Positions 1-64,000 of a stretch of 64,000 bases of DNA are shown here, one piece after another. The first letter of the stretch is position 1, and every line of letters starts with the position of its first letter. The DNA lies in IMG/VR virus record IMGVR_UViG_3300032324_000909, positions 76,532-140,531 of that record. The stretch is one strand, 5' to 3'. The notes under the pieces were generated by a model. The model was not told where the DNA came from and made no database searches. It worked only from the letters and a program-made list of their open reading frames with translations. The position numbers and the translations under genes are program-made. Source of the DNA: a virus (taxonomy: Duplodnaviria; Caudoviricetes).

Positions 1-2
1 AA

Positions 3-236
3 ATCCAAGGAAATTGGAAAGGTGATGGCATAGATGAACAATTTATTGATAAGGATGGGTCTATTTTAATTAAAATTAATTCAGAGTTTTATCGTCCAGC
101 GGAAGTTGATTTACTTTGGGGCGATTCATCAACGGCAAGAATTGAACTAGCATGGGTTCCAAAAATTTCCTTCAAAGAACTTATAAAAAGAATGGTTGAA
201 AGGGATTTAGTTATTGAAAATAGTGTAAATATGTAA
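3..236 (+). CDS. gmd: GDP-mannose 4,6-dehydratase, C-terminal part (5' end outside window)
   Basis: Frame 3 reads ...INSEFYRPAEVDLLWGDSSTARIELAWVPKISFKELIKRMVERDL..., the typical Gmd C-terminus; TAA at 234-236. Confidence 0.9.
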   Translation: MQGNWKGDGIDEQFIDKDGSILIKINSEFYRPAEVDLLWGDSSTARIELAWVPKISFKELIKRMVERDLVIENSVNM

Positions 237-250
237 CATAATCCTTATGA

Positions 251-769
251 ATGGAGAAGAAAAACTTAGCACTTGTAAATTCCGCTCACAAGATGAGCAG
301 GAAAGACTTATTACTAGATGTGCCTGTAGAGGGGGAAACTATACAGACAAAGGATTCTTCTGCGAAAAGAGGGAAATTTTCAAAATCCAAAAAGAAACCT
401 GCGAAGGCTGTTCGGAATACGAGTCTAAATAAAAGAGATTTTGTTTTAAAGTTTACTAAACCAGACGCGAGTATAGTCTGGCCAAGAGAGATGAAGATAG
501 TAAATTCTCTCCTAAAGATTTTTCCAAATGATTTATTCTGGAATTCTTTAACATTAAGATTTCAGTTAAATAGTCTTTGCTGGTTCCTTTCCGACGAAGG
601 AAGGAAAATGTTAAATACTGAATACAAAAAATTCATTTTTGAACCTGAAAAACCACAGAATTTTGTTCTGGAAAATAATAATATTGAGTTTCAGGGAAAA
701 ATAGGTGAAACTGTACAAGCACCTATGACAGTGCGAGAATTTTTAAATTTATGGCAAAAGAAGAAGTAA
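251..769 (+). CDS. hypothetical protein, basic N-terminus
   Basis: 172-aa ORF, GTGTAA motif upstream, overlaps recA start. Confidence 0.7.
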   Translation: MEKKNLALVNSAHKMSRKDLLLDVPVEGETIQTKDSSAKRGKFSKSKKKPAKAVRNTSLNKRDFVLKFTKPDASIVWPREMKIVNSLLKIFPNDLFWNSLTLRFQLNSLCWFLSDEGRKMLNTEYKKFIFEPEKPQNFVLENNNIEFQGKIGETVQAPMTVREFLNLWQKKK

Positions 770-1851
770 AATCAAACTCAAGTCAATCCGTATTAGCATC
801 CTTTCTAAAGAGCACGAAGGGCGAACACTATAACTTTGAAGACGAAAAAATTTTTAACGTATCTACAGGCTCACTCCTCTTGGATTCAGAGATGGGAGGA
901 TCGTTAGAAGTTCCAGCAATTTTACGTTTTACTGGCGTAAGTGGTGGTGGAAAAACCAGTTCCGCTCTTCTTATTATGAAGAATTTCCTAGATACGGTAC
1001 CAAAGGGTAAGGGTTTTCTAGTTAAAGCAGAAGGAAGGCTTAACTCTAATGTAAAAAATGTATCTGGAGTTAAGTTTGTAGACAAGGCCGAAGATTGGGT
1101 TGATGGAACTTGCTTCGTATTGCGTACTAATATTTATGAAAATGTTGCAAGTATTATCTTGGAATTAATTAAGAATAATCCAGACGAATCTAGATATTAT
1201 TTTTTAATTGATAGCATGGATGCGCTTATCGCTAAAAACGATGCCGCCAAGGGCTTTGAAGATAGTCAAAAAGTCGCCGCTGGAGCAGTTATTAGTTCGC
1301 ATTTTCTAAAAATGATCATGTTGCCACTATCAACTTTTGGACATGTTTGCGCGCTAATCTCACAGGTGCGTTCTAATGTTCAAATTAATCCGTACGCTAA
1401 AACAGACCCAAAACTTACAAATAGTTCTGGTGGCAATGCTCTACAGCATTATGCTGATTGGATTTTCGAGTTCCAACCTAGATATAAAGCAGACCAGATA
1501 GTTGAAGATGGAAAAATTATTGGCCATTGGGCAAAAATTCTTCTCCGAAAGACCACAAACGAGAAGGAAGGAACTGAAATATTGTACCCAATTCGCCATG
1601 GTAGAACTGGTGGAAATAGTATTTGGATAGAATATGAAGTATCCGATATGTTAATTCAATGGGGCTTTGCAAAAAAGGCTGGTGCTTGGATCAATCTTGA
1701 TTCTAAATTAATAGACGAAGTCTCAAAAGAGACTGGGCAAGCAGTACCAAGTACAATTCAAGGAATGGAAAAGTTAAGAACTTTCTTGGAAGAAAATAAA
1801 GAAATTTGTCTTTACTTATTCAATAAGTTCAAGGGCGCACTAGCAAAATAA
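751..1851 (+). CDS. recA: RecA/UvsX-like recombinase
   Basis: STGSLLLD, Walker A GVSGGGKTS, Walker B FLIDS, ISQVR, SGGNALQHYA. Confidence 0.9.
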   Translation: MAKEEVKSNSSQSVLASFLKSTKGEHYNFEDEKIFNVSTGSLLLDSEMGGSLEVPAILRFTGVSGGGKTSSALLIMKNFLDTVPKGKGFLVKAEGRLNSNVKNVSGVKFVDKAEDWVDGTCFVLRTNIYENVASIILELIKNNPDESRYYFLIDSMDALIAKNDAAKGFEDSQKVAAGAVISSHFLKMIMLPLSTFGHVCALISQVRSNVQINPYAKTDPKLTNSSGGNALQHYADWIFEFQPRYKADQIVEDGKIIGHWAKILLRKTTNEKEGTEILYPIRHGRTGGNSIWIEYEVSDMLIQWGFAKKAGAWINLDSKLIDEVSKETGQAVPSTIQGMEKLRTFLEENKEICLYLFNKFKGALAK

Positions 1852-2795
1852 TGTCCCAAGAAACGGTATCTATTCGTTTAGAAGGCGGCATCGGTGATCA
1901 TCTATTAGCCAATAGGTTCATCGGTGCTATAAAAGAAAAGCACCCTAATGCTCAATTAAATTTCTATTCAGATACTGAAAATAACGACAAACAGATAAAT
2001 TTGCTTAAGTATGCTTGGCCAAGTATTTATACAAATAATAATTGCAAAGTAATTGAAAGTAGAAAAAGTAAAGATTTTAAAGTAAAAAGTCAGTTTGGAG
2101 AAGAGGTTTATAACTGCCATCTAGATAATCTACCAGATCAATATATTAAACTATTTAACGACTCAGATTACTTCTATAATCTATGTATAGACAACCTTGA
2201 CTGGCTAAATTATAGTTTTGATTGGAAACGATATTTTTATTTCTTTCCAAGACCAGAGATAAATAATCAGTTGTCTGATATTAAAGATAGTTATATTCTT
2301 ACACATCTTTACCCAAGGCCCAACTCTGATCATAATGTTGAACAGTGGTATGTTATAGCACTGCTTAAAAAGCTATTAGCGTCTGGTAAGCAGGTTGTTT
2401 CGGTGTGCCAAACCGAATATATGGATTTTTATAAAGAAATCTCAGATCTTCAATATCCAAACTTTACTTTGACAGACTGCTCACTAGAAGATTTTTTTGC
2501 ATTAAGCGAGGCATGTTCCGCCTTTATTGGCGTAGACTCTGGATTGAGATATTTCCCACTACACTATGGAAAACCTACCTATGTATTTTCAAAATATTGC
2601 AAAGAACCCCTTCAGGCATGGCCATCCCATGTGCTTCGATGGCTAGTGTTCGAAAAGTATGTTTTTCCAATGCATTATGACATCAATACGGTTTGCAATG
2701 TACTGATTAACTCTACTTCCCATCCAGCATGTAGCCTATTCCCAAACCTTGGAGATAAAATAGAAAATAGCATTATACAAAGATTTTATAAATAA
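1851..2795 (+). CDS. GT9-like (heptosyltransferase-type GT-B) glycosyltransferase
   Basis: N-terminal GGIGDHL and C-terminal FIGVDSGLRY motifs. Confidence 0.75.
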   Translation: MSQETVSIRLEGGIGDHLLANRFIGAIKEKHPNAQLNFYSDTENNDKQINLLKYAWPSIYTNNNCKVIESRKSKDFKVKSQFGEEVYNCHLDNLPDQYIKLFNDSDYFYNLCIDNLDWLNYSFDWKRYFYFFPRPEINNQLSDIKDSYILTHLYPRPNSDHNVEQWYVIALLKKLLASGKQVVSVCQTEYMDFYKEISDLQYPNFTLTDCSLEDFFALSEACSAFIGVDSGLRYFPLHYGKPTYVFSKYCKEPLQAWPSHVLRWLVFEKYVFPMHYDINTVCNVLINSTSHPACSLFPNLGDKIENSIIQRFYK

Positions 2796-2807
2796 ATTAG
2801 AAAAAAT

Positions 2808-3614
2808 ATGATCATAGACTGTTTTACATTTTTTAATGAATTAGATATATTAGAAATAAGGTTAGAAGAACTTTACAATACGGTTGATTATTTTGTTTTA
2901 GTAGAGGCATCGAAAACACAAAGCCTTTTACCTAAAAAATATTATTTTGAAGAAAATAAGGAAAGATATAAAAAATATCTAGATAAAATTATTCATGTAA
3001 AAGTAGATGACTGTCCAGACAATTCTTCTGATTTATGGACTATGGAGAATTTTCAAAGAAATGCTATAGTTAGAGGTATAAATCAAATATCTAATATATC
3101 AGATAATGATGTAATATTAATATCAGATTTAGATGAAATTCCAAATCACAAAATTTTAAAGCAAATTGATTCCATAGAAGAAGAAGCTTTTTCGTTTGAA
3201 ATGTTATTTTGTGCATATTATTTGAACCTAATAGCCGCACACAGACAGTGGATTGGAACAGTTGCTTGTAAATATAAAATTTTTAAAAACCTTATTCCAC
3301 AGCACCTTAGGAATGTCAAAGACCAATTACCTTGCATACGCAATGCTGGTTGGCACTTTAGCTGGATGGGTGGTTATGAAAAAATTTATGAAAAATCCCT
3401 ATCCTGTATAGAACCATTTAATAAGAAAGAATTACCCTCAAAAGAAGAATTTAAAAAGCATTTTGAAAACTTTGCGATAAATGATAACAAGTTTTTTATT
3501 CATTTGGAAAATTTATCTAAAAAAGAAACAGAATTTAAAAAAATACAGATAAATGAAATATTTCCTATCTTTGTAATCGAAAATCAAACCAAATTATCTG
3601 AATTCATAATATGA
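2808..3614 (+). CDS. GT17-family glycosyltransferase (N-acetylglucosaminyltransferase-like)
   Basis: IIDCFTFFNELDILEIRL, ENFQRN, ISDLDEIP, GWHFSW. Confidence 0.88.
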   Translation: MIIDCFTFFNELDILEIRLEELYNTVDYFVLVEASKTQSLLPKKYYFEENKERYKKYLDKIIHVKVDDCPDNSSDLWTMENFQRNAIVRGINQISNISDNDVILISDLDEIPNHKILKQIDSIEEEAFSFEMLFCAYYLNLIAAHRQWIGTVACKYKIFKNLIPQHLRNVKDQLPCIRNAGWHFSWMGGYEKIYEKSLSCIEPFNKKELPSKEEFKKHFENFAINDNKFFIHLENLSKKETEFKKIQINEIFPIFVIENQTKLSEFII

Positions 3615-3642
3615 ACCAAGAGATAATAAGCTTAACATTAAT

Positions 3643-4494
3643 ATGAAAATATGGGGAACAAGATTTAGTCTAATAGGTGATATCGTAATGTCCTTGCCAA
3701 TTTTAGAACATTTAAAAGATATTTACAGTACATATTATTGTTATTTTAGTATAGCGCAAAAATGCAAGCAATCTTTACCTATATTTATTAATCAACCCCT
3801 CATCAATGAAATAAAAATAAGTGATTTACCAGAAGAACTGGGAGACTTAGATAATGCCATTATATCTAAATGTGATATAGTATTAAATGTAAAGCCACAA
3901 CACCCAAACGAACAAGATTGGTATAACTATAGATCCTGCGTAGAAGAAACCGCATTAATGGCCGGATTTGACCCCTACAAATTTACAGGCAAGGTTCCAA
4001 AATTATTACAATACTGGCCAGACGACCATAAAATAAACACAAGCTCAAAAAATATAGTTATATGGCCATTTGCTGGTTATGGCCAAGGCATTGCCAGAAG
4101 CCCGTCGCTAGAATGGTGGAAAAAATGTTTAGAAATATTGATAAACGATTTTGGCTATAAAATTATTCACGCCGGGGTAGATTCCGAACCAGATATTATA
4201 AACCATCAAAACTATAAAAGAATTACTCAAATGTCATTTTTCGATCAGATTAAAGAATCTCTAAAAGCAGACCTCGCCATAGGTACAGACTCTGGATCCA
4301 TGTGGGTTATAGGAGCATACTCTAAAATTCCACAAATTAATTTAATTACTAACTGGTTACCAAATCACCATACAAACTTATTATCATTAGCGCCAACTGG
4401 AGATAAGACAATAAATCTTTTTGCACAAGATGGGTGTGATAATATCTCTATAAATGATTTAATTAATAAAATAAATGAAAATATTTGCATATAA
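3643..4494 (+). CDS. GT9-like glycosyltransferase
   Basis: LIGDIVMSLP and IGTDSGSMW motifs. Confidence 0.78.
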   Translation: MKIWGTRFSLIGDIVMSLPILEHLKDIYSTYYCYFSIAQKCKQSLPIFINQPLINEIKISDLPEELGDLDNAIISKCDIVLNVKPQHPNEQDWYNYRSCVEETALMAGFDPYKFTGKVPKLLQYWPDDHKINTSSKNIVIWPFAGYGQGIARSPSLEWWKKCLEILINDFGYKIIHAGVDSEPDIINHQNYKRITQMSFFDQIKESLKADLAIGTDSGSMWVIGAYSKIPQINLITNWLPNHHTNLLSLAPTGDKTINLFAQDGCDNISINDLINKINENICI

Positions 4495-5497
4495 TGATAA
4501 ACTAAACGTACCAACAGAGTTCGGCTCTTTTACGGTCGTTGCCAGAAAATTAAACGAGCAATTTAAAAAAATTAATGTATTAGGTAATATAGAAGATCCC
4601 GAAACCTTTGTTATTTATCCAGAAGTTTTCGATACAGCGCAAAGATGGCAGAGACAAATTCCATTATTAGCATGTGAATATAGTTTAATGCCACAAATTG
4701 TATTACAAAAATTAAATTCATATAATCCAAAAGTACTTGCTATTAGCGATTTTGCTAAAAATAATATAATTAACTCTGGATATACTAACGTAGAGACAGT
4801 CCTATTGGGAAGCGATCCAATTCTATGGCGACCCATGGATATAAAAAAATTTGACACATTTACATACCTAACCGTAAACAGTAGCAATGAAAGAAGTGGA
4901 TTTGAAAAGCTTATTCCAGCATTTATAGAGTTTAGTAAAGATAAAAATGTAAACCTAATAATCAAGGATGGTAACAATCCAGAATTTAAAGAATATATAA
5001 AGTCACTGAATAATCCCAAAATTATCTATATGGACACGATAATGTCACAAGAAGAACTTTGCGAATTATATAATAAATCACACTTGTTTATTTACGCCAA
5101 TAATACCACATCATTTGGCATGAATATCTTGGACTCCGTACTGTGTGGCATTCCCGTTATAGCAACATTCGGATCAGCCGTAAAAGAGTTTTTACCAGAA
5201 TGGACACAACCATATAAAATTAAAACCGAAATCAAACATTTAAACTCTCAGTCTATTAAAAACTGGACAGATATTGGAATTAGATGTTTTCCCGAAACAT
5301 TTCTTAATCTTTTTGCAGGAGACATTTATGGAGAAAGGGTAATACAGGAAGATATTCTTAATGCTCTGGATTTTTCTTTTATAAATTATGATATGTATAC
5401 TATAATATCCAAACAGCATAGAGAGTTTATTTTGGCCAACTATACTTGGGAAATATGCGCTAAAAATATTATTCAAAAGCTACAAAATCATGATTAA
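4475..5497 (+). CDS. GT4-like glycosyltransferase
   Basis: ERSGFEKLIPAF, LYNKSHLF, SFGMNILDSVLCGIPVI. Confidence 0.8.
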   Translation: MKIFAYNDKLNVPTEFGSFTVVARKLNEQFKKINVLGNIEDPETFVIYPEVFDTAQRWQRQIPLLACEYSLMPQIVLQKLNSYNPKVLAISDFAKNNIINSGYTNVETVLLGSDPILWRPMDIKKFDTFTYLTVNSSNERSGFEKLIPAFIEFSKDKNVNLIIKDGNNPEFKEYIKSLNNPKIIYMDTIMSQEELCELYNKSHLFIYANNTTSFGMNILDSVLCGIPVIATFGSAVKEFLPEWTQPYKIKTEIKHLNSQSIKNWTDIGIRCFPETFLNLFAGDIYGERVIQEDILNALDFSFINYDMYTIISKQHREFILANYTWEICAKNIIQKLQNHD

Positions 5498-5834
5498 TTT
5501 ACAAGTAGACGAGGCATACGCATTTGATTACCTAACTATTTTAGAGGTAAAAAAAGACTTGTTTCCAGATAGTCCTAAAATAATAGGATATGAAAACTGT
5601 TATAAGTTTTTATCAGATCAACTCCATAATTTTAATGATATAGTTAATTCAAAAGAATACCGCAGTTTATACGAATCAAATAAAATTACCTTTGACTTAG
5701 TAGATAAAGCTAGAAATAATTTAAACGTAACAGCAAAAGAAGTAGATGATGCAAACATGGATAGATTTTATTGTAAACAAGCGCTACAGAAAGCTTTTTT
5801 TTCTACGGCTTTAGTTGAATCCAAAATAGTATAA
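5490..5834 (+). CDS. hypothetical protein in glycosylation cluster
   Basis: 114-aa ORF (FDYLTILEVKK) coupled to neighbours. Confidence 0.7.
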   Translation: MINLQVDEAYAFDYLTILEVKKDLFPDSPKIIGYENCYKFLSDQLHNFNDIVNSKEYRSLYESNKITFDLVDKARNNLNVTAKEVDDANMDRFYCKQALQKAFFSTALVESKIV

Positions 5835-5836
5835 AT

Positions 5837-6493
5837 ATGAATATTGAAGAACACTGTTATAACAATTTCGTTAAAAATGGAGACATTGCCTATGATATTG
5901 GGGCACATATTGGTTCAGTGTCTAATCGACTTATTAGTATTGGGGCGAGCAAGGTATTAGCGTTTGAGCCATGCGAAGCAAATTTTATTGATCTAAAAAA
6001 CAATACAAAAGGAAACAATGTTGAATGCTATAACATAGCTTTTCACGATAGAGAATATACATGTAAAACAAAATTTAGAGACTGCAGACAGGGTGTCCCA
6101 TTAGACATGGAGCAAGAAATTAAGTATGTTAAATTTGATAATTTTATTCTATCCAATAATTTAGATTTACCACAATTTGTTAAAATAGACATAGAAGGTA
6201 TGGAAAGTCTTATATATAAGAATATGGAGTTTTTGTTTACAAGTAGTCGTCCAGTAATTTTTACAGAGTTTCATGTACCAGAAATAGGAAATACAGCACA
6301 AGATTACGAAGATAATCCCCACTGGAGGAGGCCAGAGCAAGGAGGGTATAACTTTAATAATCTTCGAGACAACAATTATTCCTTTATAGACAAAACACTA
6401 AAATTAACAACGGATGGAGAATATAATCCCACAGCAGGACACTTTGGAAGAATTTTCATTCCAAACGAAAAGATATCTATCTATATAAATTAA
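5837..6493 (+). CDS. FkbM-family SAM-dependent methyltransferase
   Basis: YDIGAHIG, AFEP, VKIDIEGME. Confidence 0.88.
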   Translation: MNIEEHCYNNFVKNGDIAYDIGAHIGSVSNRLISIGASKVLAFEPCEANFIDLKNNTKGNNVECYNIAFHDREYTCKTKFRDCRQGVPLDMEQEIKYVKFDNFILSNNLDLPQFVKIDIEGMESLIYKNMEFLFTSSRPVIFTEFHVPEIGNTAQDYEDNPHWRRPEQGGYNFNNLRDNNYSFIDKTLKLTTDGEYNPTAGHFGRIFIPNEKISIYIN

Positions 6494-6497
6494 AAAC

Positions 6498-7664
6498 ATG
6501 AAATGGCTTCTGAACATTAATAACTTTTCTTTTTTAGAAAAACTCAAGATTTGTCTTTTTCTTTTAAATCCTGAAAATCGATGGACGCAAGACAAGCAAG
6601 TTAAATCTTTTGAGAAAAAGTTTGCCGAGTTTGTGGGATGTAAATATGCCGTGTACGTTTCAAGCGGTTCCACTGCAAACATTCTAATTGCACAATATCA
6701 TAAGAGCATACAAAAGAATAAAAATAAGAATATAGTAGTATTACCATCTACTACATGGCAAACATCTTGCGCACCTTGGATACAAGCTGGATTTGATCCA
6801 CACTTTATAGATATTTCCTTAGAGGACTTTAGCATAGATAAAGAGAAACTAACAAATTTTGTAAAAAACAATAAAAGTAAAATTGCCTGCATTTTCCCAA
6901 CTTCCCTAATCGGCTACGTTCCAGACATGGAATACTACAAAGAATTACAAAATAAATATAAAGTTTCGATAGCATTTGATAATTGCGAAAACACTCTTGG
7001 CAAATTCAACGGCAAAAATGTATCTTCATTCTTTACTTCATCTACTTCTACATATTTCGGTCACCAATTGCAATCTATTGAAGGTGGGTTCATATTTACA
7101 AACTCTGAAGATGAGTACAATTATTTCTTAATGGCCAGAAACCACGGCATGACAAGAAGTCTTACCGTATATGGTATTGATAATTCCAAATTTGTTAACA
7201 ATAAAGTAGATTCACTTTTCGATTTTAACATGCTGGGGTATAATTTTAGAAATACGGATCTAAATGCATTTATTGGTCAAATAGATCTTGCTAAAGCATC
7301 GTTTTATACAGAAAAAAGAAAATCACTTTACTCCCTATATAAACTGAACAACGAAAAATTCTTTCTTCCAGAAATTTCAGAAGACAAAGAAAACGTCCCC
7401 TTTTGTTTGCCAGTAATAGTAAAAAATTCAAATAAAGAATTATTTAAAAAAGCACTAGAATTATGTAAAGAACAGGGCATAGAGTATAGGCCAATTATTT
7501 CTGGATACCTAGGCTACCAAACATGCTATAAAAAATATTTCAAATCTTCAAAACAGTATCCAAACTCTGTTGATATACACAACTATGGATTTTATATTGG
7601 ACTACATTCTGGCGTAAAAGAAAAACAGATAATTAATCTTGTAAAAGAATTAAATAATTTGTAA
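6498..7664 (+). CDS. DegT/DnrJ-family PLP enzyme, ColD/E1-like 3-dehydratase
   Basis: VSSGSTAN, DNCE, TYFGHQLQSIEGG with His at the Schiff-base Lys position, RNHG, GYNFR. Confidence 0.82.
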   Translation: MKWLLNINNFSFLEKLKICLFLLNPENRWTQDKQVKSFEKKFAEFVGCKYAVYVSSGSTANILIAQYHKSIQKNKNKNIVVLPSTTWQTSCAPWIQAGFDPHFIDISLEDFSIDKEKLTNFVKNNKSKIACIFPTSLIGYVPDMEYYKELQNKYKVSIAFDNCENTLGKFNGKNVSSFFTSSTSTYFGHQLQSIEGGFIFTNSEDEYNYFLMARNHGMTRSLTVYGIDNSKFVNNKVDSLFDFNMLGYNFRNTDLNAFIGQIDLAKASFYTEKRKSLYSLYKLNNEKFFLPEISEDKENVPFCLPVIVKNSNKELFKKALELCKEQGIEYRPIISGYLGYQTCYKKYFKSSKQYPNSVDIHNYGFYIGLHSGVKEKQIINLVKELNNL

Positions 7665-7675
7665 ACTTATTTTAA

Positions 7676-8092
7676 GTGAAATTTAAGAACTTATATGGTA
7701 AATATGTAAATAAAAACATAACCCCATATTTAGCAGAATGGAATAAGCCCTGTAGAAGTAAGGCCCAAACCAATGTTAAAAAATTCTTTGAACTGTATTG
7801 GAACACTCACATAGTGTGCGAGGAATTTCCAGTTTTAGGCAGTAGAATGAAATGTGACCTCTTAAACCTAACCAAGAAAATTGCCGTAGAAACCCACGGA
7901 CAACAGCACGATAAATTCGTACCCTTCTTCCATAAGAACCGTACGGCATTTAAAAAATCATTTAAAAGAGATCTGCAAAAGTACAACTGGCTTGAAGAAA
8001 ATGGATTTAAGGTTATAGAGATATTTGACCACGAAATCAAAGACCTCACAGTAGAATGGTTTAAGGAAAAGTTTGATATAGAAATAATTTAA
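7676..8092 (+). CDS. Vsr/DUF559-like PD-(D/E)XK endonuclease
   Basis: EEFPV...CDL...AVETHGQQH...RDLQK...NGFKVIEI. Confidence 0.75.
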   Translation: MKFKNLYGKYVNKNITPYLAEWNKPCRSKAQTNVKKFFELYWNTHIVCEEFPVLGSRMKCDLLNLTKKIAVETHGQQHDKFVPFFHKNRTAFKKSFKRDLQKYNWLEENGFKVIEIFDHEIKDLTVEWFKEKFDIEII

Positions 8093-8126
8093 TTTACTTC
8101 TCGATAAAGATATCATATCTTTAGAT

Positions 8127-8735
8127 ATGAGTATTTTTTATATAGGCATTGGAGGGGTCGCTAGATCCGGAAAAGATAGTTTCGCCAATAATCTTTTAGA
8201 AATTTTAAAACAAAATAATTTTAAAGTAATTAAAAGCTCTTTGGCCGAACCGTTAAAGCATGATTGTAAGGAGTTTATATCATCCAAACTTAATCTTGAC
8301 GTTTGGACTGACAAGACAGAAGAAAAGGCTATTTTTAGAGAAATGCTAGTTTGGTATGGTAAAGTAAAAAGACAGCAATCAGAAGGAAAGTATTGGACTA
8401 ACCTTCTCACTAAAAAGGTAGAAATAGAGTCTCCAGAAATTTGCATAGTTCCAGATGTTAGATACCTACAATATCCAGAAGACGAAGTTTTTTGGCTTAA
8501 AGAAAAAATGAAAGGTATTCTAATCCATATAGAAAGAAAGGACATTAATGGCGATATTGTTCCACCAGCAAATATGGACGAATCAATTAATGATAAATTA
8601 ATTAAAGATAGCGCAGATTACTCTGTAGTTTGGCCAACATATGCTCCGGAAGATCTTTCTGATCTTGCAAATGATGTAAAAAAGGTTTACCATGAATTTA
8701 TAGAACAAAAAATATATGCAGCAAAAAATTCGTAG
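8127..8735 (+). CDS. deoxynucleoside monophosphate kinase
   Basis: GVARSGKDS, LAEPLK, PDVRY..E. Confidence 0.8.
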   Translation: MSIFYIGIGGVARSGKDSFANNLLEILKQNNFKVIKSSLAEPLKHDCKEFISSKLNLDVWTDKTEEKAIFREMLVWYGKVKRQQSEGKYWTNLLTKKVEIESPEICIVPDVRYLQYPEDEVFWLKEKMKGILIHIERKDINGDIVPPANMDESINDKLIKDSADYSVVWPTYAPEDLSDLANDVKKVYHEFIEQKIYAAKNS

Positions 8736-10203
8736 CGTTAACGTAGAAAAACATGTACTTGCGGGATTCATAAAACATCCAAAAGTATATCATGACGTTT
8801 CTCATTTTATCAATGAGCAAGACTTTACGAATGGGCACAAGACTATTTTTAATGTCATAAAAAACCAAATAATGCATAACCATCCTTTGGATGCAGTTAT
8901 TCTTTCGGAGAAGATAAAGAATTTAGGGATTACATTTAATAAACAGGATTTTAATGTTTTTGATTACATCGAGGGCTTAACTTTCATCAAGATAAGCGAA
9001 AAATCTCTTCTTGAGGCCTGTAAAGAACTGAAAACAGTTACTATTCGCAGGGAACTATTTGACACCTGTTCCCAAATTCAAGACTCAATGTTGAACTCTG
9101 GAGATCAAAATCCAGATCAAATTATTAGTCTTGCCGATAAGATGTATAATGACAAGATTAGCGCGTATGATTTAGATGTAAAACCAGAGGATTTGTTTGC
9201 CAATATAGAACAATTAATTGAAGAGAGGGCCAATGCGCCAGTTGCGGAACTTGGTTATATGACACCATATAAACATTTTAATCAAATGTATGGTGGACTG
9301 AGGCCCGGTGAATTATATGCTTGGGTATCTAGGCCAAAGCATGGTAAAAGTACTATTCTTAATGATATAGCAACTAAATCTACTATTATCAATCCTAATA
9401 TGCGAGCACTTATCCTTGATACGGAAATGCAAACTAACGTAATGAAATTTCGTATCGCTAGTAGCATAACAGGTATTCCGATGTGGTATTTGGAAACTGG
9501 TAACTTTAAAAATAATAAAGAATTATTGGCCAGATGGAATAGCAAGAAAACAGAACTCTCGCTAATTCAAGGCAGGGTTAATCATATGCAGGTAGCTGGA
9601 AAACCAGTTCAAGAAATTGAATCTATTATTCAGAGATGGTATTTAAGTGAAGTTGGTCGTGGTAATCCAGCTATGGTTGTTTACGATTACATCAAGCTTA
9701 CTGGCGAAACTGGCGATAAAAATAAACAGGAATATCAGTTAATTGGCGACAAGGTTGACTCGCTGAAGAATCTTTCTGTTAGATTGAATATACCACTATT
9801 AACAGCATGTCAGCTAAATAGAAGTGCGGAAAATGGCGCTGATGATAGTTCAGCAATCTCGCAGAGTGATCGTCTACAGTGGTTTGCAGCATACGTCGGT
9901 ATCTTTAGAAGAAAGACTCTAGAGGAACAGGCTGAAGATGGAATTCAATATGGAACACATAAGATGATCGAACTTGCAGCCAGATATCAAGGTAAAAATG
10001 CTCATGGGCATAATGATTTAATTAAAGTTAAAGATGGCAATCAATTCAAATATAAAAAGAACTTTATTTCGTTTAATGTAAATAATTTCGATGTTCAGGA
10101 AAAGGGAACGTTGCAGGATATTGTTGACTCAAAATCTGGCGTAAAGGTTGATATATTTGATAGAGATTACAAGGAAGAACAAGATGGCGAAGAGTTGCTA
10201 TGA
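8716..10203 (+). CDS. dnaB: replicative DNA helicase
   Basis: SRPKHGKS, DTEM, VYDYIKL, ACQLNR. Confidence 0.9.
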   Translation: MQQKIRSVNVEKHVLAGFIKHPKVYHDVSHFINEQDFTNGHKTIFNVIKNQIMHNHPLDAVILSEKIKNLGITFNKQDFNVFDYIEGLTFIKISEKSLLEACKELKTVTIRRELFDTCSQIQDSMLNSGDQNPDQIISLADKMYNDKISAYDLDVKPEDLFANIEQLIEERANAPVAELGYMTPYKHFNQMYGGLRPGELYAWVSRPKHGKSTILNDIATKSTIINPNMRALILDTEMQTNVMKFRIASSITGIPMWYLETGNFKNNKELLARWNSKKTELSLIQGRVNHMQVAGKPVQEIESIIQRWYLSEVGRGNPAMVVYDYIKLTGETGDKNKQEYQLIGDKVDSLKNLSVRLNIPLLTACQLNRSAENGADDSSAISQSDRLQWFAAYVGIFRRKTLEEQAEDGIQYGTHKMIELAARYQGKNAHGHNDLIKVKDGNQFKYKKNFISFNVNNFDVQEKGTLQDIVDSKSGVKVDIFDRDYKEEQDGEELL

Positions 10204-11102
10204 ACCTAATAGATATATTGCGCAGTGCTGGTTGTCAGCCTAGAAACCATGGTACATATTTAACATGTACTGCGAAATATCGTGGTGGCGATGACCCAAC
10301 TTCTGTTGCCGTTTATTTACAAACAAATACTGTTCATGATTTCGTTACTAGCAAAACAATGTCACTTGAGGATTTTTTGAAGAAGACGTTAAATTTAAAA
10401 TCTTACGAACAAGTAGAAAAAATAATAAATGGAACAAAAGAGTATTACTCATCCTGTTTCGCATCAATAGATGATCAAGACCCATTCAATAAAACGGTAA
10501 AATACTATTCTAACGATGATATTTTATCCCTCAAGGATGATCATTCTTACTGGAATGGTAGAGGAATAAAAAATGATACCTTAAAAGTATTCCAGAGTGG
10601 AGTATGTGGTAGTGGTAAAATGCAAAATAGGTATGTTTTTCCAATTTTTAATTCTAGAAAAAAAATAGAAGGATTCTCGGGAAGAGATGTATCTGGAAGT
10701 TCAAAAATCAAGTGGAAACATATTGGCAAAAAGAACGACTGGGCATATCCATTAGTTTTTAGTTATAAATATATAAACGATAAAAATGAAATTATATTAG
10801 TTGAAAGCATAGGAGACATGTTGTCATTGTGGCAATCTGGAATCAAAAATATAGGGATAACATTTGGAACTGATATAGGCAATGGTTTAATAAAAGCAAT
10901 ATTGCGCTTAGACCCAAAAAGTATTATTATTGCAACTAATAATGATGCAAACCAAGCCGGACAGAAAGCAGCGAAAGGAATCAAGGAAAAACTTACTGAA
11001 TTTTTTGACGAAAATCAAATCAAAATCGCGCACCCTATCAAGAATGATTTCGGTGAACAGAATGATCAGGAAAACATTAGCTGGTACAACAATTTAAAAT
11101 AA
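10200..11102 (+). CDS. dnaG: DNA primase (TOPRIM)
   Basis: RYVFPI, GFSGR, LVESIGD, TNNDANQAG; follows helicase. Confidence 0.85.
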   Translation: MNLIDILRSAGCQPRNHGTYLTCTAKYRGGDDPTSVAVYLQTNTVHDFVTSKTMSLEDFLKKTLNLKSYEQVEKIINGTKEYYSSCFASIDDQDPFNKTVKYYSNDDILSLKDDHSYWNGRGIKNDTLKVFQSGVCGSGKMQNRYVFPIFNSRKKIEGFSGRDVSGSSKIKWKHIGKKNDWAYPLVFSYKYINDKNEIILVESIGDMLSLWQSGIKNIGITFGTDIGNGLIKAILRLDPKSIIIATNNDANQAGQKAAKGIKEKLTEFFDENQIKIAHPIKNDFGEQNDQENISWYNNLK

Positions 11103-11103
11103 T

Positions 11104-11589
11104 ATGAACTGGACAGAATACTACATACGCCATCAATATTTGGCATCTCAGAAAAGCAAAGACCCTAGCACTAAAATTGGTGCCGTACTAGTTCGTGATA
11201 ATAATATCATATCAATTGGATATAACGGCTTCCCAAGAGGAGTAAAAGATACCGAGGAGAGACTAAATAACAGAGAAGATAAATATTTTTATATTACCCA
11301 CGCAGAACATAACTCTATTCTTTCGGCGGCTAGAAATGGAATTGCCACCAAGGGTTCTGCGCTTTATACTTCTGGAATGCCATGTAATGAATGTGCCAAA
11401 GCAATCATTCAGGCCGGAATAAACACTGTGGTACTGCACGAGCAATATCCAACACTGTCACATGGAAAGTGGTCAAAATCAGTATCAAAAGCCGAAGAAA
11501 TGTTTGCCGAGGCGGGAGTTACAATATTATTGTTAAATAAAGAACTAGGAATTAAGTGCCTAATCAACGGAGAAGAAGTTGCCGTATGA
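11104..11589 (+). CDS. dCMP deaminase
   Basis: SKDPSTKIGA, GYNGFPRG, HAE, PCNEC. Confidence 0.92.
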   Translation: MNWTEYYIRHQYLASQKSKDPSTKIGAVLVRDNNIISIGYNGFPRGVKDTEERLNNREDKYFYITHAEHNSILSAARNGIATKGSALYTSGMPCNECAKAIIQAGINTVVLHEQYPTLSHGKWSKSVSKAEEMFAEAGVTILLLNKELGIKCLINGEEVAV

Positions 11590-12587
11590 GCGAAGAACTA
11601 GTTAGGCTTTCTGCAAGTAGAATTAAAACCCTTCAGTCATGTACTTGGAGTTATTATTCGAATTATGTATTAAAATTGCCACAAACAAATAACTCTGGTG
11701 CAATGAGGGGTACTATTGCGCACTTAATATTTGAAATCCTCTCAAACCCAAGGCATCACAAGTATGTAAAAAAAATAATAAAAAAAGAAACATGCAAGGC
11801 CGTTCCCTCTGTTTGGAATCTTATATTCAAGACCGCAAGAAAAATTGGACTAGATTTAGATGAAATGGTAAAGCCCCTTAAGAAGGAGCCAGAAGTTACG
11901 AATCTAAAATGTATAGATCAAATGATTTTAGTTGGTTTAAAGTTTGATTTTATCAATATAGATGGATTTATAGGTAGTGAGTGGGCTTTTGATATTACAA
12001 ACGAAAGTCCAAAATATAGAATTGTAGGATTTGTTGATAGACTTTTAAAAGACAAGGATGGAAAATTAATAGTAAGAGATTATAAAAGCAGTAAAAAAAC
12101 ATTTGATACCGCAGAACTTGAAAGTAATCTGCAATCAATGATGTATTCCCTAGCCCTTAAGAAAAAATATCCAAATCAATATAAGGAAATTATTGCGAAA
12201 TTTCTTTTCTTGAGATACCCAAATGATCCAGAAAAATCTTCTCCAGCTTTTTCAGATAACGAACTTGATGGGTTTGAGCATTATCTAGAATATACTTCTA
12301 ATTTATTACAATCATTTAACGAACAATCTGCAAAATCCAATTTTGCAAAAAACGAGTTCAGTAAAAAGTGGATGTGTAAAACAAAATCTGGATGGAAGTG
12401 TCCATATCTTGAAGCAATGAATTATAAAGTTTTACTTGATAAAGATAAAAAAATAATTAAATCAGTATTTGCCTCGGAAGATATTAACGCAGAAGACATT
12501 AAGGAAGGTTTTACTGTCGAGGAAAGGAGATACGAAGGGTGTCCGGCTTGGGAAGTGAAAAAACAAAAAGATGCATTTGACTTCTAA
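11586..12587 (+). CDS. PD-(D/E)XK exonuclease (AddB/Cas4-like)
   Basis: LSASRI, RGTIAH, GFVDRL...DYKS, distributed Cys; ATG 11586 overlaps upstream stop. Confidence 0.82.
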   Translation: MSEELVRLSASRIKTLQSCTWSYYSNYVLKLPQTNNSGAMRGTIAHLIFEILSNPRHHKYVKKIIKKETCKAVPSVWNLIFKTARKIGLDLDEMVKPLKKEPEVTNLKCIDQMILVGLKFDFINIDGFIGSEWAFDITNESPKYRIVGFVDRLLKDKDGKLIVRDYKSSKKTFDTAELESNLQSMMYSLALKKKYPNQYKEIIAKFLFLRYPNDPEKSSPAFSDNELDGFEHYLEYTSNLLQSFNEQSAKSNFAKNEFSKKWMCKTKSGWKCPYLEAMNYKVLLDKDKKIIKSVFASEDINAEDIKEGFTVEERRYEGCPAWEVKKQKDAFDF

Positions 12588-12605
12588 TAAAAATATTGAT
12601 AATAT
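12577..12605 (+). promoter_or_regulatory. sigma70-type promoter, leaderless geometry
   Basis: TTGACT-17-TAATAT, ATG 6 nt later. Confidence 0.6.
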
Positions 12606-12611
12606 AGAAAT

Positions 12612-13175
12612 ATGGAATATATCTGCGTAAACCAAATTAACGAGCACGGCCTTAGAAAGTTTCGTCAAGAGTTCTGGAACCTAGACAGGAATACCGATCA
12701 ACCTATAATACCAATAGTTATTGATTGTTATGGTGGTGAAGTTTATTCTGTTCTTGGAATGGTTAGTATCATAAAGAGCACTGAAAAGCAAGTATGCACA
12801 ATAGTAGACTCAAAAGCAATGAGCGCCGCCGCAATCCTGCTGAGCTGTGGAACAAAGGGGCTTAGATTCGCAAGTGAATATGCGCACATCATGGTTCACG
12901 AAGTTCTCACTGGCACTGGCCAAACAAAAGTTAGCGATGTGAATATTGATACAAACCATGCTCTCGCACTTAATAAACAGTTATTTTCCATTCTAGATAA
13001 AAATTGCGGAAAGGCTAGTGGCTTCTTTTACAGGGCTGTAGAAAGTAATAAAAATAGTAATTTATATCTAAACGCGAAACAGGCTAAAAAGTATGGTATC
13101 GTTGATCATATTGATAGTCCTAGATTAAATATTTCCAGAGAATACTCCATATCTACACTAATTAATCAAGGTTAA
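12612..13175 (+). CDS. clpP: ClpP-like protease subunit
   Basis: IDCYGGEV, AMSAAA (Ser), IMVHE (His), AKKYGIVD. Confidence 0.85.
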   Translation: MEYICVNQINEHGLRKFRQEFWNLDRNTDQPIIPIVIDCYGGEVYSVLGMVSIIKSTEKQVCTIVDSKAMSAAAILLSCGTKGLRFASEYAHIMVHEVLTGTGQTKVSDVNIDTNHALALNKQLFSILDKNCGKASGFFYRAVESNKNSNLYLNAKQAKKYGIVDHIDSPRLNISREYSISTLINQG

Positions 13176-13921
13176 TGATACCAATATTTAGATCAAATTA
13201 TTCTCTAACGTCCATACTAACCCTTGATAAGGGTACGGATATTAGCGATAGGAAATTGAATCGAGCAGATTCAGTATTTGATATCTGTAAAGATAACGAT
13301 ATTAAAGATGTTTTTATTGCAGACAATAATTTAAGCGGCATGGTTGAAGCGTATGAAAACGCATCTAATGCTGGTCTAAATCTACGTTATGGCCTTAGAG
13401 TAAGCGTATGTAATAATATAGAAGATAAAACAGATGCCTCTACTCAAACAGAAGGCAAGTTGATTATTTTCGCTAAAAGCAATAGCTTTACCGATCTAGT
13501 TAAACTTCATAATATCTCAACTACTATTGGTAATTTTAATGGTAAGCCACGGTTAGATTATAATATCTTAAAAAAGAATTGGACTAAAAATTTATTAATG
13601 CTAATTCCATTTTACGATTCATTTATATTCAATAATTTATTACATGGTCACTATTGTATTCCGGACATAGATTTTACAAGCCCATATATTTCAATAGAAA
13701 ATAACAATTTACCATTTGACAGCATTGTAAAAAAACAGATACAATCAAGTATAAAGTATGACCAGATAGAAAGTAAGACTATCTATTATAATAATAAATC
13801 AGATTTTAATGCTTATATGACTTATAGATGTATTTTAAATAGATCAAACTTTCAGAAGCCGGAACTATCCCACTTTGGAAGCAATGAATTCTGTATGGAG
13901 GCAATGAACAATGCAAGATAA
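13175..13921 (+). CDS. stand-alone PHP domain of DNA polymerase III alpha (degenerate metal ligands)
   Basis: FRSNYSL, ADNNLSGMVEAY, YGLRV, PRLD match the DnaE N-terminus. Confidence 0.75.
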   Translation: MIPIFRSNYSLTSILTLDKGTDISDRKLNRADSVFDICKDNDIKDVFIADNNLSGMVEAYENASNAGLNLRYGLRVSVCNNIEDKTDASTQTEGKLIIFAKSNSFTDLVKLHNISTTIGNFNGKPRLDYNILKKNWTKNLLMLIPFYDSFIFNNLLHGHYCIPDIDFTSPYISIENNNLPFDSIVKKQIQSSIKYDQIESKTIYYNNKSDFNAYMTYRCILNRSNFQKPELSHFGSNEFCMEAMNNAR

Positions 13922-14543
13922 TCTTTTACGCTTTCAGAAAAAACAGAAATATTTAATTTTCGACACTGAAACCGAAAGTTTAAACTTGGCAAATTCAAGG
14001 CCTTGGCAATTAAGCTGGTCAATTGCAGAAGGTAATAAAATTATAAAAAATGAAGATAGATTTATTTATTGGGATGATTTAAAGATGTCTGATGGTGCCG
14101 CCAAAATAACACGCTTTGATAGGGCGGCTTGGGCAAAAAAGTCAGAAGATCCTAAAAAGGTTGTTACTGATTTTGATAAATATCTTTATAATAAAGACTA
14201 TATAATTATTGGCGCAAACCTACTTGGTTTCGATGTTTATCAACACAATAACTTAAGAAAGGCGGCGGGATTAGAGACTGATTATTCTTATGTAGATAGA
14301 ATTCTTGATGTACAATCAATGCAAAAGGGTATATACTTAGGGCTTAAATCAATACCCGAAGACCGTAGTGGTTGGAATTTTCAAATGCAAAACTTTAGAC
14401 AAAGAGGATTAAAGACATCTGTCAAACATCTTTGTAGCGTATATGAAATACCATACGATGAAAATCGTGCGCATGATGCTATTTATGATAATGAATTAGT
14501 ATTTTCTATTTTCAAAAAACAAATTTTTTCAATCGAAGTATGA
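13911..14543 (+). CDS. DEDDh 3'-5' exonuclease (DnaQ-like)
   Basis: IFDTETE, GANLLGFD, AHDAIYD. Confidence 0.88.
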   Translation: MQDNLLRFQKKQKYLIFDTETESLNLANSRPWQLSWSIAEGNKIIKNEDRFIYWDDLKMSDGAAKITRFDRAAWAKKSEDPKKVVTDFDKYLYNKDYIIIGANLLGFDVYQHNNLRKAAGLETDYSYVDRILDVQSMQKGIYLGLKSIPEDRSGWNFQMQNFRQRGLKTSVKHLCSVYEIPYDENRAHDAIYDNELVFSIFKKQIFSIEV

Positions 14544-17077
14544 ACAATAAATTTCTTAAAGAATTCAGTCAAATAAAAATAGATAACATCAACTTGGTTC
14601 GCTTGCCAAGCATTGATCTTACGGATAGTGAGAAAAACATTATTGCGAAACCTGTAAATAATAATGATGAATTTTTACAACAGTTAATTAACCAAGGCTG
14701 GATCTCTTTTAGAGATAAGGTAAATAAAGATTTATGGCCTAAATATATCGAGAGACTTCAAGAAGAATTCGTAATTGTTCAGGATCTAGGATTTGTGGAT
14801 TATTTTCTGTTAGTTTGGAGGGTAATTAACAAAGCACGACAAATGGGCGCATTCATTGATTGGGGTCGTGGTAGTGCGGCTGGTAGTTTAATATTCTTTT
14901 TGATTGGGGTAACAGGGGTTGACCCAATAGATAAAAAACTATTTTTTACACGATTTATTTCGAGAGTAAGAGCAAAGAAGGAAATTATTGATGGTGTGAC
15001 ATATATACAGGGAGATCTTGCTCCAGACGTTGATATTAACTTGGGTGGCGTTAGGGAAGAGATAATTGAATGGCTAAAATCTTGCTATCCGAACAAGGTT
15101 GCTAAAATTGCAGCACTTTCAACTTTTTCTGGTAAAATTCTAGTAAAAGATGTTTTTAAAATAATAAATGAAGCTACAGAAGAAATGGCTTCTGACCTAT
15201 CCGACACCATTGGCAAAACCTTTGGAGTAGTTGAGGATATTGAGGACTCTTACAAGAATAGCGAAAAGTTTAAAGAATGGGCGGACTCGTACCCCGAGTC
15301 TTATAGAGTGGCCCTTAAGTTAAGAGATCTAATTCGTGGTAAATCAACACATGCTAGTGGATATTTCATATCTTATTCATCATTAAACGAATTTATTCCA
15401 GTAGAATTAAATAAAGAAGGTGAGATAAGTATTTCTTACGAAATGAACACTGCCGCAAAATTTGGCATTAAGCTTGATCTTCTTGGTCTAACAAGTAATG
15501 AAATTATTAAAGATATTTTCGAAAATATTCCAGAATCAATTGAAGATATCGAGCTTGATACAAATATTGATGTTTATAAACATTTACAAAGCGATAATTT
15601 AAAACCCTACGGCCTTTATCAAATCAGTGCTGATTGCGCGTATAGAGTATGTCAAAAAATCAAACCAGCAAATATTCAGGAACTTAGCGATGTAAACGCT
15701 ATAGCTCGACCTGGCGCGCTAGCATATGAAGATAAATATGTCTGTATGTCAGGTGAGCCGCCACACGAGAAATTGAGGGAGGTTTTTGCGGAAAGTAGAA
15801 ATCTTCCGCTTTATCAAGAACAACTTATTCAAAGTCTGGTGGCCGTTGGGTTTTCAGCAGATGAGGGGGAAATCATTAGACGAGTTATTGGCAAAAAGAA
15901 GCGTGATGAGATGCCCAAATGGAAGGATAGAGTATTTGAAACTTGTGAAAAGAATGGATTCGGTGAGCAAGTAGCAGAGGCTATTTGGAAGGTTTGTAGC
16001 GATTCGGCGGACTATTCATTCAATAAGTCACATTCAATGGCAACAGCTTACCTTGGCGCGCTTACCGTCTATCTTAAGTATAAATATCCATTACAATTCT
16101 TTACAGCATGTCTAAATGCTAGCCAGCGTCTTCCAGACCCAATGGAGGAAATTAGAAAAATGCAGCAAGAACTTCCCCATTTTGGAATTAAGTTGCTACC
16201 CCCACACTTATTAAAGTCTGACATGAAATTTAAAATAGATGGAAATAATATTCGTTATGGACTAAGCGCAATTAAGGGGGTTTCAGATAGCGCGATGGAA
16301 AAATTAATCAAATTCCGTGGCGAATATGATAGCAAGATCGACTGTTTTGTTGCCGCAAAACAGGCAGGTTTAAATATTGGAGTGCTTTCCTCTTTGATAC
16401 AGGCTGGTTCTTTAGATGATTTAGAAACGAAAAGAACTAGGCTAGTTCTTGAGGCACAAACCTATAATTTACTAACTGATAGAGAGAAGCGTTTAGTTAA
16501 AGATGTACATGACGACACGGATAATAAGGATATCTTGCTAATCATTAAGCTATTGAATGACAAAGCTCAGATTAAGGATAGTCGTTTTGAAACTATAAAA
16601 AGTAAATATAATACCTATAAGGATATCTATATGCTAAATAGTAGAAACGAAGACGTAACAAATTATTTCTACGAAAGAAATTGCCTTGGTTTTAGCTATA
16701 GCCAAAACCTAACAAGACTATTTAAAAAGAAAAATAATGAATTCAATACCATAGAGTATATTAAACAAAATAGAAAGGAAAATGACAAAGTTTTAGCGGT
16801 TGGGCAAGTGCTTGAGTGCAAGCAGTCCAAATCCAAGAATGGTAATAAATTCTATAAAGCGGTAGTCGCAGATGACACGGGAACAATTACTTGTTTATTA
16901 TTTGATGGAAAGCAGGGGTTATTAGATGAATGTAAGTATGATAATGGAGGTAGTTTTCCAGAGGAAGGCGATATAGTAGCTATTAAGGGTAGATTAAAGG
17001 GCAGTGATGCAATCTTTGCTGACAAGATCATCAAGCAAGACTGCAAGATATACAAGAATATGCGTGATTTAAAATAA
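14540..17077 (+). CDS. dnaE: DNA polymerase III alpha catalytic part lacking PHP
   Basis: GRGSAAGSL, PDVDIN, KLDLLGL, YSFNKSH, C-terminal OB fold. Confidence 0.95.
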   Translation: MNNKFLKEFSQIKIDNINLVRLPSIDLTDSEKNIIAKPVNNNDEFLQQLINQGWISFRDKVNKDLWPKYIERLQEEFVIVQDLGFVDYFLLVWRVINKARQMGAFIDWGRGSAAGSLIFFLIGVTGVDPIDKKLFFTRFISRVRAKKEIIDGVTYIQGDLAPDVDINLGGVREEIIEWLKSCYPNKVAKIAALSTFSGKILVKDVFKIINEATEEMASDLSDTIGKTFGVVEDIEDSYKNSEKFKEWADSYPESYRVALKLRDLIRGKSTHASGYFISYSSLNEFIPVELNKEGEISISYEMNTAAKFGIKLDLLGLTSNEIIKDIFENIPESIEDIELDTNIDVYKHLQSDNLKPYGLYQISADCAYRVCQKIKPANIQELSDVNAIARPGALAYEDKYVCMSGEPPHEKLREVFAESRNLPLYQEQLIQSLVAVGFSADEGEIIRRVIGKKKRDEMPKWKDRVFETCEKNGFGEQVAEAIWKVCSDSADYSFNKSHSMATAYLGALTVYLKYKYPLQFFTACLNASQRLPDPMEEIRKMQQELPHFGIKLLPPHLLKSDMKFKIDGNNIRYGLSAIKGVSDSAMEKLIKFRGEYDSKIDCFVAAKQAGLNIGVLSSLIQAGSLDDLETKRTRLVLEAQTYNLLTDREKRLVKDVHDDTDNKDILLIIKLLNDKAQIKDSRFETIKSKYNTYKDIYMLNSRNEDVTNYFYERNCLGFSYSQNLTRLFKKKNNEFNTIEYIKQNRKENDKVLAVGQVLECKQSKSKNGNKFYKAVVADDTGTITCLLFDGKQGLLDECKYDNGGSFPEEGDIVAIKGRLKGSDAIFADKIIKQDCKIYKNMRDLK

Positions 17078-17100
17078 ATATTGATTTTTATTAATTAAAA

Positions 17101-17108
17101 GTGTAATA
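17101..17108 (+). promoter_or_regulatory. putative late-promoter motif GTGTAATA
   Basis: Recurrent RTGTAA motif upstream of ATG 17126. Confidence 0.55.
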
Positions 17109-17125
17109 ATATATACCATAATTCT

Positions 17126-18427
17126 ATGCCACTTCCTAGCCCCAAAAAACAAGAAAAGCGTTCTGAGTTCGTATCACGTTGTATTGGCGACGACCAAACA
17201 GCTAAAGACTTTCCAGACCAAAAGCAAAGAATTGCTATCTGCTATACGCAGTGGGACAGTGCAAAAAAAGAAGCAACCGCAGTAGTAGGCAGTGGTGATA
17301 ATGAAGTTTTATTTTCCGCCCAAAAAACTTATGGGGGCAAAAAGCGTAGTGAATTAAAAAATAGTGATTTCCTATATCCAAACGAAAGAAGTTTCCCCAT
17401 CGTAACACCAGCTGATGTTAAGGATGCTGTTAGTAGTTTTGGAAGTAGTAAGGGGAAGGATTACAATGATTTTAAGCGTAGACTAGTAAAAAAGGTAAGA
17501 TCAAGAGGTGCTGACTTTGTAAAAGCACTTCCCCAGTCAATTAAGGATGAGTATAAAATCAAAGCCTCTGAAGATACCATTGAAGACTATCAAGCTGAAT
17601 TTCTCGGTATGTCGCTATCTTCATTGAAATCAATTAAAGCTAGGATTGACTCTATTTTCATGGCATTGGAAGCTGACGAGAACGCCAAATATAACTTAAC
17701 AGAGCCTTGGCTACAGGGGAAAATAGCCATTATTGATGACAATCTTAAGGATGTTGCTGATTACATACTATTTACAGACGAATCCGACGAAGATGAAACT
17801 GAATCGGAAACAGAAAACGAGGACACCATGTACACCATGGACACCATGGAGACAGAAGATATAGAGGAAACAGAAAATGAATCCGGCGAAGAAACCGAGA
17901 ACGAAACTGAAGAATATATGACCGCAGAAGATCTTACGGTTGATAATCTTTATATTCCAGAAGAGAGCGAATATGTAAGTAATGAAGAAATTGCCCTTAA
18001 TGAGGCGGATACGTTTCAATACGACATCGCAAAAGAAAGACCCGGTCTTTGGGAGAATATAAGACGCAAGAAAAAAAGAGAGGGGAAAAATTATAAACCA
18101 GCCAAGGTTGGAGATAAAGACCGTCCCTCGCCAGAGGCTTGGGAAAAAGCTCAAGGCGCTGAATACCAAGGCAGTAAAGTTACATTAAATAGGCCATTCA
18201 GAACTCCAAATGGCCCCAAAAAATTTGCGGTGTATACTAAAAATGAAAGTGGTAATGTTGTTATTGTAAGATTCGGTGACCCAAATATGGAAATTAAGCG
18301 CGACATACCACAGCGCAGAGAAAACTTTAGATCAAGACATAATTGTGACAATCCGGGTCCAAAATGGAAAGCAAGATACTGGTCATGCCAGTGGTCTTGG
18401 TCGCCTAGTAAGAAGGTTGGCGCTTAA
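17126..18427 (+). CDS. multi-domain phage protein with acidic linker and DUF6321-like C-terminus
   Basis: MPLPSP...FVSRC...QRIAIC N-term; Glu/Thr tract; TLNRPFR...RFGD...RHNC...ARYWSC. Confidence 0.7.
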   Translation: MPLPSPKKQEKRSEFVSRCIGDDQTAKDFPDQKQRIAICYTQWDSAKKEATAVVGSGDNEVLFSAQKTYGGKKRSELKNSDFLYPNERSFPIVTPADVKDAVSSFGSSKGKDYNDFKRRLVKKVRSRGADFVKALPQSIKDEYKIKASEDTIEDYQAEFLGMSLSSLKSIKARIDSIFMALEADENAKYNLTEPWLQGKIAIIDDNLKDVADYILFTDESDEDETESETENEDTMYTMDTMETEDIEETENESGEETENETEEYMTAEDLTVDNLYIPEESEYVSNEEIALNEADTFQYDIAKERPGLWENIRRKKKREGKNYKPAKVGDKDRPSPEAWEKAQGAEYQGSKVTLNRPFRTPNGPKKFAVYTKNESGNVVIVRFGDPNMEIKRDIPQRRENFRSRHNCDNPGPKWKARYWSCQWSWSPSKKVGA

Positions 18428-18432
18428 TTTAA

Positions 18433-18461
18433 TTGACATTAAATAAATATTAACTTATAAT
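18433..18461 (+). promoter_or_regulatory. consensus sigma70 promoter, leaderless geometry
   Basis: TTGACA-17-TATAAT, ATG 6 nt later. Confidence 0.8.
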
Positions 18462-18467
18462 GCAATA

Positions 18468-18764
18468 ATGAACGCATTATGGACAATTGAAGGTTGTGAC
18501 TGGCAAGAACAGTTAACGGCACCTAAGGATTCTAACCCTATGGAATTAGCCACGCTAGTTATAGAAACTTTAATAAAAAAAAGCAATAGCGCCCTAGACA
18601 TTCCGTCACCACCTAATTTGGGTATGGTAATTATGGTTTCAAATGACAAAATGTCCTCTGTAGACGAGACATATGTTTGCTATACCCCATCAGTTTTGGC
18701 AAATGCTGGTTATTATACCGAAGCAGACAATCTACAAAAAAAGATTGACGGAATGTTAAAATGA
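18468..18764 (+). CDS. hypothetical protein
   Basis: 98-aa ORF behind consensus promoter. Confidence 0.75.
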   Translation: MNALWTIEGCDWQEQLTAPKDSNPMELATLVIETLIKKSNSALDIPSPPNLGMVIMVSNDKMSSVDETYVCYTPSVLANAGYYTEADNLQKKIDGMLK

Positions 18765-18779
18765 TACTATCTTCATTAC

Positions 18780-19031
18780 ATGAAGACAATATTATTAGCA
18801 ATCCTATTAGGAACGAGTTCAGCTTTTTGTTCTGATATCAAACCTCCAGAGTATAGGCAAGTAACAATAATTGGACTTGGCTCAACATCATTTAATGCAT
18901 GTAATGATGCAAATACCAGAATGTACAATAGTAAAAAAAGATTTACAGATCAGTGCAGGGTGGACCTAAGACCATTGCCCAATGGTGGATATATTTCTAT
19001 AATAACCAGAACTGAAAAAATCATACATTAA
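18780..19031 (+). CDS. hypothetical exported protein
   Basis: Signal-peptide-like N-terminus; TTGACG-17-TATCTT upstream. Confidence 0.65.
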   Translation: MKTILLAILLGTSSAFCSDIKPPEYRQVTIIGLGSTSFNACNDANTRMYNSKKRFTDQCRVDLRPLPNGGYISIITRTEKIIH

Positions 19032-19032
19032 A

Positions 19033-20289
19033 ATGTCAAAAGCATTAGATTTCCAAGAATATCAAAAAATTTTAAATTCTTTGGTAAATTATCATGCAAT
19101 ATTTTACCAATTCTGGAGATTAATAAAGCCATGTTTTTCAGAAGAAATCGACACAGCGTGTGTTAGCTTTAATAACGATGGCAAATGTGTGGAATTTTTA
19201 ATTAACGAAGATTTCTGGAAATCTATTTCAGAAAGAAAAAAGCAATTTGTTATTTGTCATGAGTGTATGCATGTAATTAACTCTCACGGCAAACGCGGGA
19301 AGAAAAAACTAGCGCAAAATATTGAACAAGCTAATTGCGCGATGGATATAGTAGTAAATGAGTCACTTGTAAAGTATTTTGGCTTTAATAAAATAGAAAT
19401 AGATCCGAAAAATGAATATGTTTGGTTTAATTCTATATTTAAAAATAAACCAGAAATTTTAAGGGAAAATAGTTTTGAATACTATTTAAATAAAATTATA
19501 GAAGAAAACATAGAGGTTCCACAAAACTCACAATCTTACGTGAACAATCACTCGGGACTAGATATTCCAGAAGATTTCGCACAAAAAATAATAAACTCAC
19601 TTTCTGACGAGGAAGCAGATATTTTAAAAAATATTGCACAAAGAAGTGAGCAGAATAGCAAAAACGAAAATAATAGCGATAAGATAGCTGGATCGCAAAG
19701 TGGCAATTTAATAAAAAAACTAGAAAAGAAACCAATAAAACAAAAATCCAAATGGGAAACAATTATTAAACGGTTTGAAAAAAGTTTTGGAAAAGAAGAA
19801 ACAACCGACTCTTATTGGGCGTTAAGAGATAGAAGGATGTACAATATCATATCTGATATTTGCCTGCCATCTGAAATTGAGTTTAGTATAAGAAAAACAA
19901 ATAAAGACAAAATCAAGACTTATTTTTTTATGGACACAAGTGGCTCATGTCAAGGACTAGCACAACGCTTCTTTGATGCAGCTAACAGTATTAATAAAGA
20001 TAAATTCGATGTTGAGTATTATTGTTTTGATACGCAAGTATACAAAGTCAACATGAAAGATAAAAAATTATTTGGCTTTGGTGGCACGAGCTTTAGGTGT
20101 ATTAGTGATTTTGTATATAAGCAAAAGAACGCAAATCCTTATGTTTGGGTTTTGACTGATGGTTATGGAGACTATCCTCCTATACCTGATAAAGAACAAG
20201 AAAAATGGAGCTGGTTTTTAACCAAGGATAATTGCCAAAGATACATTCCGAGAGGGTGCAAAACATACCTTTTAGAAAATTTTGAGTAG
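19033..20289 (+). CDS. DUF2201-like metallopeptidase + VWA domain protein
   Basis: HECMH, NCAMD, MIDAS DTSGS, GGGTSF-like, LTDGY. Confidence 0.85.
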   Translation: MSKALDFQEYQKILNSLVNYHAIFYQFWRLIKPCFSEEIDTACVSFNNDGKCVEFLINEDFWKSISERKKQFVICHECMHVINSHGKRGKKKLAQNIEQANCAMDIVVNESLVKYFGFNKIEIDPKNEYVWFNSIFKNKPEILRENSFEYYLNKIIEENIEVPQNSQSYVNNHSGLDIPEDFAQKIINSLSDEEADILKNIAQRSEQNSKNENNSDKIAGSQSGNLIKKLEKKPIKQKSKWETIIKRFEKSFGKEETTDSYWALRDRRMYNIISDICLPSEIEFSIRKTNKDKIKTYFFMDTSGSCQGLAQRFFDAANSINKDKFDVEYYCFDTQVYKVNMKDKKLFGFGGTSFRCISDFVYKQKNANPYVWVLTDGYGDYPPIPDKEQEKWSWFLTKDNCQRYIPRGCKTYLLENFE

Positions 20290-20321
20290 ACATTTATACA
20301 AAAATGAAATAATATACCTTT

Positions 20322-21359
20322 ATGCTAAACTCGCAAGAATTAGAAAACAAACTTCGAATTTATTTAAAATTAAATAAAAATGTAATGCTAGAGGGCAAGC
20401 ACGGAGTTGGTAAAACAGCATTGATTCAAAAAATCTTTAATGAAGAATTTGGCGAGAATAACTGGATATATTTCTCTTCTAGTACCCTAGACCCATGGAC
20501 AGATTTAATTGGTGTACCCAAAGAATCGAAAATAAATAATGAACCTTGTTTGGATTTTATATTGCCGAAACAAATGATCAATACTAATTTAAAAGCAATG
20601 TTCTTCGATGAGTATAACAGAAGCCACAAGAAAGTCAGAAATGCTACCATGGAACTAATACAGTTTAAAAGCATTAATGGTAGAAAATTTCCTAATCTAA
20701 AAGTAGTATGGGCGGCAATTAATCCCTCAGATGACGAGGATGAAACATACGATGTGGAAAATCTAGATTCGGCACAAATTGACCGCTTTCAAATTAAAAT
20801 CAAAGTTCCCTATGTTCCTGATTTCGATTATTTTAATAATAAATTCGGAACCAAAATTGCCCATGGAGCAATTGAGTGGTGGGATGGATTACCAAAAGAC
20901 GCTCAAAAACTAGTGTCACCAAGGCGTTTAGACTATGCGCTTGAAGTTTTTAATGAAGGTGGCGATATATACGACGTTTTAGACGAAAAAACTAATCCTA
21001 CAAAACTATTAGTTACATTGCAAGTTGGCAGTTTGGAAAGTAAGATTAAACAACTATTTGAAGAAAAAAATGGCAAAGAAACACGGGAGTTTTTTACAAA
21101 TGAAAACAATTTCCAAGGATCCCTGCCAATAATTAAAAGAAACAAAGAATATTTAAAATTCTTTTTGCCGCTAATTAATAACGAACGACTTACAGCAGTA
21201 TTTTTCTCTGACGAGAAATCTCAGAAATATATTCTAGAAAACTCACAAATGTTCAAAGACGCGCTAGAAGAAATATCTAAACTAAAGGCAATTGATCCAA
21301 TGATACTATCAAAAATCAATCAGTCGTTAAAAAAAATTGGTAATGTTGTATACTTTTAA
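20322..21359 (+). CDS. MoxR-like AAA+ ATPase
   Basis: GKHGVGKT, FFDEYNR, AAIN, DRF, SPR; adjacent VWA partner. Confidence 0.85.
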   Translation: MLNSQELENKLRIYLKLNKNVMLEGKHGVGKTALIQKIFNEEFGENNWIYFSSSTLDPWTDLIGVPKESKINNEPCLDFILPKQMINTNLKAMFFDEYNRSHKKVRNATMELIQFKSINGRKFPNLKVVWAAINPSDDEDETYDVENLDSAQIDRFQIKIKVPYVPDFDYFNNKFGTKIAHGAIEWWDGLPKDAQKLVSPRRLDYALEVFNEGGDIYDVLDEKTNPTKLLVTLQVGSLESKIKQLFEEKNGKETREFFTNENNFQGSLPIIKRNKEYLKFFLPLINNERLTAVFFSDEKSQKYILENSQMFKDALEEISKLKAIDPMILSKINQSLKKIGNVVYF

Positions 21360-21568
21360 AAATTAAGCATACTCCTAAGAAATGACCATGCGGCTAACCC
21401 AGCCAAGCCATATGAGCCTATCATAGCGGCACCTATTGTGGCCCCAAAAATCATACATAAAACAGTGAGCAATAGGGCAATTATACTTAGAATGAGCAGT
21501 AAGTCAAAAACTGTACAAATTGCCCTTAACTTCCTTCTTTTGTTAACTGTAGTGCTCCTTTGTTTCAT
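21356..21568 (-). CDS. small membrane protein (2 TM), holin-like
   Basis: Basic N-terminus then long hydrophobic segments. Confidence 0.5.
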   Translation of the reverse strand: MKQRSTTVNKRRKLRAICTVFDLLLILSIIALLLTVLCMIFGATIGAAMIGSYGLAGLAAWSFLRSMLNF

Positions 21569-21575
21569 TTTGTTT

Positions 21576-21902
21576 TTAATTTTTTGACTGTTCCATTAAT
21601 CGCAATAAAACTGCGGATGTTTTTTCAAGATCTCTGATTCTCGAATCAATTGATTGTAACTGAGATGTTTGAGTGGCATCTATTTGATTTTTAATTTCTA
21701 ATTGTGCCAAAATTAACTCAATTTTTTTAACCCTATCATCCATGCGCTCAAACTGTATTCTACTTGTATAATTTTGCTGTAAATACAAATTTGCCGCCAT
21801 AAAAGCAAGAACGGAAACTTTCCAGATATTATCTACAGATAAGATGTTATCTAACTTTGGTTTTTTTATAAAATCGTTAACTTGCTCTTTGCTAATTGAC
21901 AT
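21576..21902 (-). CDS. membrane-anchored coiled-coil protein
   Basis: One hydrophobic segment then heptads; ATG 21902 follows ATGTAAATA motif. Confidence 0.6.
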   Translation of the reverse strand: MSISKEQVNDFIKKPKLDNILSVDNIWKVSVLAFMAANLYLQQNYTSRIQFERMDDRVKKIELILAQLEIKNQIDATQTSQLQSIDSRIRDLEKTSAVLLRLMEQSKN

Positions 21903-21999
21903 ATACTTATTTACATTCAAATAAATTTATTTTACATTAAATTGTATATTTCATGTAAAAATTATTGAATATATCTTATATATTGTATATATAACCGTA

Positions 22000-22794
22000 T
22001 TACTGTTCTTCCCAGTACCCGTTTTCATCTATGCTCCAATTTATTGCCTCCTCACTATCTGGTCTTTGGCGATAAAAATAACCTATAGAACCTTCTTGAA
22101 GGTATGTGTAGTTACATAATTCATGGCACAATAAAATTAATTTAAAATTAACAGACAAAGTAGCTGCAACAGCTGCCTCTTGGTTAGCATAATTACTCCA
22201 ACTACCAAGCACATTACCATACTTGTCCAAAGCTATAAGATCACCATATAATACAAGTTCTGTACTATCGCGCGCAAATCTAACCCATTTTACTATAAAC
22301 CAATCGTCTAACCATTTTTGTACACGACGTTTCGCCTCAAAAGAATGCCAGTACTGCCCAAAATCACGAACATTTTTAACCCAATCAAAATTATTTATTA
22401 ATAATTCATTTTCACTCGCCCAAGGACATTTATCACTCGAAGCTACGGGACCAAGACTAGCAAAAGAATTAAATGGGGGTGAGTCCGGTGGCCACCCCGC
22501 AATAACTTGTGTGGCCGGAGTTAATACTACCTTAAATTTTTCTTCTGCAGTTATGGATATACTAGGACCTGATCTCTGCTGTTGTTGAATAACTAACGGC
22601 CTTTGAGTAACTGCAACCCCCACAACATCAGGAGCTAACGTAATATCAAAATCCCATCTTAATGGGATTTGTAAATTCAATTTACGTTCTTGAAAACTAT
22701 TAGATCTACTATATCCGCCATTCTCTATAGGGTCAAAAGTTCCATCTGGAAGGATTTGCCCTTGATTAGGAGGTGGGGATGGTATCCAGTTCAT
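22000..22794 (-). CDS. hypothetical protein, putative late/virion
   Basis: ATG 22794 follows GTGTAATA motif. Confidence 0.65.
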   Translation of the reverse strand: MNWIPSPPPNQGQILPDGTFDPIENGGYSRSNSFQERKLNLQIPLRWDFDITLAPDVVGVAVTQRPLVIQQQQRSGPSISITAEEKFKVVLTPATQVIAGWPPDSPPFNSFASLGPVASSDKCPWASENELLINNFDWVKNVRDFGQYWHSFEAKRRVQKWLDDWFIVKWVRFARDSTELVLYGDLIALDKYGNVLGSWSNYANQEAAVAATLSVNFKLILLCHELCNYTYLQEGSIGYFYRQRPDSEEAINWSIDENGYWEEQ

Positions 22795-22858
22795 ATATAT
22801 ATTACACAATTAATAAAAATTATATTGATTATTTATTAAAATTTATTTATATATAGAT

Positions 22859-23395
22859 ATGCATTACCAAGAAAAAGTAAAAGAGTTCATGAACGTATTT
22901 GGTCAAGAATGCCCCAGCATACCAACAATACCTTCTACAGATATTAGAATTTTAAGAATAAAGTTACTTTTAGAGGAGGTTTTGGAACTTGCCGAAGCAA
23001 GTAGTATTCGAATACTCGATACATTTAATACCCCCCTAGATACCAGCTCAATTAAAACAAATAAAATCAAATTCAAAGAAATTCAAAACATTCCAGTATC
23101 CCTAGTTGGGATAGCGGATGCGGTTGCGGATATTTCCTACGTTAATTACGGCGCGGCGAATGCCTATGGAATAGATATTGCGCCAGTTGAGGAAGAGGTT
23201 CATAATTCAAACATGACCAAACTGTTTACGGAAGAAGAGGTAATGCAATTAAATCCAGATCTTTATACAGTAAAGCCCGTTGAGTTTTCGGGAAGGTCAT
23301 TTCTTGTCAAAGCAAGGGATGGGAAAGTTCAAAAAAGCCCATCCTATACACCAGCAAACGTTGGTAAATATATTGATCAACAAAAAAATACGTAA
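22859..23395 (+). CDS. MazG-like nucleoside triphosphate pyrophosphohydrolase
   Basis: LLLEEVLEL, DAVADISYV, EVHNSNMTK, DGKVQK. Confidence 0.85.
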   Translation: MHYQEKVKEFMNVFGQECPSIPTIPSTDIRILRIKLLLEEVLELAEASSIRILDTFNTPLDTSSIKTNKIKFKEIQNIPVSLVGIADAVADISYVNYGAANAYGIDIAPVEEEVHNSNMTKLFTEEEVMQLNPDLYTVKPVEFSGRSFLVKARDGKVQKSPSYTPANVGKYIDQQKNT

Positions 23396-23454
23396 TCACA
23401 TATTTTCTCTTTATAAAATAGTTTTTTTAAATTAACTAATATAGGTTTGCAATT

Positions 23455-23943
23455 TTAAAATTGCTCAATTGAAACAGTAATTGGTGGGGCAACTTTTAAT
23501 ATACGCAAACTAGGGCAGGTTGTATATTCGACAGGAATCTGAAGAACTATAGGTAAATTAAGTGCAAATACTCTTGCTTGCCCCTCAGTATTAATTGATG
23601 GCACTCTCTCAGGGTATCTCTTATAAAAAGCTTTAACCACTATTTCGGTATTGTTTTTATAAAATTCATATAAACCACCAATAATTGACATTTGCTCCTC
23701 TGTTGGCGAAGTCATTGTTAATAAACTATTATAATAATCAACGGCCCCTCTTTCTATTGATGATGGTGTTATAGAATATTGTCCGAATCTGACAGCCAAA
23801 GGGTTGGTATAGTCTGCCCCACCAGTAAAATTTTCTGTCCTTAATGAGAATACTGATTGCGCGTTAGACGCGAGATTACGCGCTCCAATAAATTCTGCGT
23901 AAAAATTTCTTCTTGCCCTTATGTTAACAGCGGCTTGTGGCAT
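23455..23943 (-). CDS. hypothetical protein, putative virion
   Basis: 162-aa ORF in minus-strand operon. Confidence 0.65.
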   Translation of the reverse strand: MPQAAVNIRARRNFYAEFIGARNLASNAQSVFSLRTENFTGGADYTNPLAVRFGQYSITPSSIERGAVDYYNSLLTMTSPTEEQMSIIGGLYEFYKNNTEIVVKAFYKRYPERVPSINTEGQARVFALNLPIVLQIPVEYTTCPSLRILKVAPPITVSIEQF

Positions 23944-23954
23944 AACAAATTTGC

Positions 23955-25085
23955 CTAGCTATCCTCACCAGTAGTTAATGATGATGGAGTGGTATTAATT
24001 AGCTGCCTGTAAGTATTTTGTACAGAATATTTCTGTTCCTCTATATCTTTAATAGCATTCAAATAGGCAGTAGACTGTGCAAATCTATCGGTTCTAGCAA
24101 TACCATTGCCAATGCCACTATAAGAATTTAAAAATAAATTATTTAATACTAAATCAAGTTCCCCACTTAAAGATACGGACAGCCCCTCAAAAGAACTTCC
24201 GCTAGAAAATAAATTTTGAATACCAGTATTATATATAGAAAGATCTAGCATTTTACTGGAAAAACCCCCAGTGCTTAATATAAAAATAGAGTAAGGAACT
24301 CCCGATGGTATTGTGCCATCCCAAGTAACTCCGGAATTTACATTTCCAAGAGTATTACCATAAAGATTAAAAAAGTTAGTTCCTGTCAAATTTCCAGACT
24401 GTTTTAAATAATCATTAAAACCACTTAAAAATCCTCCCGATAAATACGGGTTGGCAACCAAACCACTTGCTATACATCCGGTTTTATTTACGCTAGTTAC
24501 GCCAGAATAAAAACTACCAGTAGCATATGAACCAGTAGTATATAAACCACTAAAAGCCCTGCCAGTAATCAAATCATGGTCAGATACGAATACTATTTTT
24601 TTATCTGCCTCACTACCAGTTGTAACACACAATAAACCATCAATTACACTATCACATTTACCATAATAATTATTAGGATAAATACGTGCGCTAAAATCTA
24701 ATGCGCCATATTCTATAGAATGCCCAGTCACTAGTCTCACTGGGTTAAAAGTAAGATTTTCATTATCCGTATCTCCCAATTTTAAACCCAATGGGATCAA
24801 AAATTTCTGATATTCTCCATATTGAGTATCTTCAATACTAATTTCTGATGTATAAAATATATTAGAATCTTGAGATAAAACAGTACAATCGAATTTATTT
24901 GTACCCTTTTCTACTAGAATACCTGCCGTAAATACAGACGAATCATCAGATATAATTGGTCTAACTGAGGTTTTAGAAACACTAGCTTTATTAGCGCCAG
25001 TTGCGAATAAGTTAGTGCCTTTCAGTACCGAAATTTCTAATGAATTTCCTAATTTTTTGTAAATTTCTTCTGTATTTAGCGACAT
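23955..25085 (-). CDS. Ser/Gly/Thr-rich putative virion protein
   Basis: 376 aa, SG/TG-rich composition. Confidence 0.65.
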   Translation of the reverse strand: MSLNTEEIYKKLGNSLEISVLKGTNLFATGANKASVSKTSVRPIISDDSSVFTAGILVEKGTNKFDCTVLSQDSNIFYTSEISIEDTQYGEYQKFLIPLGLKLGDTDNENLTFNPVRLVTGHSIEYGALDFSARIYPNNYYGKCDSVIDGLLCVTTGSEADKKIVFVSDHDLITGRAFSGLYTTGSYATGSFYSGVTSVNKTGCIASGLVANPYLSGGFLSGFNDYLKQSGNLTGTNFFNLYGNTLGNVNSGVTWDGTIPSGVPYSIFILSTGGFSSKMLDLSIYNTGIQNLFSSGSSFEGLSVSLSGELDLVLNNLFLNSYSGIGNGIARTDRFAQSTAYLNAIKDIEEQKYSVQNTYRQLINTTPSSLTTGEDS

Positions 25086-25087
25086 AA

Positions 25088-25714
25088 TTATATTAGTGTT
25101 AGTGTTTTATTGCCAGTATTTAAACTAAAACAGTTACCATAAACACAAATTCTATGCCCACTTGCTGGAGTTACGGGTATATTTACAGTTTTTAAACTAG
25201 ATGCATATGTATATAAGTTAATATTATTTCCGGAGCAATCAATTACCCCTATTAAACTATTTAGGCCAGCGCCACTAATAGTAACGAACTCAGAAAAATA
25301 GCCAGATGGAGTATCACTTGATTTAGCCCCAGTATAAGGAGAACCATTAAATTCAATAGAATAGGGTAAGTAATTACTCCCAAGCTTCTTTAAATCTTGT
25401 TTAGAAAAAATTAAATCTTTATAAATATTATTCCCACTAACAGCAATTATATTACCACTTGGTAATGTACCACTATAGGTACTTACGCTGTCATATAACG
25501 CTACCTTTGAAGTATTAAAAATATCATTAAATGATTTATATGTAACTGCCACTTGAGGTGGGCGCGTTAAGTCGTCAGAACGAGAAATCGAAAGTGTTCC
25601 ACCAAGCGAATAATCACTACTTCCCGAGTAGGAAATCGGGGAAATATTAGATAAATTTTTTAAAGAGCTAGAAACCTGAGCCTGTCCCAACTTTTTATTT
25701 TCAACAACATTCAT
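25088..25714 (-). CDS. Ser/Gly-rich putative virion protein
   Basis: 208 aa; GTGTAAATA motif upstream. Confidence 0.65.
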   Translation of the reverse strand: MNVVENKKLGQAQVSSSLKNLSNISPISYSGSSDYSLGGTLSISRSDDLTRPPQVAVTYKSFNDIFNTSKVALYDSVSTYSGTLPSGNIIAVSGNNIYKDLIFSKQDLKKLGSNYLPYSIEFNGSPYTGAKSSDTPSGYFSEFVTISGAGLNSLIGVIDCSGNNINLYTYASSLKTVNIPVTPASGHRICVYGNCFSLNTGNKTLTLI

Positions 25715-25776
25715 TACAGATTATTTACACTATTTTTATAAATCGTATCACTTATTAGCTATGATTTAATAGCGAC

Positions 25777-26226
25777 ATGAGCAGCGAATACAATGAACAG
25801 CTAGAACTATTAGACAACTTAGTTGTTAATATTTTATTTTGTGCTGCGCCAAAATCAACCCTAGTTCTCACCAGAAATAAGAAGATTATAAAAAATGCAT
25901 TTTATAATATATTTGGTTTATATATAAAAAATACAAATCAATACGCGGTTTTTCTTAAAATATTTGACATTTCAAAGAAAAAGTATACCAATAATCAATA
26001 TATAAGCATGAAATATAATGATACTTATATCTTTAATACAAAAGAAGAAGTTTTCGCATATTTAACAAATTTTATGCTAGACACGAAAGAACATCAAAGA
26101 TTCTTAAACGAAGAAATTATAAATAATAGTAACGATTTATCTGGTACCAAAGCGGTATTTATAATGAATGAGTGGCAAAAAATTATAACAGACCACTTTA
26201 ATTCAAAACACTTAAAAAATAAGTAG
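25777..26226 (+). CDS. hypothetical protein
   Basis: 149-aa ORF. Confidence 0.65.
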   Translation: MSSEYNEQLELLDNLVVNILFCAAPKSTLVLTRNKKIIKNAFYNIFGLYIKNTNQYAVFLKIFDISKKKYTNNQYISMKYNDTYIFNTKEEVFAYLTNFMLDTKEHQRFLNEEIINNSNDLSGTKAVFIMNEWQKIITDHFNSKHLKNK

Positions 26227-26227
26227 T

Positions 26228-26572
26228 TTAATTCTGTAGACTTGCGTAACCCCAAATATTATTACCTGTTTCATTACAGTATAATCTAATATGACTAACA
26301 GGCGAGTCCATAAAAGCGGGCGCGGCATAGCCTGACGCAACCTGACTAAATTCATATATGTCAATGCCCTCATAGATGCCACCAGTCTGAAAAACAGCTG
26401 ATCCAGATAATGCTGTTTTACACTGTACTCCAACTGTTACAGTACCGGATTTATTGCCGTAAACTGCAAGCATGATATTTCTAGCCACCGCAACGTTTGC
26501 CCATTCCCCAGTAAAGGGAGTGGCCTGTCCTGTAGCTAAACTCGCTGTTCCAATGAATGAATATGCTGGCAT
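26228..26572 (-). CDS. small beta-rich putative virion protein
   Basis: ATG 26572 follows GTGTAATA motif. Confidence 0.6.
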   Translation of the reverse strand: MPAYSFIGTASLATGQATPFTGEWANVAVARNIMLAVYGNKSGTVTVGVQCKTALSGSAVFQTGGIYEGIDIYEFSQVASGYAAPAFMDSPVSHIRLYCNETGNNIWGYASLQN

Positions 26573-26625
26573 AAACAATATTACACGCTATTTTGGAATT
26601 TGACAGCAGTTTATCTATAATTAAT

Positions 26626-26754
26626 ATGGACGAAATTAACAAAATTTTTGTGCAGATAGCTTCATATAGAGATCCGGAGCTACTACCAACCATAAAAGAC
26701 TGTCTCGACAAGGCAAAATATCCAGAAAATCTTACTTTTGGTATATTGGTGTAA
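26626..26754 (+). pseudogene. truncated GT60 (GlcNAc transferase-like) gene remnant
   Basis: MDEINKIFVQIASYRDPELLPTIKDCLDKAKYPENLTFGILV* matches the GT60 N-terminal motif, stops after 42 codons. Confidence 0.75.
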
Positions 26755-26779
26755 TATAAAATATTTCGAATAGATAGTA

Positions 26780-27199
26780 ATGAAAAAGATAACTGCACAA
26801 AAAATACTTAGAAATATATGTGCAGACTATTCAGTAAAAATACGTTTTCAACAAAAATTAAAAAACTACACCGGATCCATTGTTGATGGGCTATGTTCGC
26901 CATGCCCCCAAAAACGAGTTATTTATATTAATAAAAGTTTCTCAAATAATAGAATGGCTTCCGCCATGTTTCATGAACTTGGACATATATACTGTATGGA
27001 TCATGGCATTTGGAAAAAATTTCATGAAGAAGTAGTGTCGCCACAAATAGCATTTAAAGTAGAAAACTGGATAGAATGGTGGGCAAAAAAAGAATGGGAC
27101 GCAAGAAAAATGAGAAAAATATTTGGACACTATAGCTTTTCTTATTCTAAATCTAGAGAGAGAGAAATACTAGAATGGATAAAAAAACATTACAGTTAA
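26780..27199 (+). CDS. HExxH metallopeptidase-like protein
   Basis: MFHELGH. Confidence 0.6.
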   Translation: MKKITAQKILRNICADYSVKIRFQQKLKNYTGSIVDGLCSPCPQKRVIYINKSFSNNRMASAMFHELGHIYCMDHGIWKKFHEEVVSPQIAFKVENWIEWWAKKEWDARKMRKIFGHYSFSYSKSREREILEWIKKHYS

Positions 27200-27244
27200 A
27201 ATTATATTGACTTTTGTTAAAACATATTCTATATTACTAGAATA

Positions 27245-28141
27245 ATGAGTAAAATTATTGCCATAGGAGACTTGCATAATCATTGGGCTCAAGCTCAATC
27301 GATTATTGACAAGTATATTGATACACACAAGATTGTTCTATGTGGTGACTATTGGGATGATTGGAATGATACTGCTATTGATGCAGAACAAACAGCCCGA
27401 TGGGTTAAACAATGTTTAGCTAATCCAAACATTATTATGCTCATGGGCAATCATGACATAAATTATGCCCATTTTAACCTAAGGCCCGGTTCCAGTCTTG
27501 GCAATCAGATCTATAATTGCTCAGGATACACCCCAGCCAAGGACGATGCTATCAATCGCATTATGACTAATGATGATTGGGACAAGATAAAGCTTGCCCA
27601 CAAAGAAAATGGTTTTTGGTTCTCTCATGCTGGGTTCCATCCTTTCTGGTTCTCTAGCCCTCCTTATGGAATGGATGATGAGATTATTGAGATAAAGCTC
27701 AAGAAGATTCAGAAGGCTATCGAGGATAGAGAGTTTAGTAATGAGCTTGGTGCTGCTGGAAGGTGTAGAGGTGGCATTCATCGAGTTGGTGGATTGCTTT
27801 GGAGGGATCAAATAAGGGAATCCTATACTGGTTCTTATTGGAATGATGAGTCTGGTATTAAGCAAGTAAGTGGTCATACCCCCATGCGAAATGGAATCGA
27901 TGTTGAAGAGACTTCAAACAAAGGTCTTTGTATTGATATTGATTGTGGACTATCTCAGGCGCTTGAAATCCTAGAAGATGGTACATATAATATTATTGAC
28001 ACTGGACTTGAGAACTTTTACAGAGCATCAGAAAGAAAGTTCGTTGAACAAGAAAAGAAGAATAAGGAAGAACAGAAGAAGAAATATCTCTATAACCTTG
28101 GAGCATATGATGACATCTATAACAAACTAAACAAATCGTGA
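27245..28141 (+). CDS. calcineurin-like metallophosphoesterase
   Basis: GDLH, GDYWD, GNHD, SHAG, GHT. Confidence 0.9.
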   Translation: MSKIIAIGDLHNHWAQAQSIIDKYIDTHKIVLCGDYWDDWNDTAIDAEQTARWVKQCLANPNIIMLMGNHDINYAHFNLRPGSSLGNQIYNCSGYTPAKDDAINRIMTNDDWDKIKLAHKENGFWFSHAGFHPFWFSSPPYGMDDEIIEIKLKKIQKAIEDREFSNELGAAGRCRGGIHRVGGLLWRDQIRESYTGSYWNDESGIKQVSGHTPMRNGIDVEETSNKGLCIDIDCGLSQALEILEDGTYNIIDTGLENFYRASERKFVEQEKKNKEEQKKKYLYNLGAYDDIYNKLNKS

Positions 28142-28335
28142 AAACTATTAGAATGGAAGTAGAATTAACTTATGATAATTATATTATGCATGAGAATAAT
28201 TCGGATGAGATTAAATGGTTCTACAAAGACATTTTAGAAAAGAAAGTATGTGAAGATGGATCTCCTAATTTAATTTTACATTCTAATGAAATAGGTGATG
28301 AGGTTGGTCTTATTAAAGTATTAAAAATTTTATGA
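28138..28335 (+). CDS. hypothetical protein
   Basis: 65 aa, start/stop overlaps both sides. Confidence 0.6.
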   Translation: MKTIRMEVELTYDNYIMHENNSDEIKWFYKDILEKKVCEDGSPNLILHSNEIGDEVGLIKVLKIL

Positions 28336-28691
28336 AGAAGATACTAAAACCAAAACAGATCGAGGAAGCAATTTACTTCTCAGACTTTACAGGAGAACCT
28401 TTTGATGCTAGGTTCAGACATCCTCCTGTAGAGCTTAAAATGAATTTTAATTACGGATCAAAGTATGATGGGTCTGAAATTAATTTGCACTTATCTGATA
28501 AAGATATGGAGCCTATTTTAGATCTTATTCAATCTAAGCTAAATCCAGATTTCAAGAAGAGTTTGCAACAAGATATTACAGAAAATACTCTAGAATTTGA
28601 TAACGCCGTGGATTCAAAAGACCCAATAATGTGTGATTATTATATCTCATGCTATAATCTCTTTAAAAAGCTTTTAGGTAATGGTGAATAA
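28332..28691 (+). CDS. hypothetical protein
   Basis: 119-aa ORF. Confidence 0.7.
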   Translation: MKKILKPKQIEEAIYFSDFTGEPFDARFRHPPVELKMNFNYGSKYDGSEINLHLSDKDMEPILDLIQSKLNPDFKKSLQQDITENTLEFDNAVDSKDPIMCDYYISCYNLFKKLLGNGE

Positions 28692-28728
28692 GCTTGACTA
28701 ATCATTTAAGGTTCTCTATTATAAGCAG

Positions 28729-29151
28729 ATGAACAGGCCAGTTATAGCATTTGACTTCGACTATACTTTAGCCATTGAAGAAGTGTCTGGAGGATGGATT
28801 GCTGTAGGTACAGGTGTTCTAAAGCCTATTCAAAAGATTATTGATATGGTTCTAGAGAAGGATAGAGAGGGGTTTGATATACATGTGGTTACCTATAGAA
28901 AAAAAGAAGATATCCCAGAGGTAGAAGAGTTTGTAAAGAAGCACAACCTACCTATTAAGGGTATTCATAGTACATCAGGAAAATCTAAGATTCCTATTCT
29001 AAAGAAGCTCAATTGTACTTTGATGGTTGATGATCAGGTAGAAGTCTGTACAGCCTGTATCATGAATGATATTCCCTGTTTGCTTGTTGATCATGGATTC
29101 TCTGGAACAAATAATGTTGTAGCAGATAGAATTGACAAAATTAAAGTTTAG
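28729..29151 (+). CDS. HAD-superfamily hydrolase-like protein
   Basis: FDFDYTL, VVT, MVDD; TTGACT-17-TATTAT promoter. Confidence 0.7.
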   Translation: MNRPVIAFDFDYTLAIEEVSGGWIAVGTGVLKPIQKIIDMVLEKDREGFDIHVVTYRKKEDIPEVEEFVKKHNLPIKGIHSTSGKSKIPILKKLNCTLMVDDQVEVCTACIMNDIPCLLVDHGFSGTNNVVADRIDKIKV

Positions 29152-29189
29152 GCTTGAAGTGTTCTAAAAATTCCTATAGTATAAAAACA

Positions 29190-29873
29190 ATGACCACAAA
29201 AGCACAAGCTAGAAAGAATCTTAAGAAGGCTGTTAAAGCCTATAAAGAGAAAGTTCGCCAACCTGTTACTGTTGAGCTTCAGGAAGAGCATATCCCAACT
29301 GTTCTGAAGGCATTGGAAGTGTATCAGCGCTTAAAACTTGGTCAGGTTAATATTGCCCTCGATGAAGCATTTGGCTATTCATTGGCCTATGAAGACAAAC
29401 AAGAGATTCATAATTGTGCTAGGAAGTATTTGTTCAAAGATACAGATTTAGAGAACAATCCTAATGTATCCTATGGCATCTATAACCAAGAGAAGGTTGG
29501 TGATGCAACTATGGCCTATGAGATTTATAAGGTTCTAGGGAGGTACAAAGCTTTTAAGGACAATGATGGGTGGGCAGATTATACCAGAAGGTTTGATAAG
29601 CCTCATTCTCATACTGGAGTTCCTTTGCCTGTAGTTCAAGGAGCTATTGAGCATAAGAACTTTAAGATCCCTAAGAAGCTTTGGAAGAAAATTGCTAATG
29701 CTATTGAGAATAAGGACACAGCTGATTGGAGTGATATCTGGAAGAGTATTGACAAAGCTATGCCTAAGTTGCCAAGAGGTGAGAAGTCAGAGATCTTTGG
29801 TGGAGACTTTATCAGTGATGGGTATTATGTAAAGGTTCATAGTCCAATTAAGCCTAAAGAGGAGGAGAAGTAA
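29190..29873 (+). CDS. hypothetical protein
   Basis: Start moved to ATG 29190 behind TTGAAG-17-TAGTAT. Confidence 0.7.
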   Translation: MTTKAQARKNLKKAVKAYKEKVRQPVTVELQEEHIPTVLKALEVYQRLKLGQVNIALDEAFGYSLAYEDKQEIHNCARKYLFKDTDLENNPNVSYGIYNQEKVGDATMAYEIYKVLGRYKAFKDNDGWADYTRRFDKPHSHTGVPLPVVQGAIEHKNFKIPKKLWKKIANAIENKDTADWSDIWKSIDKAMPKLPRGEKSEIFGGDFISDGYYVKVHSPIKPKEEEK

Positions 29874-29874
29874 T

Positions 29875-30222
29875 ATGATTGAACCAGTAATTGACATTGA
29901 TGGATATCCAACTGAAGAGACTGTAGAGTTTCTTGAACATTGGCAGAACTTTAAAGATGCTAAAGAAGCAATGGACTTTGCTTTGAAGGCATTAAAGAAG
30001 CTGTGCTATGCAACAGTGAAGCAAGAAAACAATTATATCTATATTGCAACTGGTGGGTGGAGTGGCTGTGAAGATATTATTAGAGCAATGAAGAAGAATT
30101 TTTATTGTAGTAATTTGCTTATTGCTTCATTATCTGGTGGTGGTTATTATTATGCTGACCCTTTTATTGATAATCTCAAGACTTATGACTTTAAAGTAAC
30201 AGTAGCCTATAAGATTGACTGA
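29875..30222 (+). CDS. hypothetical protein
   Basis: DGYPT...ATGGWSG.E motif; TAATATG coupling. Confidence 0.75.
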   Translation: MIEPVIDIDGYPTEETVEFLEHWQNFKDAKEAMDFALKALKKLCYATVKQENNYIYIATGGWSGCEDIIRAMKKNFYCSNLLIASLSGGGYYYADPFIDNLKTYDFKVTVAYKID

Positions 30223-30226
30223 TAAT

Positions 30227-30454
30227 ATGAATGACTCTATAGAACTAAAGAAAGATGAATGGTTGATGCCTAGAGTTTCAACTTATAATGTATATGATTT
30301 TCAAGCTATACAAAGAGCACCAGTGACTAAGAGATGGTATCAATTTTGGATACCAAAAGAGATGTTCATTTACACAACTGTTGAGAAAAGAAAGAAGACA
30401 ATTAAATTGCCTATAGTAAGGACTGATAGTGCCAACCTTGATGCATCCTTTTAA
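30227..30454 (+). CDS. hypothetical protein
   Basis: ATG after TAAT. Confidence 0.6.
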   Translation: MNDSIELKKDEWLMPRVSTYNVYDFQAIQRAPVTKRWYQFWIPKEMFIYTTVEKRKKTIKLPIVRTDSANLDASF

Positions 30455-30455
30455 T

Positions 30456-31010
30456 ATGAATGAATTTTTTAACTCTGAACCTTATATAGATAAAATCTAT
30501 AACTGTACTTGTAGAGATTGTGGAAAGGAATTTACTATAAATGCTCAATGTCATCCTAAGACTGGTTTTCCTGTATCTTTTATTTCAAAGTATTGTGAAG
30601 AGTGTAATATGAAGCTAAGAGATGCTTTTAATACTACAATACCTATTAATGTCTCAATTACTAATACTAAAGTACCTCAAAAGAATGTAGAAGGTCTAGA
30701 AAATACAATTGAGACTTTGGCAACTAGTATTGTCAATGTTAAAGATGAGTTTGGAGCATTTAAGAAGCATATTGAGCATGATATTGAACACAATAAAAAT
30801 GTAGTAGAAGACAAGCTCTATAGTCACAATAAGAGAATTGATGATAATAAGCTCAACCTAGATGTAATCAAATCTACTCAAAATATGATCAATGAGAGAC
30901 ACTTTAATCATATTAAGAAATTAACAAGAGAATCTATGATTATGTTCTTTATGGTCATTCTGCTTTTTGTATTTGACTTAGCTACAATTTGGTGTTATAT
31001 TAGGAAATAA
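30456..31010 (+). CDS. Zn-ribbon + coiled-coil + C-terminal TM protein
   Basis: CRDC...CEEC; hydrophobic C-terminus. Confidence 0.65.
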   Translation: MNEFFNSEPYIDKIYNCTCRDCGKEFTINAQCHPKTGFPVSFISKYCEECNMKLRDAFNTTIPINVSITNTKVPQKNVEGLENTIETLATSIVNVKDEFGAFKKHIEHDIEHNKNVVEDKLYSHNKRIDDNKLNLDVIKSTQNMINERHFNHIKKLTRESMIMFFMVILLFVFDLATIWCYIRK

Positions 31011-31011
31011 T

Positions 31012-31296
31012 ATGATGACTCCTTATAAACCCAAACCATCACCAGAAGTTGTTGCTGCATCAAAGAGATCAGCTATTAGAGAAGCTCTTTTAGAACTTTT
31101 AATTCAAGAGAAGAAAGCAGAGATTACTATTAGTTGTGGACTCAGAGCTTTGGATCAAATTCTCTTTATGCCAGAACATATGAGAACTATGGGTGAAACA
31201 TTTCTAGAAATTGCTGGATGTGTAATTCAAGTAGAAAGAGATTTTGAATTAGAACCTTGGAAAATTGTTTATAATGGAGATGTAATTTTTAATTGA
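31012..31296 (+). CDS. hypothetical protein
   Basis: TAATATG coupling. Confidence 0.65.
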   Translation: MMTPYKPKPSPEVVAASKRSAIREALLELLIQEKKAEITISCGLRALDQILFMPEHMRTMGETFLEIAGCVIQVERDFELEPWKIVYNGDVIFN

Positions 31297-31297
31297 T

Positions 31298-31765
31298 ATG
31301 AACAAAGAAGAACCCTGTAAAGAAATAATGTTACACAATACAACAGATGCTCAAGTATGGACTGATGAGTTCATTAAGACATTTAGAAAGTTATATCCTC
31401 TTATAGGAGATGCTTATATAGCTCTATCACATTTTGATGACTTTAGAGATTGGGTCTTTGGTTGGTTCTGTAATGCTATTCAAACTGCAATTGTTTTGAC
31501 TAATGCTCAAAGAGATAAGAGATATGTTTATATTCTTCAGAGTAATAGTGGAGCAATTGTAAATGTTTGGAATAATGGTTTTGAACCATCTGAAGATGAG
31601 TTAGATGAAGCATATGCAGTACATCTTGGAAGACATGCTCTCTGTGATGGTAAGAAGCATAGTGCAGCAACTAACTGCACTCTTTATAGATGGAACAAAT
31701 ATGAAGGACTTGAGCATTGGAATGGAAAGGCTGTAGCTCAAACCATATACAACTGGGTAGAATAA
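31298..31765 (+). CDS. hypothetical protein
   Basis: 155 aa; TDAQVW..EF...GWFCNAI. Confidence 0.7.
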   Translation: MNKEEPCKEIMLHNTTDAQVWTDEFIKTFRKLYPLIGDAYIALSHFDDFRDWVFGWFCNAIQTAIVLTNAQRDKRYVYILQSNSGAIVNVWNNGFEPSEDELDEAYAVHLGRHALCDGKKHSAATNCTLYRWNKYEGLEHWNGKAVAQTIYNWVE

Positions 31766-31766
31766 T

Positions 31767-32201
31767 ATGAATGCAGAAGAATATTTAAAAAATAGAATTA
31801 GGGAACTTCAAATTGAAGTTGAAAAGCTCAGTAAAGAGAATAAACAACTAAAAGGCTTTAGAACTAATGCTGACAACTATCTTTGTGAATTAGCTGAGTC
31901 AGATTTTACAGAGAAGTATTGGGACAATAGAAAATCTAAGAACAATGAGTGGTTTGATTATAACAGAGCAAAAGCCAGAATCATTGAAGGTATGCTCTAT
32001 GAAGAAATTGCTAGAGAATTAGGATCACTTACTAAATGCTGGGCTGGTGATAATAATGGTATGGTAGCTGGTACAATGAGTGATAAGAAGAACTGTAGAT
32101 GTAGAGCTTGTATTGCTTTAAACAAATTAAATTACTTGACTCATAGAAAAGAAAAGCCAGAATGGATGTCAGATTATAACTGGAATATGACTAGAGATTA
32201 A
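31767..32201 (+). CDS. hypothetical protein
   Basis: 144 aa; coiled coil, CRCRAC. Confidence 0.65.
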   Translation: MNAEEYLKNRIRELQIEVEKLSKENKQLKGFRTNADNYLCELAESDFTEKYWDNRKSKNNEWFDYNRAKARIIEGMLYEEIARELGSLTKCWAGDNNGMVAGTMSDKKNCRCRACIALNKLNYLTHRKEKPEWMSDYNWNMTRD

Positions 32202-32202
32202 T

Positions 32203-32619
32203 ATGAACAGAGAAATTAGAAAACTAACTAAAAAGATTGATGAGCTTCAAAAGCAAATCAATTACCAGAATGAATGTATTATGGATCAGTCTATGATTAT
32301 TCAAAAGTTAACTGAGAAGCTTGTAGTCATTCCAACCTATCCATCTACTCCAAGTATTGATCCTCATTTTGGAGTAGATATTCCTTATGTTCCATCTACT
32401 CCAAGTATTGATCCTCATTTTGGAGTAGATATTCCTTATGTTCCATGTAAAGGACCAGATTGTGAAAACAGAACAACAACTCCTGTAACACATACATCCT
32501 ATGATGGCACAAAGACTACTTTGCCAGTCACATTACCAGAAAAATGGCAGATGCCTAAAGCAGGATCAGTAACGGAAGGGTCTTCAGGATCTATGAGATA
32601 CAATCAAACTTCTTTTTAA
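32203..32619 (+). CDS. hypothetical Pro/Thr-rich protein with internal duplication
   Basis: PSTPSIDPHFGVDIPYV twice. Confidence 0.65.
   Translation: MNREIRKLTKKIDELQKQINYQNECIMDQSMIIQKLTEKLVVIPTYPSTPSIDPHFGVDIPYVPSTPSIDPHFGVDIPYVPCKGPDCENRTTTPVTHTSYDGTKTTLPVTLPEKWQMPKAGSVTEGSSGSMRYNQTSF
32341..32446 (+). repeat. perfect 51-bp tandem duplication, each unit with an 11-bp inverted repeat
   Basis: Unit at 32341 and 32392; ATCTACTCCAA...TTGGAGTAGAT. Confidence 0.95.
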
Positions 32620-32620
32620 T

Positions 32621-32878
32621 ATGCATAAGAAAGATTACAAGATTGGGTCGTTTAAATTTCTTCAAGCAGGGAGTCATTTTGACTATGCTCAAGTATCTAA
32701 CAAGAAAGGAGAAGTTATCTCAATATTTTTAGATCCAAGAGATGATACTTGGTATTTACTTCATGATTCGAACACAAAATTTAATGTTGTGAACTTGAAT
32801 AGGTTTGTTGAAGAGCCATTCTATAGATATAAGAAGGATCAAAGAGCAAAAGAGGCTCTACAGGAGTTTAATTCTTGA
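32621..32878 (+). CDS. hypothetical protein
   Basis: 85 aa, TAATATG coupling. Confidence 0.65.
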   Translation: MHKKDYKIGSFKFLQAGSHFDYAQVSNKKGEVISIFLDPRDDTWYLLHDSNTKFNVVNLNRFVEEPFYRYKKDQRAKEALQEFNS

Positions 32879-32903
32879 CATCTCCTCCTAAAGAATATAG
32901 AAT
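32875..32903 (+). promoter_or_regulatory. sigma70-type promoter, leaderless geometry
   Basis: TTGACA-17-TAGAAT, ATG 6 nt later; near-identical copy at 41752. Confidence 0.8.
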
Positions 32904-32909
32904 AAGATT

Positions 32910-33104
32910 ATGAATGAATACAGTATCCGTAACGCAGAACAGTTTTTAGAAGATCTAAACAATGCAACTATTGAAAAGTTATATTTTGAAACAAAAAATA
33001 AAGATTATTATGAAACACCAGATTGGTTGCAAGAAAGATATAATCAAGCCATGCAAAATCTTGGTAGGTGGTTGGTAAAAAACGACCTTGACATCTCCTC
33101 CTAG
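32910..33104 (+). CDS. hypothetical protein
   Basis: 64 aa behind promoter. Confidence 0.65.
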   Translation: MNEYSIRNAEQFLEDLNNATIEKLYFETKNKDYYETPDWLQERYNQAMQNLGRWLVKNDLDISS

Positions 33105-33122
33105 AGCATGTGGAATAAAAGC

Positions 33123-33278
33123 ATGAAAGAAAAGAAAGTCAAATTCCTTTTAGGACAAGGTTGTATTATCATCGAAACAACCGAAGATACAACCGTTTTG
33201 CGGGACAAACACGGCAATACCGTAAAGGTTGACCAATTCGGTAAAGTTCTATGGTATCCAGTTGACAAACCGCACTAA
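33123..33278 (+). CDS. small hypothetical protein (not in ORF track)
   Basis: MKEKKVKFLLGQG...VDQFGKVLWYPVDKPH, 51 aa, behind TTGACA-17-TGGAAT. Confidence 0.6.
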   Translation: MKEKKVKFLLGQGCIIIETTEDTTVLRDKHGNTVKVDQFGKVLWYPVDKPH

Positions 33279-33290
33279 TTCATTTAGAAT
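33262..33290 (+). promoter_or_regulatory. sigma70-type promoter, leaderless geometry
   Basis: TTGACA-17-TAGAAT, ATG 6 nt later. Confidence 0.8.
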
Positions 33291-33296
33291 AAGACT

Positions 33297-33506
33297 ATGC
33301 AAATAGAAATTAATGATGAACATTTAGATTTGGCATTTGCTAAGTCATTGGCTGAGACTATTGAGATTCTTTCAAATAATACTAAAAATCTCAAAAAGAT
33401 AAAGAATCCAAGGCCTTATATTCTTGAAGACATTGATGAGAATGAAAAAGATATCGAAGCATTGAAGAGAACCTACAAATACTATACAGGAGAAAAATAT
33501 GAGTGA
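33297..33506 (+). CDS. hypothetical protein
   Basis: 69 aa. Confidence 0.65.
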   Translation: MQIEINDEHLDLAFAKSLAETIEILSNNTKNLKKIKNPRPYILEDIDENEKDIEALKRTYKYYTGEKYE

Positions 33507-33816
33507 CCTTAAAGAAGATCTAGAAGATGATAGGCCAAAATATAAAATAGTCTATGATGAGATGTCCTGTTATAATTGGGAGTTTAGTATCAATGGTGTC
33601 TGGAGAAGTGGGGAGGTAGATGAGGGCGTTAAGCAACCCGAAGAAGATGACGAACTTCTTGATTATCTTTTATTAAAACTTAAAAAAGAAATTAAAAGAG
33701 GTACTTGTGATTTTAAAAGTTTAGTGGAATGTTTTCAGTATGATGATTATGAATCAGATAAAGGCTACTGTGAGACTTGCGGTCATCATGGAGGAACAAC
33801 AACTTGGAATATATGA
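33499..33816 (+). CDS. acidic hypothetical protein with C-terminal CxxC
   Basis: CETCG. Confidence 0.65.
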   Translation: MSDLKEDLEDDRPKYKIVYDEMSCYNWEFSINGVWRSGEVDEGVKQPEEDDELLDYLLLKLKKEIKRGTCDFKSLVECFQYDDYESDKGYCETCGHHGGTTTWNI

Positions 33817-33992
33817 ACGACGAACAAACGCCCCATGTATTAGTAGAAGGCGAATGGGTTCCTGTATCTAAAACAGAATTCGTTGGCATCTCTGAAGATT
33901 TATTTGGTCAAGATGTATACGAGTTTAAATATCTTGACAAGTGTTACTCTTCTCATGTAATATTAAAATATGAAAGTAAAACAACTAATTGA
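33813..33992 (+). CDS. hypothetical protein
   Basis: ATGA overlap with upstream gene. Confidence 0.6.
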   Translation: MNDEQTPHVLVEGEWVPVSKTEFVGISEDLFGQDVYEFKYLDKCYSSHVILKYESKTTN

Positions 33993-34188
33993 AATGCTAC
34001 AGCAGTTTGATCCCGAGATGCTTGTTATGGTACAAGGCTATGAGGGAGGAATTGATGCTCCAGAAAAGCTTTATCAGACTGCTATTAGACTAAATGTCCA
34101 TGAAGAGTGGTATTATGGAAAGCATGAAGTTCATCATGTAACTGACACAGAGAAAGCAGATTGTGAAGCTGTTATAATTCCTAGGTAA
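33970..34188 (+). CDS. hypothetical protein
   Basis: MKVKQLIEMLQQFDP...GYEGG common small phage protein pattern. Confidence 0.7.
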   Translation: MKVKQLIEMLQQFDPEMLVMVQGYEGGIDAPEKLYQTAIRLNVHEEWYYGKHEVHHVTDTEKADCEAVIIPR

Positions 34189-34231
34189 TTTTCTTGCCCA
34201 GCTATAAAAATCTCTATATACTTTAAAGATT

Positions 34232-34909
34232 ATGAAAGATTTATTTTACAAGTCTGTTAAAATTTCCAGTACAGATTATGACGTTCTGTTTTGGGGCTGT
34301 ATGCACTATGGACATGATCCCAAGTGGGATGTCCCTATCTGGAAGACAAGGGGTTATAATAGTTCCAGAGAGCATGACGAGGGACTAATAGAGAATTGGA
34401 ATAAAAAGGCAAATAAAAACACTATAGGGTTTCTTCTCGGTGATACAATTTTTGGGTATGATGCAGACGAGCGACTACTAGAGCTTTTTCGAAGACTAGA
34501 GTATAAGACCCTGTATGTACTGCCCGGCAATCATCAGGCTGGCTATAAGCAGATTTTAGACAGGTGCGAGAACAATACTTTCTACATGAGCAATATTTGG
34601 GATCATAATGATAAAAGGGAAATTATATTTGTCCCTAACTATCTAGAGACGTTTGTGAATGGTCAGCCTATTGTTCTAAGTCATTTTCCTATACTGTCTT
34701 GGAATGGAGCAGGCAAGGGGGCATACCATCTTTTCGCGCACGTTCACGGTAATCTCAATAGATCAGAACTTGGAAGGATGTATCTAAAGACAGGATTGAA
34801 CTATGAAGTTTCTGTTGAGAATTGCCCTAGTCCTATTACATTTGGTGAACTGAGGGCCGAGATGATAAAGAGAACACAAAGTTGTCCAGATCATCATAAT
34901 GACACTTGA
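34232..34909 (+). CDS. calcineurin-like phosphoesterase
   Basis: MHYGH, LGD, GNH, SHFP, HVHG. Confidence 0.82.
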   Translation: MKDLFYKSVKISSTDYDVLFWGCMHYGHDPKWDVPIWKTRGYNSSREHDEGLIENWNKKANKNTIGFLLGDTIFGYDADERLLELFRRLEYKTLYVLPGNHQAGYKQILDRCENNTFYMSNIWDHNDKREIIFVPNYLETFVNGQPIVLSHFPILSWNGAGKGAYHLFAHVHGNLNRSELGRMYLKTGLNYEVSVENCPSPITFGELRAEMIKRTQSCPDHHNDT

Positions 34910-34941
34910 CATTTTATCCTAAATCAATTATTATCAAAATA

Positions 34942-35298
34942 ATGAAATACCAAATCCGTAAATGTGAAGAGATTACAATCTGGCAAGCTACCGAGGTCGT
35001 AGACATTGATCCAGAGATGTTCAAAAATCTTGAAGAAAATCCCTACACTGGTAATACCGAAGAACAATTCCTTAATTATATTTCAGGTTTTATCGACTCT
35101 TGTCGCTGGGATGGATTTCCTTTTGATCTAGATAGCGATGTTGCCGATCAGCTTGACAAACTTGTGGAAAACGTAAGATGGACAGAATATGCGAATTCTG
35201 TTCATAAGGGGGAAAACTCTTGGATGGAAATCGGACAGGTAAATGATGAATACAAAAATACAGGCGGCTTTGAGTCTAGATTTAATACAATTCAATAA
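34942..35298 (+). CDS. hypothetical protein
   Basis: Start moved to ATG 34942; the track's TTG is the -35 box. Confidence 0.7.
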   Translation: MKYQIRKCEEITIWQATEVVDIDPEMFKNLEENPYTGNTEEQFLNYISGFIDSCRWDGFPFDLDSDVADQLDKLVENVRWTEYANSVHKGENSWMEIGQVNDEYKNTGGFESRFNTIQ

Positions 35299-35312
35299 AT
35301 AATACACCAGCA

Positions 35313-35867
35313 ATGCAGACCAAATGTTATCTTGATATGGACGGTTTGCTTGCTAATCTATTTGATTTTATTTCTAATAAAATTATTAATAAAAATTATA
35401 TTGACGCAACAGATTCAGAAAAACTGAAAATTAAAAGCGTTTGGGTTGATAAGGATTTGTTTTATCAAAAACTAGGTACGCCAAAAAGTTTATTTGCCAA
35501 TCTTGAACCATATAGTACTAATGACACTTTAATAAATAAAGTAATTGAAAAATTTGGCGGTTTTTACATTTGCTCCCACCCATCTAAAATGTCAGTAGAC
35601 CAATGTATAGAAGGAAAATTAGAATGGATAGATAAACACATTGTTCCAAAATATTCCCAACACTTCAAGGGCGCAGTTTTTCCAGATAAAAAATCAAAAT
35701 ACGCCTTAAATAACGACGGCTCTAAAAATGTTTTAATAGATGACTTTCAACCATATATAGATAGCTGGACAGAGACCGGTGGCATTGCTATTAAATTGCA
35801 AAGCGCGCTATTTGATAACGAAAGCATATCTTCATATCTTGAAAAAGAATTTAAAAAAATTAATTGA
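35313..35867 (+). CDS. 5'(3')-deoxyribonucleotidase (HAD)
   Basis: LDMDGLLA, GKLEW, LIDD. Confidence 0.82.
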   Translation: MQTKCYLDMDGLLANLFDFISNKIINKNYIDATDSEKLKIKSVWVDKDLFYQKLGTPKSLFANLEPYSTNDTLINKVIEKFGGFYICSHPSKMSVDQCIEGKLEWIDKHIVPKYSQHFKGAVFPDKKSKYALNNDGSKNVLIDDFQPYIDSWTETGGIAIKLQSALFDNESISSYLEKEFKKIN

Positions 35868-35898
35868 CATAAATATAAAAATAAACAATAATAAAAAT

Positions 35899-36531
35899 AT
35901 GGGCATGTTCGACACAATTCTTATTAAGCGCAAGCTTCCACTAAACAAAGAACTCAAAAAGGCTTTTCCTGATACCGATTGGTCTAAAGAGGGCTTTCAA
36001 ACAAAGGATATAGAAAACACCATGACCACTTACACCATTAAGGGTACTGGACTTTACTTTGATAAAGTTGATGGAGAGATGGTTAGAACCATGACAGAGG
36101 AAGACGAAAAGAAGGCCCGAAAGAGCAAGAGGTGGGTATGGCCCTATGAATTTGTTGAGTCTGGCCGAGAGACCGTAAAAGTACCATATCATGGCACTAT
36201 TAATTTTTATCATTATAAAGATGATGCAGATGGTAATACTTGGGATATCGAATTTGATGCCGTTTTTAATACTGGGAAACTTACCAATATTAAACTAGCA
36301 AAAGGAGAAATCTCAAGTACGGCAGAAGAGAATGCCGCAAGAGAAAAGCATTGGAAAGACCAACTCGCCGCACATGAGGCGCATCCTTGGACGCGGACTA
36401 AAAGGGCTCTAAATAAAATTACTTTTGGTTATTGGACAATTTTCTGGAGTAGAGTTGTTTCAAAAGGTCTCTACTGGATTGCACAAAAAATTCAAAAGCT
36501 TCAAATTTGGGTTATTAGAAATATTGCATAA
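35899..36531 (+). CDS. hypothetical protein
   Basis: MGMFD...FQTKD pattern; ATG 35 nt after TTGACA. Confidence 0.75.
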   Translation: MGMFDTILIKRKLPLNKELKKAFPDTDWSKEGFQTKDIENTMTTYTIKGTGLYFDKVDGEMVRTMTEEDEKKARKSKRWVWPYEFVESGRETVKVPYHGTINFYHYKDDADGNTWDIEFDAVFNTGKLTNIKLAKGEISSTAEENAAREKHWKDQLAAHEAHPWTRTKRALNKITFGYWTIFWSRVVSKGLYWIAQKIQKLQIWVIRNIA

Positions 36532-36532
36532 T

Positions 36533-36637
36533 ATGAATAAAAATAACAACCCATTTTGGCCCTATTTAATTAGCGCTGTATTTGGGTTAATTATTTGGTA
36601 CGGACTTTTTACCTTAATAAAGTACTTCTTTTTTTAA
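36533..36637 (+). CDS. small membrane protein
   Basis: 34 aa, one TM segment. Confidence 0.5.
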   Translation: MNKNNNPFWPYLISAVFGLIIWYGLFTLIKYFFF

Positions 36638-36638
36638 A

Positions 36639-37247
36639 ATGTCACACTATTGCCTAAACGCTTCTACTCCTCAACACCTGTACGGATATGTCGCCGCAGA
36701 CATACTGCATGGGCTGGATGGACGCAAAGGCCTAGAGCCATGCGTGATAATCGGGGTCACTAGCATTCCATCTAGAGCATTGCACTTCTCCATACTATGC
36801 GAATCAGGCGCACAATGGGCGAGGATACCATTGCACAAGTTATACCACGAAGAGCCAGAGAACGGCGTAGAACCCCACCCAATCACACACCTGCAAATGT
36901 GGGATTGCCATGGCTGGGATTTCGCAGTGTGCAGATACGAGTATTTGCGCGAGATGTCATGCCATTACCTTGACCGAGATGGCAACAGGGTTCCGGCCAG
37001 CTATTGGTTCACCTTGGATCATACCGATAATGGATTCAGTCAGTATCCATCAGAGCATAAATGCTATCATCTCCTGCTACTGGCAGATGGGTCAGGCCAG
37101 ATAGCCGCACAGCCTAACAACCGAATCGTCTGGCACGACGACTCTTTTGTGAAAGATGGATCAATTCCCAAGTATAAGGTTATGCCGCCGGTAACTTGGC
37201 ATTCAGAAATTGGACGCAACGCACAGGACACCGCGTTTACTCAATAA
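36639..37247 (+). CDS. hypothetical phage protein, GC-richer than flanks
   Basis: GAQWARIPLH, QMWDC, EHKCYH, AQPNNR. Confidence 0.75.
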   Translation: MSHYCLNASTPQHLYGYVAADILHGLDGRKGLEPCVIIGVTSIPSRALHFSILCESGAQWARIPLHKLYHEEPENGVEPHPITHLQMWDCHGWDFAVCRYEYLREMSCHYLDRDGNRVPASYWFTLDHTDNGFSQYPSEHKCYHLLLLADGSGQIAAQPNNRIVWHDDSFVKDGSIPKYKVMPPVTWHSEIGRNAQDTAFTQ

Positions 37248-37251
37248 TAAA

Positions 37252-37449
37252 ATGAAAAGAATTCGGGCTACTATTAGTGACGGTATTGATGAAGACTGTA
37301 ACCTGCTATTTGATAATGTTGATATATTGAATGCACAAAGGGCCTATATAAATGGTAATAGCATAAATATAATTCCAAGAAATGGCGGAGACGAAATAAC
37401 GATTGAATTTAATAAAGAAATTTTATATTTAGATGGTTTAGAAATATGA
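37252..37449 (+). CDS. hypothetical protein
   Basis: ATG 37252. Confidence 0.55.
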   Translation: MKRIRATISDGIDEDCNLLFDNVDILNAQRAYINGNSINIIPRNGGDEITIEFNKEILYLDGLEI

Positions 37450-37643
37450 CAACTAAAAAATACCTCTATAATAAAGATAGATCAGAGAATGCAATTAATT
37501 TTCTTAGTGAAGTTATACAACTTTCTAAAAAATACAATTTATCACTTACCCATGAAGATTTCCATGGTGGTTTTGAAATTAGATCATATGATGAAGCTTT
37601 TTCAGACTGGTTAAAACAAGCTGCTGAAGTAAATTATGAATAA
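37446..37643 (+). CDS. hypothetical protein
   Basis: LTHEDFHGGF. Confidence 0.65.
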   Translation: MTTKKYLYNKDRSENAINFLSEVIQLSKKYNLSLTHEDFHGGFEIRSYDEAFSDWLKQAAEVNYE

Positions 37644-37920
37644 AATTAGATTTAATGATAAACTATATGTAGATACCCCTCGACCCCTAACAAAAAAAAC
37701 AAGGAAATTTTTCAGGAACGCGATATCGGCTAAAAAACATTTTTGTTATAATTTTTTCAAGAATAAGTTTAGTATTGGTCTTTGGGATATTCCGGATACA
37801 AAATATCAAAAGTATCCGAAGCTTACCTTCGCAAACTTTAAATCATATATAAAAATAGGATTTCTTTGGAAAAAGTATTTACTTGAAATTGTTTGGAACA
37901 AGTGGAACTATACTTTTTAG
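37636..37920 (+). CDS. hypothetical protein
   Basis: 94 aa. Confidence 0.55.
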   Translation: MNKIRFNDKLYVDTPRPLTKKTRKFFRNAISAKKHFCYNFFKNKFSIGLWDIPDTKYQKYPKLTFANFKSYIKIGFLWKKYLLEIVWNKWNYTF

Positions 37921-37938
37921 AGAGATGGATTTATTTTA

Positions 37939-37967
37939 TTGACATTTTAGTACAATAAATATATCAT
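37939..37967 (+). promoter_or_regulatory. sigma70-type promoter, leaderless geometry
   Basis: TTGACA-17-TATCAT, ATG 6 nt later. Confidence 0.75.
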
Positions 37968-37973
37968 CATAAA

Positions 37974-38600
37974 ATGAAGAACATTTTCCTTATTGCAGAT
38001 CTCCACTTTGGGGACGAGGATATGTGTAGTTTAATAAAAGAAGATGGGCACCCCTTACGCCCATTTAAGAGTATAGAAGAGCATGATACTACATTGATTG
38101 AGAACTGGAACAAAGTTGTCAATGATGGTGACAAAGTCTATGTTCTTGGTGATGTTGCACAAAATAAAAAAGATCTAGAGAAGTTCACTGAGCTGCATGG
38201 TAAGAAGATTCTCATTAAGGGAAACCATGATATCTATCAGATGAAAGAGTATGCGAAGTATTTCAAAGACATTCGTGGCACTCATCGTTTAGAAAACGGT
38301 ATTCTCATGAGTCATATCCCAATTCATCCTAGCTCCTTTGGTAAGGCTCATAAGGTGAATGTGCATGGTCACATCCATGATAAAGTTGTAAAGATAAATG
38401 AACCTGATGTAATTTTAGACAGATCTGTTACATACAATATTAAACCAGATCCAAGATACTTCTGTGTTTCTTGTGAACATATAAACTATACCCCAATGGA
38501 GCTTGGTGCTATTGAGATAGAAGTTTTTGGATTTGATTCTCGTGCAAAAGCTTTGGATGAACTTGCGGCACAAGCCCAAGAGCTTAATATGGGATATTAA
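37974..38600 (+). CDS. calcineurin-like phosphoesterase
   Basis: ADLHFG, LGD, GNHD, SHIP, HGHIH. Confidence 0.88.
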   Translation: MKNIFLIADLHFGDEDMCSLIKEDGHPLRPFKSIEEHDTTLIENWNKVVNDGDKVYVLGDVAQNKKDLEKFTELHGKKILIKGNHDIYQMKEYAKYFKDIRGTHRLENGILMSHIPIHPSSFGKAHKVNVHGHIHDKVVKINEPDVILDRSVTYNIKPDPRYFCVSCEHINYTPMELGAIEIEVFGFDSRAKALDELAAQAQELNMGY

Positions 38601-38601
38601 T

Positions 38602-38961
38602 ATGAACAATCATAATAAAATTATTGAATTAAATAAGATTTGGTATAACACTATTTGTGGCGATTACCATAAGGATCGTGATTGTCATTTTTATATTATT
38701 ACAGATTATCAGTATGGTGAAAAAGTTGTTTATACAGTCCAACATGCTGGTTACATCAACCATGATTACGAAGATACAGATTGGGGGACTATAGAAGAAG
38801 CTGAAGTAGAACTTATTAAAGTTATATCTAAATCTATCATCAATGAAATTGATTGGTATTTGGAACATTATGGAGATCCAGATTGGGATCAGCATCCGAG
38901 ATACGACAAGGATGACTTGGAAGAGATTATAACTAGGGTAATGCTTATAACAAGTAAATGA
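38602..38961 (+). CDS. hypothetical protein
   Basis: HKDRDCHF motif; TAATATG coupling. Confidence 0.7.
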   Translation: MNNHNKIIELNKIWYNTICGDYHKDRDCHFYIITDYQYGEKVVYTVQHAGYINHDYEDTDWGTIEEAEVELIKVISKSIINEIDWYLEHYGDPDWDQHPRYDKDDLEEIITRVMLITSK

Positions 38962-39125
38962 ATAGTGTAAAGATAGCATCAGTTTGGGTAGAAGATATTC
39001 AGCAATGGATTCCCTTGTCGCAGATTACCGTTATACAAAGATATACCCATGAAGGCAAAAACTGCATCCAGTTTAAGCACGAAGATAAAATACTTGAGAG
39101 TTATGTAGAGTATAAAGAGGTGTAA
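38958..39125 (+). CDS. small hypothetical protein (not in ORF track)
   Basis: MNSVKIASVWVEDIQQWIPLS..., 55 aa, ATGA overlap. Confidence 0.55.
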   Translation: MNSVKIASVWVEDIQQWIPLSQITVIQRYTHEGKNCIQFKHEDKILESYVEYKEV

Positions 39126-39133
39126 ATAATAAT

Positions 39134-39955
39134 ATGAATAAATATACACTGCCCGAATCTGTTAACCTTGAAGAGATGAAGGCCTCTTTCAAGCAACATG
39201 GTTATGCTGTAGCAAGAGGCCTCTTTTCTGAAGCTGAAGTAGAAGAAATTAAAAATACCTTTGATCGAATTGCAAAGAATGGTACTATTGAAGATTATTT
39301 TTATCCTGTCTCTAAAGATGAATCAAACGGAGATCCTTTAAAAGAATTTCCGAGAGTGATGCAGCCACATCGTTTTGACTCAGTATCACGCAAAAATCTT
39401 GTCCATCCAGCTGTTCTTTTTTGCTTGAAAGAGCTTGTGCAAGAAGATGTACTTGCTGCTCAAAGTATGTTTTACTACAAGCCACCGGGCTCTAGAGGAC
39501 AAGCAATGCATCAAGATAATTTTTATCTTTTAGTTGAACCACAAACATGTGTTGCGGCGTGGACTGCTATCGATGATGCAGATCCAGAAAATGGTGGAAT
39601 GTATCTAGTAGCAGATACGGCAGAAGAGGAAATTATATGCCCTAAAGAAGCCAATGCAACCGAGTCATTCACAACACATCTTGTACCAACCCCAAAAGGG
39701 AAAAAGGCTGTTCCTTGTATTATGAAATCAGGTGATACATTATTCTTTAATGGTAGTTCAATTCATGGCTCAGGACCAAATAGATCCAAAGATAGATTTC
39801 GTAGATCCTTTATCTGCCATTATGTTCCAAAATCCACCCAGCGCATTAGCAAGCATTATCTACCCCTGATAACACCTGAAGGGGAAGATATTGTGATCGA
39901 TGCTAATAATAGTGGTGGGCCCTGTGGTAGTACATGGGAGGGTGGACAGCATTAA
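39134..39955 (+). CDS. phytanoyl-CoA dioxygenase-family 2OG-Fe(II) oxygenase
   Basis: KPPG..GQAMHQDN, WTAIDD...NG, HGSGPNRS..FRR. Confidence 0.9.
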   Translation: MNKYTLPESVNLEEMKASFKQHGYAVARGLFSEAEVEEIKNTFDRIAKNGTIEDYFYPVSKDESNGDPLKEFPRVMQPHRFDSVSRKNLVHPAVLFCLKELVQEDVLAAQSMFYYKPPGSRGQAMHQDNFYLLVEPQTCVAAWTAIDDADPENGGMYLVADTAEEEIICPKEANATESFTTHLVPTPKGKKAVPCIMKSGDTLFFNGSSIHGSGPNRSKDRFRRSFICHYVPKSTQRISKHYLPLITPEGEDIVIDANNSGGPCGSTWEGGQH

Positions 39956-40159
39956 ATGCAACATAATGATATTCATGTTATTGGTCATGTAACAGTGGGT
40001 CTATTAGCATTTGGAATGCTGATGTTCTTTTGGATGATATCAAAAGGAGTTAAGAAGGTAAAGAAGAAAGGCGAAAAAGGAACCAAAAGACTTAGAAAGT
40101 TTAATCTTTGGCTAAAGAAATTTGAAGAGTTCAAGAGGAGTTGGCACTATGAGATATAA
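39956..40159 (+). CDS. small membrane protein
   Basis: One TM then basic tail. Confidence 0.55.
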   Translation: MQHNDIHVIGHVTVGLLAFGMLMFFWMISKGVKKVKKKGEKGTKRLRKFNLWLKKFEEFKRSWHYEI

Positions 40160-40421
40160 AAATATAATTATATTATGTATATTACTGGCGACAAACACGT
40201 ATGCATACGAAAAGCCAGAATTTAAATTAATTGACTATATTGGCGCTTACCATGATAGTAGAGACGTTATATAGGATATTAATAGGTTACAATCCAAGTA
40301 CCATCTTAAAGTATCCAAGAAAAAAGACTGCCAATTAGGTGGTATTATCAGTAGGGATTTTAAGTTTCATGGGGGTAATCAACCCATTGTTGCCCAAACT
40401 GCACTAATGTTTGCATTTTAA
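40149..40421 (+). pseudogene. signal-peptide protein gene interrupted by in-frame TAG
   Basis: 41 codons, TAG 40272-40274, then 48 more open codons to TAA just before the next promoter. Confidence 0.5.
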
Positions 40422-40458
40422 TATTGACATAGCTATCATATATCAGTAACATATTTAT

Positions 40459-41280
40459 ATGTACAACTGGTTTAACTACTCACGGATTAAGAGGCAACTT
40501 GAGAACCAATTAGAGGAAAACGCAAGGCTAAGGGGGGAAAATAAGACCCTAGAAGATATTCTCAAGGCCATCCAAGAAGATGGAACTACAGAACACAATA
40601 ATGCAATAAATCTTAGAGAGTCAGTAGCACATTTAAGAGAAGAGGCAGAGAAGTTTTATAATGAAAATGTACAGCTTACCAAGGAAGTTAGAGATCTCAG
40701 GCATCTAAAGACTGAGAACGTTGAGTTGATTGAGAGGCTTCGGAAGGAAGGAAATAGTTATGGCATAACCTTTAATGAGGCTAAGACCCAAATTATTCAG
40801 AATGATTATAAGAAGTGCGCCCAACAGAGGGATGAGTATAAGCATCAACTCAATGCTGCTAATAAAGAGATTGAAGCATTAAAATTAATGCATGGGGAAA
40901 GAGAAAAGAAATTAAAAACATATAATAAGAGTTTACAATCTCAGATCACAAGTCTTAAAGAAGACAATGAATCTCAAAAGCATCCTATGTATCCGCTTCA
41001 TTGGGGTGGATATGATAAAAACATTATTGATCTTGTCGAGTCCGAATTGAATAACCAAGACCACGTAGAAGGCGAGTGGATGTCCACATGGTGTTATAAA
41101 TGTCAACATATAAAAGAACAATGCAAGTGTGATAAATATTTAAATATACAAGATTTGCCGAAGACATTTCCTAACGAGTTTCAAGAGCCAACGTGGGAAG
41201 AGGCGGCAAGCGATTTAGCTTTAAAATTAGTAAAGCTAGAAAAGAAAATACAAGACTTGACACGTCTTCCAAAAAAGTAA
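40459..41280 (+). CDS. coiled-coil hypothetical protein
   Basis: Long heptad region, CYKC...CKC; TTGACA-17-TAACAT upstream. Confidence 0.7.
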   Translation: MYNWFNYSRIKRQLENQLEENARLRGENKTLEDILKAIQEDGTTEHNNAINLRESVAHLREEAEKFYNENVQLTKEVRDLRHLKTENVELIERLRKEGNSYGITFNEAKTQIIQNDYKKCAQQRDEYKHQLNAANKEIEALKLMHGEREKKLKTYNKSLQSQITSLKEDNESQKHPMYPLHWGGYDKNIIDLVESELNNQDHVEGEWMSTWCYKCQHIKEQCKCDKYLNIQDLPKTFPNEFQEPTWEEAASDLALKLVKLEKKIQDLTRLPKK

Positions 41281-41293
41281 TATTATACATAAT

Positions 41294-41542
41294 ATGCCAA
41301 CAGGAACATTAACTTTTAATTTGCCAGAAGAGCAATCAGACTTCAAGCTTGCATCCAATGCCACTAGCTGGTATTTGGTTGCTTGGGACATAGATCAATA
41401 CCTAAGAGACAAGATCAAGTATCCAGAAGACACTGGAGACAATAAAGGAAAGTCCGATGAGTATTATGAAGCACTCGAAGAAGCTAGAAAAGAGTTTTGG
41501 GAGATCATGACACAAAGAGGTCTGGACTTTGATAATTGGTAA
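41294..41542 (+). CDS. hypothetical protein
   Basis: FNLPEE...WDIDQYLR..IKY common phage pattern. Confidence 0.7.
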   Translation: MPTGTLTFNLPEEQSDFKLASNATSWYLVAWDIDQYLRDKIKYPEDTGDNKGKSDEYYEALEEARKEFWEIMTQRGLDFDNW

Positions 41543-41548
41543 TAATAT

Positions 41549-41755
41549 ATGAAACCTGAATGGGAATTTAGAAATGATAGTGAGGGTAATCTTGATGAGA
41601 TTACCGCAGAAGATGTTCAGTTCTTTCATCTAGAAAGAATGGATAATGGTCATTGGTGGCTAGGCGTAACTCTTCAGGATGGTTCTAGGATTACAGCCAA
41701 TCTCATCTCTGATTTTAATAAAAGAATTAATTGTGTAGCATATAAAGAGGATTGA
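41549..41755 (+). CDS. hypothetical protein
   Basis: HLERMDNGHWW. Confidence 0.7.
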   Translation: MKPEWEFRNDSEGNLDEITAEDVQFFHLERMDNGHWWLGVTLQDGSRITANLISDFNKRINCVAYKED

Positions 41756-41780
41756 CACATCTTCCTAAAGAATATAGAAT
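41752..41780 (+). promoter_or_regulatory. sigma70-type promoter, leaderless geometry
   Basis: TTGACA-17-TAGAAT, ATG 6 nt later. Confidence 0.8.
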
Positions 41781-41786
41781 AAGATT

Positions 41787-42137
41787 ATGACAAAAGAACT
41801 CTTTGAAGAAATTATCTTAAAGCTTCAGCTAATGCATGAAAAGGGTCGAAAGACTTATGATCTTGGTATTGACCTGATGGAGTATACTGAACCATATGAA
41901 AGGGTTATTGATGTCCTTTTGAAGTCTCATTTTAATAACGAACAAATTGGATGGATTGATTGGTATCTTTATGAAAGACCATCTCTATTAAAGAATGGAA
42001 AGCCTAACAAAGCTTATAAGGCAGTTGGTAAGAAGAAGGTAGAAATCTGTCACACTATTGATTCTCTTTGGGAGACCATTCAGGAATATACACCTCAAGC
42101 TGAATGGGACAAAAGATGGCCGGGGAGGGAAAAATAG
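41787..42137 (+). CDS. hypothetical protein
   Basis: WIDWYLYE pattern. Confidence 0.7.
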   Translation: MTKELFEEIILKLQLMHEKGRKTYDLGIDLMEYTEPYERVIDVLLKSHFNNEQIGWIDWYLYERPSLLKNGKPNKAYKAVGKKKVEICHTIDSLWETIQEYTPQAEWDKRWPGREK

Positions 42138-42140
42138 AAT

Positions 42141-42518
42141 ATGAAAAAAATTATCTTTGCTTTAATTTTGTTAACAGGTTGTGAAAGCACACCTAAAAAT
42201 CCTAATGCATGGATGGAATTTGAACAGAATGCTTGTCTTCCAACAGCGATTTCATTTAGAGAGGGATTAAGAAAATATAATGTATGGTCAGAAGTTATCA
42301 CTATGAGTTATATAGACTATAATAGAAAACAAAAACTTTCCGGTCATGCGATAGTTGCTTATCTATACCCGCCTTCAAAAAATCAGCTTTGGACTTATGA
42401 CTCAAAAGGTAGTTACAGGACTAGGGCGTATATTACCGATCCTGTTAGTATATCTCAACAGGCTATGGATAATAGGGGTGAAAGCGTAAAAATAATTAAA
42501 GCACAATTTGAAAAATAA
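42141..42518 (+). CDS. putative lipoprotein, possible Cys-His hydrolase fold
   Basis: Lipobox LTGC; NACLP...GHA...YD. Confidence 0.6.
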   Translation: MKKIIFALILLTGCESTPKNPNAWMEFEQNACLPTAISFREGLRKYNVWSEVITMSYIDYNRKQKLSGHAIVAYLYPPSKNQLWTYDSKGSYRTRAYITDPVSISQQAMDNRGESVKIIKAQFEK

Positions 42519-42583
42519 GTACTTATTATGGTGAATTAACAGTTGACAAAGCGGTTGAAATCATTTACAATTCCTTAACAATT

Positions 42584-42979
42584 ATGATAAAGAAAGCATT
42601 ACAACCAACTAATGATGCCTATATCCAGTTTACCGAAGAAGAACTTCAGGAAATTGGGGCGAGCGCAGGAACTAAATTTAGTGTTAAGTTTCACGACAAT
42701 GGCTCAATTGAGCTTCGTCCTTATAAGAAAATAGAAATTGATATTGAAGATTGGCCTAGAGAAATTCTTGAAATGCTAATAACCGATTCATGTGAACAAG
42801 ATATTTCTGTTAATGATATTATTGGGAATCTTCTTAGAGAATCGTTGGACAAATATCCAACAGATGAATATCTAGAGCAAGCTAAGAAAGATTTAGTTTT
42901 GGAAATGGACTATTTGTATAAAGCAAACATAGATCCAGATTCTACCAATACCGATACGAGCGTTACCAGTGAACGATAA
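42584..42979 (+). CDS. hypothetical protein, AbrB-like N-terminus
   Basis: YIQFTEEELQEIG...GTKF...GSIELRP. Confidence 0.55.
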   Translation: MIKKALQPTNDAYIQFTEEELQEIGASAGTKFSVKFHDNGSIELRPYKKIEIDIEDWPREILEMLITDSCEQDISVNDIIGNLLRESLDKYPTDEYLEQAKKDLVLEMDYLYKANIDPDSTNTDTSVTSER

Positions 42980-43559
42980 ACTTAGAAACGAAACAGTTCT
43001 AGTTTTAAATAGGAACTGGCAAGCAATTCATGTTAAGAATGCTATAGAAGCAATTTCTATGATGTATACTAACAATGCCACTGGTCTTGATATTCGCGGC
43101 GAAGATAACATGGTTCCATTAAAATGGGAGGATTGGATTAAGTTAAATGTTTCAGAAGAAACGGATAATTATATACAAACAATTAAAGGTAAAATTAAAA
43201 TACCGAAAGTAATTGTTTTATGTCACTATAATCTAGTGCCTAGAAAGCGGCCCAAATTTTCTGCAAAAGCTATATGGGAAAGGGACAACGGTATGTGCCA
43301 GTACACGGGAAAAAAACTTTTTCCAATAGACGCTAATATAGATCATGTAATTCCTCGCTCGCGAGGAGGAAAAACCAACTGGTCAAATTGTGTTCTTACG
43401 CATAAAGATATTAATTCAAAAAAAGCGGACAGAACTCCAGAAGAGGCTGGTTTAAAATTAATTAAAAAGCCACAAGATCCCAAAGAGTTACCGTCTACTT
43501 TTTATATTAAAAATAAACATAATGTAAAAGAGTGGGAAATGTTCTTAAATTGGAATTGA
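42969..43559 (+). CDS. HNH endonuclease (McrA-like)
   Basis: LVLN, RDNGMCQY, IDHVIPRSRGG..W.N......N..K. Confidence 0.9.
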   Translation: MNDKLRNETVLVLNRNWQAIHVKNAIEAISMMYTNNATGLDIRGEDNMVPLKWEDWIKLNVSEETDNYIQTIKGKIKIPKVIVLCHYNLVPRKRPKFSAKAIWERDNGMCQYTGKKLFPIDANIDHVIPRSRGGKTNWSNCVLTHKDINSKKADRTPEEAGLKLIKKPQDPKELPSTFYIKNKHNVKEWEMFLNWN

Positions 43560-43590
43560 CATATAGTGCATATAGTATTATTATATATTA

Positions 43591-44325
43591 ATGGACGTAA
43601 AAATTATCAGAACCCTAGATAAGAGGCTCGCCGGGCCCACCTTCCTTAAATATATAGAAGTTTCCTCGGTTGATGAGTACTTTGCACTACCAAAGTCAGC
43701 TCGCGAACTTTACGGGCTTTATAGAAAGCCTTTTGCGCTACCTATCGACCGTGCCTCGTTGTTCGGTGAAAACACGTCGAAGGAGAAAGGGTGGAACGCA
43801 TGGCGTAAAGAGATTAAACGCCTTTATCCTGTACAGTGGTTCGTTCGTGAATGGTGCTTTAGTTGGGAGAATCCAGTTTACTCGTTTTTTAAAGGACTAT
43901 ATTTTGATTATATGGAAAAGAAGTATGCTGTAAAGCGTTTTATCAAACCTTTTTATCCGCGCTTTCGAAAGTCAATGCCTAGACATCAATATACAGATGT
44001 TAGCGAGGCACTACGCAAGGTTAACTTTGCACTACTACTTGATTTTTGGTACGATGAAATGGTTGATGGGATTGTAGATTGGAATGACAATAATGCACAT
44101 AAAGATTTCTTTAAAAAAGTTAAAGCCGCTGTTAAGTATATTGAAGTCGAGCGTCCGGCGCTAGAAAACAAGGCCGATGCCGCGCTTACGGCTGCAACAG
44201 ATAAAAAGAAAGGTACTTATGAGCAGCGTTACGCAAAGCATAACGCAATTGAGGCAAAGATCGTACAAAAAGACACCGAGCTTCTAGTGTGGATGATGCA
44301 ACAGCGCGAGATGTTCTGGACTTAA
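43591..44325 (+). CDS. hypothetical protein
   Basis: 244 aa behind TTGACA-17-TATTAT. Confidence 0.7.
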   Translation: MDVKIIRTLDKRLAGPTFLKYIEVSSVDEYFALPKSARELYGLYRKPFALPIDRASLFGENTSKEKGWNAWRKEIKRLYPVQWFVREWCFSWENPVYSFFKGLYFDYMEKKYAVKRFIKPFYPRFRKSMPRHQYTDVSEALRKVNFALLLDFWYDEMVDGIVDWNDNNAHKDFFKKVKAAVKYIEVERPALENKADAALTAATDKKKGTYEQRYAKHNAIEAKIVQKDTELLVWMMQQREMFWT

Positions 44326-44329
44326 TATT

Positions 44330-45346
44330 ATGAGTAATGTTCTATTGATAGAAAGCTGCGAGAAAAAGACTATAGAAGAAAATTTTTCCAATACTTCCAT
44401 AGTACATGTAAGGAACTCACTAATTTTAAAGAAAGAACTTGGTTATGAATTAGTTACACACATGTCACAAATACCGAAGGCTTTGGAAAAGCAATGGGAT
44501 CACATTGTTTGTTGCTACGCTTCTCCCTATATGAAATACAAGGCATATATGGATATTATCGACAATAACCCTAATGCTAAATTGTGGTTTTTAGTAAACG
44601 ATTATGACTTAGAAGATAACGTTCTATTAAGAAACGTGGTAAAGAAATACCATAAAAAGTACAATGTTATTTGTAATACCGAAAGATCTGGATACCGTCA
44701 TTGGATTTTGGGTAAAAAACTCGAAGAAAAAAAGCTAAACGATTGGATTGACGAATGGCATGTAGCAAATTTAAATTCATTAATTTTCAATTACTCTAAA
44801 CCACTAGATCAGGATGCAATAAAAAATAAAAAAGATTGTATATATTTTGGCACACCTAGAAAGCACAGGTATAAAGACATGATTGCTTTTAATGGGGTTG
44901 ATAATTACTACATTTCTTCATCAATAAAAAATCAGTTAAAATATCAAAACGCGGGTATTGAGGCTAACTACCTAGACAAGTTGGACTGGACTACTGGAAA
45001 CGAAACACTTAAAAATTACAAATATTCAATCTATTTTGAAGATGTTCACACTCATGATGTGTATTCCGGACTTGCGAATAGATTTTACGAATGCCTAATG
45101 TGTGATGTTATTTTGTTTTTTGATGCGAAATGTGTTAAAACAATAAACAAGGCAAGGGAACGTGGTTATAAAATCAGCGATTTTCTTATTGTAAAAGACG
45201 CTAAAGAATTAAATGAAAGAATGCAAATATTAAATGATTCTAATAATCTATATGTAGAAGCACTTAATAATCAAAGGATAAATATTGATATCGCACTTGT
45301 TGATAAGTGCGCGTGTTTAAATAAGATTAATTCTACCTTAAGCTAA
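44330..45346 (+). CDS. GT-B glycosyltransferase resembling T4 DNA beta-glucosyltransferase
   Basis: WFLVNDYDL, DCIYFGTPRKHR, YSIYFED...ANRFYECLMCDVILFFD parallel T4 BGT motifs. Confidence 0.6.
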   Translation: MSNVLLIESCEKKTIEENFSNTSIVHVRNSLILKKELGYELVTHMSQIPKALEKQWDHIVCCYASPYMKYKAYMDIIDNNPNAKLWFLVNDYDLEDNVLLRNVVKKYHKKYNVICNTERSGYRHWILGKKLEEKKLNDWIDEWHVANLNSLIFNYSKPLDQDAIKNKKDCIYFGTPRKHRYKDMIAFNGVDNYYISSSIKNQLKYQNAGIEANYLDKLDWTTGNETLKNYKYSIYFEDVHTHDVYSGLANRFYECLMCDVILFFDAKCVKTINKARERGYKISDFLIVKDAKELNERMQILNDSNNLYVEALNNQRINIDIALVDKCACLNKINSTLS

Positions 45347-45350
45347 GTAA

Positions 45351-45614
45351 CTAACTATAGCAATAGGTATACTTATTTGTTCCAGATAAAATACCGGAAT
45401 AAACATTGTTACCCCACGATAATCCATTATTAATATTATTGGAACTATTTATTGTTACAGAAGCACATCCAGTAGATGTAATATTATACCAAAAATTTCC
45501 AGTTAAATTTGTAGTTAAGGGCGACCAAACAATATTGGATCCTAGATAGCCAATAGTAATAGCATTAGAACCAACGTATAGCGCAGTTAAACTATTCTGG
45601 CCATAGTAAATCAT
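45351..45614 (-). CDS. small virion-associated protein
   Basis: LYVGSNAITIGYLGSNIVW pattern typical downstream of fibre genes. Confidence 0.6.
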   Translation of the reverse strand: MIYYGQNSLTALYVGSNAITIGYLGSNIVWSPLTTNLTGNFWYNITSTGCASVTINSSNNINNGLSWGNNVYSGILSGTNKYTYCYS

Positions 45615-45615
45615 A

Positions 45616-47511
45616 TTAAACTACTAGATACAAAGTTCTACCATCAGGGGTTATCGCATTATATTGTGATTGTGTTAAATACACAATAGATGACACTGTA
45701 TAATTACCAGTAATTACATTACCACCATTTGAAACTCCAGTTCCACTTATTGTAGGAATAAATCCACTTGGGTTATTTGCGGAGTAGAAAGCTCCAGTTT
45801 GTGCAGTACTAACAAACTGTCCAGTTTGACTGTCTGTTACATAACTAGAAAGGTTAACGCCAGTAATATAACCACTTGGGTTATTTCTTGGATAAAGGTT
45901 GGCTAAATCACTAGTTAAATTTGCTATCTTACTTTGTGATATGGCGGCATTATTATCTACATCACTATCGAAAATACCAGTAGCAGGAGTTTGTAGTACG
46001 CCATTTATAACCTTAACTACGCCGTTACCGGCCACAGTAGGAATTGTTGTATGAACGTGAGATGGGCGATAACTATCAAAGTATAAAGTAATTCTTCTTT
46101 CATTACTGGTATATTTTTTACCATATATTTCTATATATAAACGCTCGGTTGCCAAAATACCAGTTTGCGGTACAGTTACATTTGCTATATATTGGGCAAT
46201 GGTATCTGTCTCATAAAGATAAATATCATCCGATTCACCCAACTTGCGGTAAGTTGAGTTGGTTGGGTTATATATATGAACAATTGTTTTAATTGATGAT
46301 TGCGTCGCACTCGAACTATTTACTCTAGCCCAAATATTAAAATCCCAAAGACCAGCTGGAATCTCTGTTACACCAGGATTACCACTAGCACTCACAAAGC
46401 CGCATATTAATTGGTTAGTATTCTGAGGATCTAAGTCGGCGCTCTGTGCTTGTCCACTTCCTTCGTAATATGTCGTACCTAAAAGTGAAAGTGGGAAATC
46501 GCCAGTAGTTGGCAACCCGCCGGTAGGAGCTATTCCGCTTGTGTGTGCGAAATTAAAATAATAAACCCTACCGCCACCGCCATTACCACCCGCTGGAATA
46601 CTGCCGGGAACCCAAGCGGAACCATTCCATTGTAGGGTCTGACCACCAACTGGTGTTTCATTACTAACAGGATTACCTTGGATTTTGGTTACTGTTGGGG
46701 AAAGCAAACTACCACTTAGATCCCCACCATTGTTAAAGTTAAATTGAGATACGCCAGTTATAAATCCACTTGGGTTATTGCTAGTATAGAAAGTGCCAGT
46801 CTGTCCGGTTTTAACGTATCCTGATAAAGTTCCTGATAAAGAATTTGCAAACCCACTAACTGCAGCGTTTGCGCTAGACATTGAATACCCAATTGCCAAT
46901 TGCACAACGCCTGTTAATCCTGTTGCTAATTCACTTGCCGTAGCAAATCCACTTGGGTTGTTAATCCTATAAAATGAATTATCTACATACCCACTTAACT
47001 GATCAACATTAAAAACAGAAGCTATTTCATTCAAATTTTCAAGATTCTCACTTCTTGCGCCAATTCCGAATACCCACTTACCAGCGGGGGAATCAAAACC
47101 CAATATTGCACCAGTATCATTTAATCCTGTTTTGCCCTCCTCAGTAACAAAAAATATACCACCATCACTAGCTGGACCATGGACCATTCCATCACCACCA
47201 GTAACATTCAGTAGTAAATAGTTAGTGCCTATGTTTATAGCATTAGTATTAACAATTGTTTCTGTTCCAGTTACTGTTAAATTATTTATAACTAAATTAC
47301 CTAAAAATTGTTTATTCCCACTAATCGCCTGATTTCCAGTTGTATAAACAATATTAGGTATGCTAGTAATAAAGCCGCTTGGGTTGCTTCTAGGATAAAA
47401 AGCTCCAGTTTGTGCAGTGCTAATAAACTGCCCAGTTTGCCCAGTTGTTATAAAACCACTGGCAGTTAAATCAACATTTGCAGCACTTGACTGCTCTACG
47501 GTATTTATCAT
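45616..47511 (-). CDS. tail fibre-like protein with NPSG(F/Y) repeats
   Basis: Five NPSG repeats, GNQAISGNKQF, LQWNGSAW, LTQSQYNAI...TLY end; GTGTAAATA upstream; start 47511 or 47523. Confidence 0.7.
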   Translation of the reverse strand: MINTVEQSSAANVDLTASGFITTGQTGQFISTAQTGAFYPRSNPSGFITSIPNIVYTTGNQAISGNKQFLGNLVINNLTVTGTETIVNTNAINIGTNYLLLNVTGGDGMVHGPASDGGIFFVTEEGKTGLNDTGAILGFDSPAGKWVFGIGARSENLENLNEIASVFNVDQLSGYVDNSFYRINNPSGFATASELATGLTGVVQLAIGYSMSSANAAVSGFANSLSGTLSGYVKTGQTGTFYTSNNPSGFITGVSQFNFNNGGDLSGSLLSPTVTKIQGNPVSNETPVGGQTLQWNGSAWVPGSIPAGGNGGGGRVYYFNFAHTSGIAPTGGLPTTGDFPLSLLGTTYYEGSGQAQSADLDPQNTNQLICGFVSASGNPGVTEIPAGLWDFNIWARVNSSSATQSSIKTIVHIYNPTNSTYRKLGESDDIYLYETDTIAQYIANVTVPQTGILATERLYIEIYGKKYTSNERRITLYFDSYRPSHVHTTIPTVAGNGVVKVINGVLQTPATGIFDSDVDNNAAISQSKIANLTSDLANLYPRNNPSGYITGVNLSSYVTDSQTGQFVSTAQTGAFYSANNPSGFIPTISGTGVSNGGNVITGNYTVSSIVYLTQSQYNAITPDGRTLYLVV

Positions 47512-47663
47512 TTTCTGGATCACCAAAGTATTTACACCAAATCAATAACCACTCCACTATAGATGCGTGTTGTTTTTAATTTTCTAGGGTATAATAAAAA
47601 AAGAATTTAAATTACTTTGAAAAAATACTTGCTAAACTATAAAAATAGATTTACCATGTATAA

Positions 47664-48191
47664 ATGAAGAATACACAAAAAACACAGAAACTCGGATGGC
47701 TTGAGCCAGAAGATAGCTTTGAAATACCTTCATTAAAAGAGTTAATGAGAAATCTAAGGGTTATTTCTACCAACGAGTCAAGCACTTCTGTACAAGGAGA
47801 ACGCAGAGACAGCGTTACAGACGATTGGAAAAGCTTTAGGTTCCCGATTTCTAACGATGTAAATGTTGTAATAGTTGAGAAGTCTTCCAAGGAATCCACG
47901 CGCGAACCCAAACTTTCACAAAAAACAGAAAATAAAAATATGAATACAGAAAATACAGAAAACGTCTCGCCCCGCAGAAGGGGGCGCCCATCGAAACATA
48001 CCAAGCCGCTAAACGAACTAGGCGGAACTTCTGGAGAGTTTACCGTAAACGATATTGTTTCCAAAAATGACATCAAGGAATACGAAGCCCATAATTTGGT
48101 AAGAAGTGCCCTTAAGCAGGGTAAGGTTACCATTGTGAAGGAAATTTCCGGTGGCAGGGGTAAGCCCAAAAAAGTCTATCGCCTATCTTAA
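47664..48191 (+). CDS. putative DNA-binding protein (AT-hook + winged-helix-like)
   Basis: RRRGRP, GRGKPKKVY; TTGCTA-17-TACCAT upstream. Confidence 0.6.
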   Translation: MKNTQKTQKLGWLEPEDSFEIPSLKELMRNLRVISTNESSTSVQGERRDSVTDDWKSFRFPISNDVNVVIVEKSSKESTREPKLSQKTENKNMNTENTENVSPRRRGRPSKHTKPLNELGGTSGEFTVNDIVSKNDIKEYEAHNLVRSALKQGKVTIVKEISGGRGKPKKVYRLS

Positions 48192-48206
48192 TATTACTAA
48201 ATTAGT

Positions 48207-48629
48207 ATGGGTAAAAATTACGACTATACGCCAGATAACATAACTTCACTTGAAAACAATGAAGTTTTTGTTTTCGGTAGCAATCTAGCTGGTATTCATG
48301 GGGCTGGTGCCGCAAAACTAGCAAGGGAAAAATTCGGAGCAGTATTGGGCAAGGGCATTGGAATGTATGGTAATTCCTATGCCATACCAACTAAAGATTT
48401 TTCAATAGAAACGCTTGAATATTCAGATATAGAAAAACACGTTCAGGATTTCATTGCTTTTGCCAGACAAAATCCCGCTAAAACTTTTCTAGTTACTCTT
48501 ATTGGATGTGGTTTGGCAGGATACGACCCTAAAGATATTGCGCCACTATTCTATTCGGTACCACTAAACGTTATACTTCCGGAACAATTTGCAAGTGATT
48601 TATATAAAGAAAGACTAGTTGTAACTTAG
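48207..48629 (+). CDS. macrodomain-like phage protein
   Basis: VFVFGSNLAGIHGAGAA, SYAIPT, IGCGLAG. Confidence 0.75.
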   Translation: MGKNYDYTPDNITSLENNEVFVFGSNLAGIHGAGAAKLAREKFGAVLGKGIGMYGNSYAIPTKDFSIETLEYSDIEKHVQDFIAFARQNPAKTFLVTLIGCGLAGYDPKDIAPLFYSVPLNVILPEQFASDLYKERLVVT

Positions 48630-48644
48630 ATAGTAAAAATTTAA

Positions 48645-48727
48645 TGGGCAGTGGAGGAATTGGTAAACTCGGGGGTCTTTGGAACCTCTGTCGAAAGACG
48701 CTGAACGTTCAAGTCGTTCCTGCCCAG
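48645..48727 (+). tRNA. tRNA-Gln(TTG) with long variable arm
   Basis: TGGGCAG/CTGCCCA acceptor, G73, anticodon TTG 48679-48681, V-arm TGTC-GAAA-GACG, T-loop TTCAAGT. Confidence 0.85.
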
Positions 48728-48767
48728 CTTTTTAAAATTCACAATATTAACTTTCGGTAGATATAAA

Positions 48768-49469
48768 ATGAAAATTAACTACAAACTCAAAGAAATTTAT
48801 AATAGAATTTTTTTAGTAACGATAAAAGATCAATACGATCTCGCAATGACGTTCTGTCGTTTACAAGAGTATTACGAATCCCCATTTAAACAAGTTCGTG
48901 GTAAAACTTTTACTATGACAGAATTTCAAAGAATGTACGCCAAAAAGTTTGGTGATGGGGTATTTACATATCCCGTAGATTGGGCTGGATTTAACGTGCC
49001 GGGCGAAGTTGTGGACGAGTTCATGTCTGCAAATTTTGAGGATTGGGGCAACGAGTACGATTTTGTAATAGATGAAATTCATTGGAAAATTACCGATGAA
49101 CACGAGTCATACAATGATACTAATCCATATTACCTAATTGGTGCCGAACCTAAAGATAAAGATACTATTAAACATGAAATGTGTCATGCCATTTATTATT
49201 TAGACAGTCAATATCGAGAGCAAGTAAATTTAATTATATCGCAATTAAATAGATCTGTTTTTGCGCAGTTTAGATCTCATTTATTAAATATAGGATATTC
49301 AAAACAGGTAATAACTGATGAAATAAATGCATATATATGCGTAGATTCACATCAACTTACCGATAGCGCAAAAATGAACAAAAGGGAAAAGAAAAACTTC
49401 CAAAATATTCAGTCAAAACTGCAAGAATTATTCGCCACAACCATGTCAGCAAGAAAGAATAATAGATAA
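48768..49469 (+). CDS. hypothetical protein with HExxH
   Basis: RLQEYYES, WAGFNVP, HEMCH, DEINAY. Confidence 0.7.
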   Translation: MKINYKLKEIYNRIFLVTIKDQYDLAMTFCRLQEYYESPFKQVRGKTFTMTEFQRMYAKKFGDGVFTYPVDWAGFNVPGEVVDEFMSANFEDWGNEYDFVIDEIHWKITDEHESYNDTNPYYLIGAEPKDKDTIKHEMCHAIYYLDSQYREQVNLIISQLNRSVFAQFRSHLLNIGYSKQVITDEINAYICVDSHQLTDSAKMNKREKKNFQNIQSKLQELFATTMSARKNNR

Positions 49470-49536
49470 ATTATTATATGTTTAAAAATTTCTTTTTAAC
49501 TACTGACCGATTACACTTCTTGGTGTATTAATTATT

Positions 49537-49746
49537 ATGGAAACTAACTTCAATAACAATATTGAAAAATGGAGTGGTTTTTATAAAACAGAGAAGGAAG
49601 CGGAAGAGTCCCTACAAAAACAAGTTAGCATAATGTCTTTAAAAAAATTAATTGTTTCGGCTAAAAAGGAATTGATAGTTCAAAAGAAAAACCCAATGCT
49701 ACTATATAAATTTACAGTTGTGACATCTGTTAAAAATTGTGATTAA
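49537..49746 (+). CDS. hypothetical protein
   Basis: 69 aa; GTGTAT motif upstream. Confidence 0.55.
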   Translation: METNFNNNIEKWSGFYKTEKEAEESLQKQVSIMSLKKLIVSAKKELIVQKKNPMLLYKFTVVTSVKNCD

Positions 49747-49791
49747 TTTTTACTTGAAAATTTCGTAAATATAGAGTATTATTATAATAGC

Positions 49792-49867
49792 GCGCGATTA
49801 GCTCAGTGGTAGTAGCGTTTCCTTTACACGGAAAATGTCGGGGGTTCAAATCCCTCATCGCGTACCA
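49792..49867 (+). tRNA. tRNA-Val(TAC)
   Basis: Cloverleaf, TTTCC-TTTACAC-GGAAA, encoded CCA. Confidence 0.95.
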
Positions 49868-50057
49868 ATTTTAATTATGCAAGCACATATTAAAGCCACT
49901 ATCAATTGCAAGAATACCGAGCAGTTTCTATTTGATTCTCTATTCTTTCTAGAAAGTAAAATAATTTGGATTATATTAAAGAACAAATAATTAAAGTTGC
50001 TAATGTTAATTCCAATTGTGATATTCTAAATTTAGAGATACAGTATCTTTTTAATAT

Positions 50058-50130
<73 letters not shown>

Positions 50131-50145
50131 AAACCTTTAATAATT

Positions 50146-50373
50146 ATGTTTAACTTGATTAATAGAATACTTATAACCTTTGATGTTATATACCTTATTA
50201 CAATAGTTTTTTCTATTATTGCAATATTTCTCATCTACAAGGAAGACGTAGATGCTTTCGTGGAAGACCCTAAAAACACTTGGATAAATATCCTAATTGG
50301 GTATGGTGGCTTTTTATTCGTTCCGTCTCTTGTTTATTTTTTTATTAGTTTAATTTATCAATACTGCTTTTGA
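50146..50373 (+). CDS. small membrane protein (2 TM)
   Basis: ATG 50146 downstream of tRNA-Ala. Confidence 0.55.
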   Translation: MFNLINRILITFDVIYLITIVFSIIAIFLIYKEDVDAFVEDPKNTWINILIGYGGFLFVPSLVYFFISLIYQYCF

Positions 50374-50573
50374 TCTGTATGCGCGCACTTCTATTAAATA
50401 ATAAAATTTTATTTTATAAATTTTTAGTTGTATTTTTCTACTATTGTGGGGATTTCTTAAGCAAGATTAATAATGAATTTTGTTTTTATTACTACCAAAA
50501 ATTCATGCATTTGTCTTTATATTTTGACGATATAGTTGGCCCATATTGGTTTTGGAAAAAAGTTAAGAAATAA
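50370..50573 (+). CDS. hypothetical protein
   Basis: Short aromatic-rich ORF; start uncertain. Confidence 0.4.
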   Translation: MICMRALLLNNKILFYKFLVVFFYYCGDFLSKINNEFCFYYYQKFMHLSLYFDDIVGPYWFWKKVKK

Positions 50574-50690
50574 TTTGACAATATACATAAATAATTTTAT
50601 TATAAGTGTGTAGGCAAATTACTTTGTGTAATAAACTTATACTGGATCCTAGGATCCTTTTATGATCTTTGATAGTATAATCTAATTTAC

Positions 50691-51126
50691 GGGCGCGTAC
50701 TGGTTTCGATTTAATCGTTGAAAACTGTATATGCATGTGGTAGTTGATCAGCTGGCTACCTTAAAAGCTGATCGAAAACATAAATGCAAAAGTTATTACT
50801 AATGCAGTTAATGCAGTCAAGTCAGCGATGACAAATGTTGTAGAATTCTTCTCCGAAGAAGAGTCTTACGCGTTGGCCGCATAAACGCCAAAAGCAGATC
50901 CTACTAAGCTTTTGGAAAATATAGTAGGTTAGAGTAGTATCTACGATACTCGTAAAACAAGCGTAGGGGGTGGATGTAGACTCTTCACTATATCAGGCAG
51001 ACTCTAAAAGATAGGTCGGTAAACCATAGCAGCCTCTAGTCAATCAAATGCTGAATTTACCAAAACATGTGAATGAATATATAGTAATCAATATTAAAGA
51101 CAGGAGTTCGACTCTCCTCGCGTCCA
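50691..51126 (+). ncRNA. ssrA: tmRNA
   Basis: GGGCGCG...TGGTTTCGA 5' end, 3' GGAGTTCGACTCTCCTCGCGTCCA with G3:U70; tag ORF 50786-50884 ending YALAA. Confidence 0.93.
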
Positions 51127-51132
51127 GGTTAC

Positions 51133-51711
51133 TTAACTAAATTTAATTAATTCAATAAATTCACACATTTGTTCATGTGTCATAGAATTTTTAGCATAAT
51201 TTATAGTTCGGCTAACGAATTGGATATTATCTTTTGAGTATGGTTTTAAAGAATCGATTCTATCGACCGATGCCATATAATAAGGTTCTAACGAGTTTGG
51301 GTTGGAAAAAGTTGGGAGAGATAATTTAATTTTGCTATATGCGCATATTCCGTTTTGTGATTCCCATACGTCTTTTAAATCCTGAACACTAATAAAACAT
51401 TCCTTTCTGCCTTTAGTTTTTATTCTATATAACATATATTTAAATTCCCTATCTTCTTTCGGATAATTATCTCCACCTTTATTTAAAACCCCCTTCTCTA
51501 AAAGCTGGTACGCTCTAATTCTAGAAAGCTCATTGAGTTCAGGCGTATGCCTCTTGCAACCGCAAGCCTTAATTCTCCCCCTTCTAAGATCTTGAAAATC
51601 ACAATTTTTTAAATTACCGCAATCACACCTACATTTAACTTTTCTATAGCCAATAACCTCAAGTATTTCCATATTCGCAAACTTTTTTCCAATTTGTTCT
51701 TGTATTTTCAT
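51133..51711 (-). CDS. HNH-like putative homing endonuclease
   Basis: CRCDCG...ACGC N-term; CAYS...SVDRIDS...N......N..KN; sits between tmRNA and tRNAs. Confidence 0.7.
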   Translation of the reverse strand: MKIQEQIGKKFANMEILEVIGYRKVKCRCDCGNLKNCDFQDLRRGRIKACGCKRHTPELNELSRIRAYQLLEKGVLNKGGDNYPKEDREFKYMLYRIKTKGRKECFISVQDLKDVWESQNGICAYSKIKLSLPTFSNPNSLEPYYMASVDRIDSLKPYSKDNIQFVSRTINYAKNSMTHEQMCEFIELIKFS

Positions 51712-51774
51712 GTATAATATATTATACTTTGAAAGTGGAGTTATCTATAAAAACTGATCGACTCCACCATTCAT

Positions 51775-51850
51775 GCCCCTGTAGCTCAGTTGATAGAGCA
51801 CGAGTTTTGTAAACTTGAGGTCGTCGGTTTGATCCCGACCGGGGGCTCCA
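51775..51850 (+). tRNA. tRNA-Thr(TGT)
   Basis: Cloverleaf, anticodon TGT, CCA. Confidence 0.92.
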
Positions 51851-51856
51851 ATTTTT

Positions 51857-51941
51857 GGGTAGATCGTATAGCGGCAATTACAGCGGACTGTAAATCCGCT
51901 CTCATTAGATTTCGAAGGTTCGAGTCCTTCTCTGCCCACCA
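51857..51941 (+). tRNA. tRNA-Tyr(GTA)
   Basis: GCGGA-CTGTAAA-TCCGC, CCA. Confidence 0.95.
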
Positions 51942-51950
51942 AATTTTCTC

Positions 51951-52023
51951 AGGACTATAACTCAGTTGGTAGAGTGGCATGTTGATAACGTGTTTGTCGT
52001 AGGTTCGATCCCTACTAGTCCTA
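51951..52023 (+). tRNA. tRNA-Ile(GAT)
   Basis: AGGACTA/TAGTCCT, anticodon GAT. Confidence 0.92.
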
Positions 52024-52032
52024 AATATTAAT

Positions 52033-52120
52033 GGAAGTAGCCCGGTTGGTCGAGGACACTGTCTTGAAAACAGCTGAGGTATTAAAGCCTTCGTAGGTTC
52101 GAATCCTACTGCTTCCGCCA
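52033..52120 (+). tRNA. tRNA-Ser(TGA)
   Basis: Long V-arm, anticodon TGA, G73, CCA. Confidence 0.95.
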
Positions 52121-52141
52121 TTTTTTAGTGTAATAAATATT

Positions 52142-52315
52142 ATGTTAGATCCTTTTTTATCTGCGTGTTGGGGATTTATACTAATACCGTTTGTATTATT
52201 ATTTGGTTTGTATAAAATATTCACGTTTTTTTGTAAAGCTATTTATGCCATTCTTTGCTTGACTGTACTTGCAATAATTGCTACTATAATAGCATGGTTT
52301 GCTATCAATCACTAA
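52142..52315 (+). CDS. small membrane protein (not in ORF track)
   Basis: 57 aa hydrophobic; GTGTAATA motif upstream. Confidence 0.5.
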   Translation: MLDPFLSACWGFILIPFVLLFGLYKIFTFFCKAIYAILCLTVLAIIATIIAWFAINH

Positions 52316-52374
52316 CAGTTAACAATACCCCTACAATAAAAAGGGTAACTCATAATTAATCAATGTAATTATAT

Positions 52375-52614
52375 ATGAACGACTCAATGAATATCTTTTT
52401 AGAAAAGAGAAGGAAAAATGCCGCCAGCTGGATGATAGATTTACCATCTGGAGAAAATGATACTAAGATTGAAATGGCAATTATCAACTGTTTTCAACAG
52501 GGCAAAACCAGAAAACAAGTAGTTAATTTTTTACTAACCGCTTTTTCTCGTGAGATAGATGAACATATTGAATGGCATGATTATTTGAATATCGATTGTT
52601 TTACTAAAATATAA
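52375..52614 (+). CDS. hypothetical protein
   Basis: 79 aa. Confidence 0.6.
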   Translation: MNDSMNIFLEKRRKNAASWMIDLPSGENDTKIEMAIINCFQQGKTRKQVVNFLLTAFSREIDEHIEWHDYLNIDCFTKI

Positions 52615-52615
52615 T

Positions 52616-52849
52616 ATGACAACCATAGGCGATACTTATTTATTAGAAATATTGGAACCAGACACAACCGCTTGGAAGGATTGTGGAATGAGAAGTAGGT
52701 TCAAAACGCTTGAAGAGGCAAAAAAAGAATTAGAATCTACTGTTAACTATTTTAACAATAAATATAAATTCAGAATAAACCACATTACATGTAGTGAAGA
52801 AATTGCTTTTGAAATAAATGGTATACAAAACCTTTTAAATATGGGGTAA
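52616..52849 (+). CDS. hypothetical protein
   Basis: 77 aa, TAATATG coupling. Confidence 0.6.
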   Translation: MTTIGDTYLLEILEPDTTAWKDCGMRSRFKTLEEAKKELESTVNYFNNKYKFRINHITCSEEIAFEINGIQNLLNMG

Positions 52850-52882
52850 AAAATCATTTTTTACGCATTAAAATAAAGTTAC

Positions 52883-52890
52883 GTGTAATA
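52883..52890 (+). promoter_or_regulatory. putative late-promoter motif GTGTAATA
   Basis: 8 nt upstream of ATG 52899. Confidence 0.55.
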
Positions 52891-52898
52891 TACTAAGT

Positions 52899-54023
52899 AT
52901 GTCCATCGTAACTGCAAAAAAAACACAAATAATTAGTGTTTCGAGTATTACAAATACTCAAAGCTCAAGGCTTTATAGTTATAACAGTCCTTCGACCATA
53001 ATAACATTTAATGCATTTACAAGTAATGCGGCTATAACTATTAACTATACAGTTATTAGTAGTAATGGCGGGGTAGCGACAGTTGCTCAGGGCACTGGTA
53101 ATCGTGCTAACTTGGTTGATATTACCGTTACAACGCCGGGTGATTTTATTTTAACAGGAAGCAATAGCGGCAGTAATGTTTGGACAGCGGCAACTAAATC
53201 TATTCAATTTGTTTGCAAAAGACAGCAGACTATTTCAGCAACACTTAACTTGGGGCCTTACACTTGTGGCACCACAACTACATTATCGGCTGGCACGGCA
53301 ACTTCTGGTCTACCAGTTACAATAACTGTTACAAATGGTACTGGACAGGCAACTATTAACTCTGCAACGCGTTTATTGAGTTTGCTAAAAATAGGAACAA
53401 TAAAAATTAATTATACTCAAGGTGGTAATAATCAATTTCATGCAGCACCTACAAGTACATCTACCAATATCACAATAGCACCTCCCGCAACAATAACTAG
53501 AACTTTTACATTACAGTACCAAACCGGAGGAACAACAGCATTTAAAACATTTGACCTAGCCGCACAGATTAAAAATCAATTTGCAGAATTTAGAAATGCT
53601 AATTTAACAGACTTTAGACCAGAACCAACCCAAGTTGGGTTTATTAAATTAGGTTACGTTGTAGATAAGTGTACTGGTAGAAGACCATTTATTACATGTA
53701 CTCCGTCAGTACAATTAGCCCCACAGCAAGCTAGTACTGTTAATATTGAATATCCAAGCGCCGCTTACTTGGGGTCAACAAGTTTGTCTAACGCTTATAA
53801 GGTTAATTTATATTTAAGAGACAACCCTAATGTTGGAGAAACTGAAAGATTTGCTCTTTTAAACTCGCAGGGCCAATTCTCTTCATATCGTATAGCTAAA
53901 CCAGTTTACGTTAGCTCATTTAATAGTCTTGGAATTGAGGGCGTTATTTGGAGACTTAGATGTGTAAATGCAAGTAACTGTAATCAGGTAATTATTTTCA
54001 ACGTTAAAGTAAATTATATATAA
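52899..54023 (+). CDS. Thr-rich Ig-like-domain virion protein
   Basis: QTI...ATSGLPVT...GTIKINYTQGGN..FHAA beta-sandwich pattern. Confidence 0.65.
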   Translation: MSIVTAKKTQIISVSSITNTQSSRLYSYNSPSTIITFNAFTSNAAITINYTVISSNGGVATVAQGTGNRANLVDITVTTPGDFILTGSNSGSNVWTAATKSIQFVCKRQQTISATLNLGPYTCGTTTTLSAGTATSGLPVTITVTNGTGQATINSATRLLSLLKIGTIKINYTQGGNNQFHAAPTSTSTNITIAPPATITRTFTLQYQTGGTTAFKTFDLAAQIKNQFAEFRNANLTDFRPEPTQVGFIKLGYVVDKCTGRRPFITCTPSVQLAPQQASTVNIEYPSAAYLGSTSLSNAYKVNLYLRDNPNVGETERFALLNSQGQFSSYRIAKPVYVSSFNSLGIEGVIWRLRCVNASNCNQVIIFNVKVNYI

Positions 54024-54028
54024 ATAAT

Positions 54029-54508
54029 ATGAGTACAAATGCCGCCCCATGTTTATGTTGCGAGGCACAAGGATATAGATCACCTTGTGAATGCGACGAG
54101 CAATATAGATTCCAAACCACTGCTCAGGACGGCAGTACTATAGAGTGCTGTCCCCCATTAGGAAATGTTACTACTTATTTGGTTTATAAAGTTGGTGGAA
54201 TTTCTTTTACTAGACCCCCAGAGGGCACACAGGCGACTTTTTGCGTAGGCTGTGATTGGCAATATCTTGGAACAATTAATGGACCGGGGGACTCGGTTCT
54301 AGGTATTTGTTCTGGTGGTTTATCATATTCAAGTGTTGAAATGGCAGCTGTAGACACAAATGGTATAACCTATTCTTATAGGGGAATTACGGGTAGTAGT
54401 TCATTAACATTAACCTATGCAGACTGTACAGGACGTAGGTTTGATACTCTGTTAGATGGATCTTGCGGTTGGGGGCCGTCAGTTTGGCCGCTACCTAGTG
54501 GCGTATAA
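54029..54508 (+). CDS. Cys-rich protein
   Basis: CLCC, CEC, CC; module shared with 57675..59066. Confidence 0.65.
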   Translation: MSTNAAPCLCCEAQGYRSPCECDEQYRFQTTAQDGSTIECCPPLGNVTTYLVYKVGGISFTRPPEGTQATFCVGCDWQYLGTINGPGDSVLGICSGGLSYSSVEMAAVDTNGITYSYRGITGSSSLTLTYADCTGRRFDTLLDGSCGWGPSVWPLPSGV

Positions 54509-54589
54509 TACTTGTATTTTTTTAAATTAAAAATATTACAGATTTATAAAAATAAGTGTAATTGTATTTAACAATCATTATTAAAGATT

Positions 54590-55147
54590 ATGCCAAATTT
54601 AAAACCATTTCGTAACTATAGCGAGCACGACGTAATAAACTTGTATTCTTATTCCGGACAGGCCCCAGCAACCAAGGGCACTTTAGTTACACCAGTATAT
54701 ACTTGGAAAAATACTGACGGTGGCGTATCACAATTGCCAACAAACCTTTCAAGTGTGGCAAATGCTGTATCAGCCAGATTTGATGTTGTCGCAGAGGTAA
54801 CTGCTACACCAACTTACAATACAGTTCCAGCACCTTTTGGTGTTATCTTAAAAGACGTAAGAGAAGTTGATGAAAATGGTGAGTATCTTATCTATAACCC
54901 AAGAAAACTTGCTGAAATGGATGCCGTGTTACCAAACCAAGCAGTGCCAATTTTAACAAAGGGTATTATTTTCGTAAATGATTTTGATTTAACTGATCGT
55001 GGTGCTGGTGGCGGATTACCAGATGTTGGTGATGCCGCTTACGCAGGTGATGACGGTAAAATTGCTACCGATGGAATTGTTGTAGTGGGTAAGTTTTTAA
55101 GTGCTGTAGACACAGAAGGTTACGCTCTTGTAAAAATTGACCTATAA
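54590..55147 (+). CDS. putative capsid decoration/cement-like protein
   Basis: PFRNYSEHDVINLY, DENGE, C-terminal VGKFLS..D..GYALVKIDL. Confidence 0.5.
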   Translation: MPNLKPFRNYSEHDVINLYSYSGQAPATKGTLVTPVYTWKNTDGGVSQLPTNLSSVANAVSARFDVVAEVTATPTYNTVPAPFGVILKDVREVDENGEYLIYNPRKLAEMDAVLPNQAVPILTKGIIFVNDFDLTDRGAGGGLPDVGDAAYAGDDGKIATDGIVVVGKFLSAVDTEGYALVKIDL

Positions 55148-55289
55148 TTATTAATTTATATTTAGTAATTAATGATGCGTTTTAAACTATAAGGGCACCA
55201 TTTAATGGTATAGGCATTAAAGAATTAATGTTCCGTCTATACGCATAATAAAAATAGAAAACTAAATCGATCATAATATGCTACACTTA

Positions 55290-55298
55290 GTGTAAATA
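55290..55298 (+). promoter_or_regulatory. putative late-promoter motif GTGTAAATA
   Basis: 5 nt upstream of ATG 55304; part of TACAC-TTA-GTGTA inverted repeat. Confidence 0.55.
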
Positions 55299-55303
55299 CT
55301 CTT

Positions 55304-56572
55304 ATGATTAAAATTTCATCAGTAGATAAGGTAGAGGGACACGAAATTTCCCAAATTAGGGGTCTACAAACTGCACTAAACTTAAAACAAGAGACTGGAA
55401 ATTATTCAACCTTAGTAAATGGTGTAATTCCATCATCCCAACTTCCTAGTTACGTAGATGAGATATTAGAATACTCAAATTTTGAAAATTTTCCCACTAC
55501 TGGCCAAAATGGAAAAATCTATTTAGCAATAGGTACTCGTAAGAGATACCGCTGGTCGGGAAGTATGTATATAGAAATACCTATTTCCGCAGTAGATAGC
55601 GTCGCCGGAAAGGTTGGTTTCGTTACACTAGTTATTCCAGATGTTACAGGATTACAGTCGGCTTTAGACGCGAAGCAAGTTGCGGGTAACTACGCAAATG
55701 CTACGCACAATCATGCGATTTCAGACGTTACAGCATTGCAGTCTGCGCTGGACGCGAAGCAAGTTGCGGGTAACTACGCAAATGCTACACATAGTCACGA
55801 AATCTCAGGTGTTAATGGCTTACAATCGGCACTGAGTGGGAAACAAGCGTTGGGTAATTATTCGTTAGTTGGTCATAGGCATAATGCTTCAGATATTAGT
55901 GGTATAAACCTAGACCTATGTAATTTCTCTGGGATAGACACTGTTATTAGTGGCGATTGTGATTGTGATTTGGCCCGTGCTATTGATACTAGAGTTTCAA
56001 ATCACTTAGTAGAGTTATTTAATAGTTTTGACCCATGTACTATTTCTAACCCAAGTGGGCCAAATGTTTCGGCGGGCTATACTGGCGATTTATGTGATCA
56101 TCCGGGCTTAGACAAAAGTTATAATGGTATGGCAAATTATAATCAAAAGCTTTTAGCCGCATTTGATTGTACTAGCTATGATCCAAATAACCCAAATAGC
56201 CCTAATGGTCAAGCTTGTGAATATTCTATAAAAGTAGAAAATAAAATAAATGCATATATAGCGGCATCTATTTCTGAGGGGGTAGCTAACTGTGTTTCCG
56301 ACCAAACCAAATTAGGTCAATTAAGAAGTGGAATACGTGCTTACGTAAGTGGGGCCGTATCTATACCCAATCCTTGCGATATTTTAAGCCTAGTGCCAGC
56401 ACAAATACAACTTAATGGTCCAGCTAATGTTTGTGGTTTTAATTTATGTACAGTTATAAATGACGTTATAAATAGTACCACTGTTTCCCAAAGTTGTATA
56501 GACTGGTGTTTAGTTTTAGATAAAATTATTTCCGCTGGTTGTACTAGTGGCACTATAAATAATCTTTTTTAA
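55304..56572 (+). CDS. tail fibre-like protein, N-terminal part (His-containing tail repeats + Cys-rich region)
   Basis: IPSSQLPSYVDEI, VDSVAGKVG, H.H.ISDV..LQSALD.KQ repeats. Confidence 0.75.
   Translation: MIKISSVDKVEGHEISQIRGLQTALNLKQETGNYSTLVNGVIPSSQLPSYVDEILEYSNFENFPTTGQNGKIYLAIGTRKRYRWSGSMYIEIPISAVDSVAGKVGFVTLVIPDVTGLQSALDAKQVAGNYANATHNHAISDVTALQSALDAKQVAGNYANATHSHEISGVNGLQSALSGKQALGNYSLVGHRHNASDISGINLDLCNFSGIDTVISGDCDCDLARAIDTRVSNHLVELFNSFDPCTISNPSGPNVSAGYTGDLCDHPGLDKSYNGMANYNQKLLAAFDCTSYDPNNPNSPNGQACEYSIKVENKINAYIAASISEGVANCVSDQTKLGQLRSGIRAYVSGAVSIPNPCDILSLVPAQIQLNGPANVCGFNLCTVINDVINSTTVSQSCIDWCLVLDKIISAGCTSGTINNLF
55667..55788 (+). repeat. 84-bp-period repeat encoding tail-fibre units
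   Basis: GACGCGAAGCAAGTTGCGGGTAACTACGCAAATGCTAC at 55667 and 55751. Confidence 0.9.
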
Positions 56573-57664
56573 AAATTTATAGATCAAAACGGCAATGCCC
56601 AAACTACCCAAATTAAGGATGCAATTGTAGAATTCGTAGGAAAAAATGATAAGGACTTGTTTGCTAAAATTATTAAACCAAATGGCGATACAAAACCTGA
56701 AATCAAAGATTCGATTATAGAATTTATTGATAGAAATAAAAATGATATTGTATTTAAAATAATAGATGCAAATGGTACTGTTACCCAAGAAATAAAAGAT
56801 CGTTTAGAGAAGTATGTAAAACAAAATAGGGATGGTATATTCAATCAAATAATTTCTGCTACAGGGGAAACAAGTACCCAAATTAAGGACTCAATTGTGG
56901 AATTCATTGACGACAACCAAGACCAAATTTTGTCGCCAATGTTTGCTACTAGCCTTACAAATTTAAACCCTCCATTATATCAGAAGATTGGGGATAAAAG
57001 AGACAACATTTTTGAAAAGTTTATCGACCAAGCTGGTACAACTAGCAATTTGATCAAGAATTCTATCAAGGCGTTTGTGGGCGCAAACGGCCCCCAGATT
57101 TTAAATCAAGTATTCTACACTAGTGATACTGGCAATATAATAAATGGGGGCTCATTAGAAGTTTTAGCACGAGTAGTTATGGCAGCAGCTCTTCCCATGT
57201 TAAGAGTGAATACACTGTTTTCAAATACCATAGCTATAGTACCTAATTTAGATAATATTACCGCATTAAATGCACAGAGCATAGCGACAGCTGCAAAACT
57301 TTTAATAGCAGAAACAGGAATAAAAATTTTAAACGCCTTTCAATTCAAGGGGGAATATGGGGCGGAAGGGTTAAAATTCTCAGGCCCAACTCAACACGAA
57401 GCGGAAATGAGCAGTTCTGGCTTACGATTTAAGCTTAACTCTGATAAAGTAGAAATTGGACATGATGCTCTACGTGTAACAAATTCTACTGGCAATGTAT
57501 CGATAGCTCCACAGGTGTTACATATGACGGGAGGTGGGGGAGAAATTATAATGGATGTCGCGGCTCTGGGGGGTAGGACGGCCAGATTTAGACCACTAAG
57601 GATATGTACAGGTGGACAAACTGAAACTGTATATGTTTTAATGGCGACCTCTTCATCAAACTAA
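56573..57664 (+). CDS. in-frame continuation of fibre gene after TAA (helical ~29-aa repeats, beta-rich tip)
   Basis: Same frame as 55304, open from 56573; repeats F.KII..NG.....IKD.I.EF. Confidence 0.65.
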   Translation, partial: KFIDQNGNAQTTQIKDAIVEFVGKNDKDLFAKIIKPNGDTKPEIKDSIIEFIDRNKNDIVFKIIDANGTVTQEIKDRLEKYVKQNRDGIFNQIISATGETSTQIKDSIVEFIDDNQDQILSPMFATSLTNLNPPLYQKIGDKRDNIFEKFIDQAGTTSNLIKNSIKAFVGANGPQILNQVFYTSDTGNIINGGSLEVLARVVMAAALPMLRVNTLFSNTIAIVPNLDNITALNAQSIATAAKLLIAETGIKILNAFQFKGEYGAEGLKFSGPTQHEAEMSSSGLRFKLNSDKVEIGHDALRVTNSTGNVSIAPQVLHMTGGGGEIIMDVAALGGRTARFRPLRICTGGQTETVYVLMATSSSN

Positions 57665-57674
57665 TTTAATCAAA

Positions 57675-59066
57675 ATGAGTGTACTTGACACCGCTACATT
57701 AATAAGCCTTTTGCGCGAAAAAGTAGCACAATATGATCAGGAGGCGGCATTAATTTATAATGGCGCACAGTTTACAACAATTCCCCCATTTAGCGGAACA
57801 GGATGTGACACGTGTCAAAATGACGAAAACTGTTTAACCTGTTTAGAATCTAACGGCTCTCCTTGTTATGAGCAAGACGAAATGTGTCCAATATCAATAT
57901 ATAAAACAGCTAGCATTTCATATACGACTGGCGTAAGCGGAATTCGTACTTATTACGCCTCTGGCTGTAATTGGGAGTTGGTTGGACAGATAACAAAGCC
58001 AGTTCGTAAGGGTGTTACGCTTAGTGGTCCCGGTTATTTTTCTCTTTCTGATAATTTTTATGATCTTAACATTCTATCGCGCGCAAATGATGCTCAAATT
58101 GCCGCCAACCCCAGTGAACCCCCAAAGCCACAAATAGCATTTAGTTGGAACAAATACCCAATTATTCCCATTACTTCAGTAGGAAATGAGGGGCTAATTG
58201 GCAGTTTTGAAGCATTGGGAACGGCAAATTATACGCCACCTCCCGACATTAATGGTGTTCAAGCTTATCCGGAGTTCTGGAATACAACATATTCTTTTTT
58301 GAGCATGTCAAGTACTCCAAACTTACCTAAATTTGACAAGCCAATGATGCGCTCAAAAGAGTTCACAAAAATAACTTGTGGCGGCGGAGAAACATTTTCC
58401 CACGTAGAAGGAGTCGCTATTGATAGAAACGGTCAGATAGTTTCTTACAAACGCTGTACAATTGATGAACCCCAAAGAATAGGTGGAATACTTGAACACG
58501 CTTTTGTTACATTTGATTATTCGGATTGTTATGATAGGGTATTTAGTACCGAACCTTCGGGACAATTCTGCTGTCAAGAAAACTGGAGCGAATGGACTGA
58601 ATGGACACCTTCTTGTGAACAGGTATGTTATGGTGAAGCTTTCACCCAGAGACGTGAGCGTACCGACTTGAGTGGATGCTCCCCACTGCAAGAAGAATAC
58701 GTATCAGCAAATGGATGTAAAACAGGAATCTCGTATCCAGTCAGCGTTTATAGAAATGGTGGATATGCAGGAAGTCCGGGCTATCAAGCGACGTTTGCTG
58801 GATGCGATCCAGTACTCGTTGGTACTTTAGAGGGGCCAGATGATACTATTACAGTATCTTGGCCCGCCCAACCCGTAGCATTTTCCGTAACCCGTTCCAG
58901 TGTTGAAGCTCTGGCCATTGATAACTGCGGTAATAGAGTTTATTCTAACAACAAACTACTAGAAGGCCAAGAGGCCGCAGCTGGCGCCTCGCTAGTAATT
59001 AATGGTGCGTCCCTAACTATGAATGCACCATTACAGTGCGGTGGTATTTGGTGTCCATGCCCCTAA
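57675..59066 (+). CDS. Cys-rich protein with thrombospondin type-1-like motif
   Basis: WSEWTEWTPSCEQVCYGEAFTQRRERTDLSGC. Confidence 0.65.
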   Translation: MSVLDTATLISLLREKVAQYDQEAALIYNGAQFTTIPPFSGTGCDTCQNDENCLTCLESNGSPCYEQDEMCPISIYKTASISYTTGVSGIRTYYASGCNWELVGQITKPVRKGVTLSGPGYFSLSDNFYDLNILSRANDAQIAANPSEPPKPQIAFSWNKYPIIPITSVGNEGLIGSFEALGTANYTPPPDINGVQAYPEFWNTTYSFLSMSSTPNLPKFDKPMMRSKEFTKITCGGGETFSHVEGVAIDRNGQIVSYKRCTIDEPQRIGGILEHAFVTFDYSDCYDRVFSTEPSGQFCCQENWSEWTEWTPSCEQVCYGEAFTQRRERTDLSGCSPLQEEYVSANGCKTGISYPVSVYRNGGYAGSPGYQATFAGCDPVLVGTLEGPDDTITVSWPAQPVAFSVTRSSVEALAIDNCGNRVYSNNKLLEGQEAAAGASLVINGASLTMNAPLQCGGIWCPCP

Positions 59067-59134
59067 TACATTATTATAACAACCTAATGTAAACAGTTAG
59101 GTATCGGGAACCCTTCCCCTTAATAAGTAATTAC

Positions 59135-59779
59135 CTATGCTGTATTTAAATCTACGCTAAAGACGGTTGGAAGTGGAGGAACAAGGGGTTGTAGATATGG
59201 AACCCCGACTGGGCCTGGACAGTTATTTATAGGCTGTATTTGGAATGGTTGGAGATTTAATCGCCAATCGCCACCAACTGATTTTATTGTACATTGACAA
59301 GTTTGATCACAGTTTTGCTTACGTATGAGTACAATTGGTATTTCAATATTTGTATTACCAATATCCCTATGTGTTCTACGATTACAAAGATCAAATTCAT
59401 TTGGCACTCCATTCTGTTGTGGTCTAGGTGGCCATTCACTAGGCCTTCTTCGAAGGTCATACAACATATTGGCTTTTGTTTGTCTTACAATACTCCCCAT
59501 TGCCCAATCCGTCGCCCAAGTCTTAAAAAGTAACAGGTTTTGATTGTTACCACCACAACATGGTGGTATAATGTTATCTAGTGGCGACCAATTGTTCACT
59601 CGCGGGAAAACGCTAGAAAATGGTACATCCACATATAGTTCCCATTGATAAGACCAAATTAGACCATCTTTAACAAGATTTCTTTTCCATCCGTATACCA
59701 TATCCATTTCCCATTGGAGATTTACTATTATACGGTATGGGGTACTATAAATTCCAGCAGGAAGAAGGGTTATATTCAT
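59135..59779 (-). CDS. hypothetical Pro/Cys-containing protein, putative late
   Basis: 214 aa; GTGTAATA motif at 59816 (minus). Confidence 0.65.
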   Translation of the reverse strand: MNITLLPAGIYSTPYRIIVNLQWEMDMVYGWKRNLVKDGLIWSYQWELYVDVPFSSVFPRVNNWSPLDNIIPPCCGGNNQNLLLFKTWATDWAMGSIVRQTKANMLYDLRRRPSEWPPRPQQNGVPNEFDLCNRRTHRDIGNTNIEIPIVLIRKQNCDQTCQCTIKSVGGDWRLNLQPFQIQPINNCPGPVGVPYLQPLVPPLPTVFSVDLNTA

Positions 59780-59789
59780 AAGTGCTTTA

Positions 59790-60830
59790 AGCTAAATTAT
59801 TTATAACATATTACACTAACGCATATAAATTACACAATTATATATTAAAATACAAGCCCGGCACGTTAAAATACAATTCTTATACTGTTTATACTCACAT
59901 ATATACCCTTAATAAACCCTAAATACAGTTTACCCTATCCTTTTATATACTTACAAGATTTAAATATATTTACATTTAATTTTACTATACCCTATCGGGA
60001 ACATCTTACCCCCTATTTCCCTGTACTACTAATCCGTACCGCCCCTATCGGGTACAGTTTTAAACACCCAATCACCCGCCCTATCGCACCCCCAATTACA
60101 CCCTATAATACCCTATCACACCCCCCACAAAAACCTACCTCCCAAACACCCTAAAAACACAAAATAACACTGTAGAAACAAAAGAAATAAACACTTCTTC
60201 TAATAGGGTAAATAAACGTTTCATATATAAGTAGAATATAATAAGTAATAGGAATAAAGTAAACAGTAAGTAGTAATGAAAGGAATATAATAGATATACC
60301 GTATATATTGTATATAGAAGTAGTAGTGTTATAAAGTAAAAAGAACATTGCCACTTATATAATTATAAAAATTTACAAAAATAAAAAATAATTGTAAAAA
60401 TAAATCGTGTGTAGAGTAATTTACATAAACATATTCTCATTCATAGTATGAATTCCTTATAAAACCCCTAATTAACAGAGTAAAATGCCAATTCATATAT
60501 TAAAAATGTTAAGGGAGAGTGTTCCGGTGTTGAGTTGTCCGCAAAGAAAAAAGCGCAGGGAGAAAATTAGAAGAAAAATAAAAAACATAAGATTATATAG
60601 GAACGTGGTTGATACAGTGCAGTATAATTCAATTAGTTTTTGGTTGAGTAAGATCATTTATAGCATGTATTAATTTTTTGTATTTACCCCTAGGCCCGGC
60701 TTAATAACTACAGAGTAAATTGGACATATCGGCCCGGCTGATTGGGGCCATTTTTGATTTAAAAGTCAATTAAAATAATAACAAATTTAGATACATTTAG
60801 TCATATCTGTAAGGATTATATAGAATTATC
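59790..60830. other. long non-coding region, candidate origin/terminus
   Basis: Largest gap between divergent genes; C-rich then A-rich skew; CCCTAT repeats. Confidence 0.45.
59933..60126 (+). repeat. CCC(T/A)AT repeats; G-quadruplex consensus on minus strand
   Basis: Copies at 59933, 59990, 60011, 60043, 60067, 60079, 60091, 60101, 60111. Confidence 0.8.
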
Positions 60831-60865
60831 TTGCATTTGTACCCATTTAGAACTATCATAAAACC

Positions 60866-61777
60866 ATGCACCGTACTGGTTATTGCTGTATAAATCTTAC
60901 CCTAGATGAGAGTTTCAAAACTATGAAGCTCACTTGGGCAAATAAGAATGAGAACATAGTAGAAGAAAAGTGGAAGAGTATAGTAGAACATAATATAAAC
61001 TTATTGGTAAAAATTACTAATTGGAATATTGCAAATAATATATTCTTATATAGGATTAGTAGTGATCTTATTCCTTTTGCAGATCATGAGAAGTGGGGGT
61101 ATCTTTGGAAGGATAGTCTAGACAGTGAGTGGATGAGGGAGTTGGTAGAACCGGCCCGGCATGTCCTAAGACTTTATAGAAGTCTAGGCGGCAGGCTAAC
61201 TATTCACCCCGGCCAATTTGTGAGCTTGAGTTCGCCAAATAAGCAGACAAGGGTTAATAGTATAGCCCATCTAGAGTATCATGGAGAACTTTTAGACTTA
61301 TTAGAACTACCTTGTAATTATGATTGTCCTATAAATATACATATAAGTAATGGTACTAAAGGAGAAGCTGTAGTTGATAATGTTAAGGAGAGTTTAGAAC
61401 TACTATCTTTAAGTGTTACTAGAAGATTGGTATTTGAGAACGAGCAGAGTGGCTATTGGAAGCCCGGCAATATAAAGAAACACTTTAAAGTACCTATTAC
61501 ATTAGATTTTCATCATCTATTAATTAATCCACATCATGAAGATGAGTATACTCTGGACGAAATAGTCAAATTTACGAGCGAAAGTTGGCCAAATAATGAC
61601 CCCGTACAGCATTGGTCAGAGGGCCGGGCCCACGAAAAGGATGTGGCCCACAGTGACTACGTATCCAAGATGCCGGATTCTCCATATGATATAGAAGTAG
61701 AAGCAAAGAAAAAAGAATTGAGTGTAATACCACATTTGCGAAATAGAAATTGCCAAATAAGTAATGTATTATATTGA
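60866..61777 (+). CDS. uvsE: UV damage endonuclease
   Basis: GYCCIN, YRISSDLIP, HPGQF, INIH, VFENE, LDFHH, HWS, AHSD, EVEAKKKE. Confidence 0.92.
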   Translation: MHRTGYCCINLTLDESFKTMKLTWANKNENIVEEKWKSIVEHNINLLVKITNWNIANNIFLYRISSDLIPFADHEKWGYLWKDSLDSEWMRELVEPARHVLRLYRSLGGRLTIHPGQFVSLSSPNKQTRVNSIAHLEYHGELLDLLELPCNYDCPINIHISNGTKGEAVVDNVKESLELLSLSVTRRLVFENEQSGYWKPGNIKKHFKVPITLDFHHLLINPHHEDEYTLDEIVKFTSESWPNNDPVQHWSEGRAHEKDVAHSDYVSKMPDSPYDIEVEAKKKELSVIPHLRNRNCQISNVLY

Positions 61778-61854
61778 ATTTGTGAACAAAAAGTTGCTAA
61801 ATAATAAGTAATGGTTAAATGCTGTTATTTGATGTAATATTACATTAAACCAAT

Positions 61855-62325
61855 ATGAGTAATTGTATATTTTGTAATAAAGAAATTTTAAATAACGGGT
61901 CATTAACTGCACACCAAAAAACATGCAAAGAAAATCCAAATAAAATTAAATTTTTTCATTCTCCCAATGCTGGTAAACAAAAAGGGTCAATTGCTTGGAA
62001 TAAGGGAATGGTTTATGAAAATGAAAATTTAGAAAGAGTTATACAACAAATAGAAACTGGTAATTATAAAAGATTTGGGGAAGCACATATAAGAAGAAGG
62101 GTTAAAAAGTATTTAATTCATAAACATGGACATAAATGCATGATGTGTGCTTTGACCGAGTGGCAGAACGTGCCTATACCTTTAGTTACTGATCATATAG
62201 ATGGAGATTCTACTAATAATGAAATTTCTAATTTTAGAATTATATGCAATAATTGTGACTCTGTACTGCCAACATTTAAAGGAAAAAATATTGGCAAAGG
62301 AAGAAAATTAAGATATAATGTATGA
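61855..62325 (+). CDS. HNH homing endonuclease-like protein
   Basis: C2HC finger, AWNKG, CMMC, DHIDGD..NN...N....CNNC; adjacent to tRNA. Confidence 0.8.
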   Translation: MSNCIFCNKEILNNGSLTAHQKTCKENPNKIKFFHSPNAGKQKGSIAWNKGMVYENENLERVIQQIETGNYKRFGEAHIRRRVKKYLIHKHGHKCMMCALTEWQNVPIPLVTDHIDGDSTNNEISNFRIICNNCDSVLPTFKGKNIGKGRKLRYNV

Positions 62326-62330
62326 TACTG

Positions 62331-62421
62331 GGAGCGGTGCCTGAGCGGTCATAAAGGAGCTGTTTACTAAACAGCCGAACCCTAACCGGTTCCGTGGGTT
62401 CGAATCCCACTCGCTCCTCCA
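62331..62421 (+). tRNA. tRNA-Ser(ACT), long variable arm, U73
   Basis: GGAGCGG/TCGCTCC, GCTGT-TTACTAA-ACAGC, GTTCGAATC, CCA. Confidence 0.85.
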
Positions 62422-62456
62422 CCTCCTTATTTACGAACACGAAATTGCCAAATAAT

Positions 62457-62936
62457 ATGATCGAAATAACTGATATACCACAATATATTTTAATAAATGC
62501 TATTAAACGTAGTAAAAAATTAGGACGTTTACATAATAGTATTACAAAAGGTGCCGGAAATATTGCTGGTTATATTGGTCAGGGTCTAGTGGCTAGACAT
62601 TTAAAAGCCGAGGACGCCGATACATATGAATATGATGTAATAAAAGATGAGATTAGATATGAAGTAAAGACAAAGCGTTGTACTAGTAAGCCAAAGCCAG
62701 AATACGAATGCAGTATATCAGAAGCAAATACAGGACAAGAATGTGATTATTATGTATTTGTACGTGTTATGGATGATTTTTCAAAAGCATGGATACTAGG
62801 AAAGAAAAAGCCAAAAAAGTATTTTAAACAGGCTAGGTTTTGCAAAAAGGGCGACGTTGACGAGAAGAGCCACCTTGGTTGGAAATTCAAAGGGGATTGC
62901 CATAACCTACCAATAGCAGAACTAGAAGAAATTTAA
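62457..62936 (+). CDS. PD-(D/E)XK-like nuclease
   Basis: YD......YEVKTK, CDYYVF; start moved to ATG 62457 (track start lies in tRNA). Confidence 0.7.
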   Translation: MIEITDIPQYILINAIKRSKKLGRLHNSITKGAGNIAGYIGQGLVARHLKAEDADTYEYDVIKDEIRYEVKTKRCTSKPKPEYECSISEANTGQECDYYVFVRVMDDFSKAWILGKKKPKKYFKQARFCKKGDVDEKSHLGWKFKGDCHNLPIAELEEI

Positions 62937-62948
62937 TTTAAATAATTT

Positions 62949-63080
62949 ATGAACGAAAACACGCCAAATAAGAGTACCGGCGTCGGGAAGGGTGATAAGG
63001 ATAGGTCAAGCTATTCAAAAAAATATAAAGATAACTATGATTTAATTGATTGGAAAAAGAAACGTAAGACTGATAAGTAA
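62949..63080 (+). CDS. small basic protein (not in ORF track)
   Basis: GKGDKDR...KYKDNYDLIDW, a common small phage protein pattern. Confidence 0.6.
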   Translation: MNENTPNKSTGVGKGDKDRSSYSKKYKDNYDLIDWKKKRKTDK

Positions 63081-63297
63081 ATTTACGAACGCGAAACGGC
63101 CAAATAATATAATACTTATTTACGAATAGAAAAATGCCAAATAATACGTATAATAAACATGGACGGAAAAACATGTTTAATTATATCAGAAATCATAGTA
63201 TTTTTATTAAAATTAATATCAGGCAATTAATTCGGGGTTAGAATAAAAATGAATTAAAAGTTGACACAAGGGACAATTACCTGTAATATAATACCAT

Positions 63298-63382
63298 GCT
63301 CTGGTGGCGGAATTGGCAGACGCCCGGGTTTTAGGCACCCGTGCCGCAAGGCGTGAGAGTTCGAGTCTCTCCTAGAGCACCA
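63298..63382 (+). tRNA. tRNA-Leu(TAG)
   Basis: CGGGT-TTTAGGC-ACCCG, V-arm, CCA; TTGACA-17-TAATAT upstream. Confidence 0.95.
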
Positions 63383-63402
63383 CAATTAAAAACAAATTAA
63401 AA

Positions 63403-63723
63403 ATGACAAACAACAAACGAGGACGTAAAGCTGGCAGTGGAAGTTTCATGAGTGTTTCACTCGCGGAGCTTAATGCAAATCTTAAACCAAACGCACGAGT
63501 AATTGTGTGGGGTAGATATGCACAGATGCTAGGACTATCCGGCAAGAAGATCGATGCCAAGCCAGACGCACTTATCGCTGCAGTTGCTGGTGGCAAGAGC
63601 GACGTGGAATTGGACACCTTTGAAGAGAAGGTGGAGGCAACGGAAAAGACAGAGAAATCCGGTGCGCCTCTATTGACCGAACTTGTTCAGAAGGTTTCGG
63701 TCGAGCTTGAAAGTTTCGAATAA
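63403..63723 (+). CDS. hypothetical protein with N-terminal KRGRK
   Basis: 106 aa. Confidence 0.65.
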   Translation: MTNNKRGRKAGSGSFMSVSLAELNANLKPNARVIVWGRYAQMLGLSGKKIDAKPDALIAAVAGGKSDVELDTFEEKVEATEKTEKSGAPLLTELVQKVSVELESFE

Positions 63724-63763
63724 AAAGTATTGACCCACACCCAAAACTAGTTTAAAAGAAGGT

Positions 63764-64000
63764 ATGGAAAATTACTTCGAGGAGATGATCGGTCAGGACA
63801 AAACCAAGCGCGTCTTGTCTTTCTATATAGATGCATTTGAGAAGAGTGAAATACTCCCTCATTTATTCGTGGTAGGTCAGCGTGGACAGGGAAAAACCAT
63901 GTTGGCTACACAGGTGGCAAAGAACCTACGTAGCAAGACTCTAGGGCGTGTTAAACCCATGCTCACGATCAACTGCTCTACGCTCAAGAACGTTCGCCAG
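63764..64000 (+). CDS. RuvB-like AAA+ ATPase, N-terminal part
   Basis: FEEMIGQDKTK..L, LPHLFVVGQRGQGKTMLA; runs off window. Confidence 0.75.
   Translation, partial: MENYFEEMIGQDKTKRVLSFYIDAFEKSEILPHLFVVGQRGQGKTMLATQVAKNLRSKTLGRVKPMLTINCSTLKNVRQ

Follow-up and report, generated by a model that had tools for sequence, protein, structure and literature searches.

A hypervariable accessory-gene module kept nearly free of VCG in a lake-phage genome and in unrelated phage backbones

The window, by which we mean the whole stretch of DNA analysed here (64,000 nucleotides, 64 kb), is part of a genome of 140,531 bp (G000), probably that of a lytic dsDNA phage, whose assembly is circular via a 123-bp overlap. 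An accessory-gene zone occupies 26500 to 43600, and its gene set, of the nucleotide-scavenging kind, includes several calcineurin-like phosphoesterases, two HAD/NT5C nucleotidases and one HNH gene. The zone contains an island of ten ORFs (28729-32878) with almost no CG dinucleotide; its genes share a single strand and probably a common transcript. The features of the locus are as follows.

26500..43600, plus strand: accessory-gene zone rich in host-type promoters and mosaic in CG (from promoter matches and CG per gene)
27245..28141, plus strand: conserved calcineurin-like phosphoesterase gene, the anchor (the gene's own CG O/E is 0.37)
28694..28731, plus strand: predicted sigma-70-like promoter, TTGACT-17-TATTAT (consensus match only)
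28729..29151, plus strand: HAD-like phosphatase/nucleotidase gene, 140 aa (PHROG 1238/415, weak Pfam 5-nucleotidase)
28759..29255, no strand: second CG-free run, 497 nt, within the HAD-like gene and reaching into the beginning of the gene that follows
29190..29873, plus strand: ORFan of 227 aa (67 protein clusters, no Pfam)
29199..33087, no strand: replaced block, without alignment to the related genome G003 except for two pieces of ~250-300 bp
29362..32572, no strand: CG-free run, 3,211 nt, 0 CG
29875..32878, plus strand: eight small, tightly packed ORFs without family assignment
29875-30222, 30215-30454, 30429-31010 and 31012-31296, plus strand: small ORFs 1-4
31298-31765, 31767-32201, 32203-32619 and 32621-32878, plus strand: small ORFs 5-8
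32874..32918, plus strand: promoter cassette copy 1, TTGACA-17-TAGAAT-6-ATG, at the island's downstream edge
33087..33131, plus strand: promoter cassette copy 2, coinciding with the right-hand breakpoint of the replacement between G000 and G003
33261..33305, plus strand: promoter cassette copy 3, more diverged
41752..41789, plus strand: further copy of the promoter cassette, with 3 mismatches

When the ten ORFs of the island were scanned against Pfam and PHROG, the HAD-like fold of 28729-29151 was the only assignment; this gene, whose sole CG stands in a TCGA context, forms the conserved left flank of the variable block. ORF 31767-32201 had a weak EcoRV-family match (E = 0.004), below the cut-off. 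The 227-aa ORFan is the island gene most widely common to different backbones and carries 3 CG vs 25 expected; its AlphaFold2 model was poor (pLDDT 65, pTM 0.38), and its matches in the protein atlas were only unnamed viral clusters (score 0.84). CG O/E was 0 in 6 of the 8 small ORFs. No anti-defence feature was recognisable in the island proteins, and the island DNA had no match among cultured phages. Elsewhere, the DnaE search returned only matches of ~25% identity, the RNR search gave no clue to the host, and Terminase_6N was not found.

The longest CG-free gap of the window, 3,213 bp, is bounded by the CG at 29360 and the one at 32573. An earlier note, made by reading the letters, had announced no CG at 29362-32572, where dozens would be expected, and a second CG-free stretch at 28760-29255. 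The exact interval was reproduced: from its 431 C and 645 G, 86.6 CG are expected (~87) and 0 were counted. The second stretch proved to be the next-longest gap of the window, at 498 bp (28758 to 29256), followed by a third of 335 bp. In the same run GC (O/E 1.18) and CC (O/E 1.12) are undepleted. The window holds 1,471 CG in total (O/E 0.77), and in the whole genome CG O/E is 0.85 and the longest gap away from the island locus is 505 bp. The run is flanked by a broader depletion shoulder from ~27,000 to 33,100 (O/E per kb 0.36, 0.32, 0.09, 0, 0, 0.18), past which a gene-by-gene CG mosaic runs on to ~42 kb. Small, co-directional accessory genes with sigma-70-like promoters make up a hypervariable module here, and the depletion is most extreme in the island.

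Codon choice was addressed by a resampling null in which the synonymous codons of the ten island ORFs were re-drawn 2,000 times. With genome codon usage the draws had a mean of 103 CG and a minimum of 74, vs 7 observed, and their longest CG-free gap never exceeded 467 bp, so that no draw matched the run. With the island's own codon usage the mean was still 47.7 and the minimum 28, which indicates that CG avoidance extends across codon boundaries. The avoidance holds whatever the codon phase of the CG; very few NCG or CGN codons are left, and arginine content is preserved via AGR codons.

The word being avoided is more precise than CG. In depleted zones relative to normal DNA, VCGB was retained at ~0.05, the words with one such flank (TCGB, VCGA) at ~0.15 and TCGA at ~0.5; the pooled gradient for TCGA, one-flank words and VCGB was 0.55, 0.11-0.20 and 0.025-0.10, and it was also seen per genome and by base-composition rho. 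Tests of the TCGA share and of the VCGB share gave p = 2e-38 and p = 8e-28, respectively. The gradient was replicated in ten new contigs found via the promoter cassette (0.53, 0.17 and 0.044). The purge is therefore graded: VCGB, readable on both strands, is removed most, TCGB and VCGA, readable on one strand, less, and TCGA, readable on neither, scarcely more than in the remainder of the genome. The island itself contains 2 VCGB vs ~64 expected; beyond it, VCGB rho is ~0.96, with ~15 VCGB per kb and ~2,000 sites over the genome. On the coding strand the two flanks are equivalent (VCGA 0.150 vs TCGB 0.145). Since the context dependence is strand-symmetric, the avoided word is VCG/CGB as read on duplex DNA, not on mRNA. 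A general avoidance of palindromes was ruled out, as the avoidance is limited to words containing CG and the other 4-bp palindromes remain at ~1. This context-dependent, strand-symmetric purge is a new result of the present work, and the literature searched contained no account of a CG purge limited to one region of a phage genome.

One gene family, named g29154 here, exists in two states, CG-free and CG-normal copies of one protein, and offers a natural experiment for testing the purge. Ten copies carry 1-7 CG, whereas two CG-normal copies have 24/30 and 20/22 of the expected CG and nest beside CG-poor copies, and the family tree requires at least 2 switches of CG state. Copies of the two kinds differ by synonymous swaps or by Arg to Lys; many replacements are of the type NNC|G to NNT|G, no CGN to TGN/CAN damage was seen, and one conserved Arg stays CGA, in the tolerated TCGA context. 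CG state does not track gene ancestry. Genomic context decides whether a gene gains or loses the CG-free state, and the change is made by synonymous recoding, a pattern that points to selection and not to deamination decay or ancestry.

The same phenomenon was found well beyond this genome. Local CG-poor zones of 2-10 kb within CG-normal genomes occur in at least 15 other viral contigs of lake metagenomes, which represent at least 3 unrelated backbones; the zones are placed in the hypervariable small-ORFan region, where sigma-70-like promoters abound. In many IMG/VR relatives a similar trough occurs downstream of the same calcineurin-like anchor gene, with CG density falling just after it. Five related records (G001-G005; G001 has 218 kb) were compared whole: each has a local CG-poor island and none is CG-free genome-wide, CG O/E outside the islands being ~0.8 in G001, G002, G003 and G005; G004 and G005 also show a mild depletion throughout (O/E ~0.5). 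With G001, G002 and G005, G000 has only ~25-31 ORFs in common, none of them structural or replication genes, and the genes common to all backbones are ordinary auxiliary genes. Several lakes and unrelated backbones show the same rule, by which a single functional module is purged, and what holds this module nearly VCG-free is selection at the level of the DNA sequence.

The content of the module, in turn, is exchanged. G003, 95-98% identical to G000, carries ~7 kb of other CG-poor genes in the same slot, and the right breakpoint of this swap falls on a cassette copy. Different, non-homologous genes fill the CG-free slot in different phages, and island genes are up to 87% identical at the amino-acid level in phages of unrelated backbone. 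In phage L081, a 2-kb CG-free patch surrounds a shared gene within CG-normal DNA, which indicates that the CG-free state can travel with a gene cassette. Recombination moves such cassettes from phage to phage, and a shared promoter cassette marks at least one of the breakpoints. Linear contigs break at repeated cassettes; the contig ends inside the islands of G001, G004 and G005 were accordingly discounted as evidence for physical termini, the breaks falling at repeated cassette copies of the hypervariable zone.

The promoter cassette, 38 nt long, is common to the CG-poor zones of the lake phages. In G000, 11 of the genome's 20 plus-strand matches to the promoter-plus-ATG consensus fall within 26500..43600, which represents 12% of its length (binomial p = 5e-6). 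The CG-free DNA begins at the predicted promoter 28694..28731, where the ATG stands 6 nt past the -10 box, and the corresponding mRNA would probably be leaderless. Judged from these consensus promoters, the module is probably expressed early. No significant stem-loop terminator was found at the cassettes, the 90 nt upstream of four copies folding like shuffled sequences (z -1.6 to +1.3). The idea that every cassette-driven gene is CG-free was true in G002 and not in G000 or G003, where some of these genes are CG-normal. Together with phage L080, which has similar promoters and normal CG, this indicates that a promoter of the early type is not enough to bring about the purge.

The earlier note had proposed, as one of two options, that the block came from a lineage in which CG is strongly avoided. 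A block recently received from a donor that is CG-free throughout, and still retaining the donor's composition, would explain the replacement between two 95-98% identical genomes, the genes shared with unrelated backbones and the L081 patch, and this part of the proposal, the movement of genes, holds. The composition does not follow from it. The related records compared whole are depleted only locally (G004 and G005 also mildly throughout), no donor lineage with the same composition genome-wide was found among the carriers compared whole, non-homologous genes occupy the slot in different phages, and CG state switches within one gene family independently of gene ancestry. The note's donors, CG-free and equipped with a CG methyltransferase, were not encountered either, G001-G005 being neither CG-free throughout nor found to carry such an enzyme. 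We therefore consider simple import very unlikely. Mutational decay, that is, local CpG methylation and deamination (a process that the note had named for the donor lineage) or another context-specific mutator, without selection against the word, appears less credible still. It could claim the slight rise of TG and CA in depleted zones (1.15 and 1.13 vs 1.02 and 1.03) and the many NNC|G to NNT|G replacements, but CT/AG and GA/TC rise more than TG/CA, the effect is local inside a co-replicating genome, arginine is held through AGR without CGN to TGN/CAN damage, the conserved Arg of the two-state family is retained as CGA, and no methyltransferase was found in these phages. A cause at the level of RNA or translation, be it the adaptation of codons in early genes with high expression or the attack of early transcripts by an RNase or RNA sensor that reads CG, would suit co-directional, probably co-transcribed genes in which NCG and CGN codons are nearly absent. 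We judge it highly improbable, as CG at codon boundaries is avoided beyond codon usage (47.7 expected vs 7), and as a single-strand reader would exempt VCGA or TCGB, so that the coding-strand symmetry counts against an RNA reader.

The reader of the word could also belong to the phage, either as an early short-word nuclease destroying host DNA or as its own DNA-modification enzyme, with a mark that would interfere with the use of the module. A module needed during that activity, or needed in unmodified form, would then be kept word-free. Short-word nucleases that destroy host DNA are familiar from T5 pre-early functions and from the frequent-cutting nickases of chloroviruses. Self-avoidance of this sort is compatible with a trait that moves with an accessory-gene pool common to unrelated backbones, with the nucleotide-scavenging character of the zone's phosphoesterase, nucleotidase and HNH genes, and with the graded, strand-symmetric motif, which suits any duplex reader. 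However, no C5 or N4/N6 methyltransferase, no member of the thymidylate-synthase/hydroxymethylase family and no T4-type glucosyltransferase was detected in G000 (the negative for PF09198 is weak, its control having matched nowhere), and no methyltransferase was found in G001-G005. Moreover, T5 A1 and Dmp showed no sequence similarity to the phage proteins (BLASTP E-values 1.5 to 9), the genes common to all backbones are ordinary auxiliary genes, and a nuclease of the phage's own would require protection of the other ~2,000 VCGB sites of the genome. On balance, we hold this explanation to be unlikely.

We favour a host origin of the reader, and give a probability of about 0.5 to the reading that a DNA-reading defence of the host acts on the module, probably an early one, ahead of any countermeasure by the phage. 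The note's other suggestion, a local purge in DNA exposed before it is protected, is close to this reading and fits better than import: the depletion is positional, conserved over backbones, strand-symmetric on DNA and located in a zone rich in host-type promoters. The selection would be exerted inside the infected cell by a factor recognising VCG in duplex DNA, the likeliest candidate being a nuclease-type host defence with a very short recognition word. Such a defence would act while the module must function, probably right after entry, before a phage product neutralises it, and later protection or later entry may allow the other DNA of the genome to keep its VCGB sites (~15 per kb). The graded purge would follow if one-strand sites were nicked and two-strand sites suffered double-strand breaks. 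Against this reading stand the CG-normal genes behind some cassettes of G000 and G003, the similar promoters with normal CG in L080, and the lack of recognisable anti-defence features in the island proteins. More tentatively, lake bacteria or phages may possess an undescribed three-base (VCG) DNA-reading activity that operates in the first minutes of infection and does more harm the more strands it reads; its footprint would then mark immediate-early counter-defence modules that many unrelated large phages exchange freely. We know of no characterised enzyme with VCG/VCGB specificity, and none of the characterised specificities known to us is as short or as degenerate as this word; if the purge is due to a real enzyme, this would be a cutter or binder of a new type, with very frequent sites. 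If this reading is true, there would be a sequence-only way to spot the first-acting genes of an uncultured phage, those likeliest to include new anti-defence functions, and the VCGB-free, TCGA-exempt footprint could locate both counter-defence modules and the reader.

Motif avoidance is normally used to infer the restriction systems that a phage has met. As here, restriction-site avoidance removes a short word from viral duplex DNA by selection, and the word is significantly under-represented. Unlike it, the present purge concerns a degenerate 3-4-mer (VCG/VCGB) and is confined to a module of 2-10 kb, the rest of the genome keeping its sites; genome-wide avoidance was not observed (VCGB rho ~0.96 outside the island). 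The known cases are defined 4-8-bp Type II sites counted genome-wide (Rusinov et al., 2018, PMC6286503).

Another parallel is the first-step-transfer (pre-early) region of T5, a few kb located in the terminal repeat, whose genes are needed while the remaining genome is still at risk. EcoRI sites are classically absent from that region, and missing target sites are an accepted logic there. Like it, the module is a cluster of small genes behind strong host-type promoters, which here are consensus matches only. The T5 pre-early gene set (annotation NC_005859) includes a deoxyribonucleotidase and a host-takeover function; homology to these genes was ruled out, and only general enzyme classes (phosphoesterase, HAD nucleotidase) recur. 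The module further differs from T5 in its lack of A1/Dmp similarity and in the far shorter word avoided.

The hyperplastic PeSL regions of T4-type phages consist of small non-essential ORFans with repeated strong sigma-70-like promoter cassettes and modular shuffling at these cassettes, and the abstract of that article makes no mention of a dinucleotide purge (Arbiol et al., 2010, PMC2839356). The present cassettes differ in having no significant stem-loop terminator and in lying on backbones unrelated to T4, and they resemble PeSL regions in the repetition of a sigma-70-like cassette among small ORFans and in recombination at the cassette, as at the right breakpoint between G000 and G003.

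The window covers positions 76,532-140,531 of its virus record, a single IMG/VR contig of 140,531 bp whose ends overlap by 123 bp, so that it closes on itself. Because the record has genes for DnaB, a DnaE-type polymerase, a RecA-like protein and tail proteins, together with eight tRNAs, we assign it to a large tailed phage. The 3.2-kb CG-free island described in the earlier note was exact on counting: there is no CG from 29360 to 32573 (3,213 bp), where about 87 would be expected by base composition (431 C and 645 G in the interval), in line with the dozens that the note had anticipated. The second CG-free run that it placed near 28760-29255 was also found, as a gap of 498 bp just upstream of the main gap. 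The longest CG gap elsewhere in the genome is 505 bp, and GC and CC in the island interval are at or above expectation. A codon-shuffle null, named beforehand as a possible refutation, produced no comparable CG-free run, and the island stands: synonymous codons re-drawn from genome usage gave a mean of 103 CG, a minimum of 74 and never a CG-free gap above 467 bp (2,000 draws). Even with the island's own codon usage, codon junctions by themselves would give 48 CG, whereas 28729-32878 has 7. The amino-acid composition of the proteins is normal, nearly all arginine codons are AGA or AGG, and hardly any NCG codons occur. Together, these results indicate that the target of the purge is the nucleotide sequence, whichever of the three codon phases a CG falls in.

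Relatives were sought in IMG/VR by the anchor gene, a calcineurin-like phosphoesterase (27245-28141, plus strand), and by the 227-aa island gene (29190-29873, plus strand). Dozens of related loci were retrieved, in many of which CG density collapses for 2-8 kb directly downstream of the anchor; no CG trough was present in relatives L020, L023, L024, L026, L027, L029 and L080. Five related records (G001-G005) were fetched whole and compared with the genome of the window (G000). G003 (154 kb) matches G000 at 95-98% identity throughout and carries, in place of window positions 29,199-33,087, a different 7 kb that is likewise CG-poor (O/E 0.1-0.2); the right breakpoint of this replacement lies on a copy of a 38-nt promoter cassette. 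G001 (218 kb), G002 (a 130-kb fragment) and G005 (177 kb) are without the DnaE of G000 and have only about 25-31 ORFs in common with it, comprising genes of the promoter-rich zone as well as RNR, PhoH, dCMP deaminase, lysozyme and an HNH gene. Each of these three carries a local CG trough in DNA whose CG O/E is otherwise near 0.8, or near 0.55 in the case of G005, and G001 contains a 3,832-bp stretch with zero CG. G004 (IMGVR_UViG_3300032223_001557), a 42-kb fragment, starts inside a CG trough.

The avoided word was characterized by comparing 1-kb windows with CG O/E <0.3 (107 kb) with the rest (1,014 kb). The depleted/normal density ratio was 0.55 for TCGA, 0.11-0.20 for the six contexts with one permissive flank (TCGB and VCGA, where V is not T and B is not A) and 0.025-0.10 for the nine VCGB contexts. 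This order was maintained in each genome and in an independent sample: for TCGA, one-flank and VCGB sites, respectively, the ratios were 0.51, 0.07 and 0 in G001 alone, 0.18, 0.10 and 0.005 in G002 alone, and 0.53, 0.17 and 0.044 in independent contigs derived from the cassette search. The context bias was highly significant (p = 2e-38 for the TCGA share, 8e-28 for the VCGB share). The seven CGs remaining in 28,729-32,878 are TCGA (three), TCGC, TCGT, GCGC and ACGG, with 2 VCGB seen against about 64 expected. Read from the sequence, the simplest rule for the three classes would be a reader of VCG (CGB on the opposite strand), for which TCGA would offer no readable strand, a one-flank site one and VCGB two. 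In windows oriented by coding strand, the one-flank classes were equally depleted (0.150 and 0.145); an mRNA reader would spare one of them, and the word is therefore read on duplex DNA. Outside the islands the order is inverted, TCGA being the rarest class (rho 0.47-0.66) and VCGB neutral (0.95-0.97) in the CG-normal parts of G000-G003, and this genome-wide TCGA deficit may be a separate avoidance of a TaqI-type site. The "normal" part of G004 has a VCGB rho of 0.34 versus 0.89 for one-flank sites, a pattern resembling the island rule in weakened form over the entire fragment. Other 4-bp palindromes were unaffected in depleted zones (non-CG ones, 0.75-1.45 of normal) except for a less severe reduction of GGCC (0.41), which may mark another site under avoidance or follow from a lower C content.

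The island is made up of ten closely packed plus-strand ORFs of 79-227 codons each, for which Pfam and PHROG scans gave no family match except for the HAD-like first gene. Promoters frame it as follows.

28694, plus strand: sigma-70-like promoter at the left island edge, a consensus match with an ATG six bases past the -10 box
32874-32918, 33087-33131 and 33261-33305, plus strand: three-fold repeat of the promoter cassette at the right island edge (TTGACA-17-TAGAAT-6-ATG)
41752-41789, plus strand: further copy of the promoter cassette

Eleven of the 20 plus-strand genome matches to the promoter-plus-ATG pattern lie at 26.5-43.6 kb of the window, 12% of the genome (p = 5e-6). This zone also carries an IrrE-like metalloprotease, a PhyH dioxygenase, an HNH gene, three calcineurin-like phosphoesterases and HAD and NT5C nucleotidases, and its per-gene CG O/E is a mosaic from 0 to 1.5. 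Four phosphoesterase paralogues (window 27245, 34232 and 37974; G000 26438-27166, outside the window) and two HAD/NT5C nucleotidases (28729 and 35313) are dispersed over accessory DNA, those inside the window at 26780-41280. By its organisation this is an accessory module that host RNA polymerase probably transcribes, and hence, judging from the consensus matches, a likely early one. The cassette is nearly identical across G001-G004, and an exact-match scan of its conserved 29-nt core against all viral contigs matched 25 stretches, ten of them on additional contigs; CG O/E in the 800 bp either side of the copies was 0.24-0.28. Since the ATG lies 6 nt past the -10 box, leaderless mRNAs are predicted. 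In the window and G001-G004, the cassette spacer is almost invariant (CACCTCCTCCTAAAGCATA) and resembles the 3' end of 16S rRNA (anti-Shine-Dalgarno); its conservation suggests that an extra factor could bind there.

The family of the 227-aa gene (67 protein clusters, all metagenomic) exists in two CG states. Ten copies have 1-7 CG against 18-25 expected, and those of G002 (24 of 30 expected) and L080 (20 of 22) are CG-normal. On the protein tree the two normal copies do not group together: the sister of one is a CG-poor copy (support 100/99), and its counterpart is nested in the main CG-poor clade, so the CG state changed at least twice. In the codon alignment, where the normal copy has CG, purged copies carry synonymous NNT|G, CCT or GGA/GGT, or an Arg-to-Lys change; one conserved Arg is kept as CGN, which in the CG-poor L001 and L002 is CGA in TCGA context. 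On these sequence comparisons, CG depletion reflects selection, not ancestry or decay. In G002, two overlapping ORFs on the minus strand, of 364 and 272 codons, flank the CG-normal copy; together they form a 2.5-kb CG-normal insert (L003, 8960-11396) within a CG-free zone, which may be a mobile element.

Our data thus demonstrate a purge of VCG that is positional, DNA-level, strand-symmetric and context-graded. The accessory module that it affects recombines and is rich in promoters. The purge is found again on unrelated phage backbones from the same habitats, and some relatives lack it. We give a probability of about 0.5 to the reading that a host factor reads VCG and that the module must survive and be expressed before a putative phage product disarms it. 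Such a reader would most simply be a nuclease, nicking one-strand sites and breaking two-strand sites. Against this host-reader interpretation, some genes behind the cassette are CG-normal. The main rival, with an early nuclease or a modification system of the phage itself as the reader, is unlikely. We found no thymidylate-synthase-family gene in G000, nor a T4-type glucosyltransferase gene, the control for the latter search being uninformative.

The other explanations have very little probability. The earlier note had proposed a block acquired from a CG-avoiding lineage; the exchange of the slot between G000 and G003 agrees with acquisition, but the local extent of the troughs in G001, G002 and G005 and the switching of CG state within one gene family speak against a CG-free donor. 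Its proposal of CpG methylation and deamination is disfavoured, as in depleted zones the increase of CT/AG and GA/TC exceeds that of TG/CA, the signature, at the sequence level, of alternative synonymous codon choice and not of 5-methylcytosine deamination, and no C5 or N4/N6 methyltransferase was detectable in the six genomes. RNA-level causes conflict with the equal one-flank depletion.

The module would follow the working logic of the T5 pre-early region (first-step-transfer DNA), and its organisation resembles that of PeSL hyperplastic regions in T4-type phages (PMC2839356). As no homology to T5 A1 or Dmp and no stem-loop accompanying the cassette were found, it belongs to neither class. 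Site avoidance in general (PMC6286503) has the same logic as that proposed here. The purge is a form of such avoidance, yet regional and directed at a degenerate 3-4-base word. To our knowledge, no enzyme is known for a VCG/VCGB word. Our literature search found no description of a regional CG purge in phages; what the present analysis adds is the gradient between motif classes, the test of strand symmetry, the occurrence on several backbones and the gene family with two CG states.

Directly past the island, a 56-codon ORF (33108-33278) has 8 CGs in 100 bp (33173-33271), which suggests adjacent cassettes from different compositional pools. Within ORF 32203-32619, a 51-bp tandem duplication (32323-32424, 84% identical) encodes the repeated peptide ..PSTPSIDPHFGVDIPYV... 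Also, most genes at 26780-34188 are without a Shine-Dalgarno sequence and stop and start codons overlap between genes, a possible hint at the host's mode of translation initiation.

Follow-up and report, generated by a model that had tools for sequence, protein, structure and literature searches.

The window analyzed here, a 64,000-nucleotide stretch of phage DNA, comprises bases 76532 to 140531 of a viral record. The record is 140,531 bp long, with a terminal repeat of 123 bp that stems from assembly overlap; genome-wide scans covered it in full. The region of interest is AT-rich throughout and carries its genes on the plus strand. It adjoins a 1-kb noncoding region, within which lies the sole terminator of the 59.7- to 64-kb segment, and includes a gene for the UV-damage endonuclease UvdE (60866 to 61777; Pfam PF03851, E = 3e-43; PHROG 8420). 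A leaderless sigma70-type promoter of its own was predicted for this gene from the sequence (TTGCAT at 60831 to 60836, N17, TATCAT at 60854 to 60859, N6, ATG). Beyond UvdE lies a 510-bp HNH endonuclease cassette (61813 to 62322, with the ORF at 61855 to 62325), which is inserted here in comparison with G002, a near-identical phage. The cassette contains a ATGTAATA late box, and its 3' end carries a near-consensus sigma70 promoter (TTGGCA-N17-TATAAT, 62291 to 62319) pointed at a tRNA-Ser gene (anticodon ACT; 62331 to 62421).

Further to the right are a 159-aa ORF (62457 to 62936), which matches no family and has homologues after UvdE in two relatives (L040 and L150), and the gene of a 43-aa protein (62949 to 63080) of the family "GxGKGDxxR...NYDxIxW," referred to below as GKGD. 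The latter is a conserved, real gene, and its family comprises more than 200 sequence clusters. A tRNA-Leu gene (63298 to 63382) with its own sigma70-type promoter (TTGACA at 63261, N17, TAATAT) bounds the motif region on the right, and a gene for a 106-aa clade-core protein with the N terminus KRGRKAGSGSF (63403 to 63723) adjoins the array. The array neighbors also include a winged-helix AAA+ protein that is RuvB-like, and among all of these (UvdE, HNH, tRNAs, small ORFs, and the RuvB-like protein) there is no recognizable initiator gene. GC skew, proposed earlier as a check on the region, was found to track gene strand only.

A two-block motif repeated on one strand

An earlier reading of this DNA had described eight same-strand copies of the pattern TTTRYGAR-N9-GCYAAATAA(T/G) in this region. 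All eight were recovered as exact matches on the plus strand (designated M1 to M8), and none appeared in 100 shuffles. When up to three mismatches were allowed, the sole extra match was at 60920, which is within chance expectation. This match and another at 61013 had been listed as weaker copies; since both score at most 10 bits and are absent from UvdE orthologues, we attribute them to chance. In a position weight matrix scan of both strands of the whole genome, the eight sites scored 31 to 38 bits and the runner-up reached only 11 bits, in line with the earlier observation that no copy had been noticed elsewhere in the window. Single half-sites are not enriched elsewhere in the genome.

Four of the copies lie in coding sequence, as had been stated: two in frame in UvdE, one over its tail, and one over the ATG of the 43-aa ORF. 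M1 (61217 to 61243; 31.7 bits) provides codons 118 to 126 of UvdE (FVSLSSPNK) and M2 (61571 to 61597; 35.0 bits) encodes FTSESWPNN. In these UvdE-internal copies, native codons were replaced with nothing inserted, and the rare codons GTG and TCG are used. The segment written over by M1 is native to UvdE, without insertion, and this copy is partly decayed in the orthologue of L069; M2 is retained in the orthologues of L052 and L069 as the clade variant TTTACTAG...GCCAAATATA. M3 (61735 to 61761) falls within the last 14 codons of UvdE in another frame and sits 13 nt after a GTGTAATA late box (61722 to 61729). M4 (61779 to 61805) is intergenic, with the UvdE stop codon ending 1 nt before it and the HNH cassette starting 7 nt beyond it; in G002, tRNA-Ser begins at motif position 43 of the M4 counterpart. 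M5 (62430 to 62456) lies 8 nt past tRNA-Ser and directly next to the ATG of the 159-aa ORF (62457), the first base of which is motif position 28. In M6 (62946 to 62972), motif positions 4 to 6 are the ATG of the 43-aa GKGD ORF, and the motif makes up its first 8 codons. The same overlap with a start codon is present in most relatives, and the motif-encoded N-terminal residues of the small protein were predicted by AF2 to be disordered. M7 (63082 to 63108) begins 1 nt after the stop codon of this ORF, and M8 (63119 to 63145) stands in tandem with it, 37 bp apart.

Among relatives, the core consensus is A-TTTRCKAAY-N8-GCCAAATAA, a 28-bp site made of two blocks. Its internal spacing is rigid, being standard in 253 unique sites and one nucleotide longer in a single site, which bears out the invariant 9-nt spacer reported at first. 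The internal spacer is an A-run in 64 sites, a T-run in 10, and mixed in 39, at fixed length. The motif RNA folds no better than shuffled sequence, with no hairpin and no stable structure, and Rfam covariance models applied to 59 to 64 kb and to three related loci returned tRNAs only; a structured RNA is not supported. Interchangeable A- and T-run spacers of one length, together with the lack of an RNA fold, point to recognition of the DNA duplex.

Conservation and placement in related phages

The element is old and clade-wide. We found 473 unique sites across 128 related loci, on more than 100 related contigs, and always on a single strand (strand counts at related loci, 217:0 and 479:0). Downstream neighbors are codirectional with the motif in 337 cases versus 32 and upstream neighbors in 422 versus 26, about 90% overall, and in L133 one copy keeps its orientation though it lies between two minus-strand genes. 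An element that is both polar and clade specific fits one dedicated recognition factor. It ranks among the sharpest cis-signals of these uncultured phages, whose clade is abundant in metagenomes.

Each genome carries about 4 to 8 copies, a number that stays steady while positions shift, in a single cluster of direct repeats spread over 0.3 to 3 kb among tRNAs and ORFs. In genomes of the same type as this phage and in those of the G001 type, the cluster adjoins the largest noncoding region; in the L080/L163 type, the array has no neighboring noncoding region. In most relatives, three to four tandem copies lead into the start codon of the GKGD gene, ahead of UvdE, with no other promoter between the array and that codon. 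Tandem copies of the 28-bp site are spaced 31 (the minimum) to 39 bp apart, with modes at 33 and 35 bp, and the spacing of orthologous pairs differs by indels of 2 to 6 bp. There is no helical phasing, and phased iterons are not supported.

Four positionally orthologous copies have conserved blocks and drifting intercopy gaps. Near-invariant blocks with rigid spacing amid drifting flanks indicate purifying selection on the sequence itself; the interchange of A- and T-run spacers and the overwriting of native UvdE codons likewise agree with the original prediction that selection acts on the DNA. Moreover, subclade variants (GCG versus GCT at positions 4 to 6) switch in all copies together, which fits a coevolving reader.

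The copies are placed tightly at gene boundaries. They start 1 to 11 nt past stop codons or tRNA 3' ends and, 0 to 6 nt beyond their end, are followed by a tRNA or an ATG, by a promoter box (TTGACA or the late GTGTAAT), or by a further copy. The junction between tRNA-Ser and the motif is conserved across subclades with a gap of 1 to 11 nt, and tRNA 5' ends were found at motif positions 27, 32, 33, 34, 36, and 42 to 59. In G001 and L265, three tRNAs have one copy apiece. In at least nine contexts, a TTGACA or GTGTAAT box follows a copy at a distance of 0 to 6 nt, and in L039 and L265, copies lie between a sigma70 start and the tRNAs driven by that start. Gene order around the arrays is strongly shuffled among relatives, three different nuclease-type or helix-turn-helix (HTH) genes are inserted next to copies, and in one cassette swap, with two copies as its exact borders, a second tRNA-Thr has taken the place of tRNA-Glu.

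DNA and protein searches for cultured relatives in a phage collection yielded nothing beyond matches to tRNAs and remote similarities to rIIA or RuvB-like proteins. A tandem-motif scan of bacterial genomes covering 185,579 species gave three matches, all unrelated. A Lachnospiraceae metagenome-assembled genome with 33-bp repeats before a carbamate kinase-like gene shares no phage genes and was taken as a chance match. Literature searches with the motif string and for phages with UvdE and transfer-messenger RNA (tmRNA) returned nothing relevant.

Known element classes and candidate readers

The motif was said at the outset to match neither promoter class of this phage, and comparisons with both the sigma70-type early class (TTGACA-N17-TATAAT-N6-start) and the GTGTAA late box led to the same conclusion. 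If positions 1 to 6 are taken as a -35 box, the -10 box falls at positions 24 to 29, of which positions 27 to 29 are unconserved; among 113 unique sites, only 14% have a T at position 29, the would-be -7 T. TAnnnT at positions 24 to 29 is a minority form (78/433 copies), and under the predicted 35-nt sigma70 rule, one tRNA-Thr (position 36) fits and the tRNAs at 27, 32, 33, and 34 precede the predicted start. With the late-promoter class, block 2 (GCCAAATA) shares AAATA only, and the motif has an extra conserved block 9 bp upstream that is absent from late boxes.

Other classes are not supported either. For a T4 MotA/AsiA middle promoter, neither PF09158 (MotCF) nor PF09010 (AsiA) had a match in the genome at E ≤ 1, and for a T7-like RNA polymerase promoter, PF00940 had none, in a search unvalidated by control genomes. 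The only polymerase-size ORFs are the tape measure gene, an 845-aa ORF, and an unannotated 860-aa ORF by the tape measure gene, and no second sigma factor was found besides the one encoded at genome positions 29270 to 29962. Integron attC sites and other site-specific recombination find no support, since the genome gave no match to PF00589 or PF00239 (controls were positive) and the sites form no hairpin. Nor does a CRISPR or mini-CRISPR array, which would have regular spacers of about 26 to 40 bp; the intercopy gaps range from 4 to 12 bp up to 2 kb and contain genes. Binding sites of Fis, IHF, and LexA/Cheo-box type and promoters of the sigma28, sigma32, sigma54, ECF, and Bacteroidetes -7/-33 types, compared by eye, show at most one half-site or the wrong spacing.

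The proteins encoded at 47664 to 48191 and 63403 to 63723 had been put forward as candidate binders. Neither could be linked to the motif and neither has a family match; the latter, the clade-core 106-aa neighbor of the array, has no usable fold (AF2 pLDDT, 49). The same holds for the GKGD small protein (pLDDT, 58), which has neither a family nor a usable fold. For the candidate proteins, Atlas pointed weakly to DUF5681 (0.81), but hmmscan of 22 members did not support this. Whether it acts as a promoter or as a protein-binding site, the 28-bp element could serve as a bait for its reader protein and as a marker for recognizing the clade.

A putative transcription signal and its alternatives

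We consider it very probable that some protein reads the motif, and we lean toward a role in transcription; that the motif is itself a promoter is a more tentative suggestion. With the same reserve, we put first the proposal that it is a factor-dependent transcription signal, constituting a third promoter class, the repeats of which also flank swappable cassettes. In such a scheme, the motif would be a strand-specific duplex-DNA recognition site for one sequence-specific factor, its two fixed blocks would be kept a rigid distance apart by the A- or T-tract, and every copy would act alone. The copies would punctuate an accessory module of tRNAs, UvdE, and small ORFs, with which the rightward early region opens right after the 1-kb noncoding stretch. 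A specificity factor, of phage or host origin, would direct the host RNA polymerase to the motif, and transcription would start a few bases past it, at about positions 31 to 36, so that every cassette, whether a tRNA or a small gene, would have a start to itself. The 28 bp shared around each cassette would then provide homology for swaps between coinfecting relatives. If so, the phage would possess a third transcription class with a putative specificity factor, beside its leaderless sigma70-type and sigma-dependent late promoters, and each tRNA would be supplied with its own start.

Besides the polarity of the copies, their placement at gene boundaries, the signs of duplex recognition and of DNA-level selection, the concerted subclade variants, and the cassette swap described above, several features are consistent with this proposal. 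Block 2, (Y)GC-CAAATA, resembles the phage late box, GTG-TAAATA. An ATG lies 14 nt after G1 in 6 of 25 late boxes; applied to the motif, this rule predicts a start at position 32, and one tRNA-Thr begins at 32 and tRNA-Asn at 33. Another tRNA-Thr begins at 36, which equals the leaderless rule of the phage (6+17+6+6), with TAATAT at positions 24 to 29. The HNH cassette, which separates M4 from tRNA-Ser and brings its own sigma70 promoter, may also be counted in favor. On the other side, there is no constant distance from motif to start, and a start at 31 to 36 cannot serve the closest tRNAs or ATG. Where copies abut TTGACA or GTGTAAT boxes, a promoter function of the motif would be superfluous, and three to four copies at 31 to 39 bp are too tight for several polymerases at once and suit a smaller protein. 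Nevertheless, among the functions first offered for the array, a third promoter class is viable and now leads, whereas initiator iterons are weakened, with copies that are unphased, shifted by 2 to 6 bp, and interspersed, and with no initiator adjacent; for packaging, partition, or DNA entry, no support was obtained.

Promoter-early stem-loops (PeSLs) of T4-type phages are short regulatory repeats, composed of a strong sigma70 promoter and a terminator stem-loop, that flank small nonessential genes in a hyperplastic region; by recombining with one another, they allow the cassettes to be rearranged (Arbiol et al. 2010, PMC2839356). The motif copies are likewise short, putatively regulatory repeats, all directed with transcription and flanking small genes, and the cassettes that they bound vary between relatives, as seen in the tRNA-Glu/tRNA-Thr swap and the shuffled gene order. 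In contrast to PeSLs, the motif lacks both stem-loop and terminator and does not conform to the sigma70 consensus, and copies of it also occur within coding sequence and in tandem stacks of three to four. On either of the two main readings, the array would represent a second, independent case of repeat-bounded cassette exchange, outside the T4-type phages. T4 middle promoters, which combine a MotA box at -30 with a -10 element and are set beside early and late promoters and inside upstream genes, offer another comparison. The two-block layout is similar, and the commonest block 1, TTTGCTAAC, begins with the same six bases as the consensus of the MotA box (TTTGCTTTA), but no MotA/AsiA homologue is present, block 2 is not a TAnnnT -10 element, and the blocks are about 1 to 3 bp closer than in T4.

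The smaller footprint would suit independent sites for a monomeric sequence-specific DNA-binding protein that are not promoters, acting as a roadblock or insulator with polarity, as Tus/Ter and TTF-I/Sal boxes do, as silencer or shut-off operators that control the accessory module, or as an array that titrates the protein. We regard this alternative as the main rival, somewhat less likely than the promoter proposal, and many observations agree with it: the packing is near the limit of nonoverlap, four orthologous copies are retained, copy number is maintained despite moved positions and partly through UvdE codons, the distance to the downstream start varies, bona fide promoters abut copies, the L133 copy keeps its orientation, and an asymmetric two-block site with an A-tract spacer suits a two-domain monomer. 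Polar barriers such as Tus/Ter and the Sal boxes behind rDNA are asymmetric sites of 20 to 30 bp, present as several unphased, independent back-up copies in one orientation just behind genes, and the motif copies share their asymmetry, multiplicity, single orientation, lack of phasing, and placement right behind genes. Unlike them, however, the motif also occurs between promoters and the genes that they drive, where a barrier is harmful; in L039 and L265, a roadblock between the sigma70 start and its tRNAs would silence them. A nontranscriptional binder, moreover, needs no strict co-orientation with neighboring genes, the GKGD gene mostly has no promoter other than the array before its start codon, and no binding protein was found. 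If this protein-binding explanation holds, the array would be a rare phage case of polar, unphased sites, some of them written into a repair gene.

It seems improbable that a monomeric phage protein docks at the copies and acts directionally on moving machines, be it as a Ter/Tus- or Sal-box-like polar barrier or as a DNA-entry/packaging landmark, guarding the junction of late genes, the 1-kb noncoding region, and the early region. To our knowledge, no such directional array has been described in any bacteriophage. Little more can be said for a landmark of DNA transactions tied to the noncoding region, that is, origin iterons or a packaging, partition, or DNA-entry signal, to which we assign a still lower probability. 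The single cluster of direct repeats per genome and its location beside the largest noncoding region in two genome types would fit, and the bipartite asymmetric sites resemble iterons bound by Rep monomers. Plasmid and phage origin iterons (lambda ori, P1, and RK2) are direct, same-orientation, asymmetric bipartite repeats, tandem as well as solitary and in some cases intragenic, all of which applies to the motif, and some phage origins, as in lambda, lie inside genes. Iteron arrays differ in that the motif spacing is unphased and drifts by indels, the copies are scattered among tRNAs and ORFs, and neither an adjacent initiator gene nor an unwinding element was identified. The L080/L163-type arrays without a noncoding region, the GC skew, the absence of Tyr and Ser recombinases from the genome, and the lack of coincidence between contig ends and arrays also speak against a landmark.

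The placement of copies between tRNAs and ORFs, touching their ends, could also reflect punctuation at the RNA level, with an unstructured 27-nt spacer in polycistronic transcripts being read by a ribonuclease or RNA-binding protein that frees tRNAs and near-leaderless mRNAs. The motif is on the transcribed strand, its RNA is unstructured, start codons occur at positions 4 to 6 or 28, and the A(-1)UUU edge, which is invariant, agrees with the RN|WUU preference of RNase E. This explanation is nonetheless very unlikely, given that A-run and U-run spacers are not equivalent in RNA, that copies were selected into UvdE coding sequence, where cleavage destroys the mRNA, that certain copies lie upstream of promoters, and that the L133 copy is antisense to its neighbors. 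Finally, the shuffled gene order, the tRNA swap bounded by copies, and the nuclease-type or HTH genes inserted beside them might suggest passive repeats, scars or homology patches of cassette shuffling without a reader of their own, but we give this hardly any credence, because blocks are nearly invariant and inner spacing is rigid over hundreds of diverged sites with drifting flanks, and 27 bp is short for homologous recombination.

The motif in this genome and its local setting

The pattern TTTRYGAR-N9-GCYAAATAAK matched the window exactly eight times, always on the plus strand, at 61217, 61571, 61735, 61779, 62430, 62946, 63082, and 63119 (M1 to M8), versus no match in 100 dinucleotide-preserving shuffles of the window; all eight same-strand copies of the original prediction were thus recovered. 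Their confinement to this cluster, originally noted for the window, was borne out by a position-weight scan of both strands of the whole genome (140,531-bp viral record, of which the window is bases 76532 to 140531), in which M1 to M8 scored 31 to 38 bits versus 11 bits for the next best site. Scanning each block separately revealed no enrichment of half-motifs elsewhere, and the 123-bp terminal repeat of the record is an assembly overlap. The “weaker copies” proposed at 60920 and 61013 did not hold up: they score at most 10 bits, are absent from orthologous UvdE genes, and are treated as chance, and tolerating three mismatches added one site, 60920, which is the chance level.

The UvdE gene (60866 to 61777; Pfam E value, 3e-43) has its own sigma70-type leaderless promoter. 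M1 and M2 lie in frame within it, occupying native codons without any insertion and using the rare codons GTG and TCG, and M3 covers its C-terminal tail. M2 and M3 are kept in UvdE orthologues at 68 to 70% DNA identity, and M1 has decayed in one orthologue. A late box of the phage's own GTGTAA-type promoter class, GTGTAATA (61722 to 61729), sits in the UvdE 3′ end 13 nt ahead of M3, likewise in locus L052, so that a late transcript would have the motif's first base as its 5′ end.

M4 follows UvdE and precedes an HNH endonuclease gene, after which tRNA-Ser is located ahead of M5. A 510-bp segment (window 61813 to 62322) is missing from the near-identical phage G002, which marks the HNH gene as an insertion, starting 7 nt after M4. 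At the 3′ end of this cassette, a near-consensus sigma70 promoter, TTGGCA-N17-TATAAT (62291 to 62319), faces outward to tRNA-Ser. The cassette also bears its own ATGTAATA late box, and in L069 an HNH gene of the same family occupies another place in the array.

M5 lies behind tRNA-Ser, with the ATG of a 159-amino-acid (aa) ORF (62457 to 62936) directly next. This ORF is without family match; by eye, its D...E-V-K spacing resembles PD-(D/E)xK nucleases, and homologues are located after UvdE in L040 and L150. Positions 4 to 6 of M6, counted from the first T of block 1, form the ATG of a 43-aa ORF (62949 to 63080). M7 and M8 lie downstream of M6 and are followed by the sigma70 promoter of tRNA-Leu, tRNA-Leu itself, a 106-aa ORF (63403 to 63723), and a RuvB-like AAA+ gene. 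No intrinsic terminators were found in the motif region.

Conservation and layout in related phages

When IMG/VR and JGI metagenomes, two sets that share some contigs, were scanned with the pattern, one-strand motif clusters turned up on many contigs of 30 to 166 kb. With a family-wide weight matrix, 217 sites were found in IMG/VR loci and 479 in 97 metagenome loci, each versus 0 on the opposite strand. Unique sites number 473, from 128 loci; their neighboring gene lies on the same strand downstream in 337/369 cases and upstream in 422/448. The logo reads A (−1, 100%), TTTRCKAAY-ranAnnnt-GCCAAATAa, with no conservation beyond position 26. Block-to-block distance is rigid (253 unique sites versus 1), upholding the fixed 9-nt spacer, with inner spacers divided into A-runs (64 sites), T-runs (10), and mixed tracts (39). 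Subclade variants change in concert (GCG versus GCT at positions 4 to 6). The motif is real, strong, and clade-wide. The T-run form TTTGCGAATGATTTTTTGCCAAATAAT usually precedes tRNA genes (L198, L199, L214, L230, L231, L242, and L265), and A-run variants precede ORFs and further copies.

In the commonest layout, the last of three or four tandem copies overlaps, at motif positions 4 to 6, the ATG/GTG of a conserved 58-aa protein (MNEKxPNKGAGKGDxPRNCFS...NYDSIxW) homologous to the 43-aa ORF of the window; UvdE comes next, sometimes behind a DUF2452-like gene. Four tandem copies are positionally orthologous among relatives, their blocks being conserved while inter-copy gaps and inner spacers drift. 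Copy-to-copy spacings in unique contexts are 33 (70 cases), 35 (42), 23 (15, overlapping), 34 (13), 31 (11), 37 (9), 32 (7), 38 (6), and 21 (4), and orthologous copy pairs differ by 2 to 6 bp, so that helical phasing is absent.

Solitary copies start 1 to 11 nt behind a stop codon or the 3′ end of a tRNA, the tRNA-Ser/motif junction being the most conserved. What follows a copy varies: a TTGACA −35 box within 0 to 6 nt (at least 5 contexts), a GTGTAAT late box at the same distance (at least 4 contexts), an ATG, or a tRNA 5′ end at motif position 27, 32, 33, 34, 36, or 42 to 59. In the related loci G001 and L265, a predicted sigma70 promoter stands just ahead of the copy leading a tRNA triplet, and every tRNA there comes with a copy of its own in front. 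Between the same two copies, one phage carries tRNA-Glu as the middle cassette where the other carries a second tRNA-Thr; such a swap, with homologous flanks, is seen between L265 (1193 to 1523) and L039 (reverse complement, 5612 to 5951). Gene order upstream of arrays is heavily shuffled between relatives. A GC-rich conserved non-coding stretch in L039 (reverse complement, 8013 to 8260), present also in L046 and L117, lies after three tandem copies and upstream of an rIIA-like gene; no Rfam family matched this stretch.

Probable recognition and mode of action

An interchangeable A-/T-tract spacer of fixed length, copies written into native codons, and concerted subclade change indicate that one dedicated factor very probably recognizes the motif as duplex DNA. 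The same features support the original prediction of a DNA-level protein-binding signal, the binding itself being something we infer from sequence. The element is predicted to be a phage-specific regulatory repeat, and its strict polarity can be accounted for by two readings.

We tentatively rank first a factor-dependent promoter, the sole one of the three functions originally proposed with positive support; initiator iterons and a DNA entry, packaging, or partition signal gained none. Block 2, (Y)GC-CAAATA, is similar to the late box GTG-TAAATA, in which G1 precedes a leaderless ATG by 14 nt in 6/25 cases; the same rule would place the RNA start at motif position 32. Two tRNAs have their 5′ ends at positions 32 and 33, and in most relatives the gene of the 58-aa (GKGD) family has no other promoter from array to start codon, both of which count for the promoter reading. 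Another tRNA begins at 36, fitting the 35-nt rule of the phage (6+17+6+6) with TAATAT at positions 24 to 29. Each tRNA cassette carries its own copy, and the HNH insertion supplies a putative substitute promoter for the tRNA-Ser it separated.

Independent non-promoter binding sites are a somewhat less likely explanation, for which speak the inconstant distance from copy to start, real promoters directly abutted by copies, four copies conserved at the tightest non-overlapping spacing, copy number upheld partly via recoding of UvdE, and one copy that keeps its orientation between minus-strand genes. Origin or packaging landmarks are improbable, RNA punctuation more so, and passive repeats the least likely.

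Irrespective of what reads them, the copies bracket cassettes that can be exchanged and in this respect work like the promoter-early stem-loops of T4-type phages (PMC2839356), repeats that likewise flank swappable cassettes; unlike these, the motif has neither a stem-loop nor a sigma70 consensus.

Several known classes were rejected: structured RNA (folding of the motif does not exceed that of shuffles, and tRNAs are the only Rfam matches), sigma70 promoters (would-be −7 T in 14% of sites), T4 middle promoters (no MotA or AsiA), the phage late class (GTGTAA boxes without upstream element), integron-like elements (no Tyr or Ser recombinase, no hairpin), CRISPR-like arrays, and phased iterons. 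A phage RNA polymerase as reader was also dismissed, since neither a T7-type domain nor an ORF of polymerase size is present. In a Lachnospiraceae MAG (L168, 1420 to 1530), the tandem pattern matched by chance a run of three to four 33-bp repeats (TTTGCGAATTGCACTATTCCAAATAT) that are unrelated to the phage and resemble operators of the ARG-box type; by eye, the product of the following gene starts like carbamate kinase.

Candidate readers and neighboring genes

None of the candidate readers could be linked to the motif. The motif-encoded N-terminus of the GKGD protein is predicted to be disordered, which argues that DNA rather than peptide is the conserved item there, and in G001 the array and the homologue are 22 kb apart, so the protein is not a universal array neighbor. 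In metagenomes, the family (window 62949 to 63080; P0001 to P0120) splits into >200 clusters at 90% identity; it matches no Pfam or PHROG family, and yields only a low-confidence helical model. The 106-aa protein adjoining the array is a clade-core gene product (85 clusters) with an invariant basic KRGRKxGSGSF N-terminus (KRGRKAGSGSF in the window), an acidic linker that varies, and a C-terminal tail that is conserved; neither a family nor a confident fold was found for it.

A single sigma-like gene (genome 29270 to 29962; L162, 9270 to 9962) matches sigma region 2, contains a Cys-rich insert, and, by eye, has a helix-turn-helix look in region 4; no sigma paralogue was found in the genome. The 25 GTGTAA/ATGTAA late boxes lack a conserved −35 element despite this apparent region 4. 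Downstream of arrays in every subclade examined lie the genes of the RuvB-like AAA+ protein (window 63764 to 64000, on into genome 1 to 891), which has a C-terminal winged helix, and of the rIIA-like protein (genome 3287 to 5581; HATPase_c_3 domain), whose partner rIIB was called in L163.
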